From contig JAUCBJ010009013.1 in the NCBI GenBank assembly GCA_032718475.1, positions 1 through 54,668 on the forward strand: DNA of 54,668 nucleotides, in the 5' to 3' direction. A model generated the notes under the pieces. That model ran no database searches and was not told where the DNA came from. It was given only the letters and a program-made list of their open reading frames with translations. Position 1 is the stretch's first letter. Every line of letters begins with the position of its first letter. This DNA is from Nemertoderma westbladi (taxonomy: Eukaryota > Animalia > Xenacoelomorpha). The translations under genes and the position numbers were made by a program. Of the stretch, positions 1 through 54,668 are shown in pieces.

Positions 1-393
1 GAGTGAGTCTGTTAAAGAAGCAATTCCTAAAGAATGCGCCATATATGTGAATTATAATTAAGCCATATCGTTGTGAGTAGTTTAAGTCATAACTCTGTTT
101 ATATAGATAAAGCGCCACGTCCTAAAGGAACTGTTAATATTACCGAAGGTGAATAATATTGTCAGAGATTATATAATACTGTCAGTCGAATAATACATTA
201 AGCTTACATAGCAATAAAATTAAACCGTCGAACCCAATCTCCCGGGAATATCCAGCGGGTGAATGGTCGCGCACGGATTGGTTTCGACTAGTGTAGTGAA
301 TCAAATACTTGTCATAGACTAAAAACTGATTTAATATCTAGAAGACATCTTAATTTGGTGGGTTAAACTGCCAAAGGTCTGAAAGCGCGAACA
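1..393 (+). repeat. 3' part of an LTR (second copy at 20609-20999); cut by the window edge
   Basis: Aligns by eye with 20609-20999 at roughly 93-94% identity and ends ...GCGCGAACA. The other copy lies upstream of a BEL/Pao gag. Confidence 0.75.
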
Positions 394-996
394 ATAGGCC
401 AGCCATAGCCTATGGTAATAAATTAGTTTAATGGGTGTGAGACATTGCATTATGAAATTTTTATCCACGAATGCGAAGTTGAAGAGGTGATGGATTCGAT
501 TTCTCAATATAATTACTTTTATTTGAAGTGTTATAAGTGGGTTAGTAGTTGGAAGTTTTATAATGGGAACTGTTTTGGACGTTGAAGCTCAATAAGGGGC
601 TTGCTAGTTCGAAGTTAGATATTGAGTAATTTCTTGGACATCAAAGCCGAAAAAGAGATCAATTTATTATTGAATTTATCAATTTGATTTATTTAGTATA
701 ATAGTTGTGACATGGTAATTTTGAGCAGATTTATTACATTTTTTAAATAGATGTTTCTTTTAATAGTGTACAATAAATCAACAGTGCATACAGCACTTAA
801 GGCCAACACCGTCACCAACCAACAAAATCTAAAAAGAATTTAGTAGATTAAGAGCCAGAGTTTGTTCATTCTTGTATCCTTCGAGACATTTATGATGTCG
901 GCCGAGGAAGACCTTCAAGTAGACTAGGAGAGTGAGTGGAAGGAGTCGATGTCGAGCAATGTGACAATGTGACAGCAATAAATAAATAAAATAAAT

Positions 997-1232
997 CCGG
1001 TTATCAGTACCCGGTTACCAATTTTAGTACCCAGTTACGAATTTCAGTGCCCTGTTACTAATTCAGTACCCAGTTACTAATTTCAGTACCCGGGTTACTA
1101 ATTTCAAGACGCGGTTACTAATTTCACTATCCGGTTACTAATTTCAGTACCTGGTAAGTTACTATTTTCATTCCCAGTTACTAATTTTAGTATCCAGTTA
1201 CTAATTTTAGTACCTAGTTACTAATTTTAGTT
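997..1232. repeat. ~20-bp minisatellite (CCCAGTTACTAATTTCAGTA-like)
   Basis: About 11 degenerate tandem copies are visible. Confidence 0.9.
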
Positions 1233-2490
1233 TTTAATTTGACCCATTTGGTGAGTGGAATATCTGTGGGTGTTAGCGCTTTTAGTAAATTATGTTCTTT
1301 CACTCTCAATTTTCATATATTTTGACTCTTTTCTGTTACTTAATAAACCATGCAAAATTGAAGGCAAGATGTCTGGTCTGATACAATAAACGGGATTGCG
1401 CTAGTGTACCTATCAACAAGGGCCGCTCACTGTATCTGTTTCTTTGCCCTTTTTCCCTTCGATGCATAGATTTGCTCTATATTTCACTTAGTTCAATACG
1501 GTATTTGATTATCTATTGTATTTGACTGAGACACTATACCAGGAGGGTGTGACAACACAGTATAACAAGCAAATGACTGACTAATTAATTCTGTAAGAAC
1601 TCAAGTCTGGTGATTGTGTTTCCCTTTAGGGGAAACGTATAGAGACAAGTCTTCGGGTCTAATTATATTGATATCGCTACAGTATTCAATTTGTGACAAC
1701 TCTCAATCGTGATGCAATTAATAATGAGAGCTTTGCTTACATTAATGGTCTGAAATATCGCCATATATTAATTATTTAGTAAGTCAGAGATATAACAGCA
1801 CACAAATCTGATACAATTGTCCATATTATCACTGATACTTAGTTACAGCAACCCACCTGTTGTGGCGCGTGTAAAACCTCCTTGATTACATAATATCAGC
1901 GATATATTAAGCAAATAATAAAGATAAATTGAATAAACCAGTAGAATATACAATGTAGCAATGAATAATTATAATTCAATTATTAACTCTTTAATTTTAG
2001 ACCTTAGGCCTGTAATAACCACCAGTCAGTTAAACCTGACCGGGGAATAAAGCCTCTGCATGGGCAGTGCGACTTCTTCTGTCAAACAATACCAAAAAGA
2101 GAGAATAAAATCAATCATAGCACAACCGCACTTATATACTAGCTTTATCAGGAAGGAGCATAGCCAATAAGCGTCACGTATTCCATTTGAGGCTTAGTAG
2201 GCCATACAACAGAAATTAGATCGAATATAGGTGTAATAGCACAAGATGGCGTAAGAACCTTAACTAAAGAATAATTTGTAAGAAACAAATCAATATGATA
2301 CCGTAACTGGTCCTTTATCACTAAATATACAGTATTTTGGGTAAATTGGTAAAATAAGTAATTTTAAAGGCAGGATTTATACCTGCAGCAACACCGCTTC
2401 CATTCATTTAGCTACCAGGGTGTTAAAGTCAATACAGAAGTTCAAATTTGTACATAAAAATAACCTAATAATTAAATAATTCAGTTATCT

Positions 2491-2677
2491 ATCTCAATTT
2501 CTATATCAATCTCTATTTACTTTGATCTACGAATTGTTCTACGAATTTTATCAACTCAACTGCAATATTTGCATTCTTCTATAAATATTATTTTTTCGAT
2601 ATACTCAATTTCTACATCAATCTGTATTATCTTTGATCTACGAATTGTTCTATTAACTTTATAACCTCAACTGCAAT
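2491..2677. repeat. Imperfect direct duplication (~112-bp period) upstream of the zinc-finger ORF
   Basis: CTCAATTTCTA..ATCAATCT...CTTTGATCTACGAATTGTTCTA...CTCAACTGCAAT occurs twice. Confidence 0.75.
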
Positions 2678-3735
2678 TTGATTTATTATTTCTTTTTTCA
2701 CTCTCCACTCTTTCTTATCTAATATGTCTTATTCTGATTCTGATGATTCTGCCCCAACTGGCACTGGACCCTCCAAAGTAATTCCTTCGAAACCAATCCG
2801 CTATATAATCGACTGCACTATCTGCGATCCCCCTAGGCTACAGAAGTACCTCTCTACACATCTTCAGAAAGTTCATAATTTAAGTAAGGAAGAATCCAAA
2901 CTACGAATGCAAGAATTTAAAGAAGCATGGTCCCAATCTAAATCTACAAAGGTCATCAATAATCTAGAAGATTATATTTATACAGTAGTTAGGCAAATTA
3001 TGGTTTCAAACAATGTTGGGGAGGGGGCTGAGTATTGTCTGATTGGGATATTTTATGGCTAGGTAAAAAAGTTGAGAAGATTGAGAAGAGGTGGTAGGGA
3101 AGTGTGTCACAACTGGCTATGACTGGGGTGCGCAATCAGTTAAGGGCAAGCTTGCTATACATGATTTTGACCTAAGGTTTGATCCGACCCATGTACAGGT
3201 TCTCCAGAAATGGAAGGACTCCATGGCGGCAGATCAACGTAACAGTCAAAAATATGTCAAGCAAAACCTTAACACGGTTGCTACTATTGCATTCCAGTTT
3301 CAGAGGTGGTTGGGCACTACTGATCAGGGTTTTGTAGAACTGTCAGTCTGTGACCTTGGGCAGTTGAAGTTGGTGATGAGAGCATGAGATATGTGGCATA
3401 AAGGGTGAAAGTTTAGATGGCCACCTGAAGTGCCTACTGAGGTTCTTTCAGTTCAGATCTGGATCAACTGGTGCAGATGAAATATCATCTCACCTACGAT
3501 CCAAGATCTCCTTGGTCAGAGAGGCTATCAAGAGCTTCCACAAAAATATCACCCTTTGGTCATCCCTAGAGAGACAGAAGGCGCTAAACTCAATGATTGA
3601 GTTTCATGATAAGACTCCAGCAGATGCCCTGTTTCTTGTGAAGGATGAGAAAATCCTTCATTCTGTGATTGAGGCCCAGAGGATCACATAGGGTGGATTG
3701 ATTGCATATTATATTCGTTCTATGTTCGGTACCTC

Positions 3736-4230
3736 ATGGCCATTATCATAGTTGGGGAGCACCAACGCCCTAGTGTTGCTGGAAAGATGAAGATGGTGGA
3801 ATTCCGTCGGGCATATAAGCCGCCCTTTGTGTCAGAATCAAGGCAGCACTTGATTTTGGTTGCTGACCATAAGACAAAAGCAACAAATAATGCTGCAGTT
3901 GTCCTCCCGCTACAGGATGATTCAACATTATTGCGATGTGATTAGACCGCGCATGCTAAAGCAAGCGGGTGTCTCACATAGCAACTATGTGTTCATCAAT
4001 GGTAGAGGGAGGTTTTATGGGGTCTCTCCCTCTCAGGAGATTGAGCGGATTCATGAAAGCCTCCATCTCGAGTTTAAGCCTTGTGCTACTCAGATCTGGA
4101 AGATAGTTGAGACTGCTGCCTCTAAGCTATCTTGCCAAGAAACTCGAGATAAGCTGGCATCTTATCTGTCACTATGTGGTTACGAGAGATCATAATTACA
4201 TATTCGACACAACTAAGAGCTTTGATGGTC
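3736..4230 (+). pseudogene. Tyrosine recombinase catalytic domain (frameshifted)
   Basis: The R (QRP), K (HKT), T.xRK box (R changed to W) and H...Y elements are split over ORFs 3736-3945, 3860-4195 and 4107-4418. Confidence 0.75.
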
Positions 4231-4666
4231 ATGAATCTATTAAATTGCTGGCACAAGGCAACCAGCCAGAGCTCATTTCAGAGATCTTTGATGGCTACCA
4301 GAATTTCCACCATATTATGGATGGGGTAACTCTTTTACTTGTGGAAGAGGAAGCTGTATATACCAAAGTAGGAACTTCTGGAACTACAAGTCCAAAGACT
4401 GCATCTTCTTCCAAATGACAGTGGACCAGTCCATTGAAAGGAAAGGATGCAGTAATTCAGCTTAAAGAGGCCAAAGAGCAACTTCTGGCCATATACTCTC
4501 CAACACACAGTGTAAAGATTACCCCAGATGATGGAATGCTGCGGGATGCCCTTCTGCACTCTGGTTTAGAGTGCAGTCGCTCTCTCATAAAAATCTAAGA
4601 ACATACTGGGGGCATCGGCAGACCATCGAAAGGCAACACTATATATACAAAGTGTATAAAAGAGGT

Positions 4667-5073
4667 CAGCACTCATTAGGACACCTCAAAGTCGAGACAC
4701 ATCCCTCTGAAGTTTTTGGTCAGTGTCTTATAACTACCAAATCCTTCATATGTAGTGATGTGATCTGCGACTACAATGGGGAACTAATCCCAACAACCAA
4801 GTCTGTATATACAGAGAAACAAAAAAAAATGAGGAATTAGACAATTGCTACAATTTCTTCTTCCAACACCAGCACTCATTAGGACACCTCAAAGTCGAGA
4901 CACATCCCTCTGAAGTTTTTGGTCAATGTCTTATAACTACCAAATCCTTCATATGTGGTGATGTGATCTGCGACTACAATGGGGAACTAATCCCGACAAC
5001 CAAGTCTGTATATACAGAGAAACAAAAAAAAAATGAGGAATTAGACAATTGCTACAATTTCTTCTTCCAACAC
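4667..5073 (+). repeat. Tandem duplication of ~203 bp inside the SET coding region
   Basis: 4667-4869 and 4870-5073 are near identical. The A-run is 9 versus 10 nt, which frameshifts the first copy. Confidence 0.95.
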
Positions 5074-5295
5074 AGATCACAATATTATTATATTAACCCC
5101 CAAGATGTATCTTCCTTTGGCAAGTTCATTATGCATTCCAAGGATGGCAATGTACGGCCAAAGCAAGAAATACATCTTGGAAAGGTTTGTATTATATTTT
5201 ATGCGATCAAGAACATAAAGGTTGGAGAAATTCTGGCATATGATTATAATGATAGGAGATCTTGCTCCACAGTTGCAGATTTCTGCAATGCTTGA
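4963..5295 (+). pseudogene. SET-domain lysine methyltransferase, PR-Set7/SETD8-like
   Basis: GDVICDYNGELI, Y.FFF, FGKFIMHS (canonical GRLINHS), N..PK, and IFYAIKNIKVGEILAYDY. Confidence 0.85.
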
Positions 5296-5305
5296 TTTGC
5301 AACTA

Positions 5306-5820
5306 TGTAACGTTACAGCTGTTGTTCCTGGGCTCCACGTCAGTTGGCCCCCTGGCTGATGAGTCTCTACTCAGGCATCTTGCGTGAATGCCAGAATACA
5401 GAAATGAAATATAATTACATAATTCAGAAGTTTATTTAGTTTTGATGTATATGGCCTAGTATGCTACAGAACAGATAAGCGAACTCTGAATGACTGCATG
5501 AAGACTGATAATAATATTGTAATTCTGAAGACTGAAACTATGAAAAACGACACTGAACTAATACCTTGGGCTTATATACTACTACTACTACTAGGTCGAG
5601 CGAACTCGGCTTATATAGTAATCGAATAATGTCGTCATTGCTGGAAGTGATGACACCAAATTTTCCTAGCAACAAAATATAAACGATAAACTATTGGTCC
5701 AGCAAATATATTGTATACAGCAGCAGTAAATTTAAATTTCAGTAAATGTATTCAACAGAATAAATGCAAATGAATTAATTTACGTTTAGGGCAAATATAA
5801 AATTGTTACGACTTGCCACA
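5306..5820 (-). mobile_element. Possible solo LTR
   Basis: TGT...ACA on + and TGT...ACA-type ends on - (TGTGGCAAG...CGTTACA), with AATAAA on the - strand near its 3' end. No clear TSD. Confidence 0.4.
5579..5607 (-). mobile_element. Extremely 5'-truncated RTE-like LINE tail with TSD
   Basis: GAGTTCGCTCGACC(TAG)n on -, flanked by GGCTTATATA at 5569-5578 and 5608-5617. The same sequence occurs at 13591-13617. Confidence 0.75.
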
Positions 5821-6369
5821 AATTGATATAAAATATAATAATCCTAATCAAGTGGCTCATCCAGAGTGGCTAAGATAAAGGAGTCTTTCTGGGGGATCAC
5901 CATTCTCCTACTTACTGTAGATCACTATGGTTTGTATCCACAAAGTACCTTTTCCTTATATTCTCTATTGTTTGAATTCGCTCAGATTATTCTTCACGTA
6001 GATCAATGTATGAAACAGAAGGAAAATCTGTAGATAAATGACCATTGGAGAACAATATATCATCAATTGCTGCAATGGTATTTTTGAGATATTTCTAAAA
6101 TTGTCTGGCGCCAAAAGAATAAGTTTGCAGTTGTTCTTCTACATAGTGCCTACTAATGAGGTTGGCTTCTTCCCTTGTTGAAATCAGCAACCATCCCAGC
6201 ATTCTGGAATGCTATAGGGAAGGAAGCAACTTCCATAACATCCCACTCAGTTACAAACCTCCCGAGCGTTAAAACCAAATGATAAAGAAACTTTGTCCGA
6301 TGATGGGGAGCGACGGATGATTTTACGGCAATTTCCTCCTTACAATTTGGGGCCCCCCCCCCCCCCCCA

Positions 6370-6482
6370 ATATGTTAGGATATGTTTCAAAAATTCGTAT
6401 TTTTGGTCAGAAAATGCGCTACCCCCCCGGTAGCGCATTTTCTGACCAAAAATACGAATTTTTGAAACATATCCTAACATAT
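6370..6482. repeat. Perfect 54-bp inverted repeat with a CCCCC loop
   Basis: 6370-6423 is the exact reverse complement of 6429-6482. Confidence 0.95.
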
Positions 6483-6657
6483 CCTATCTAATGCAGAATT
6501 TCATGCTGAATCCAAATATAGAAACCGTTTTCCCATATCTTGCTTAGTTTTCGAGATAGCTGGGATAGAAGATACTGGCTCCGATATATCGCGATATCAG
6601 TAAAGGCGATGAAGTTTGGGGTTTGCATTCAATTTCTGCAAATTTATGTGCCCAGTG
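6429..6657. mobile_element. Probable Chapaev-type transposon end
   Basis: Ends ...ATGTGCCCAGTG (reverse complement CACTGGGCAC) and shares GCTGAATCCAAA with the terminus starting at 6942. Confidence 0.4.
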
Positions 6658-6941
6658 GTGCCAATTGGATATCTCCACGAGAAAGAGCACAACAAAATTT
6701 TAATTGAGAAGGTATTTTTTTATGATTATTGGACCTACTTGTCAGTTTATAAGACCACTTCAAGTCTCCGGAATGAAGATGGGACTCGAATAAGCGACTC
6801 TGCGGTCTTTGCGGGATTACACGGGATTACACTTTCGGGACATCTAGTTTGGGCGCGGAGAAGTCGATGTCGCCCAGGTACCGGTACTGCTCGATCTCGC
6901 TCTTCGTAGGTCACCTGGCGTTAATGTTGATCGATTCTATT

Positions 6942-7872
6942 CACTGGGGAACACAATTTTTGTTGAGTTAGATCTGACAGTTGTTTTTAACTAATTTTGG
7001 GCTGCTGAATCCAAAAATGATATCAGTTTTTCTCTACCACTTTTTGAACTATAGGATCATTCGCTTTATTTTAAATATCAGAAAAACTCTGCGGTTAAAA
7101 GATACATAAAATATAATGTTTTTGACTATTGCATAGATAGAGATCAAAGACATTGCATTACAACGTTTAGAAATTAGGTAATAGCCACATTAAGGTTATT
7201 ATAGGGATATATGGCTACTGAAAGTATGTTTTAAGGTAAAAATTTACGCTTATAGCTTTTCCTTGAGTGTTCAATCCTTGGACAATCGCGCTTGATGCTC
7301 CAGCAATAGTCCGCCATCATATGTACATCCCACCTACCCTGATAACGCTCTTCCATGACCTTCAAATCTTGGTGAAATCGTTCACCCTGCTCATCACTGA
7401 CAGCACCAAGATTTTCCGGGAAGCTATCAAGGTGACTATGAAGAAAGTTCAGTTTTATGCTCATGTTGCAACCGAGTGCTTTGTAGCTATCCAATAGTTT
7501 CTGGACAATTTTAGCGTAATTCTTTGCTCTTGTATTTCAAAGAAAGTTCTTTATGACATCTTTGAATGATAACCAAGCTTTTTCCTCCAGTTGCGACATG
7601 GTCCCGATGAAATGTTCATCCCTGGTGAGCTGCCGAATCTGTGAACCGTCAAAGACACCGACCAGCCTTGATCTTTTCAATGGACAGCCCAGGAAATACC
7701 AAGGTGAGATACTTGAAACAGTCGCCTTCAGTTGGTAGTGCTTTGACGAATTGCTTTATGAGACCCAGTTTTATGTGCAGAGGTGGGAATATTATTTTAC
7801 TCCTGTCAACAAGTGGGTCATATAGAATATTGGGATCTCCAGATTTGAGGTCAGATCTTGGAGGCCAATAGG
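6942..7872 (-). mobile_element. Chapaev3-type (CMC) DNA transposon, 3' half
   Basis: Transposase motifs PPLHIKLGL.KQFVKAL, KIKAG.FDG.QIR and MS.K..FLHSHLD.FPENLGAVSDEQGERFHQD...ME.RYQG.W. Terminus CACTGGGGAACA at 6942. Confidence 0.85.
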
Positions 7873-8047
7873 AAATACTGGAAATATCGAGCGACTCGTC
7901 CGTTAATTTAGGATCTTCGGGTTCAGAACAAAGGTTTGCTGTTTCAGCTCGAAGAAGCAGTTCTCCTCGCGATCCAGAGGTGGAAAGATTCCGATTGCTC
8001 AACAAAAGTTTTAGTCGCTTGGTGTTCATCTTTTTAAGTTTATCCAT
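7873..8047 (-). pseudogene. SAP-motif N-terminal fragment in frame with the Chapaev remnant
   Basis: MNTKRLKLLLSNRNLSTSGSRGELLLRA fits the SAP consensus. Confidence 0.6.
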
Positions 8048-8395
8048 TTTATTGAATCCCAAACCCGGTACGACGAGTCTTGTGTACGACGATATGGTAA
8101 GTAAAATGACAGTACAGTACCGGTAGACCGTTATTAAAACTGCAGCTACCGTATAGCACCAATGTGCCGGTGCTGCAGGGTACAGTACCACTAAAATCAA
8201 TGAAGGTAGTTAAAATAAATAAAAGGTAAAACTACAAAATGCTACGACCGGTTCCTGGACCGCGAACGGGTACAGGCTCGTACGGTAAAATGAGTCAGTC
8301 TGACTGCGTCGGTTTCAGCATTTGTCAATGCAGATACAAATCAAGATACCAATCAACGTAAGGTTTCAGTCAATTAGAGTTAATTAGAGTTAAAG

Positions 8396-10883
8396 AATAA
8401 CCGCGGACCTCCATATCAACTCTCTAATAACCGCGGACCCCCATATCAACTATCTAATAACCGCGGATACCCACCCATATCAACTCTCTAATAACCGCGT
8501 ACCCCCATATCAACTCTCTAATAACCGCGGACCCCATATCAACTCTCTAATAACCGCGGACCCCCACCCCATATCAACTCTAATAACCGCAGACCCCCAC
8601 CCATATCAACTCTCTAATAACCGCGGACCCCCACCCATATCAACTCTCTAATAACCGCGGAACCCATATCAACTCTCTAAAAACCGCGGACCCCCATATC
8701 AACTCTCTAATAAACGCGGACCCCCACCCATATCAACTCTCTAATAACCGCGGACACCCACCGTCATGCCCCACCCCATATCAACTCTCTAATAACCGTG
8801 GACCCCTATATCAACTCTCTAATAACCGCGGACCCCCATATCAACTCTCTAATAACCGCGGACCCCCACCCCATATCAATTCTCTAATAACCGCGGACCC
8901 CCATATCAACTCTCTAATAACCGCGGAACCCCACCCATATCAACTCTCTAATAATCGCAGACCCCCATATCAACTCTCTAATAACCGCGGACCCCCACCA
9001 CATATCAACTCTCTAATAACCGCGGACCCCCACCCATATCAACTCTCTAATAACCGTGGACCCCCATATCAACTATCTAATAACCGCGGACCCCCACCCA
9101 TATCAACTCTCTAATAACCGCGGACCCCCACCCATATCAACTCTCTAATAACCGCGGACCCCAACCCATATCAACTCTCTAATAACCGCGGACCCCAACC
9201 CATATCAACTCTCTAATAACCGCGGACCCCACCCATATCAACTCTCTAATAACCGCGGACCCCCATATCAACTCTCTAATATGCACGGACCCCCACCCAT
9301 ATCAACTCTCTAATAACCGCGGACCCCCACCCATATCAATTCTCTAATAACCGCGGACCCCCATATCAACTCTCTAATAACCGCTGACCCCAACCCATAT
9401 CTACTCTCTAATAACCGCGGACCCCCACCCATATCAACTCTCTAATAACCGCGGACCCCCATAACAACTCTCTAATAACCGCGGATCCCCATATCAACTC
9501 TCTAATAACCGCGGACACCCACCCATATCAACTCTCTAATAACCGCGGACCCCCATATCAACTCTCTAATAACCGCGGACACCCACCCATATCAACTCTC
9601 TAATAACCGCGGACCCCCACCCATATCAACTCTAATAACCGCGGACCCCCACCCATATCAACTCTCTAATAACCGCGGACCCCCATATCAACTCTCTAAT
9701 AACCGCGGACCCCAACCCATATCAACTCTCTAATAACCGCGGACCCCCACCCATATCAACTCTCTAATAACCGTGGACCCCCATATCAACTCTCTAATAA
9801 CCGCGGATCCCAACCCATATCAAATCTCTAAAAACCGCGGACCCCCACCCATATCAACTATATAATAACCGCGGACCCCCACCCATATCAACTCTCTAAT
9901 AACCGCGGACCCCCACCCATATCAACTCTCTAATAACCGCGGACCCCCATATCAACTCTCTAATAACCGCGGATCCCAACCCATATCAACTCTCTAATAA
10001 CCGCGGACCCCCACCCATATCAACCATCTAATACCCGCGGACCCCCATATCAACTCTCTAATAACCGCGGACCCCCATATCAACTCTCTAATAACCGCGG
10101 ATCCCCATATCAACTCTCTAACTAACCGCGGACCCCCACCCATATCAACTCTCTAATAACCGTGGACCCCCATATCAATCTCTAATAACCGCGGACCCCC
10201 ATATCATCTCTCTAATAACCGCGGACCCCCATATCAACTCTCTAATAACCGCGGACCCCGCCCATATCAAATCTCTAAAAACCGCGGACCCCCACCCATA
10301 TCAACTCTCTAATAACCGCGGACCCCCACCCATATCAACTCTCTAATAACCGCGGACCCCCATATCAACTATCTATTAACCGCGGACCCCAACCCATATC
10401 AACTCTCTAATAACCGCGGACCCCCACCCATATCAACTCTCTAATAACCGCGGACCTCCATATCAACTCTAATAACCGCGGACCCCAATATCAAATATCT
10501 AATAACCGCGGACCCCCACCCATATCAACTCTCTAATAACCGCGGACCCCCATATCAACTCTCTAATAACCGCGGATCCCAACCCATATCAAATCTCTAA
10601 TAACCGCGGACCCCCATATCAACTCTCTAATAACCGCGGATCCCCATATCAACTCTCTAACTAACAGCGGACCCCCACCCATATCAACTCTCTAATAACC
10701 GTGGACCCCCATATCAATCTCTAATAACCGCGGACCCCCATATCATCTCTCTAATAACCGCGGACCCCCATATCAACTCTCTAATAACCGCGGACCCCCG
10801 CCCATATCAAATCTCTAAAAACCGCGGACCCCCATATCAACTCTCTAATAAACGCGGACCCCCACCCATATCAACTCTCTAAT
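8396..10883. repeat. Minisatellite array, ~31/35-bp units AATAACCGCGGACCCC(CACC)CATATCAACTCTCT
   Basis: About 75 head-to-tail units (estimated from length), two length variants, no unique spacers. Confidence 0.98.
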
Positions 10884-12599
10884 ACTCAGTCACTCAGTCA
10901 GCCGGTAGTCTGGTAGTGCAAGTACAGAAATACACTTAATCAGAATAAAATAATACAACATAAACAACAATTAATATATAAGTTATATATATGAACTTTA
11001 GACAGTTAGATTTATTTATAGATATATTTATTATTAGATTTAAAGATATTTACACGTCTTTACCTAAGATTTCTGATTTATAGGCTAATTAAAATATAAC
11101 GCAAATAGTCTTCCGACCATGCTTGTTGTTAGCAACATCGGCTCTTAAAGTAAGTACCGGTATGGTGGTAAGTATTTAAGAGATGCTGTACTGGCTGACT
11201 GGTACTAAGTACTATCTAACTACTCTACCCTACACAGCCTACATGTTCTAAGGCTTAGACAACATCTACCGGTACCGGTACGCATGGTAAAACAGTATGG
11301 TGAAGTCAAAATGTAATCTAGGACAATTCGTAAAGGGGTAAGGGCGAAAATTAAAATCGATAGGGGGATCTAAATTTATAAAATCGCCGCATCTCGCCGC
11401 AAATTATCTGATACATTGCTGCAAGTGGCGCAAGTCAATATTAAACATTTATTTTTATATTTACAGGGAAGCCTATACTAAGCCTAGTTATGGCATTGGA
11501 CATTATTATAAGAAGAAATAAAAAAATATGGTAAGGTTTTTAGTTATATTATTTTACTGTATTATTATAGTTATACTGTAGATACATTAAGAGTATTTGA
11601 GTAACAATGTAAACCAATCTTGATGTATGTGATGGGATCAGAGATCCCGACCGGGTAGGTTGTTCGTACGCGTCACCGCAGGCTGGGATGGTGTCACTGA
11701 TAGCTTGGGCGAGGCATTGGAGAAAAGCGTTCAGAGTTAATGTTGTTCCTTGGTGTTGTAATATAATAATAATAGCACAGTCGTCGGATGGCAATATTGC
11801 TTGATACCGGTAATAGATTGATATACAGCCGATGTTGATGATGGTAAAACAATATTACCAGTCTGCACTGAAACTGGGTAACTAACTAAACTGAATCACA
11901 AACCGGTAGCAGAAGATAATATATGATTGATATACCAATATTACTTCACTCCTACGCTACCTTGGCCTGTTACCTAATGGATGTTCTCCTTTGCCCTTAT
12001 TGGCTAATACCCTACTTGTCGCCCTTTCACTCTCTGGGAGTGTTTCCCCTCTGCTGCTAGCCTCTACTAGCTGTGTCCCCTCCGAGGTGGTTTGACCTCT
12101 AACCTTCCTTTGTGTGTGGCTTCAGGGCTAGTGTTCACACATAACATTCCGTTGATACTGTTATTTCTGTATCACCTCTGTAACTGATATACTTCAGTAT
12201 AATTTATATTTCTGGTTAGAAAACACACCACACTGTGGACACTAGTAGAGCCAGATTCTGGTGGTGGAGCCAATGGTGGCGGTGTCACCACGTTTGTTGA
12301 TGGCAGCTGAACCGGTTCAGATTGAGGCTGTCGGGTGGAGTAATATATTTGTGAGGGGTGTAGATTACTAATTTCGGTACGTTCATTTGGTAGGTGTACA
12401 GCCATTTGACCAGGTGTCGGCGAAATACGAATTTGAGAGTGGCGTTGCGGGAAGGATGGCAAAGCAAGACTATATAAATGTTATAATACAGTTGATATTT
12501 TGTAGTATTTAGTGATAGGGTTTGGTTTGGTTAGATTAGTTTGTGTAGGGTTACGCTAGGATAATGTTAGGTTTGTCTCGGGCTTGGTTAGCAAGCAAA

Positions 12600-12672
12600 C
12601 AGTCGGCTGAAGCCGGAGGCGACCAGAAGGCTCCTCTTTCGATCGCGCTCAACCAACTGAGCTATCCCAGTA
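12600..12672 (-). other. tRNA-like 5' half (possible SINE head) flanked by TTAGG-like repeats
   Basis: The - strand reads GGATAGCTCAGTTGGTTGAGCG (A-box/D-arm). No canonical B-box. Confidence 0.4.
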
Positions 12673-12802
12673 CCCACCATTAGGTTAGGTTAGGTTATGT
12701 TAAAAAACCAAAAATATAAAAACGTCAAAAAATAACAATTATCGGTATATAATATATATATACCATTTTCATAATGATAATAATAATAATTAGTGATAAC
12801 TC

Positions 12803-15512
12803 ACTTCTTCTTAACCTTCTTGCCAACACGAATGGCTAGAGACTATGACTGGTCTTCTGAGTCACTGTCAATCACCTGCAATGCAACTCGCTTGCGGCCA
12901 TCAAACCTAGTCGGCTGCAGTTCTTGGTCAGACCCAACACAATCGGAGTCTGCCACAGACATTCTCTCGATTTCCCGAGCTCTTAGCAATGAATCTATAT
13001 GTTAGCGCATTTGATAAAATATGTTCTTTCACTCTAAATTTTCCTGATTTCCAGTTTTCCTTGATTTATTCTGACAAACTTAGAGAACAATATATCAATT
13101 TGTAAATTTGTATCAAATTCGAACATTTAGATCACTTAGTTTCTGATGTTCCTACGAGAGAAACATCCCCGTGAACAGGTATGAGGTAAACTCATGGGGT
13201 AGAATACGTTTACCCTCTACATCAGTTATTTCCGGTCAATTATCATCGGTTGATAGCGCCCACACGGCTGGCAAGGATTGCCTATAGCAGGAACATAAGC
13301 TTGGATCGCCCTGCAGGCCACGACAAATGGTGCTGCTACAAACCTTCTTCATTGTCGTCTAAAAATTTAAAATATATAAGATTAGTTAGTTGTGTTGTTT
13401 ATGACGTTCAGGTGGGATTGGACTTGTTGATTGCAATTTACGTCTTTTTGGTCTCACAATCTGCTAATAATGTTAATTAAACCACATATATCTATATCTA
13501 TATATTCCATATATCTATAATCTATATTATTATTTTTTTAATATTTATAAGTCTCCGACCACGTCCCGCCACGCCCAAGTACCACCATTACTACTACTAC
13601 TAGGTCGAGCGAACTCGGACAGTGGAAATTAGATCCTTCCAGGCTTCCCGATTCTCCATAGTTGTCGCAATTTCGTTTCTCCTAATTTGTTAGCACTTAT
13701 TGTGCTGTCAATAATTGTCTGTGTGCCTGTCGAATTAATAGTTAGATAAAAAATAAATATATAACATCAACATACCCCTGTGATTTCCAATCTCTGCAAG
13801 TACATGGAGAACCCCTGAAGTTCTGGTGACTTCATTAAATCATTGATGTTATTGGGTATCCCAACAAAACCGGTGGTCTTGCCAGATGCAGTGGCTGGTG
13901 TTTGGTTACTATTGTTGGCAGATTGATTATTGCATTAATAGAACCAACCCGACCTGATCTCATTGTCCCTAAAAAACAATAATAAATATAATATACTAGA
14001 AAATCTATGGAAATTTTAATACTTTAATTATATATCTCCTGATTACAATTGTCAATATTTATTTATATTAATAGGCAATCTATGTGTCAGAATAATTTAT
14101 TGTAGGTGTGTCACAGCAATATGATGAAATTATAAATCGCCTCTAATAAATGTCATATAAATAAATTAATTTGATAATATAATAATATAAATGTGTACAT
14201 GCATGTTGTTTTTTCCTTATTATAGTCCTAAAACCCGAAAATAACAAAAATATAATTTAATAGGTAATATAATACTGTTATTAATGACATATAAGTAGCA
14301 TTTATATTGCATTTATTGTGAATACTGTATATAAGGCCTGCATAATTTTTGCATATATAAAGTAGTTCATATAAGTTGTGTACTACAAGGTATTAGGGAT
14401 ATAATTATAGAGCATAAGTACCGTACATTATCATTAAAACCTTGCAATCCAAAAAGTTTTTGACCTATCTATCAATAATACAAAATAATAAAATAGATGG
14501 CTACTCCAGTTTAAATTACAATAAAATTTCGGCATTAAAAAGGTAAACAGAGTTAAGTTACATAAATTTACTGTTTGGGATTAGTGCCAAGGGACAATGA
14601 CAAAGCGCGGTTGAACCGAAATAACTTCGGTCTGGACATTGTCCCTTGGGAGGTATCTCAACCGAAGAGACTCCTCGTTCAACTGAGTTGCCGTTATACT
14701 GGAGACATGCCAACTTAAGAGCAGGCAAGTTCTTGCTCGAATGGTAAAATGTCCCGAGACAGGGTTCTTATATGACGGCAGCCATAAACCAACCCTCAAC
14801 ATTGTCCTTCTCAACACTACAACAACCAGATCCAATGGATCTCGTCCGACGGTTGCAGAGACTGCCGCCACAGCACAAGTGGGACTAAGCACTTGTGGCA
14901 ATAGTACGAGGAGTTTCTCTCTGACCAGATGGTATTGGTAGTAGGCCGTCTCTTCTTTCAATGATATGTCCAGTGGGAGGGAGTGGAGAGACTGGTGGGT
15001 TGAAGGTCACTGGCAGGAGAGGGCTACGTTTAACCACAATGGGATTGGAGAGAGAGGAGTGGTGGAGGTAATAATCCCCGAGGAACAGGGGTTCCACCAC
15101 TTGTACCACTGAGCCGAGGGTGATCTCTGTGTGTTTGAATAGAGATCTTGAGGATGACGGATCACGAGTAAAAGTAATATATGACTGTTCACTATCTAAA
15201 TCACTGAGCACAACTTCGCGATCGTACACATGCTCCCGACGACTCGTCTTCGAAGAAGGGCCCAAAAACTCACCACCACTATCCCTGGTACCGCGACTGA
15301 CTCGGACGAAGCTCATGGCTTTATCTACCTTGGCAACCATGAGAATGATACCAATGATAACCATGTTGGTCGGGTCGAAATTCCGATACGATCCAGATAG
15401 TACTACCTACTCCTGGTGAGTGATGTGGCATCCTTTCAATGGCCCTGCAGGAGCTGGTGCTGGGTCCCGTCCTGGTGCTGGGTCCCGTCCTGGTGCTGGG
15501 TCCCATAAACAT
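12803..15512 (-). pseudogene. Degraded multi-exon gene of unknown function with a Cys motif
   Basis: Coding-like blocks (about 15512-14572, 13968-13776 and 13000-12804) are separated by AT-rich gaps with GT/AG-like ends on -. A frameshifted TC.GGSLCNRR......GCC motif lies near 14815-14880. Confidence 0.5.
13591..13680 (-). mobile_element. 3' end of an RTE-clade LINE
   Basis: Translates EIATTMENREAWKDLISTVRVRST* (M.DR..W-type C-terminus), followed directly by a (TAG)n tail. Confidence 0.65.
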
Positions 15513-16353
15513 TTAGTAACATTTCGCTATTATCGTTAATCTGGAGTGTTTTTTTTTTTTACATGACGGAATAATGGAATATATTTAATTTAATATAATA
15601 ATAATATAACTTAATATATTTTCCAAATTCCATGACGTCACCAGCTTAATTGTGCAAAGATAGGACATAACACAAATTAATAATATTGGCTGATGTCTAC
15701 AGACAAATTATTGTAAGGAAGTTAGTTTACCAGCCCCAAGCATAAAAAATAAACTCGTTTCAAATTTATGGTAGGACTACTGAGTTTATGGCTTACTGAG
15801 CCTACTGGCTCAGATTGAGTGGAAATAAAACCCTAAACAACATCGGAATATACAGTATATACCTACCTACATGTACAAGACAACGAAATTCTGAGATTCC
15901 TAGACAGGACATAAAGGGAAGTATATAAAACTGCAGAATTCACTGACCGACACAAACAATTTAATTTGATTCTAAATTATACCGAATTGAAAACACAAGA
16001 AACCTTTAAGTACAGAATAACCAAAAACAAGATATTACCAGTAGGCCTATTTATTATATTAACAAAAATATACCAATTTAAGAATAAAATTACGTATGTA
16101 ATTACGCAAACCAGTAAACATAGCACATCAATAATAACATTAACCTGTACGATCTAAATAGGCTTATTCTCATTTATTAATCTTTACAATATGGTACAGA
16201 CATACATATTTGTATGCCAGGGAAATGAGGTTACCTCAATTATATTTCAGAGAATGTAAGCAGAAATTAAAGCCATGGGGATATCGATTAACAATAATGC
16301 CTTAACAATCCATAAGATTTTACAATTGGATCAAAACTTGAACAAAAAATCCC

Positions 16354-17586
16354 ATGATTCAAGGTTCACCACTAGTTTATTTATCAAAAACCGAACCAAC
16401 AAAGAAACTTTTAGAAAGAAACATCACAAGAAACACAACTATCGCACCATCTCAAATTATTCAAACAGCAAATAAACTAAACAAGAGAACAAGCCCTGGC
16501 TATGACGAACTAGCCTCATCAACCATCCAACCAACAATATATCTTATCACTGAGCCCCTTGCTTATATAGTTAACATGTCTCTATGTAGTGGTTATTTCC
16601 CCAATAAAATGAAAATTGCACGTATTACCACCCCAATATTTAAAACTGATAATCTGACACTTGTTGAGAATTACAGACCAATATCCGTATTAGCATATTT
16701 TTCCAAAATACTTGAGAAAATCATTCAAACAGAACTCACAGATTACTTAATAAGAGAAGCCATACTTTCTCCAGCACAATTTTGCTTTAGAAATAAGAGA
16801 TCAACTCAACAAGCTCTACTTACACTACTAGACCATATTACAAATGCTCTAGATTCGGGGGAATATGCAATAGGTGTCTTAATTGAATTATCGAAAGCGT
16901 TTGACACTGTGAACCACAGAATATTACTCGAAAAATTACAATGTTACGGAATTGCTGAAACTGCGTTGGCCTGGATTACAAACTACTAATCTGACAGAAT
17001 TCAATATGTGACAGTAGGAAAAGGAAAATCACAACGAAAAACAATTACAATTGGACTGACTGCCTCAAGGTACACTCCTTACTTAGTCCACTACTGTTTA
17101 TCATTTATTGTAATGACTTAACTAACACGTGTGTGTAAACTAGCAAAATGTATTCTGTTTGCAGATGATACTAACTTATTAACAACAGGGAAGGACCTCG
17201 AGAAACTTATCACTGAAACAAACGACGACCTCCTTAATTTAACTAAATGGTTTCAATTAAATAGACTATCATTAAACATTAAAAAAACTAGCATTTATTA
17301 TATTAAAATTATATTTCGCACCACGAACAAACCACTTAAACTAAACCAACCAATGGATATTGTGATCAACAACATTGTTATCCAGAGAAATGCAGTTATT
17401 AAGTTTCTCGGAGTTCTTATAGATGAACACCTTACATGGAAATACCATTACGAGTACCTACCCAATAAAATAAGTCGCAACATCGGCATTATCAATAGAA
17501 TAATACATTTCATTACACCACAAGTGGCAGCAACTCTTTATAACACAATGATCAGCCCCTACTTATATTATTGCACCGCAGTTTAG
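16354..17586 (+). mobile_element. CR1/L2-group LINE reverse transcriptase, degraded
   Basis: SPGYD, NYRPIS.L..FSKILEK, SKAFDTVNH.ILL.KL..YG, LFADDT and FLGVLIDEHLTW, with stops and frameshifts. Confidence 0.92.
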
Positions 17587-17599
17587 GCAGCTACATCAT

Positions 17600-19392
17600 A
17601 TAAATACACAGACTTTACAAATAACAGAGAACACAAACAAACCCAAACCCAAACAAACACTATAGATGCAAGAGAAAGCGAAAAAAATACAATGATAAGC
17701 CAAATTATAGAATGTTGCATAATCTCGCGAAAGGCAAAAGGCAACAAAAGGCAAATAACATTATCATTCATAGGGGCCTCGTTAACTTCAATCCACTTAC
17801 AATACGATCAACTTACATTAAACAAGTCGGAATACTTTGTTATAAACACTCTCTTGTACAACATTTTGCCTAATGATATTTTCCCAACACTCCTAACCTT
17901 GATATCAAACACACCCATAGCTGCAGTCTCTAACAACTTGCGACAAGCCGTGGAAGTTAAATTGTGGTATGGAATTTCTGGGAATGTGTCGTAAAGTCTC
18001 TTTAATTCCTGTCTAGGGCTAATGAATTGCTTACCTAATGTATTTAGAAAGACATATTTTAGATCATTAGTAATATCTACAGATTTGGGTTGCATTCGAA
18101 CGATTTTAGGTCTAATATTTTCAATATAGAATACAATTTCGTCATAGAGATCATCTGATAAGCCAAAATGGGCAAGTTGTTGTGATGCTGTTTTATGCTC
18201 AGCAACAGCAACAACATGTATACCATCCCCACAGAATTTAGGTTGCCCCCCACAACGAAACTCAGAAAGCTGTAAAGTGCTCACAACCATCGGTCTTTGT
18301 ACTTCTAGAACCATAAGGGGGGCCATGAGGGACCTCACATCAAGCAACAACAAGAACAACAAGACTTAGAGAAGGGCTCACAACAAGAAGGTAATCTGTC
18401 CTATTTATTTGTTTTTGGCGTAGTAAATTTTGTTTTGCTAATTCAACTTGCTCCTTAACATTACTATCTGTTATAATACGTATAGTTAGTTTCTCGTGGA
18501 TCTCTATCTACAAACTTTTCATAGTCCTCTATCCTACGTTGTATAATTCTCTTACTTATGAGGTTAGAAATACTCGACTTTTGGAAGGCTTGGTGAGCAT
18601 CTAAACAATCTTTAAATTGGTCCCACAATGAGTCAGGTTTTATTCTAAAGTGGCCTTACTCGTTTATTCTGAACTTCATGTACTTCTTTAAGTTTTTTAA
18701 TGGACAATTAATACTCTCTGCAGTCATTCCTAATTCCTTAAGCTTGTATAAATACTCATCTACATAGTTTGTATTCCTCATGTTTTTTTCCAGTTCGGTC
18801 ATTTATATAGCTTGCGATTTTAAGTACGTCATAGGCCTGTGCTTTTGGATAACTTTGTCCCCCCCCCCCCCCCCCCCCCAGATTTCCCTTCCATCCTATT
18901 ACATTCTGAAAGGTAAAACCTATTAACAGATTGTGCTTTGTCCAGGTTGAAACGTTTATATAGTCCAGCATTTTGAATTTTAGATTTTATTGACCCTTCC
19001 CCCCATGATATAGATGGTTCTGATAGATGTTCTTGATTTTCTGTTCTTAATTTTTTCGGTGAGTTTTGAGGACTTTCACTAAAGCTAATAGAATCCGAGT
19101 CAAATATACGACACTTTCTTTTATGATTTATTTTTATTAATAGTTTATTTGGTGAACTTGGAGGGGCATAGGAACAAGAGGGTGGCACATCAAGACCAAT
19201 CATTGGTGAATGCACATTTACCACAGATGGACGATCAGTGGAGGTGCAGGCTGATGTTTCATGCTTTAATGTAGCACCTGCAGAGTTATCTATGTCAGTC
19301 GTATCAATATCAACCTCATATCTTTTTAAAAAGCTACAGAGCTTTACAACACTGATCCCACCACCTGCAAGTATTTCTCCTACCACCTCCAC
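17600..19392 (-). pseudogene. Second tyrosine recombinase gene, disrupted
   Basis: QRPMVV..L..SEF, V.EHKT, FY...IRP, YVFLN..G, TSTACRK..ET and a later MQHS. The disordered N-terminus is in ORF 18829-19392. Confidence 0.75.
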
Positions 19393-19899
19393 TATATTTC
19401 CAAGGGAAATAGAAATATTACCCTAAGGTTTTCTACTTCTTCCACATCAGTATTATTAGTATTCTTGGGGAAATTTTTATCAAGTCTGGCCTTTTGGTAC
19501 AACCTACCCTACCCGTGAATGAATGAACCTGTGATATTGAAACTTATTGGATCAACCCTGGAGACTGGTAGTACTGCTGTACTGAAATGCAGTCTGCTAG
19601 TTAGGCTGTACAGCTATACAGGCTGCTGGTACTGGTACCAATTTAAACACTGAAAATATTGGCATTATTACAAATCATTACTAATAACAGATATTTTCAT
19701 TAAACTTTCTGGCTTCTGCAATGCGTGTATGCCTCGAAAGGTTAAGAAGAGAAGGCGTAAATCCGGCAATACCCCAACTGCAACTGCTGTCGATGCCGGC
19801 TCTAATAAACCCGCTCACATAGTGTAAAAGCCTTTGCTGAATTGCCCCGTTATTTTTATTATCTTTTACATTAAAATACTCTGTAGTTGATTTAATAGG

Positions 19900-20999
19900 T
19901 GTAAGAGACCGTATTATTGCTGTATCGATGTTTTTTAGAGGATCTAAGAGCTATTTCCTCCGTATGTGTACTGTGGAAGGCATAGTTGATGATTCTATGG
20001 CAATTCCGTGACGCAAAAGGTGATAGCTACTCTTGAACAGTAGTTACTATGACGACGTTTAACAGCTGATGTTCATACGTGTTGATTTTCTTTGTTCTAC
20101 GGCGTCTCTCAGTTCAGCAGCCAATCAGAGCATTTTTATGGCTCTTGTACAGAAATTTCCTAGAAATCACGCAATGCTTTATGTGCAGTGTTTACATTCT
20201 GTCCTGAGCCAGGAGAGAGTGGCTTGGGAATGTTTTGTGCTTTTCTGTTTTAGCCTAACACTAGTAGGCTTAATTATAAGGACATATATCCGTTATCAAA
20301 CCTAAACTGACTGATTGTCTCAAACCAAACTGTTATACTGCTATTTACTGTCGGTTCTTCATAATATGGTTGATGAATTATTATATTTGGAATAACGATA
20401 AATAACCCCGAAAACCCAATATTCTTGATATACCGAAGGTAAGAGAGAAAGGTTACATATAACGATTGTGACTTATGTTAAAGTGGTTTGAAGTGAATCT
20501 AATGTTATTTGATAGACCCTACATGATTCGGTCCGTGTTCCTTTTATATGTGACTAAAATCAGTGAAGATCGGCAGATCAGTGTGCAGTATTGTGCAGCA
20601 TTGTGTGTGAGTGAGACTGATAACGAAGCATTTCCTAAAGAATGCGCCATATATGTGAATTGTAACTAAGCCATATCGTTGTGAGTAGTTTAAGTCATAA
20701 CTCTGTTTATAGATAGAGCGCCACGTCCTAAAGGAACTGTTAATATTCCCCGAAGGTGAATAATATTGTCAGAGATTATATAATACTGTCAGTCGAATAA
20801 TACCTTAGGCTTACATAGCAATACGATTAAGCCGTCGAACCCAATCTCCCGGGTATATCCAGCGGGTGAATGATCGCGCACCGATTGGTTTCGACTAGTG
20901 TAGTGAATCAAATACTTGTCAGAGGCTAAAAGTGATTTATTATCTAGAAGACATCCTAATTTGGCGGGTTAAACTGCCAAAGGTCTGAAAGCGCGAACA
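19900..20999 (+). repeat. Putative 5' LTR (~1.1 kb) of BEL/Pao element 1
   Basis: TGT...ACA ends, and its 3' 390 bp match 1-393. The start is inferred from TGTAAG preceded by ATAGG. No canonical PBS was found; an alternative end at 20953 is followed by TCCTAATTTGG. Confidence 0.6.
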
Positions 21000-21283
21000 A
21001 TAACGGATATAGCTTCTGTATTGCAGTAGGCAATAAAGCTGAAGTACCGGCAACCGGTACCAAGTAGGCCTGACTACCTAACCACCCGGACCGGTACATA
21101 CAGCAGTACAGGTACAGCAGTATTATTCGATTTTGATAATTATATACCGGTAGGCCTTAATAATTAATCAGGGACTGCAGCCCTGGTTTTTTATTGAGAT
21201 TTTTACTTATTTCTGTCAAGTTTTATTTGTTTGTAGGCCAGTATTGAACAGAAGGCGTGTAAGCCTGATCAGATTGTACAGAC

Positions 21284-21851
21284 AATTTGTAGGCTGAGCT
21301 GTTGTCTGATTGCTGTTAAGTCTGAACGGATTGCAGTGTGTGTAGATCATCTGTCCGATAAAGAACGGTTAGGAAGTAGGGGCAGCCAAAGCTGTAAGGT
21401 AAACCCCCAACTAAAGAATAAGTCGTACTACTGGGTTAGAACGCATACTACCTAATCATTTCGGAGTCTGCATGTCCTGTAGTTTATTTAGGCTTGAGAG
21501 TAGTCTGCCATCGTTTAGTCTGTACTTTGTTTGTATAGTCTGTACAGGTAGCGTATAATATTTATTTAGATAATTTGTAGGCTGGATAGTTGTCTGGCTG
21601 TTATTAGGTCTGAAGGATTGCAGTGTGTGTAGAGCCTCTGTCCGATAAAGAACGGTTAGGAAGTAGGGGCAGCCAAAGCTGTAAGGTAAACCCCCATCTA
21701 AAGAATAAGTCGTACTACTGGGTTAGAACGCATACTACCTAATCATTTCGGAGTCTGCATGTCCTGTAGTTTGTTTAGGCTTGATAGTAGTCTGTCAGTA
21801 TTTGGTCTGCATTTTGTTTGAGTGGTTTGTACGCGTAGCGTAATATTTATT
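21284..21851 (+). repeat. Tandem duplication (~288-bp unit) in the BEL 5' leader
   Basis: Two copies with a near-identical core, CTGTCCGATAAAGAACGG...GCATGTCCTGTAG. Confidence 0.92.
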
Positions 21852-22795
21852 ATTCAGAGTTTATGCGATTATTCGCAACATTCATATCCCCAAGTTTGTT
21901 CCTACAGTAATTGTGTTTGTTATACATACCGTTATAGTTAAACTAACCCCGGTACTACACGGGCTGCTTGGCGTAGGTAAAGACTGGTGATTTTGTGCAC
22001 CAGTCACTCCAGCAGATGCCATGGTTCTTTTAGCTGTTCAAGTATTTTTAACTACTGATTATTTGTTGTACAAGTACTCGTACCTAATTTAGGGTTTAGT
22101 GTACAGTGCTTTCCGAAAGTAATTAGTGTAGGCATTATATTTGTGTTGTAAAGTGGTTGATAGGCACGTACGTTAGCTCTATTAACTTCTAGGTAGGAAC
22201 ACTCCGTGATACATAACGTAGTACCTATAGCGATCCGGCTATAGGTCGTCAGGCGGTGGTATTTTCCTATCTGGACAGCGCAGTGTATTTACTACTACTT
22301 ATTATTTTCAAATACCGTAGTAACCTGTCCGTTGTAATAACCAGATATTCTAACCCTTTGTTAGGCTGGTTAGTAGACTTCTTGTAAAATCACCCTAAAA
22401 ATTTGTATTTGTGTATTTGTAATTAAAATTTTGTGTTTATTTAGAGATTGTAATCTCAACCTGAATTGTACGTAATTTGTAGTATTAAGTAACTTAGGTA
22501 AATTAGCATTATTTGTTTTAGTGTCCTATAAGTAGCACTTCACTGAGGGCGCGCCGCTTTGTGTAGTGATTACTCCCCAGAAATAATAACATTTATTTCA
22601 AACATTGACAAAACCCATTAAAACGGGTATATATATATTATAAATCAACTCAAACGATTTATAAATAGTAGGCCTGCCATACAACAATTAGGTCTCAATA
22701 TCAGTTGGACTACTGCTTAAATAACGGTAATAAAGTAAGTTAAAGTAACCAAGTAACCCTTAAAATTCAGAAATTCAATTATTTAAAATAATTGA

Positions 22796-23045
22796 TATAC
22801 CGGTATTTACGATAGGCCTATTATATATTTATATACTTGTGCTGAAATCATACCGGTATTCTGTAATTAATTCTAGTCTGTAATTATACTTATATATATA
22901 CATTATATGTGTAAACTGCATACCGGTATCCACGATAGGCCTATTATATATTTATATATATTTGTGCTAAAATTATATACCGGTTTCTGTAAAAAACCTA
23001 GTCTGTAATAATACTTATATATACAATAAGCATACCGGTATTCTA
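22796..23045 (+). repeat. ~124-bp tandem duplication rich in ATACCGGT, just upstream of gag
   Basis: ATACCGGTAT..ACGATAGGCCTATTATATATTTAT is repeated. Confidence 0.8.
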
Positions 23046-23174
23046 ATATTATATATATATCACGCTACACTGAGTAGCAGTATCGGTAATTAATTACTAG
23101 GCTAGCAGTTAATACTGAATTACTAGACTTACTTAGACTGTAATAGCAGTAGACATTCAACTGTGTAAACAAAC

Positions 23175-26100
23175 ATGTCTGATACTAAGCAGAACCTGTC
23201 AGACAGTGTATTAGATGTAACTATCTGCGACTCAGATAAGGGTGTAGAACCGTCTAGTCCTAAGTTCAGTTCACCTCCCACTGTGAGGAAAGTCATCCCT
23301 CCAGTAGTAATAACAGAACCTAGGCTGGTCCAACATCGTAGGTCTATCATAGGCACTCGAGCCCAGGTCAAGCGGGACCAAGAAGCAGCGGAACAGCAAC
23401 AACCCGTGAGCCAAGAACTTATTACTCAGCGGCCCGACAGCTCCAGTAGTGAAGATACTGTAGAACTGACACCCCAGCGCGGAGCAAGGATGACGGATGC
23501 GGTTTATTCGGATCCACTTCTCATCCTTCCTGCAGCCGTACTCACCAGGTTATTGATCGCGGTGGAAGAACACCAGATCGATTGGGCGCGAAGTAAGCGC
23601 TCAACTAAAGATAGTTATGCAGGATACACAAAGGAAGAACTGAAATCTATGGTCGAGTCGCAATGGAACTTCCCCGGACCCGGACTCCCATTTGATTTAT
23701 CAGAAGCTGCCTGGGAAGACATACACCGGATGGGAGTAGCCAAGGAAACCATCGATCCAGCTGTGTGGAAGAGGTCCGCAGCCGGATACGCACAGGGATT
23801 CTTCAGCTCTATGGAGCAAGTAGAAAAACAACTGTTACAACAACCTCTAGGACCTCAAGAGCAGGGACAACTGCTTTATCAAGTTAGAGAAAGAATTCTG
23901 CGAATCAGGCTAATATTATCAGCCTTTGAAGAGGCTTCTAAAAGAAGACAAGACACGTCGTTGCAAGTTGCCGTAAAGACTTGGTTTCAACGGGTGAGTC
24001 GCCAGGTTCAAGGAACAGCTCAGTGGAAAGATCAACTGGAGGAGCGCTCAACCCATGGAGAATCAACAGACGCTACTTTTTCCCAAGTGGAAAGTGAAGC
24101 GACGGCAGAGAAACCGCATAAGAGGGATGCCATTGACATCTATCTGTCAGACTATCAACGTTTTGTAGGTGATGAAGAGTTGCGGAGAAGACTAGAGGGA
24201 CTTAGTCCTAATAGTGAAGGAGCACAGCGTGTGCTTGACGCCATCGACGTGGATAGGTTAGCGGCTAATCAAGCTAAATTCGATGAACAACTCCGCATCG
24301 TTAAGGTTCAAGAAGAACAAGTAAAGAAAAAACGTATAGAAGATAGAAAGAAAGCGGCAGAGGCAGCGGCAGAGGCAAAAGCGGCAGCGGCAGAGGCAAA
24401 AGCGGCAGCTGCAGCAGTAGAAGCCGAAAGAAAGGCGGCCGAAGCGGAAAGAAAAATAGCAGTGGCAGAAGCAGAACGGAGGGCATCTGAAGAGACAACC
24501 CAACTAGAGTTGGAAAATCTTCAAGAGAGACAAGACAACGTTAATAAACAGTTAACAGCTAGTAATATGCAGATGATGAATCGATCTACTCCCAAAAGAC
24601 AGGGATATACATCATCTGAGGAAGGCGATACCACCGATACTGAAGGCAAGGGAAATAGATCTCACCTAAGCAGACGTAAAAGAACATTCCACCGTCAGAA
24701 ATTGCCTGATTTGCCACCAGCTGTTAGAAGGCAACTAAATAACACCAACTTAGGTAGTACAGAACCCACAGACCAAATAATTAAAATAGAAAGACTCCCT
24801 ACTATAGTAGATGAGCCTGAAATAATTAGGCCTGTTTTTGAAATCACCCCTTCAGTGATAGACACACCTGTGCTCCCTGAAGCTACCTCTAAATTCCCTC
24901 TGCACAGTACTAAGCTATCTGTGCCCAGTAGAACAGCCCATGAGACAGTTCAGGTCCTGGACCCCGAGCGAAATATTCATGATTTGTCGCCCGTTGTCCC
25001 TCGTCCGCCCGCTACAACGTTGGCGACTCCCGCTTCGGCGGTCGAATGGGTGGACGAGAGACGGCGGGGGATGGATCTCCTGCTCGGGCAGATGCAGGAG
25101 ACTGTTCAGCAATTCAAGGGCACAGTGAGGGAAAGTAGGCTAGAGTTGCAAGAAGTGCAGCAAAGTATCGCGCTAGAACGCGATAAATTAGTAAATTTAC
25201 AAAAGGGTATACCACCACCCCCTGTAACAATGTGTCAACCTGTTAGGTCTGAAGTATCTCATGCGCAAGGTGTGGAGCCTACACGCATATATACTGCTAG
25301 CGAAGTAGAAACTCCTATAGTGAACCCTATTAAGGGTAATTATAGACCTGTTGATAATGACATTCCCTATAGACCTGATCATAATCCGAGAAATTTATAT
25401 ACCGATAACTCGATATTAAATAACACGATGGCCCAAGAAAGTTTTACGCGTCAAATGGCTAGAACCGAAGCCCGGCAAGCGGTGAAGGTGGGAGAGATCG
25501 TCAAGTTCAATGGAGATGAGATGAAATGGTTACCTTTTAATGAATATTACAAAGATAACATACAGAACTCTGTACTATCTAATGGAGAGAAACTTAGATT
25601 CCTCATCGAGTGCTTGGAAGGATCTCCCAAGTTAATGGCGTTAAAGTTTATTGGACATCCAGACGGATTAAGACAAGTTTGGGATACACTAAACATCAGG
25701 TATGGTAATAGGAATAACATAGCTGGGTATTTGTATGCAAAGTTAGTAGCGCCCCGAAAGTTTATGAGCAGCGGGATTATAGAGTTTTCCGATGAGATTC
25801 AGGAGATCTGCAGACAATTAGATTGGCTAGGTAAGTCTCATGAGTATCAGAGTGCTATGGTTATTAGAGCAGTGGCTTCTACTTTACCGAAGGGTGGAGT
25901 AGGTACACGCTGGGATAAGAAAGTGTTATATATGATGGAACAACAACGACGAGACCCTACCATGGCTGATCTCATGTCGTTCTTAGATGGAGAAGTGAAA
26001 TTACAGCTCCTAAGGCAGTCCAGAGAGAAGACACTGGAAAACAAGGTAAGTGAGAAACCCGTTTCTAGGAGAAGGGTAACACCAGTGTGTTATACAGACG

Positions 26101-27527
26101 ACGGCGAAAGCCAGACTTCTCAAGGAGAGGATAGCGGGAAAGACACTGAAAGATCTTATTATGTCAATAAAACGCCTAAAGACCAGGTAAGTAAATTCAA
26201 GTCTAGAACCAATGACAGGAGAGAACAGGTAAGAAAAACTCCTCCTACGTCTCCCAAGAGAATTCAGGTGAGAAAGCCCGAGGAAAGAACGAACGTGCAC
26301 CACACAGCACATGTTAAAGTAAGTAACATCAAACCCAAATGTGTGCTGTGCGACGGGCCCCACCGCTTGAATATATGCGATGAATTCTTAAAGAAATCAT
26401 TAAAAGAGAGACGGGAAGTCATGTGGGATAAGCGGTTGTGTTATAATTGCCTCAGACGAGGACACCAACGGCGAACCTGTTACTCCGACGCAAGGTGTGC
26501 AAAGTGCGGTGTGAAACATCATATCTTGTTGCACACTGAATTCGAGCGAAATAGTCCGAGTCAGGTGAGTGATTCCGAACTACATGTCCAATTCAGTGAT
26601 GTGAACGACACTGATCAATCTGAGATGGAAGGATTCTATACGGACGAATTCTCCGACCAAAACGAATCCTGTTACTTAATAAACACCACCGCAGTGTATC
26701 GAGCACTCATGTATGAGAAAGACACAGACAGCGACCTCACCCTAACTACTTCAGATCAACAACAATCTTGGAAAGCGCCAACTTCAAATGTAGGAATCCG
26801 AGAATTTCCTGTAGTCCAGTTACGGGTCCACGGACCTCAGAAGAGCTATATAGTGAACGCCCTCCTGGACTCCGGCAGCACAGGAACATTCATCGATAAA
26901 GAACTAGCCGACGACATCTTTGCTGGACAACCCAAGTTCCGAACCAAGCTAAACATGTCAGGGATCATGCAGGTTTGGAAATCTGCTGTGGCTGCCGACT
27001 ATTATATAGGTGAGTTGTCCACTCCACAGGATAAACTAGGAGAATACAGTCTAAGGTCAGTAAAAATGGTGGCAATAAAGAACTTCGCTACCACCCAAGT
27101 GGAACCTTATAATTGGGACGAAGATGATCATGTCCAACAACTTAACATCCCTAGATTCGACACCGATTATCCTGGAGTACAAATATTAATCGGTCAAAAC
27201 GCGCATGAGGCGCTGGAGACATTAGAGAAACGACCTACTCAACCGCAACCACTTCAGACCTATGCGGTAAGAACTAGAGTAGGTTGGTACCTTACTGGAC
27301 CTTCCCGTAGAACGCTCAGAGAAAGACTGCTTCAAGATCGCGTCTGCCAGGTGAGTGAATGGGAAGATGATACTAGTGAGGGAGACGACCCAACTGAGGG
27401 AACACCATACTCCTCAGATAATGACGATATTAGCTCCAATGTAGATCAATGGAGATATTGCCCCAAGAACTCTCCGGGGCGACGGCTCGCTATCCGTCCT
27501 CGTTCTCCGGTCGTTAAAACAATATAA
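23175..27527 (+). CDS. gag: BEL/Pao Gag-protease polyprotein, truncated before RT
   Basis: DUF1759-like KFNGD...W..F...Y; three knuckles (CVLC...H....C, CYNC....H....C, CAKC...HH.LLH); ALLDSGS; ILIG; RTRVGW.L.GP. Uninterrupted 1450 aa. Confidence 0.93.
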   Translation: MSDTKQNLSDSVLDVTICDSDKGVEPSSPKFSSPPTVRKVIPPVVITEPRLVQHRRSIIGTRAQVKRDQEAAEQQQPVSQELITQRPDSSSSEDTVELTPQRGARMTDAVYSDPLLILPAAVLTRLLIAVEEHQIDWARSKRSTKDSYAGYTKEELKSMVESQWNFPGPGLPFDLSEAAWEDIHRMGVAKETIDPAVWKRSAAGYAQGFFSSMEQVEKQLLQQPLGPQEQGQLLYQVRERILRIRLILSAFEEASKRRQDTSLQVAVKTWFQRVSRQVQGTAQWKDQLEERSTHGESTDATFSQVESEATAEKPHKRDAIDIYLSDYQRFVGDEELRRRLEGLSPNSEGAQRVLDAIDVDRLAANQAKFDEQLRIVKVQEEQVKKKRIEDRKKAAEAAAEAKAAAAEAKAAAAAVEAERKAAEAERKIAVAEAERRASEETTQLELENLQERQDNVNKQLTASNMQMMNRSTPKRQGYTSSEEGDTTDTEGKGNRSHLSRRKRTFHRQKLPDLPPAVRRQLNNTNLGSTEPTDQIIKIERLPTIVDEPEIIRPVFEITPSVIDTPVLPEATSKFPLHSTKLSVPSRTAHETVQVLDPERNIHDLSPVVPRPPATTLATPASAVEWVDERRRGMDLLLGQMQETVQQFKGTVRESRLELQEVQQSIALERDKLVNLQKGIPPPPVTMCQPVRSEVSHAQGVEPTRIYTASEVETPIVNPIKGNYRPVDNDIPYRPDHNPRNLYTDNSILNNTMAQESFTRQMARTEARQAVKVGEIVKFNGDEMKWLPFNEYYKDNIQNSVLSNGEKLRFLIECLEGSPKLMALKFIGHPDGLRQVWDTLNIRYGNRNNIAGYLYAKLVAPRKFMSSGIIEFSDEIQEICRQLDWLGKSHEYQSAMVIRAVASTLPKGGVGTRWDKKVLYMMEQQRRDPTMADLMSFLDGEVKLQLLRQSREKTLENKVSEKPVSRRRVTPVCYTDDGESQTSQGEDSGKDTERSYYVNKTPKDQVSKFKSRTNDRREQVRKTPPTSPKRIQVRKPEERTNVHHTAHVKVSNIKPKCVLCDGPHRLNICDEFLKKSLKERREVMWDKRLCYNCLRRGHQRRTCYSDARCAKCGVKHHILLHTEFERNSPSQVSDSELHVQFSDVNDTDQSEMEGFYTDEFSDQNESCYLINTTAVYRALMYEKDTDSDLTLTTSDQQQSWKAPTSNVGIREFPVVQLRVHGPQKSYIVNALLDSGSTGTFIDKELADDIFAGQPKFRTKLNMSGIMQVWKSAVAADYYIGELSTPQDKLGEYSLRSVKMVAIKNFATTQVEPYNWDEDDHVQQLNIPRFDTDYPGVQILIGQNAHEALETLEKRPTQPQPLQTYAVRTRVGWYLTGPSRRTLRERLLQDRVCQVSEWEDDTSEGDDPTEGTPYSSDNDDISSNVDQWRYCPKNSPGRRLAIRPRSPVVKTI

Positions 27528-27616
27528 AACATATATAGATTAAATGTGTATACAAACTAGGGATAAAAGAAGATATAATGAGGAAAAGCAATGAGCAGAT
27601 GGCTAGTCTGTTGTTT

Positions 27617-28276
27617 TCACTTCTTCATTTTGGCCCTGGCTCCAGGCCCAGTACCTCTGTTCATAGGTGGAAGTTGTTGATGTCTCGCAAATCCATCTGC
27701 ATTAACCATAAGGGCATCTGTGTTTCCCATGCCACCCAATCCAATATCTTCTTTGCCGCCCATGGCTCCTTGGATGTTGTCATCACTAGTGTCTACATCA
27801 TCCTCATGTTGGTTTTCATCATTGCTGTCACTCATGTTTTCATTGATCTCCTCATCTTCTTCAGGGAATTCTTCTCCATTCAAGACTCTCAGTTGTAAAA
27901 TAAGGTTGTTCATGTGCTCTCTCACGACATTGTCCTCAGCCCTTTGTTCCCTGGCAGCCGGTTCCTGCTGGCCTTGTTGTTGTTCTGCATTGTCACCTAC
28001 TGCAAAAACAACATTGCTTAAGGCTCCTTTAGGTATTCTTACTTTATTCTTGTGAAAATTGGGACAGTTGCCAGTTGAAGCGAGCTGATGTACAACATGT
28101 TCTTGGTGCGATGTGGACTCTTTGTCCCCGCTTGCTGGCTTCATCTCTTGTAGTCTGGCTATGGCCTTGAATCTTTCTTCAATGTTCAATCCAACTAGGA
28201 TCAATTCACTTCCTGTCAGCTCATAGCAAGAGGCACCCATGATAAATCGGTTTAAGGACATCTCCGCCGGGTTCAC
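27617..28276 (-). other. Non-TE ORF with an acidic tail; candidate negative-strand RNA virus nucleoprotein C-terminal fragment
   Basis: Open 219-aa frame with a helical-looking first half and a D/E/N/G-rich tail, starting abruptly where the BEL integrase stops. The viral assignment is by loose resemblance only. Confidence 0.35.
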
Positions 28277-31200
28277 TATCTGGAATTAGACCTGGAAGGT
28301 CAGTCAGACGATATCCACTTAATAATTGTGACGGTGTGATGGGATGAAGATCTTTAACATCAGAAGTCACGTAAGTGAGATGTCTATCATTTAAAGATGC
28401 CTCTATTTCAATAATAATCATGCGAAGCTCATCGAGTTTCACCCGAGCATTTCCTAGGACACGTTTGAGGCAGGTTTTAGTTGAACGAATCAAGCGTTCC
28501 CACATTCCACCAAACCAAGGGGATGCTTGCAGTATAAACTTCCATTCTAGGTGTCTATCAGCTAAATATTGTTGTACTTTCAAGTCTGTTTGTATACTTA
28601 AAAGAACATCTCTAGACGAAGTGAAAGTAGATGCATTATCACTCAACATAAGTGACGGATAACCTCGTCTGCCAACAAAGGAACGAAATGCAAGAATAAA
28701 CTGTAAGGGAGTATTGTCTGAAACTAACTCTAAGTGGATTGCTCTCGTTGACGTACAAGTAAATAACGCAATATATACTTTACGTCTTAAATTCCTATCT
28801 TTAACAAGTACAGCCCCGGTGTAATCAACACCAACAGTATTATATGGTCGTTGAGGCTTAACTCTTTATGGCGGTAAGGGTGGAACTGGTGGTGTACCAT
28901 AAGGCTTACCCTGAACTTTTAGACATGGGACACATTTACGAATAATCGAATGGACTCATTGCCGAATACAAGGAATCCACCATCATTGACGTATATAAGC
29001 GATAGTACTTTGTGTACCTTCATGAAGATTCCTAATATGGGCTTCTTGTATAACAAGCTTAGTGAAGATATGGTTCTTTGGAAGTAATATCGGATACTTC
29101 GACTCTATGGAGATATGTGAATTTGAAATTCTACCACTACTCTTAATTATATTATTATCTAAATAGAGCTTCAATTGCTTTACAAGGGATGGCACTTTAG
29201 TAGTATTAGTTGTCTTATTAAGCAAGAACTGAATTTTGTCACTGAATGATTCACCTTGGACTTGACGCACCCACCAAAGCTCAGCTGCTACATACTCAAT
29301 TGCGGTGAGGAACTGTTTCTTCACCATGAGACTAGAAGAAGTATCATTCTTTGAAAATACACTTTATTTTAGATTACAAATAAATCTCAAAACCCAACCT
29401 GTTACTCGTAACAAGCGGTTGTAATTACTGAATGATTCCAAGGAAATAGCTAAAGGTTGTCGAGTTTCAGTTACTACCCCAACCATGTTAGCTGTAATAT
29501 CATGAGCACTAATATCTTCAATACCAGAAAAGAGTTTCTGTTCGGGCCAATCAGTAGGCGTAGACAACCATTGTGGACCATGCCACCATAGAGTTGAGGA
29601 TTGCAGAGAATTGGATGATGTACCCCTAGAGAGGAGGTCAGCAGGGTTATCCTTACTCTGTACATGTTGAATCTTAGTATTAGGTACAGTAGACTTTATA
29701 AGACGATTTATTTCAGATGCACGTCTTTCAACATAATTCTTTAACGGTTTGGTAGTTACTATCCAATACTGGACGATTTCACTGTCAGTCCAAAGGAAGT
29801 AATTAACTGACTGGGAACAGATATTTCCATAGACATTTACAACGTAGGACAATAAACGCATACCAACATTTACTGCAGTGAGTTCCATTTGTGGAGTAGT
29901 GGTAATGGTGTCGGAAGAAGATTACTGGGCACCTTTTCTAATTATACCTCGTTTCTTTAACGGTATTACCTTATCTTTAGAAATAACCAGTTGGGGTTTA
30001 CTGGAATCATTAGTTACATAAATAACAGCACCATATGCTTTTGAAGAAGCATCGGTAAATACGTAGAAGGAACATTCTGGACCAATGGGCTCTAACTGAC
30101 AGGGGATACTACACTTAAATATGGAATACATATTAGTAGCAATAGTTTGCCATTTACTTATATAGTCGGGTCCTAATTTCTCATTCCAATGACATTGTGA
30201 TTTCCATAAATCTTGAATAAATTATACGAGAAGTGATTGTGACAGGGTTAAAAATTCCAAGAGGGTCAAAATATTTCGCAGTGTGACTCACTACCATTCG
30301 TTTAGTTAGATAGTCAGCTGGTTCAAATACATGATTCTTAAATTCTAGAACATCCTGAGAAACATTCCATCTCAATCCAAGAACTTTAGCAATATTACTT
30401 GAGGATTTGGGATTGTCACCATTTGTAGTAATTATTTTCGATAATTGAGGACTGTTAGTAATCCACTCTCTAAGAGGGAGTTTAGCCTTTGAAAATATTT
30501 CTATACAATCGTAATAATACTGAATAATTTCAGACTCGGTAGAAAAAATACCTTGTAGGTTATCTATATATAAATTCTGGAGAATTTTCTTAGCTACGGG
30601 AGATAAGTATCTACCTAAATGCTCACGAATTGTAGCATTCAGAAGGTACTGACTACAGGTTGCTCCGAAGAGTACAACTTTAAATCTATAAGTAACGAGT
30701 TTACTATTAGTGTTAAATGGATTGGATGGCCATAAAAATCTGGTCGCATCACGATCAGTAACATTTAAACTTAAATGTAAGTAGGCTTTTTCGATGTCAG
30801 CCAACACAACATAAACAAATATTCGAAATAGTAATACACAAGTTATGAGTTCTGGAGTAAAACACTGACCGGTATATAAACAGTCGTTTAAACTGGGTGA
30901 CTTAGGCCCTTCCTTAGCGGAACAGTCAAAAACTATCCTTAAAGGAGTTGTTATGGATTCTGGCTTCTCACTCCGTGATGAGCCAAATAATGCACACAAA
31001 TCGGTATTTTAACATTATCTACTGGTAATAATTCAATAAAGTTACGTTTCAATTGATCTTGTATAACATTATGGTATGCAGAAAGTAAATCGGGTCTCTT
31101 TCTTAATTTAGTCAGAGTGAAACACAACCGTTTATAAGCCAAATTATAATTATTCGGCAATTTGGGATGATTGGGTCGCCATGGTAACTACACACAATAA

Positions 31201-32906
31201 CTGCCATTCATAAATTTCAAAGTTTCTTGAAATTTAGAATTAACAACTTCATCTACGGGATTTGGTGTATCGGTACAAATACCAATACTATCTAAATCCC
31301 ATAAACGACATAGTAACATATCTAGATTATCATGAGATTCAATAGCACCAACTGATAGTACAGAAGAAGCTACATTAGTTGTAATAACAGAAATATCTGG
31401 ATCACTACAATCAATAGTGGTACAGGCCATGGGAATTCTGCCTGCAATAACTTCACCAAAAATAGACACGATATAAACCACTGGGTAACTTATCCGCATA
31501 TACAAATTCATAATAGTAATCAATACCAATAATAATAGATATATCACTTAAATTATCACCTGGTAAGGGGTCTGCTAATATTATACCTTTGAGATAAATA
31601 TTATCTAAAGCACGTGTACGACCAGGTACTATAAAACGTGGAGGTAGGGAATTAACCAAAAACGCAAAGACTGTTATACGTTTCTTTTGAGTAGAAACCT
31701 CAAACATAACAATCTCATAAAGTTGTTGTTCACCTAACACATTAACACCATCGATACTAGTGTATATACGATCTACTACAGGTAAATCAAATAAAGTGGC
31801 TAATTTACTTAACATCAGAGTCCTCTGAGACCCTGTATCTAATAATGCCCGAACTTTAGAAATCGATTCATCTTTACTCCATATCGGTATATATGCTGTA
31901 GGCACAAGTGAAGAATATTTGGTGTTAAATCCAGACTTATTAGCTACCGCAGATGACACTACATTATCAGCAATATTAGAATTATCTACACTAGATGATG
32001 CTTCGCTTTGGTTATTTGCACTAGAATTGCTATTGCTTGCAACTTTATTATGTGGTTTAGGTCTATTGTTACGATCCAAATGTAATAATGTATGGTGGTT
32101 TTTATGACAAATTCCACAAACATTAGAATTAGGACAGGAAGTTCCTCTTTCATGATTGGGTCGCAAGCAATTAGTGCATAATTTTAATTCTTTAACACGG
32201 TAATATCTATTCTGAGGAGTATTATATCTATACAGGAAACACGACACTTTAAATTTATTAAATTGTGACCGCTTTCCATCTGAAGTTTGGGCGATAGGTA
32301 ATGAGGTTGCAGTACCGGTACCCATCTGATATAGCGATTTATCGTAAGGGCAATTTATCGCCTTCGGTGTCGGCAGCAAGTAGTTGCTCAATTTCCTGCT
32401 GTAAAGCAGTCCGTAGTGAATCTAGCTCCCAACAGGTGGCGTGGGCTGCATGGTTAATGTCGTTGCGAACTTTAGACGGTAACTTCCTGACCAAAAATGC
32501 AGCAAACACGAAACCAGCACCTTCTACATCAGCGCCCAGATGTTTCAATCCACGGAGGTGGGATTCATAGACTGCGTGGAAAGTCGTTAAATCTTCCATA
32601 CTCGCATCTGGTTCCTCTATATCAAATAGAGCGTTTAGGCTTTCTTACCATACGTTTCCTCTAATAATTTAACAGCCTCGACATAGTCTGAGTCTGTCCG
32701 ATGAAAGCCAGCGACCATTTTCGCAGCATTGCCGCTTAGCTGGCCTTCTAAATAATTGAACTTGGTGGCACTGCCAATTTCAGAACGGCAGTGCACTGCG
32801 TCACAAAAGCGGTCCCAACAATAGGGCCAGTCTAAAACGTCTCCAGAAAACGTAGGTAGTTTTAGAAAACGTAGGTAGCCACATCCTATATTCACAATAG
32901 CCCTTC

Positions 32907-32924
32907 ATCCGGGTCCAGGCACCA
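32907..32924 (-). promoter_or_regulatory. Primer-binding site, tRNA-His-like
   Basis: TGGTGCCTGGACCCGGAT lies 3 nt after the LTR end and resembles the complement of the tRNA-His 3' end (TGGTGCCGTGACCCGGAT, from memory). Confidence 0.75.
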
Positions 32925-32927
32925 AAA

Positions 32928-33413
32928 TGTTATGGATTGACCAAAACATGAAAATAAATAGATATATAAAATCTTATTATATTTTCCGAGAATACCGAGC
33001 CTACTTCATTTCATAAATCAGTATATCACACAACTGAAATACTAACAGAAATCAGATCTTATATTGCAGTATCTGACTAACGATACCGGTAATCACTGAA
33101 TAACTAAAAGAACTACAGTATGAAAAAGGGTCCCCTGTAAATGCAATATATTTTGCACAGCGGCAGACTATGGATCTTCAGACTACTTATTCTATGTCTC
33201 CGTAAAAGATATGGCCTATGCCGTAGTAGATGCCTACCGAGTTTAAACCTATTCGGAATGAAAATAACAAAGTTAGAGAAGATGTTAATTTTCAGATCAT
33301 ACGCCCTCTAGCGGCAGACTATGGAACTGCAGATGGCTGAATATAGGTAAGTGTAATTAGTAATCAGAGGTGTCACGAGAGGGGGGGGGGGGGGGGGGGA
33401 GCGCTTGGATACA
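32928..33413 (-). repeat. 5' LTR of BEL element 2
   Basis: On -, it runs TGTATCC...CCATAACA followed by TTT and the PBS. Confidence 0.7.
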
Positions 33414-33424
33414 ACTATTATTAA

Positions 33425-36270
33425 TAAGCTGAGCCCAGCGTCCGGCCGATCAGGATCGGTGAAGTTCTGTACCGGCTCACCACGAACTGCCTCACCTCGG
33501 CCACTAAAATGGACTTTATAACTGAGTGTGGGGCGGACCAGCTCTGTGCAGGAGTGAAGGCTGGGATTGAAGGCGCGGTCCACGCGATGTCAGCGATGTT
33601 TGAGCAACCCTCCACCGAGTGTATGCTCCTCGATGACGCCGCAAATGCCTTCAACAGCCTGAGTTGTCCTGTGGCCTTGTGGAACGCGCGCGTTTACTGG
33701 AACCGGTGCTCCCGGTACCTGTATAACGCTTATAATGGCCACACAGCCCTCTACCTACAGGGGTCTAGAAAACCACTGTGGAGTAGGGAGGGCTATACGC
33801 AGGGCGACCCGGCCGCCATGCTGGGCTATGGCTGTGGGACTCTCCCCATGGTCCGCTCGCTGAGGGAAGTCGGATCACTAACGCCCTCTAGCGATCCGCC
33901 ACCCTGCAACCTGCCACTAAGACTCAGTGATCCGCCACCCGGTGACCCGCCATCCAGCGATCCGCCACCCAGAGACCCGTCGTCCAGCGTCCCGCAATCC
34001 AGCGACCAGAAACCCAGAGATCCGTCGTCAGACGACCCGCAATCCGGCGAACCGCCACCCGGAGACCCGCCACCCTGCGACCCGCCACCCGGTGACATGC
34101 CACCCTTCGACCCGCTACCGGCCACCCGCCACTTGGCGACCCACCATCCGTCGACCCACCATCCGGCGACACGCCATCCATTGACCCGCCACCCGGCGAA
34201 CCGCCACCACCCTTATGACCCGCCACTCAGACTCGGTGACCCACCACTCAGACTCGGTGATCCGCCACCTGGCGACCCGCCAACGAGGCACCTGCCACAC
34301 AGAGACCCGCCACCCTGCGACCCGCGACCCAGAGACCCACTATCCGCCAATACGCCACCCAGAGACCTGCTACCCGTCAACACGCAACCCTGCTACCCAC
34401 CACCCAGAGACCCGCCACCTGTAAGTACCACCTGCTGGCAAAAGCAGTGTTGGTACGCTGATGACGCCTCGTCAGCGGGGTCCGTCGCCGGAGTGTGGGA
34501 ATGGTGGGAGGAGCTGCGCCACTGTGGACCCCGAATTGGCTACAAACCGGAGCCCGCAAAGAGCTACCTTGTTGTAAAACCGGAGTACGCGAGGAGGGCG
34601 ATGGAGGTGTTCGGGGATTCTGGAGTCCGGATCGTATCCGGCCACCGTTTCCTCGGTGGTTACATGGGGGACTCCCAGGGACTGCGGGAGTTCATAGCGG
34701 AGAAAGTGGCGGGGTGTGTTGCGAGTATCGCCCAGGTCTCCGAGGTGGCTTAGGAGTACCTGCAGACCGCCCACACTGGTATGTCCCGCTGCATCCAGGC
34801 GGAGTGGGACTGACTACCTACTCCAGGTGGTGGAGACAAGGGACGAGGATCTGGAGCCAATCCGCCAGGAGCTGTTGCGGCGCTTCATCCCGGCCCTCTT
34901 TGGGACTTCCCCCAGATCAGTGGATGAGGAGCTCGTCCTCCTTCCTGTCCGCCATGGTGGGATCGGGATCCGGGACCCCCTGATGCGGAGGGTTCACGCG
35001 AGGGAGGCGTCGCTATCTGGGACTGCTGGGGTGGTCGAGGCACTGACGACTGGTTGTCCCCTTAACGTTGCTGACCACTCCGCCTGCCTCGCCTCCGCGT
35101 TGGCTGCGAGTCGCGTCGCCCAGGACGCCACCTATAAGGCAGCGATGGAGTCCGCCATCCAATCCGTCCCAGCCGAAAGGCGCCGTACTGTGGACTGTAC
35201 GGTGTCCCACAAGACGGGTGGGTGGCCGTCGGCGCGCCCTCCGTGGTCAATAACACTGACCTGGCCCCGGAGGTGTTCCGAGACAACCTCGTGCTGAGGT
35301 ACGGCCTCACGCCGCCCGGCCTCCCGGCGAAGTGTGAGGGGTGTGGGGAGCCATTTACGACAACCCACGCCCTGAACTGCAAGTCGGGTGGCCTGATTAT
35401 AAAGCAGCACGATGAGGTCCGGGAGGTCTTCAGGGTCCTTATCGCCTCTGCCTTTGGTGGGTCGTGTGTGCAGCGTGAAGTCACGCCAGTGCACCGGCTA
35501 CCAGGACAGAAGGGGCTGCGAGGTGGGAGGAGTTAGGGCTGATCTCCTGGCGAGGGGAGTCTGGACCGAGCAGAGGGTGGCGTCTTTCGATATTGCAATC
35601 ATAAACGCCGACGCCCCCTCATATGCTCACCGGTCCTTGGACTCTGTCCTCGAGCAGTGAGTCCGAGCCAAGAAGGTGCACTATAGCGCGGTGTGCGAGG
35701 ATAGAAGGTTCTCCTTCACCCCCCTTGTCGGAACCACCGATGGGGTGTGGTGCAAGGAGACCGATACCTTCATCAGCCACCTCGCTGAGACCCTTGTGGC
35801 TCGGCGGCAGGGGATGCGGGATCGTGGCCTAGCCTGCGTTCTCGGGGGAGTTCGGAGGCGGCTTCAGTTCGCGCTCCTCCGCTCCAACTCCTTCTGTTTG
35901 CGTGGTGGACGGCGTCCCTGGAGGGCGCTGGGCTTTGGGGATGGTGCGGGTCTGCGTGGGAATGACCTCGCAGACCATTATTAATTCACGGTGCACCATT
36001 TTTAATTGTATGTTAAATTTTATTGTCTTAATTGTTTTGTTCTGATTGGTGGTGGGATGCTGGTGCAGTTTTATATTTAATTTTGGTTTTATGGATTTGG
36101 ATATTATACTAGTTTTTCTTATATTATTATATTATATATTATTTATATTATATAATAATAATATAATATAGTAATATAATATAATATATTTAATAAACTA
36201 TAATGTAATAATAACTATAATTATAATAATTTTATCATTTATTTGTGCAATAATGATAATATAATGTTTC
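33425..36270 (+). mobile_element. CRE-like non-LTR retrotransposon (RT plus restriction-like endonuclease), 5'-truncated and frameshifted
   Basis: VRPI.IGEVL.RL, QLCAG...G.E.AVH, DAANAFNSL, QGDP, WYADD, LPVRHGGIGI, CEGC...H...C, RAD...FD, and an AT-rich tail after 35984. GC-rich against its flanks. Confidence 0.9.
33885..34420 (+). repeat. ~15-bp degenerate tandem repeat (GACCCGCCACCC...) encoding DPPP
   Basis: Visible in both the DNA and the 414-aa ORF, between QGDP and YADD. Confidence 0.9.
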
Positions 36271-38321
36271 GTATTGTGCAGAACTAGACCTCAAGGCCTC
36301 GTTGGCGGCTCCTTAACCAACTTTTCATATTAATTCTAATTGAATATAGTAAAATTTATAGCTTGGTCATTTTCTGACCCATCCGCTCAGGCTGGGTTAT
36401 GGGGGAACTAAAATAACAAACGTAACATAAAGTACTTTAATTTATAGATTTTATTCCATAACAGGCCCTAAAGTACCGAACGCACATATGATTACATATA
36501 GGCCTAATATGATTACATAACTACTACTCACACATTCGGTACTACCCTAGCGAATAAAAGTAAAGTTAATGTAGTAAATAAATATTGTGACTAAGTTTAT
36601 ATAAATTACTTATCTTTTACCTCTATCCTTAAAAAAAGGCTCGCATATCAGGTTTGATTAAAAATTAGTTAACACTTAACAAGCGATAGCCAAGTCTGCA
36701 ATACAGTTTCAATTTTCTATCCCATCTAACGTTATTTATCGTTTAAGACAAACATCCCATCATCATAAAGGGCCCATCCCAGATAGCCCAATAACAAGGA
36801 AGCAGCCCCTAAGGGAATTTAAGACGAAATTCAAGAAGAATGAAAAAGCGAGGGTATGTATGTACCGTACAGCACACTTACTTGTACAGTATAGATAAAA
36901 ATATTATTTATGTCCTCTTGTTTTACTCATTATGCCCCTTTTATTATTTTAAATGTCCCCCTTTTTATTACTTTTTTGTAATAAAAGAGCCTTTTTACTC
37001 ATTACATCCTTTTTTTAAAAATGTACTGTACCTGTACCGGCGGTACAGTACCTTCTACTACACCGCATCAGCATAATTAATTAACTACAGTTATGTTCTC
37101 AATTAAAGTCCATTCTTCAATCTGTTCAATCTGCTCAATTTCATCAATCTGGAAATATCTTTCATGACGCCGCAGGTTTCTAGCCAACTGAGTGATTGAC
37201 AGGCGGACATGGTTGGCTCCCCAAAATAGAGCCGTTGGATTAAAAGAGATTATTGCAGGGATCAGATAATTATGGGGCAATTACAAGCAAATAAAGTACA
37301 TGTTGTAAGCATAATTATTTATAACTTTTACAAATTAAATGTTTTACTCACTGATTACATTTGGACTAGCTAATAAAGAGATCATTCCATAAATATAATT
37401 AATTATGAACAAGAGCAATTATTTTTTGTTTGAATATTATTTATAGGTAACAATTAATCTATCAAACATTCGCAGGGGCAGGGGTCTGTTTTAATATAGA
37501 TTGCAAGGGAGGGCGGGAAACAATAAGTAACAAAAAATGGCAACATAATCGATAGGGATAGACGCTTTAGTGCGAACTGCGCTGGGTGAAAATCATATTT
37601 AACCTACCTTATGTAACCGCCCCCGTCCATGCCTAACTTTACTTCCTACACTCACATCTATCTATCTATACATGCGGGTATGCGGCCCACAGAAAAGACA
37701 AGTCTTTCCTACTGTACTTATCAATTTCCTCTTGCTGCATAGACTATTGTCTAAGCAAGGGGATTATTATGATACTCGTTAACTCGTTACACAGTTTGTA
37801 CAGTCTACACGGCGATTTCTTGACATTCAATAGGTAGCCTACGTAGAATACGATGTATTAACCAGCATGGCCTGGCCATGGCATGTCCAGGCCTACTGCA
37901 CGTGGCGGCCAAACGTGGGGGGGAATTTCCTACTCCCTGCAATCCCATTAGCCCTTATCGCTACGGCCAGGCCTCTCTGGGCGAGCGGTGGTGGTTCATT
38001 GGAGCAGGTGCCTCAAGTCTATATAACGAATATGGTGGAATATAGCGATTAAACAAAGTAACACGTTCGTGGGGCCTTCGCGCAGCACGAGGCCCAGTTA
38101 TGAGATACAAATTAAAACTGAGCGACTGTATCACAAAATCAGTATTTGAGAAATTTACCCACACCACCAATCAATTAAAGAAAGGGGTACAGTACGTGTT
38201 CAGCCCTTTTAATCTGCACCCCCCCCCCCCCCCTTCCCACCCACCAATACATAACCGTGACATCTACCACCCACGGAAGGGTAGCACGAACTTATTTCCA
38301 ATCGCACGTTCAATTTGCAAA

Positions 38322-38745
38322 GCCAGGTGGTTTATAGGAATATAATAAACGCAGTACTCGTTTTCATTATAAGCCTCGTTGCGTTCGTCCTGTTTTGAAT
38401 TTAAATATATTTCTTAAACGCAGGGTAGGACGATCTTTATAATAATAATAACTAGGGATGCGATCAATGTGTGAAGCCAGGGTTTATATAATAATATAGT
38501 CAACGCAGTACTCGTCTTCTTTATAGGCCTCGTTGTGCTCGTCCTGTTTTGTATTTAAATATATTCTCTAAACGCAGACTGACGATCTTTATAACTACCA
38601 ATGCGTTCAATAGGCGCAGCCAGGTATGGTTTATAGGAATATAGTCTACGCAGTACTCGTCCATATTATATGCCTCGTTGCGCTCGTCGCTCGTCCTGTG
38701 TTGTCATATAATATTTTTCCTAAACGCAGACTGACGACCTTTATA
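38322..38745. repeat. Three imperfect ~145-bp tandem repeats
   Basis: GCCAGG..GGTTTATA...ACGCAGTACTCGT...GCCTCGTTG.G.TCGTC...TAAACGCAG..GACGA occurs three times. Confidence 0.85.
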
Positions 38746-39256
38746 CAGTTATAACTATGCGAAGTTTCGAAACTGTGCGAGTAACTGCTGATACATCTAT
38801 GTGGAGATGTGTGATACAACGCCAACGCATCGTATGCCGATGTAGTAATATGGGTAAGGAAATAATATTAAATCAATGTACACTCTTAAAGCTGCAGCGA
38901 AAAAATGTAGCTAATTTCGTAGGTTACATATAAAATAATAAAATTATTTTTAAGAACATTAATTTTACTACTTTACAAAAATTCAATTAAAAAATAACCA
39001 GACAAATACATTGTGGAATAAACTATTTCATATATAAGGCTACACAACAGCCATGCCATGGATTCTATTTATGTATTATATCTGTCATTTACCTGAGAGC
39101 AACACAACATTTATAGTAGAGTCAATAGTGGATTTAGAGAATGCTGTCTGGGCTGGAATAGCAATACTGGTTGCCCCTATTACAGTTCCTCTCTTGTTAG
39201 TCTACAACTACAACTCCCAGCCAGCTAGCTCCACACCAGCAGAGACTTGACCAAAT

Positions 39257-40434
39257 CATTCCCAGCAACTGGCTCCCTTACACACACATCCTTCCATCTA
39301 TGTACCAGCATGTTGGCCAATAAATGAGCAGTATTTAATGAGAATCAATTTTTTATGCTGTCTTAATTACTTTAGATCAATTAAAGACACATTTATTAAA
39401 GCAAATCACTTGAACTAATTAAAAACTATAATAGAATGGTATATGTGGATTACATCTGTATAATTTTTAAGTATAATTATTTAAATCTTATACTGTAAAA
39501 CAATTAATTTCCTTTAAAAGGCAGGTTGAAAATGGTGTTTTCACCGTAATCAACTTAATTAACTAATTAACTGCTATTATCTTAGCTTCTCGAAGGCCAC
39601 ACGGAAATTCTACTTGGAAATTTTCTAAACTTTTGCCAAACAACATGTGTACCAAGTTTGGATAGATTTCATCAAAGATTGGCCGAGTTATTAACGTTTA
39701 AAATTGAACACGACAGAACGACATAACGACAGAACGACAGGTTGATTAATGGTACCACTACGCTAAGGCTCACTCACTTCGTGGCTCGCCCCACACAGAC
39801 TCTATAGTGTAATAGGAGGTAGGGAATGCAGGTTTCAATCTCGTTAGGTCTAGCTGGCAGCCGTGTGGCTAGTTACATACAACCCCCCTCCACTGGCATT
39901 CCCAGCAACTGGCTCCCTTACACACACATCCCCCATCTATGTACCAGCCAACTTGCAAGTTGGCCAATAAATGATCAGTATTTAATGAGAATCAATTTTT
40001 TATGCCGTTTTAATTACTTTAGATCAATTAAAGACACAATTATTAAAGCAAATCACTTGAACTAATTAAAAACTATAATAGAATGGCGTATGTGGATTAC
40101 ATCTGTATAATTTTTAATTATAATTATTTAAATCTTATACTGTAAAACAATTAATTTCCTTTAAAAGGCAGGTTGAAAATGGTGTTTTCACCATAATCAA
40201 CTTAATTAACTAATTAACTGCTATTATCTTAGCTTCTCGAAGGCCACACGGAAATTCTACTTGGAAAATTTCTAAACTTTTGCCAAACAACATGTGTACC
40301 AAGTTTGGATAGATTTCATCAAAGATTGGCCGAGTTATTAACGTTTAAAATTGAACACGACAGAACGACAGAACGACAGGTTGATTAATGGTACCACTAC
40401 GCTAAGGCTCACTCACTTCGTGGCTCGCCCCACA
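39257..40434 (+). repeat. Two ~538-bp direct copies of a DINE/HINE-like non-autonomous element
   Basis: 39257-39795 and 39897-40434 are near identical. Both contain CATGTGTACCAAGTTTG, an (ACGACAGA)n microsatellite and a GC-rich end. The duplication is certain; the family is inferred. Confidence 0.75.
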
Positions 40435-42199
40435 AAGGTTTGGACGACAAGGACATAACCATTAAACAAACTGAGAAACGAATGTTAGGACATTCGGTTT
40501 CTTTAGTTTCAGAAAATTAAGAATATTGATTCTGCTTTTAAATTTTAAATTTGTTTATTTATATAAAGTGGAAAATATTTATTAGTATGACTGTAGCTTG
40601 ATTAAATTTATAAAGGCATTCCTGGCTTGACAGGACAACATATTAATTCAACTAGGCGGCAAAAGTGCGGCCCATTTCATTAGTGGCATTGTTACACAAG
40701 GCCATGCGATGTTGACTTATGGAGTTGGAGTGGAAAGGAGAAATTTGGCAATAACTTCTGCAGACGGCAGGTGTACAGAAACTGCAATTCAGAAAGTCAC
40801 CATACACCATCTGTGTTGTTACTGTGCCTGTCAATCACTCTCAAGCTCTGCGGGATTCCAATAGTAGCATGGCCTATGGATGTTTGAAGTAGCCGCCCTG
40901 CTCTTTGAGCTTAGTCTACCCGCCTAGCCGCCCTGCTCTTTATTCTTTTAGGTGTGGATAAGCCTGCCCTACTAACCCATGGCATCTCTTGCACTGAGGG
41001 ATACTTCGGCTCTACATTTTCAATCCGTTAAATCTGATCAATCTAGACAGAAAGTCTGGATTGAAGAAGTTGAAAGTAGGTTCAATTTCATCAATCTTAA
41101 CTATTATTTTTCTATGGGACTAGATTGACTGAGATTGATGGAGATTGAAGAATGGATTTTAATTGTGAACAAGACTGTAGTTTCAGAAGTTCAGTAATGA
41201 GGCCTCTTTTGGTACGACAACTATTTGATTAATATATTCATGTTATAGGCAAATAATTATTCCAACCGGACTGGATGCGGTATGTTGTGCCTCTTCAATG
41301 ATAATGGAAAAATAGATGCTGTAGAAGGACCGGACTCTGGGTTCCAAAAGCTAAACACATTTATCGTTAGAAACAATAGTCGTATTGATGTGAGTAGTGT
41401 GGGGTACTGTTATATTATATTTGGAATTTGTGGAGCAAATGACATTGCCACATACACCACGGTATTATACAGAGGACGTATAGGACTGCATGTGGGGGGT
41501 GACGACTGTACCATGTGACGAGTCTCTGATCCAATGGCAAAATTGCACGACACAGGACAGGGGGTGGTACCAATACCACAATTACAGTTTGCCATTGGCT
41601 CATCCTAATGACGCCTTTTACTGAACTTAATACTGACATACTTAACTTAAGCTTGTTGTTCATTTTTATATCAGCAGCCCAATATAAATAATTTAAGTCA
41701 TGTGATGTTGGTAAGTCACCATCATGCAATTGAATAAGCATTGTAAGTACAACTAGTTTATTACAATAGACTATAGTATAGGCCTAGCTACTGCATACTG
41801 CAGTTATCTTCAACTGCAGCTCAATGTTTAAAGCTCATCTATCCCATCATAGTAGACATGTACCGAACAACAAGAGTCCCACAATAAATGAAAACAAATA
41901 AGTTGGTGCCAGTTCCCAAGAAGGGCATCTAACACTCTATGGTTCTTTTCGGGGAATTTTCTGGGAACAACTGCATTGCTGCACATTTACAACCAAAATC
42001 AATTACTAATGATGACATATATATACCCAGTAACCACCCACGCTGAATTAACATGTGTCTACACCATCAATATGGTTAAAAATTTTCTATATAAATGGAA
42101 TGGCATATCATATTAACCGACAATTACCCAATCACCCCCAATCTATTGCTATACTATCATTTATTGCTATCTATACATTGCAATGTTTCAATCGGTCCA

Positions 42200-42900
42200 T
42201 GTTTGCAGCTGTCTGCACGTCCACGTAATCAGAATCATGGGTTCATCTCACCCAGCTATAGACTCTTCGGGTTTCTTGGCCATAATGATTGCAGTTTTGA
42301 TTGTAACTTTGGCCTGCATCCAGCAGTTGCTCGAGTTCACTTTCAGCTGTGATGAGACATTGGGAGAAGAATCCCTGTATCATTGTTATAATGTTTGGAG
42401 GCAATGATCTGTGTGTGAGAGAGACAGATTTTGTTGTCACCAAATTGAAGGCAATGATTACAGAAAATTCATCCAAGGAGGCCACCTCCGATTTATGGGC
42501 ACAAATCGTCCCGCGGTCAATGCGCCCGAAGAGAATACCTGTGGACCCCGATTTTGATTCGCGGCGTGTGGCTACAAACAGCAGGATGGCGGCGTGGCTG
42601 AGGTAATACGAATACGGTCAATCCATCTTGTGTGTGTCATTACGACTTATGATTATGTCATTCCATACACGAGATTAATATTTTTTGGTCTTCCCATGGA
42701 GTTCATCTATCGAGCTTTGTAAACAGTCAAACGGAATGCAACTTCGGGCTGTCACCATCAGTCGCGAATGTTATGTTCCAGCCGCGCGCTGGGGTAACAT
42801 TTGCGGACCACAATACCCATGAGATTATCCAACAATGGCAGAATAAACCCTGCATCACTGTTATATTATTTGGAACCGATGATTTTACTGAACTTAATAC
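42200..42900 (+). pseudogene. Two tandem SGNH/GDSL hydrolase-like relics
   Basis: Copy 1: IMGSSH..CNFGLHPAVARVHFQ..PCIIVIMFGGNDL. Copy 2: (G)SSH..CNFGLSPSVANVMFQ..PCITVILFGTDDF. Confidence 0.65.
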
Positions 42901-45272
42901 TGACAACACTGTGTTAGATGGCATTCCTCACTGACACACCAAACTTTACACTAGTAGATAGGAACCTGACAGCCAAGACGTTACTGACAGAGGTGATGGA
43001 GGATCTAAAAACAGGGGTTAAACACTGACACATTCAACAGACTAATTAATTCAGGTCAAACTGACTGAACTCAATGTACCGACGACAGATGGGATGTTCC
43101 ATTTTTTTTTGTCATGTTGTATTCCTGTTCCATATATAACACAATTAGTCATTGGGGTCTAGACTTAATAATATATTAGTATATTATTTACAACAGTTAT
43201 TTTTTTGATTAAACAAAGTAGTAAGTAGTTCAAGTAGTATCGCACATTTCATCGTGACATGAATAAACAACGGTTAACTTTATCTCGCCATATGAGCTGT
43301 TATCAACCTGTGAACTATAAGTACAGGTACCGAAATCGTCATACATTAAATTTGTAAAAACACAGTTACATTTTTGTAGTTATTCATATTCATTCGTTTT
43401 ATTATTATACTATTAATTTTGAGTTCGAAAGACAGCTGCAAAGTAAGTGTTTTACAAAGTTCCCATCCACTTTGCAATATCATTTTACTTCAGCTAAAAG
43501 TGTGACTGAATTTGAATAAGCTGGATTAAAATCAATCAAATAAGAGTCAAAAATATAAAAATGCAATAAATTTATTTCCGCTAAACAATATCGAATCTAC
43601 TTAAAGTACCGGTAATATCTTTCTTAACCTTGTATATTCATTGAGCCTCTACTTCCTCCGTCGAACGTAACGTATCACACTTCAAACATACAGGTAAATT
43701 TAAAATTAAATATTTTGCTTGTTTCACTGATAATAGAGTTCACGCTTTTATACCAAGGCAGTCAAGGGTTGACTGGCAATTAGTAATTATAGAGTTTACA
43801 TAGTGCATACTCTGCATCTCTATCTCACACTTACCTACCTATTCTGATGCCACACTTACGTACTTGTTCTGATGCCACACTTACCTAGTGTAATGTGTTT
43901 TTTTAACTTGCTTACTGGATTGTTCAATATTTTGATTTAAAAACTATTATTTGTAACTTATTTAACGGATATTTTGTTCTTATTTATTTAGCTTTACACT
44001 GGTAGCAGGTTGTTCAGTGTTTCATAATAGTGAATATTGATTACATTGTTTATATTGACTTAGGCCCTTATGAAAAAAAACCAAATGTAATGGATACTAT
44101 AGGATTCTCCGCTTAATACGTTATGAAGTTGGAAGATATATTGAGTTTTGAAAATTAGCAACCTTATGACCAAATATCAACAAAGTTTTAAGAAAACGAC
44201 TTCGAAGTAATGAGAATTTCAAACATTCCCACCAATTTTCAGTAATTGGGGGGGATTTTTCAAATGTAAGAGGCTCAAACTCACAAAAAGTGGTCATATA
44301 AAATCATTTTTTTTTTTTAAAAAAACGTTGCCCAAAGTAAGCAATATTATATATCACCAAAAAGCTTTCGATGCACCAAATTCAATGATGGTAATTTCCC
44401 AATAGCCCCGACCTCCTGGTAACAAATAATTAAGAAAAACAGATATCCATTTCTGTAACAATTGTCACACAAGGTCACACCCGATATCAACCAATCAACA
44501 CCCTTGAGTGGTGATTTTCGATGCCTATAACAAATTGTCCCACCATGTAACACCAGTTTTAAAAACACCGAAATTATAAATTAACCTAGATTTATTTTCC
44601 CGAGTTGGAGGTATCCAGCTATCCTGGTAACTGATCCCATTAACACCTCCTAATAAAGCTTCTCTAAGGTTTATTTATAAAAAGTTTATTAAAACATTTT
44701 AACAACATAACGTACAGCTATATTTCGTTCTATAATATTATCCTGAAGTTTTCAATTTGTTTTAAAACAAATATACCAAAGTCACTAGAATAATAATTTC
44801 ACAAACCAGCGAGCACAATATAATTGCATTAGAAAACCGTTCAAAATATAACTACACTACTATTATCATAATTTTGCGCGTTTCGTCGCGTCGAGACGAA
44901 TCCGATTCCGACATGGCGAATATCCTATCAATGGATTCCACGTAGGAATCGAGGGAATCCGCTAGAAATCCGTCGCAGTCTACCGGTCCCGACGACACGA
45001 TATCCACCAGAGGGCCACCGGAACGGTGAGCCAACGCAAGTATTCTCGCCGCCATGACCTTCACGAGTAAGTGTTAGTCGGTGTGAATCCCTATGGAATC
45101 GTCCCAGAGAAATCTGAGTAATTCCTACTAGAACTAGAGATTAATCCGGAAGTCGACACGGAAATCTCGGATAACCAACAATAGAGACTGCAGTTCGTCG
45201 ACCCGTTGATTATGCATTATAAAACATTATATACGGTCGATTATGTTTGTTCTATTAAGTATCACTGTATCA

Positions 45273-47578
45273 CTATGATAACAGATCAGTTAGTTCATCA
45301 AATGCTTCATCAGTTTCATCCCCACTCTCGAGCTCCACAGATCCTCCTGAACTTCCCATCCAGTCTCCCCCCTCCACAGATCCTGTTGTACTTTCCACTC
45401 CGTCTTCCACATCCTCCACAGATCCTCCTGTATTCAAAACGTTGTCTTCTACACCCTCCATAGATCTTCCCGCAACCGCCACTCCTCCAAAACCTGTAAA
45501 TTAAAACTCATTTTTAACGTAATGCAACGATAAAAATTCAAATCATCAAACAAAGGCGTAAGTAATTATCATAAAAACAGATTTAAAATAGATAAAATTA
45601 TATTTTCAGGAATTGTCAGGTTGTTAACTATTTTGATAGTTGGAATTATTTATTAAATTATATAAAATGTGTATATCATGTGTCAAGTCAACACTTGCAA
45701 TGAAGGAAATTCACTGCCACCTCGTTTTTAAAGTGAATTCAGATTTATTTTACATTGAATTTACATTATTTTACATTGAATTTACATTATTTTACATTGA
45801 TTTAATAATTAAATAATATGATAATATTCAGTTATTCTGATACAACTTTAAGCTTTTCGAACCTGCTAAAAATAACTATACCACTGCAGGTCCTGCAATC
45901 CGTCTTTAGGTCCTCGACATTATGCGCTGCGACATTATGCCCTGCATCGTTAGCGTTAGGAGCTGTAAAATACAGCAGTTTTATTCGCAGAAAAACACTA
46001 TTGCCAGAAAAAAATTAAATGTAAGATGTAATATTGACTCAGGTTTGTTATTGATTCGAATAACAAACATGCCACTTTATCCTGATCTTATCCCATATCC
46101 CCTAAGGACACCAGGATATTGAACAAATGTGCCGATTCTCATTAATAAACTTGGCTTTAAAAATTAATTTATTTCACAAAAAATTGAGTTTATTAATGAT
46201 AAAATTACTGTATTTCACTACTCGAAATCTCGAAATTCGAAAAATCAAAATATCGATTCCGGGACATTCATAAATATAATTTAATTGTGAATTATGCTCA
46301 CCATTATCTTTATCAGATTGCACAATACGACGATTGTCAACCAGTTGGCGATGCGCTTTAAACAAGGCTCTCTTAAGGGACGACTCTGTGAAGTCTGGGC
46401 GATTAGAATTAATCTTCAACAACATAGGGAATACAGTTTTCATCAGGGCGAGTTTCCCAACATCTTTGTTACCATGTCCTCTTCCTGACATTGAACATTC
46501 TTTCGCAAATTCTCGCGATATTAATGACTTAACTTGGAGCCCAACAGTTTCTCGGAGTGAGCTACCCCCTTTCTTTGAAAGACTATTAATAACTGAAGGG
46601 TTGGATATCATAAACTCCAAGTCAGCACTGGATTTTGCTGGATTTACGACAGTTTCTTGAAAGGAAGTGGTAATTTCCTCTGTTTCGTTGTTCTCTTTCA
46701 TCAAGTTAGCAAGTTTATTTAACCTTTTGTCTAAATTTCCAATGCGGACACAATACGAATGTAGTGTTGATCTATTCATAACATTTATTTAGGAGGTAAT
46801 TCGATTCTGCGAGTTGTCGGTCTGTCATTGACTTAACATCCACCCTATATTTGGGATCAAATTCGCCTTGGTCTTTCAGCACAGATACTAAGTTGGAGGT
46901 TGAATCCTGAGTTGTTGAAGTCACAGGGAGTGATGGAGTCACAGGCATGGCCCTTACAATATTATGCTCCATGACATTGGTTTCTGGAACATCGCCAATA
47001 TGTGGAGAAGAAGCGCGTACAACATTCGCATTGGACATTAAAGGGGAAGCTATGTTTTTACGAGAGTATGTTTGGGGTTGAGAGTTATTTGGATTTATAT
47101 ACAACGATGAAGGAAACGGAGGATTGGGAATTTGTGTATGGACTCGTGTTGGTGCACTAGGCTTTGATATAGACCTGAACCGCTGATGTTGAGGGCGGTT
47201 AGTTTCATCACATGACGAAGATATTGGTTGACCTAATGCGGAATAGGGATGAAAACGTAGACGATCTCTTGTATTGGGTAAAACTTTGTCAGGGAGTGAA
47301 GACGCAACCTGTTTAAAGCTGAAATGCTTTCGCTGCATTTCCCGGGCTTTGTCCAACACAGCCATGAAGGACGTATCATTAACTGAGCCATGAGACAAAA
47401 TGAGACATGTATATATTTTCCCCTTTTCTTCCCAATTCACATCATATGTGCCACTAAATTTCGGCTTAACCGAATCGATAACTTCTCGGTCAATATTTAC
47501 AGTAAAGTAACTCCTATTTGTTCCTTCACGGCAATATACAATAGCATCAGTATATATTGGTGTGGTCGACGAATCCAT
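45273..47578 (-). pseudogene. EnSpm accessory gene (DUF4806-like), spliced, with one frameshift
   Basis: ORFs 46772-47578 and 46174-46779 overlap out of frame. Motif GG.SLRETV...K.LIS.E.A...SM.GR..K. Donor GTGAG near 46299 and acceptor TTTACAG near 45494 on -. Confidence 0.65.
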
Positions 47579-47674
47579 GACATATATGTTCTATATATTA
47601 TATATAAATATATATATAGGTAATTAAAGATAGGCCTATAATTTTAACTGCCAAGGTTCCGTATAATTCAGTAA

Positions 47675-49727
47675 TTAGTTACACAACACACTAATATAAT
47701 AAACATTATCGTTTCTGAAAGTCATGGGCATGCATATACACTCAGCGAAAGTCTGAGATGTCAAATTGTTCAATATTCTATCCGGTGAAGGAATTTTAAA
47801 AAAACCTTCACCATAATGAGAACTTTTGACTGGTTGAGTGAAACAATCGTTTAGAAACTCCAGACGCTGCCCAGTTAAACTTATAATCTTATTATCTTTA
47901 CTATGTTCTACATGGCAGATCAAAATAAACATGCCATTTACAAATATGCAATTTCCCTTTCCAATCTTTGCTCCATGGGTATTTTCCGGTGAAGCGGAAC
48001 TCACTCTATCAAAGCCCTTGTTTATTACCTCTTGAAGCATCAGATCAATTCTCTTTGTTTTAATGCTTCGTTTTATAGAAGACATATAATTTTCGAAAGA
48101 GAAGGCACTCCATCTATCAAGTGCACCATACAAGGAACAAAAATATGCCAAGTGTGTTATTAAATGCATATTAAATGTATATATAGCAGGGGTATAAAGC
48201 TCCTCAAGACCACTATGAAATGTTAATATAAGATTATGTGCATATTCAAGGTAATTTGGTGAGCTTACCAATTGCATAGACACCATAATTCGGAGCGCAA
48301 CATGAATATGCATAAGGTTATTAACATAAATATCAGGCAGAAAATCTACCAATAAAGGGCAAGCATATAATATAAAAGTTCGAAGTTCAGTGGCCTTAAA
48401 ATGATTAATATCATTAAATCCTCTAAGCTTACGATTGAATACGAGTGGCATTGACAACCCAAATGACTGGAGGAGAGAATTTAGAACTGCCTTAGTACTA
48501 GGTTTCAAGACACATGGCAACGGATGCTTTCTATTACAGATTGAGTCAGTAGTAACCCAACAATGTATTAACTGCCTCACAATACCTAGACAGACACAGT
48601 GCATATAGTCAGGAGGAATTTGAGTACTCAGTTTTAAGATAGATCGCAAAGGAGTTAACGAATATTGGTGATGTGAATCAACAATATTCATATAATCCGA
48701 GTCAGTTCGTAGTGGCAAACTATGGTCTGGGTAAATAATTTTGCTCCGTTTTCTCGTAGCATTACCGGTACCAGTACTTGATACCTGTCCTCTGGATGTT
48801 TGATACCTACAACCCCAAAGCTTACAGTAGGTGCATGGGTCATAAGAACTGTGGCCCTTCACACAAAGAACCATACTGCGCGCAGGTGAGTCCATTATAG
48901 CTATTCTGTATTTCACATCATTATTCAAGGAATAGTTAGTGAGATACTCCAATAAACTCCATATATAGGTTTATATTACTTGGCTTTGTAGTACCAATCC
49001 AAAGAGCTATTTGAAAAACTTTAACAACTACACCTAATATGCCACTTCCACACAACTCAGACTTCAGTTCAACACTTCCAAGAATAGGCCAAAGCGCGTT
49101 ATTTGAAGATTTCGAGATAGGAAGACCATCGATATTAATGGTGATTACTTCCCCCTTAAACTTTTCAGGGATTCCAAAAAAAACCATTCGCCCCCCTGCT
49201 ATATTTGAAATAGAGGATATGCGACTTTTTAATTCCTGAGGCGTGTTTTCAGAGTGGTTGATGCGCAAGGTTTTTGCAGTTCGTGGAAGATGCTTTGACA
49301 CATGATAATGCAAAATATTTAAAAGATCGGAAGCAGCATTGTCAGACACTGAGCTGTTGCCTTTTAACCAATTTAAAATCGCACACAAATTATTAGTTTC
49401 AATACAGCTCGTCTTGCCTGATTTCGTATACTTTTTGGTGGAAGCGTCATCAATTATAAAATCAGCCTCAGAAGAAGAGTTATCAGAATCATCTGAATAA
49501 TATTCAGAATCATTAGAATCGGTTTCTGTATTATTACTTGAACCACGTGCACCCTGATCTAGATCAAAGCTGCTGAGTGTGTCATGGTGGCATGATGGTG
49601 CATCCGTTTGAACGTGGAGGACTGAATCAGGATTGGATAGGCCTAAGCCAATGGCCTCAGATACAGATATTAAATCCTCAACAAGCTGCAGCCTTCGCTT
49701 TCTATATTGCTGCATTCGGGAAGCCAT
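47675..49727 (-). pseudogene. EnSpm/CACTA transposase with a single frameshift
   Basis: INIDGLP..KSS....WPILG, DSPAR....KGH..Y..C..C, DYMH...LG, KATELR.F.LY, N.H...HL, SAF.FEN. Frameshift near 48950. Confidence 0.92.
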
Positions 49728-50548
49728 TAAACTCCAAACTGGATCTCAGACTTAAAATTTAATAAGTAAAAAAAATAATTATATACAATATATTCCTATC
49801 CTATACAATATATCCTATAGGCCTATAGGCTGTCCTATACAATAATTCGGGCCCGACGAATTTGTACAAAAAAATACAAAATAGTACAAATGACAAAAGA
49901 ATACAAAAGAGTACAATAAAGTACAAGTACAACTAGTACAAAAGAGTGCAAAAATAGTACAAAAGAATACAAACGATTGAGAAACGCTTGCAAAACGTGT
50001 ATCCATGTGTAGTTCAAATCGTTTAGGGGGGCGCACATGATGTGCAAAATAAAACAACGCATTGTCTGATTGTGGGGCGAGCCATGAATTGAGCAGGGGC
50101 TGATCTACCTGTGTTTTAACAGACAAAAGAGTACAAACGAGTGAGAAATGCAAACAAAACGTGTATACCAGCAGACCAGTGTAGTATACACTACACTACA
50201 CTTGTATACAAATATAATTAATTGTAAGCAAATGCAATGGCACCTAAATATGCGCCGCTACAGCTGTACAGTGTCAATCACCAGCGGCCTTGGTTCTGTG
50301 GTCAGTATGAAATTATTGACATAACTTTGATTCATGTAGATTTTGACAGGCATACAAGTAGAAATAGGCTCTACAGTTCGTATAATACAATATAATGCAA
50401 TACATACTATGCACTATGCAGTGGGTAGATAAAACTCCTATAACTGAGATTCAGAATTTAGGTCATAGTCTTAAAGTAGCCCATATACTGAAGGATAGAC
50501 TGAATGCTACATTGTTATGTGTAGGCTATGTCGCCCGTATGCTAAGTG

Positions 50549-51102
50549 ATTTTTTTGTGCGCCGAACGCGACGCGGCGCAGAAAAAAATGTGCGCCTGGG
50601 CAGTCGAAAACAGTGCAAAATCCGCGTGCGCAGCAGAAAAACTGCGCGAGATTGGCGCGCGCAGCAGAAATTCTGCGCGAGATTGGCGCGCACAGCAGAA
50701 ATACTGCGCGAAATCTCCTACCACGTACCTGCCTGCCTACTGCTGTACTGGCAGACTGGCCTAAAGCACACCAAGCAGCCAAGTATGAAGTAGCAAGTAG
50801 GAGGCTTATTATTTCAGTATTTCTTACAGTCTTATCTGTATTGTCATTACAGCATTACCCTGTTACCGGTAGTCGGCAGACTGCCAGGGGTAGCGGGTAG
50901 GTCTACTTACCGGTACTGACAACTGACTTAGTGCTGTAATGCAAGTCTGAGCCGTGCTATCAATTTTCTGCGCCTGCGCCTGTCGCACCGCGCTCTAAAT
51001 TTTCTGCGCCTGCGCGCTGCGCGGCGCTGCGCTCTCAATTTTCTGCGCCTGCTCCAAATTCTGGAAAAAATTGTGCGCCGAACGCGTTCGGCGTACATGC
51101 CC
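50549..51102. mobile_element. CpG-rich MITE-like element
   Basis: GCGCAGCAGAAA repeats on the left face TTTTCTGCGC repeats on the right. TTGTGCGCCGAACGCG occurs at both ends, with an 18-bp palindrome at 51076-51093. Confidence 0.6.
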
Positions 51103-52673
51103 TACTTAGCAGAATGGGCTATGTCGTGTGTATGCCTCTATCTGCAACTTTATTTCTCCCTCTGCAATTTTGCGGGCTTGGGACCGTTTTTTGTGTTTTT
51201 TGAACACAAAAAGCTGCATTAAACAGTCACTGATCTATGCCAAAATTGGCATTTTTCAAAATTGGAAGTTTTCATGCCAAAATTGGAATTTTTGATATAT
51301 TTTCTGTCCAGGGTCAGCCAATATTGGCTGGGGTTAACTAAATTTTGCAAAAAATTATATTTTGATGCATTTAGAAACTTTTGACCGAGATAAAAAAAAA
51401 TTCACCATGCTTTTGGTTTTTTATGATTAAAATTTTGATACTGTGACCTCTAGTTCCAAAATTGGAAGTTTTTGACCTGCCGTTTTTGGCATTTTTTATT
51501 CTGATAGAGGAAGAGGGGGAGGTGGTCATGTGGTTGTAGTTGCTGAGTTGCAGGCATATATCTGTATATTGGTATATTCAGAATTCAGATATTACCGAAC
51601 TTTTGTTGTAAATGTGTCAGTGTCATGCCATGCTGTGACAGCTGTGATCGTGTGACAGTGTGATGTGACATTATACATTCTAGTGACTACTGGACTACCT
51701 AAGAAATGCCCTGGGCTGGGCCATACGCCCATACAACAATGTCAGATTTGATCACATTATCAATTTCAATACCGGTACTTTGTCTCTGTTTGTGTTTAAC
51801 TACCCGTATACATTCTGACATTTTTTTAACAATTTGCTATCACCATCACCTGCTTAGCTTGAAGAAGACTCAGTTCCAGTTTTTGTATTAGTGTAAGTAC
51901 TTCCAGACAGCCAGGGGCGGTCATTCATTACCAGTGCCTTTTGTTTTATTAAATGCCGACTTTGTGCCACATATCTCAGTCAGGAACACTGGTCACATGT
52001 TGTCCATGTTACAGCCAGAATGTGTCCGCGGAAAACGCCCTTAGAGTGAAATTTCTCCATAGAAATCAATGCTAAATTTCATTTGAAAACTGGCATTGAA
52101 GTTTTAACATTGGCATTTTAAAAATTATACCATTAAAATCGCCATAAAATTCTGTATAGATTAATTTGAGAATTACAATCTCAGCATTGGGATAACTATA
52201 ATTAATATTTAAAATATAAAACGGTCACATTATGTCCGAAAACGTGAATTGCAGCCAAAATGTGTCCGGCTTATGCTTTGAGTTGTTGTGGTGATTGATG
52301 TATGTCTTACGGTGTTTAATCAGCCAATCATTGTTGAGTGGCCATATAGCACTATATCAGTATAGTGTGTGATAGTGGGTTTATATTCCTTAGTGCGCAG
52401 TGAAGTGTAATCCATAATCTGCCAATCATTATCTGTAAATGTGCATGTACTGTTGTTACTGTATATGAGCTTTGTATCGACATGACGAGGTGATGTTACT
52501 TTATGTACAGTATGTATATTCGTTTTACATTATCATTAACATTTATTGTTTGGGTTCCTTCTGTAATTCTATTCTATAGTTTCATAATTTAATTATCTAG
52601 AACTACTATTTCTTAAATTGTTTATGCTGTAAATTATCATATATAGTTATCATTATCATACAAATACTGAAAT

Positions 52674-54206
52674 ATGAGCTCAACTAGAAATTGCAAATCG
52701 ACATGCCATTCCCAGGAGGATAAACCAACGCGACTTTGTAGTACAGAAACGAAGGAACTAAAGAGAAGTTTAGTGAATGACCTCCGCGAATCAGGTATTC
52801 TTTCCAAGAAAGCCAAGTATATCTGCTCATCATGTATCGAAAAATCCAAACAATTGATGAACAAGGATTATTGCGAACCCAAAGTTTCTGTAATCGAAAT
52901 CGAACACGAAACAATGTTTGGTAATAAATTTAATTTAGAAAATCAAACTGCAGGCGGTACTGGTAATCATGATGAGTATTTAAAGGTGGCGAAGCAACTG
53001 CGTGATTTGTCTGTTGCTGCAGCTAATGAACTGACAGATTGCGACACAAACAAACTCGAACAACTAAACAATTACGACCCCGATAAAATTATTCCACACG
53101 GAAGCTTGCGTAAATTTTTATTCCAGTTATGTGGTGTAAATAATGATGATGTAGCTGCAGATGGAACTTCTAAAGTTGTTACAGTGGGTCGTTGTAACAA
53201 TGATATTGTGCGGCAAAAGATTATTGCTGTAAAAATATTCGAACTGTTACTCAGTTCTACTAATAAAAGATACTGCGGTGTCCAAGCAACATTAGAAAGT
53301 ATGGTGTGTTACTCAGTTGATAATTCTAAATTTTCTCAGCAAATTCGCTCGAATTGTTCAGCACACCCAAGTTACACGAAGCTGCTTTCGTTGCTAAAGG
53401 AGGGACCATCAACCAAAGACAAGCTCAGTGCTGGAGACACAATTGTAGTGTTTGACAATAACCAATTTATAGGTAAAACTTACCATGTTTATAACCATAA
53501 TTCACAACCAATATCCAAAGTCTGTTCCGTTATTTCTATAACCAACCCTGTAAGTAACCTGCAGTATAGAGCGCTAAATTACATAGATATTGATACCCCT
53601 GAAGCGGGTTTGACACTTGTAAACCGTTTTTTTGAACATTATAAAGAATTATTTCGAGAAATAAGGAATAAGTATTTATTCGGGGAATTGCGTGGGATAC
53701 TAAACAATAACAGTTATCTTTTCACCGACGGTAACTATTCGAGATTACTGAATGATGTAGTAGCTAATGGGACTATTAAGGAGCCTGCTTCAGCTTCGTA
53801 CGTACCACTAAATGTTCATAGTCCGCTTCCACAAGATCCGGGAAGTTATAAAAATGTAACAAGGACTGTGGAAGAAGTAATCAACATGATGAGAAAAGAT
53901 CCCGATAGGAAATGGATTGCTCTGGCGATGGATGGACTGCCGATGTCCTTATTATTGTCACTTCTTCCAGAAAATTCAGAATGGCTTAACCAACTTCTAT
54001 TAATCCCTGGCTACGCTCATATGGAACACACAATGCTCAAAGCTGTCATTTCGGCGGGTTGGGACCTCCTTTTTAAGAAGTTTGCCATGATGAGTGGATT
54101 TGTCACTGAGAAAGCCTTACATTATTTTAAAGAAGCAAAAGATCACCACAAGGCATGGGAATCGCTACAAGTTGTTCTAACAGGTTTGTATCTTTCTAAT
54201 GTATAA
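52674..54206 (+). CDS. Putative Academ-like (DUF6589-type) transposase, probably continuing after an intron
   Basis: N-terminal Cys cluster, FDNNQ, AMDGLP, LIPGYAHME..MLK and DHHKAW. Possible donor AG|GTTTGT near 54184. Confidence 0.5.
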   Translation: MSSTRNCKSTCHSQEDKPTRLCSTETKELKRSLVNDLRESGILSKKAKYICSSCIEKSKQLMNKDYCEPKVSVIEIEHETMFGNKFNLENQTAGGTGNHDEYLKVAKQLRDLSVAAANELTDCDTNKLEQLNNYDPDKIIPHGSLRKFLFQLCGVNNDDVAADGTSKVVTVGRCNNDIVRQKIIAVKIFELLLSSTNKRYCGVQATLESMVCYSVDNSKFSQQIRSNCSAHPSYTKLLSLLKEGPSTKDKLSAGDTIVVFDNNQFIGKTYHVYNHNSQPISKVCSVISITNPVSNLQYRALNYIDIDTPEAGLTLVNRFFEHYKELFREIRNKYLFGELRGILNNNSYLFTDGNYSRLLNDVVANGTIKEPASASYVPLNVHSPLPQDPGSYKNVTRTVEEVINMMRKDPDRKWIALAMDGLPMSLLLSLLPENSEWLNQLLLIPGYAHMEHTMLKAVISAGWDLLFKKFAMMSGFVTEKALHYFKEAKDHHKAWESLQVVLTGLYLSNV

Positions 54207-54668
54207 TAATACAGTAATAGACGGGCAGGAGTAGAACGATTTTTAATTAATTTATTTGTTGTAAGTCACTTTGTTTTTTAAAATTCGTTAACAAGTTTGA
54301 CAAAAAAGGAACACTTTTTTGTTAAAATGTACCAATTAAATTTGAAAGTAATTTCCATAACATTAATAAATAATATTGCATTTAAATAGATAGCGCTGAG
54401 CTGATGGTATACACAGGTTATTTAATATTCTAGAATATTATAATATCATAATTGGTTCCATATTACCTATTCTGCTATTTCACTAATTATGATTGTGGCT
54501 CTGGTTAGGCGACTTTGTACATTATTTCATTATCAAATCATTATCATCATAAGACTGAGCGGCAGTTTGTTTGGTTGATGCAAGTATTACTATTTCAGTA
54601 TTTGGTTTGCATTTGTCAATCACACAATAAAAAAGGTTTTTCCCTTACTGCAGTGCGCTTTTAACTTA

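Follow-up and report, generated by a model that had tools for sequence, protein, structure and literature searches.

A stretch of 54,668 nucleotides of Nemertoderma westbladi DNA (hereafter the window; contig JAUCBJ010009013.1) carries about 760 bases of decaying coding DNA between two broken BEL/Pao copies, which raises the question of where this insert came from and how it was placed there. We consider it probable that the donor was an undescribed segmented negative-strand virus from the arenavirus/nairovirus group (Hareavirales) and that the insert is a 5'-truncated DNA copy of its nucleoprotein gene. The first-pass annotation had proposed a captured nucleoprotein gene of Jingchuvirales/Mononegavirales type. 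Its broad claim, that BEL/Pao DNA here harbours an EVE derived from the nucleoprotein gene of some negative-strand RNA virus, is still the best reading, but the proposed virus family is likely wrong. The locus is arranged as follows.

23169..27515, plus strand: BEL1, a BEL/Pao gag-protease frame cut after the protease (DUF1759 E 6.5e-11, weak aspartyl protease)
27513..27516, no strand: insert/BEL1 junction, tail to tail, where insert contigs of three public runs (X1, X2 and X3) cross into BEL1
27516..27616, minus strand: AT-rich stretch of 101 bases 3' of the insert stop (28% GC, no CpG)
27617..27994, minus strand: tail of the insert frame, about 125 codons plus stop, acidic and Gly/Asn/Gln-rich (composition)
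27995..28273, minus strand: insert core, codons 1-93, 5'-cut, with E-H-V-V-H-Q (36-37% identity to the homologs P0001 and P0002, and profile tests)
28273..27516, minus strand: the whole insert
28273..28274, no strand: BEL2/insert junction, one common base, out of frame (contig ends)
28274..33159, minus strand: BEL2, a decayed BEL/Pao copy (Peptidase_A17, RVT_1 and rve in Pfam)

A search of the window with Rfam and for tRNAs gave no match, and no polymerase fragment was found within it.

The insert and its junctions

The insert frame (28273-27617, minus strand) comprises 218 codons plus a stop; the stop-to-stop frame has 222 codons, the first four from BEL2. A fully open frame of this length arose in 2 of 2000 base shuffles. 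The dinucleotide make-up of the insert is foreign to the window, with CpG at 0.30 against a window median of 0.77, TpA at 0.49 against 0.96, and none of 541 sliding windows equally low in both. The acidic tail (D+E 22%) contains no W, Y or C. The 28%-GC stretch that follows the stop is found on the same low-depth public-run contigs as the frame and is likely viral 3' untranslated sequence; it adjoins the BEL1 frame, confirming the earlier description of a 3'UTR-like stretch abutting a truncated BEL1.

The junction at 27515 is bridged by contigs in all three insert-bearing runs. Insert contigs reach 27480, 27482 and 27484 (X1, X2 and X3), that is, 32-36 letters inside BEL1, and contigs of the BEL1 family, which is of very high copy number (summed depth 2e5-1.7e6 in X1-X3), part from the window at 27511-27515, the family match ending at 27513-27515. 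The insert with its BEL1 junction is thus present in three of four runs (two samples, two studies) as host DNA joined to host sequence, and is common to other individuals; the contigs of X4, which like all contigs show presence only, do not cover it. Insert depth in the public-run contigs is 27-121. Copies are less than 3% apart, with at least two forms that differ by about 2.6%. The differences between them look neutral: two of 14 are silent, against 20-27% expected at neutrality, one is a stop, and sister copies carry two frameshifts (insertions of 1 and 10 letters).

On the other side, BEL2 retains the 3' portion of its 5' LTR (33159-32958), gag, protease, RT and an integrase cut at 28273, and is without about 1 kb of its 3' end, including the 3' LTR. 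It differs from its family contigs by 1.6% substitutions and several indels, and one such contig links 28273 to 33159 via 805 other letters. As annotated earlier, BEL2 ends right after HPITPSQLL...LPGLIPD and the same strand enters an unrelated open frame, as the frames and the rve match show (integrase frame 28865-28221, minus strand; Pfam rve E 5.7e-6). The described fusion to the integrase exists in DNA only. The insert frame lies one base off the integrase frame, and therefore no fusion protein results; an in-frame product is ruled out by this shift together with the stop that ends the integrase frame 17 codons past the junction. Microhomology, suggested as a check, does not exceed chance, because the two sides have only one base in common and both contig sets end at 28273.

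Insert contigs go on past 28273 without BEL2 for 1284, 385 and 1421 other letters (X1, X2 and X3); in full, the X1 contig measures 1635 letters and the X3 contig 1902. BEL2 family contigs, at a depth of about 200, lack the insert and continue past 28273 to the 3' end of their own element. A longer insert form without BEL2 at this position therefore exists, and we infer that it continues the nucleoprotein gene. With this form and the out-of-frame join, the suggested capture by an integrase element finds no support at 28273, and the join is likely a later break or deletion rather than a captured gene.

Resemblance to nucleoproteins

Blind searches yielded nothing significant. Pfam and PHROGs returned nothing meaningful for the insert protein, and neither the arenavirus (PF00843) nor the nairovirus (PF02477) family was hit at E up to 10 with what is only a fragment. 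Among PDB sequences no nucleoprotein was matched; matches were at chance level, the best being an unrelated 3C protease (E 0.075, 16.5 bits). Cellular, phage and transposon proteins gave no match, nor did word-indexed homolog searches. Two AlphaFold models were unusable (pLDDT 40.0 and 38.6), and with models of pLDDT about 40 fold searches therefore give no verdict: Foldseek on BFVD and PDB gave nothing at E up to 0.001, and the top VIA-align result was Z 5.2 on ferredoxin-like folds. In the ESM Atlas the window protein had no usable match, and P0001 reached 0.83 at best.

Among 1.84 billion representatives, only two anonymous homologs were found, P0001 (E 3e-8) and P0002 (E 5e-7), and no named viral protein was among these hits at E up to 0.001. 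In viral, metagenome and prokaryote contigs no relative was found. The tblastn match of P0001 begins exactly at 28273 with its residue 69, and 68 further residues lie upstream. P0002 is encoded on a 19.6-kb contig, which is too long for an S segment, though another EVE would also fit.

The three sequences have an invariant E-H-x-x-H-Q. In the accessible part of PMC4926184, EH(L/M)(L/F)HQ is the RNA-groove motif of nairovirus nucleoproteins, in agreement with H453 lining an RNA pocket (PMC5602631, seen in part). This motif is present in all four nairovirus N proteins and occurs exactly in P0001 and P0002 (0 of 200000 shuffles each); in the window it is relaxed, with E, H, H and Q kept and V-V between (5 of 200000 shuffles). 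The motif is followed after 30 residues by the C-terminus in nairoviruses and, at the same distance, by the final invariant column in the insert family. The Y, LTG, E..F and PNF residues on which the first-pass annotation relied are not kept in the homologs, with only four of the 21 quoted positions (one L, H, Q and G) identical in both.

Targeted profile comparisons point weakly to the same virus group, which had been picked as the candidate before testing, so that the P values are not blind. By hhalign, the family matched nairovirus nucleoproteins weakly at P 0.0076 (about 0.008), with none of 108 column shuffles as good, and arenavirus nucleoproteins weakly at P 0.086 over 80 columns (11 of 108 as good); for the sum of both, no shuffle of 108 was as good. 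Run on 29 mammarenavirus NPs, the family profile placed its best match, always in a single register, on the helix that ends the core in 23 of them, which are not 23 trials because these proteins are close kin. The best score was 7.7 bits, whereas 870 shuffles did not exceed 5.0, and 22 of the 29 scored at or below 0 bits. All four nairovirus N proteins scored above 0 bits at one place (4 of 120 shuffles). The signal depends on the homologs: the window protein alone gave no match to the arenavirus alignment (P 0.79), and arenavirus and nairovirus profiles run on individual cores of the family were equalled by 15-500 of 500 shuffles. Bornavirus N fragments of confirmed identity, the nearest available set for the quoted pattern, behaved as chance: none of 15 scored above 0 bits, and hhalign gave P 0.37, with 58 of 108 shuffles as good. 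Chuvirus, rhabdovirus and paramyxovirus N were covered through Pfam, which gave no match.

Of the arenavirus core and the nairovirus head, each has the other as its nearest structural homolog, according to the part of PMC7411964 consulted; in the same hhalign test they reach a P of only 0.069, at another place. The insert fragment resembles two nucleoprotein families between which sequence comparison hardly detects a relationship. Codons 1-93 likely represent, as judged from sequence, the final third of an arenavirus/nairovirus-type nucleoprotein core. No exonuclease domain was detected in the tail, which scored -3.0 bits against a profile of 29 arenavirus C-terminal parts.

Origin of the insert

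We propose that S-segment RNA of the virus gave rise to a germ-line DNA copy, likely through a retroelement reverse transcriptase, and that the copy would have been joined tail to tail to a BEL1 element. The insert would then have split into its forms and drifted without selection. In the window's form, a deletion may have removed the 5' part of the gene and brought its middle into contact with the decayed BEL2, itself cut within the integrase. No working nucleoprotein is expected, because most of the core is gone and the integrase frame stops so soon. Any role of the insert would be at the RNA level; transcribed from BEL1, it is antisense to the viral message and might supply piRNAs.

A capture by BEL2 is rather unlikely. 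Under it, the viral message would have been copied into BEL2 or behind it, in the orientation of that element, with a later deletion removing the original junction, about 1 kb of BEL2 and more than 1 kb of the insert. Insert and BEL2 do share polarity, as mosquito EVEs usually do with the closest LTR element in the available portion of 10.1101/127498, and the letters examined stop short of the far end of the longer form; however, no listed contig ties that form to BEL2, and the junction bridged in all three runs is the one with BEL1. Viral origin is common to this alternative and the preferred reading, which differ in the capturing element.

We give a similarly low probability to a nucleoprotein likeness that arose by chance, the insert then being a dead copy either of a host gene specific to the lineage or of an accessory gene from a DNA virus or another mobile element. 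Many host mRNAs are likewise marked by low CpG and TpA, every blind search was negative for viruses, and the contig of P0002 exceeds an S segment. Against this, cellular, phage and transposon proteins were equally unmatched; no third, parent-like copy appeared at 85% likeness among contigs, which drop rare forms, though copies are less than 3% apart; and both homologs carry the exact nairovirus motif, as far from the domain end as expected.

Less likely still, the junction at 28273 may be an assembly error. None of the listed contigs in four runs bridges it, although contigs show presence only and the absence of the BEL2 junction from the samples cannot be read from them. Short junction contigs between 200-deep and 50-deep paths are often dropped. 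Moreover, depth over the 3' part of the insert exceeds that of the long contig by a factor of 1.7-1.9, which fits one form continuing and one possibly ending at BEL2, suggesting that only one of the two enters the longer contig; and the insert with its BEL1 junction occurs in two independent samples.

The first-pass proposal of a chuvirus or mononegavirus N gene captured by the Pao integrase region is very improbable: the acidic tail, the foreign dinucleotide make-up and the chuvirus genes of mosquito Pao elements (PMC7642597, in part) would suit it, but one or both homologs depart from 17 of the 21 quoted residues, bornavirus N is at chance, the join is out of frame, and the 428 chuvirus EVEs reported include 409 from glycoprotein and a single one from nucleoprotein (same part of PMC7642597).

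If the insert does derive from an arenavirus/nairovirus-group nucleoprotein gene, it would represent an unsampled branch near the root of the two families and bear on the timing of exonuclease gain in arenaviruses, and copies less than 3% apart would place the germ-line infection recently enough to seek the virus in RNA data. A bolder version, which we offer tentatively and with more doubt than belief, is that the insert, P0001 and P0002 are fossils of an unsampled invertebrate negative-strand family whose nucleoprotein combines the nairovirus RNA-groove motif with a core that ends as in arenaviruses, the exonuclease being replaced by an acidic tail. Such a family would be a living or recent link between the nucleoproteins of arenaviruses and nairoviruses, its genomic (minus) strand captured by a very abundant BEL/Pao element, with antisense piRNAs possible.

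Comparison with known systems

Nairovirus N EVEs are known from ticks, other chelicerates and the Etruscan shrew (10.1101/2023.10.26.564176, in part). Like these, the insert is probably a genomic N-gene fossil, and as in the nairovirus nucleoprotein (PF02477), the insert family has EH(L/M)(L/F)HQ, relaxed in the window, some 30 residues short of where the conserved domain ends; unlike them, it lacks the Pfam match, the likeness spans only about 30 columns, and a 125-residue acidic tail stands where nairovirus N ends. The arenavirus NP core (PF00843) aligns over 80 columns at residues ~244-328, and the family block ends where that core ends. On the other hand, P is only 0.086, and in arenaviruses a DEDDh exonuclease follows the core (PMC7411964, section 2.1), whereas the insert tail is low-complexity and acidic with no such domain detected. 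Mypoviridae and Wupedeviridae, invertebrate relatives within the same proposed virus group, likewise have invertebrate hosts, and their S segment is monocistronic (PMC10770932). An arenavirus-like NP EVE in an invertebrate was not found in the literature at abstract level, with most subscription papers outside that scope.

In Anakin-type Pao elements, the captured viral gene lies inside the LTRs of an intact repeated element, which is not the case here. Known virus fragments joined directly to BEL/Pao DNA likewise lie in transposon-dense regions. Unlike such captures, the insert is low copy, decaying, outside any intact element, out of frame and antisense to BEL1. Nucleoprotein EVEs next to LTR elements are well known, and the arrangement is therefore ordinary; what is unusual is the proposed donor virus.

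Two facing BEL/Pao elements and the sequence between them

Judging from the elements found, the window is animal DNA dense in transposons. Two BEL/Pao elements, BEL1 and BEL2, are oriented toward each other and flank the candidate nucleoprotein fossil (the insert).

Features of the locus
23169-27515, plus strand: BEL1, a single 1452-codon gag-protease frame with DUF1759
28273-27516, minus strand: insert, 758 bases between BEL1 and BEL2
28273-27617, minus strand: insert frame, 218 codons and a stop, followed by a 101-base AT-rich tail
28274-33159, minus strand: BEL2, several broken frames with protease, reverse transcriptase (RT) and integrase

Of 2000 shuffles, 2 left a frame of the insert's length fully open. 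The first-pass annotation described a candidate nucleoprotein endogenous viral element (EVE) fused to the BEL/Pao integrase. An unrelated open frame does adjoin the integrase, but the integrase reading frame is offset by one base from that of the insert and stops 17 codons past the junction, and therefore no fusion protein is encoded. Observed/expected ratios in the insert frame are 0.30 for CpG, 0.49 for TpA, 1.66 for TpG and 1.38 for CpA, with CpG and TpA at 0.80 and 0.91 in BEL1 and 0.76 and 1.00 in BEL2; none of 541 sliding 657-base segments was jointly as low in CpG and TpA. Such depletion is compatible with an animal RNA virus, but likewise with a host mRNA.

The BEL1 frame is intact, with ~780 residues preceding DUF1759. 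Its family has a summed depth roughly 1000-fold higher than BEL2, and its family contigs continue beyond 27515 into low-complexity sequence. No BEL1 RT was found in the window; BEL1 may be a gag-protease-only element. Of the BEL2 5' LTR, the final 208 bases remain (32958-33159), followed by a primer-site-like stretch; a high-copy repeat cuts this LTR at 33159.

Elsewhere, a GC-rich non-LTR-like RT remnant without a Pfam match (33428-36000, plus strand), with motifs that we take to be CRE-like, is broken by a 15-base repeat array encoding a proline-rich run. Broken DNA-transposon-like frames (46174-49745, minus strand) match DUF4218 and DUF4806 weakly. A SET-domain frame (4759-5295, plus strand; E 1.4e-11), possibly transposon-borne, overlaps a 163-base tandem duplication. 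The window also contains an inverted repeat whose 54-base arms match perfectly across a 5-base spacer (6370-6482), a SAP-domain frame (7649-8209) adjoining an array of 30- and 34-base units with a strong C skew (8366-10830), and a 511-codon open frame without a Pfam match (52671-54206, plus strand).

Homologs and nucleoprotein family tests

Blind searches of Pfam, PHROGs, PDB sequences and the ESM Atlas, and with the folds of two poor models, gave no meaningful match. HMMER against 1.84 billion representatives returned two proteins, P0001 at E 3e-8 and P0002 at E 5e-7. Each is the sole member of its cluster; one is annotated as hypothetical and the other is unnamed. The P0001 match begins exactly at 28273, leaving 68 P0001 residues upstream. 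The columns common to the three sequences extend over ~90 residues, with 24 invariant, and the tails are unrelated.

The invariant residues resembled those that close the arenavirus/nairovirus nucleoprotein core, and this likeness was the lead for targeted tests. The test sets comprised 29 mammarenavirus NP, 4 nairovirus N and 15 bornavirus N fragments (3, 3 and 2 checked by Pfam, respectively), the last as a control for the residue pattern quoted by the first-pass annotation. For 23 of the 29 arenavirus NP, the best match of the three-sequence profile fell in a single register over the end-of-core helix (4 elsewhere, 2 unmatched). Scores above 0 bits were obtained for 7/29 arenavirus NP, versus 13/870 shuffles and 0/29 reversed sequences (top score 7.7 bits versus 5.0 in shuffles), and for 4/4 nairovirus N at one place, versus 4/120 shuffles. 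These scores are small: one of 55 other window frames reached 3.8 bits, above every nairovirus score. With hhalign, P was 0.0076 for nairovirus (30 columns; 0/108 column shuffles as good) and 0.086 for arenavirus (80 columns; 11/108). The quoted pattern fared poorly: 4 of its 21 residues are retained in both homologs, and bornavirus N gave 0/15 above 0 bits and P 0.37 (58/108).

EH(L/M)(L/F)HQ is reported as a conserved nairovirus motif that contributes H453 and Q457 to the lining of the RNA crevice and whose H456 is fully conserved (PMC4926184). P0001 and P0002 carry the motif exactly and the window protein in a relaxed form, which occurs once among the 109,332 translated positions of the window. 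The motif lies 30 residues ahead of the nairovirus C-terminus and 30 ahead of the family's last invariant column. Arenavirus and nairovirus nucleoproteins are described as structural homologs (PMC7411964); hhalign aligned them with P 0.069, at another place.

Taken together, these sequence comparisons suggest that the insert is probably a nucleoprotein of the arenavirus/nairovirus group; we go no higher because the family was chosen before testing, not by a blind search, and the test sets contain close kin.

Junctions and copies in other individuals

Part of the stretch is present in four sequencing runs of the same organism, three of which (X1, X2, X3) represent two samples. Contigs from these three span the insert and extend 32-36 letters into BEL1, and the BEL1 junction is therefore common to other individuals. 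Beyond 28273 they continue for 1284, 385 and 1421 letters, respectively, without a match on the window. BEL2 family contigs continue from 28273 into their own 3' end, one closing on 33159 via 805 letters; the window BEL2 differs from them by 1.6%, several indels and a 520-letter loss. Among the contigs listed, which attest presence only, none bridges 28273, where the two sides have one base in common. We infer that the BEL1 junction is the older and the BEL2 junction a later cut; less probably, BEL2 would have been the first captor, its true junction since deleted.

In a second insert form, ~2.6% different, codon 118 is a stop, and 1 letter is inserted at 27886 and 10 letters at 28214. Two of the 14 listed substitutions between the forms are silent, where 20-27% would be expected without selection and 33-42% under purifying selection on one form (probability of two or fewer, 0.11-0.03); five of the 14 fall within 13 bases and may represent one event.

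Origin, possible role and known systems

Mosquito EVEs have been proposed to arise when LTR elements reverse-transcribe viral RNA and switch templates (10.1101/127498). The insert frame is antisense to BEL1 at the common junction; copying of the genomic minus strand would fit such a join, as would insertion of a ready-made copy into an abundant element. A protein role for the fragment is unlikely because most of the core is missing and the sequence is drifting; a putative antisense small-RNA role is possible.

We rejected capture of the Anakin type, a viral gene inside the LTRs of a Pao element as described in PMC7642597. Because the insert reaches the Pfam cut-offs of neither Nairoviridae nor Arenaviridae, no arenavirus exonuclease was detected in its tail and no polymerase fragment was found in the window, we assign it to neither family. 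In how they work, arthropod nucleoprotein EVEs, including the nairovirus N fossils described in 10.1101/2023.10.26.564176, are like the insert, which represents a kind of fossil already known; its donor may be a new viral lineage.
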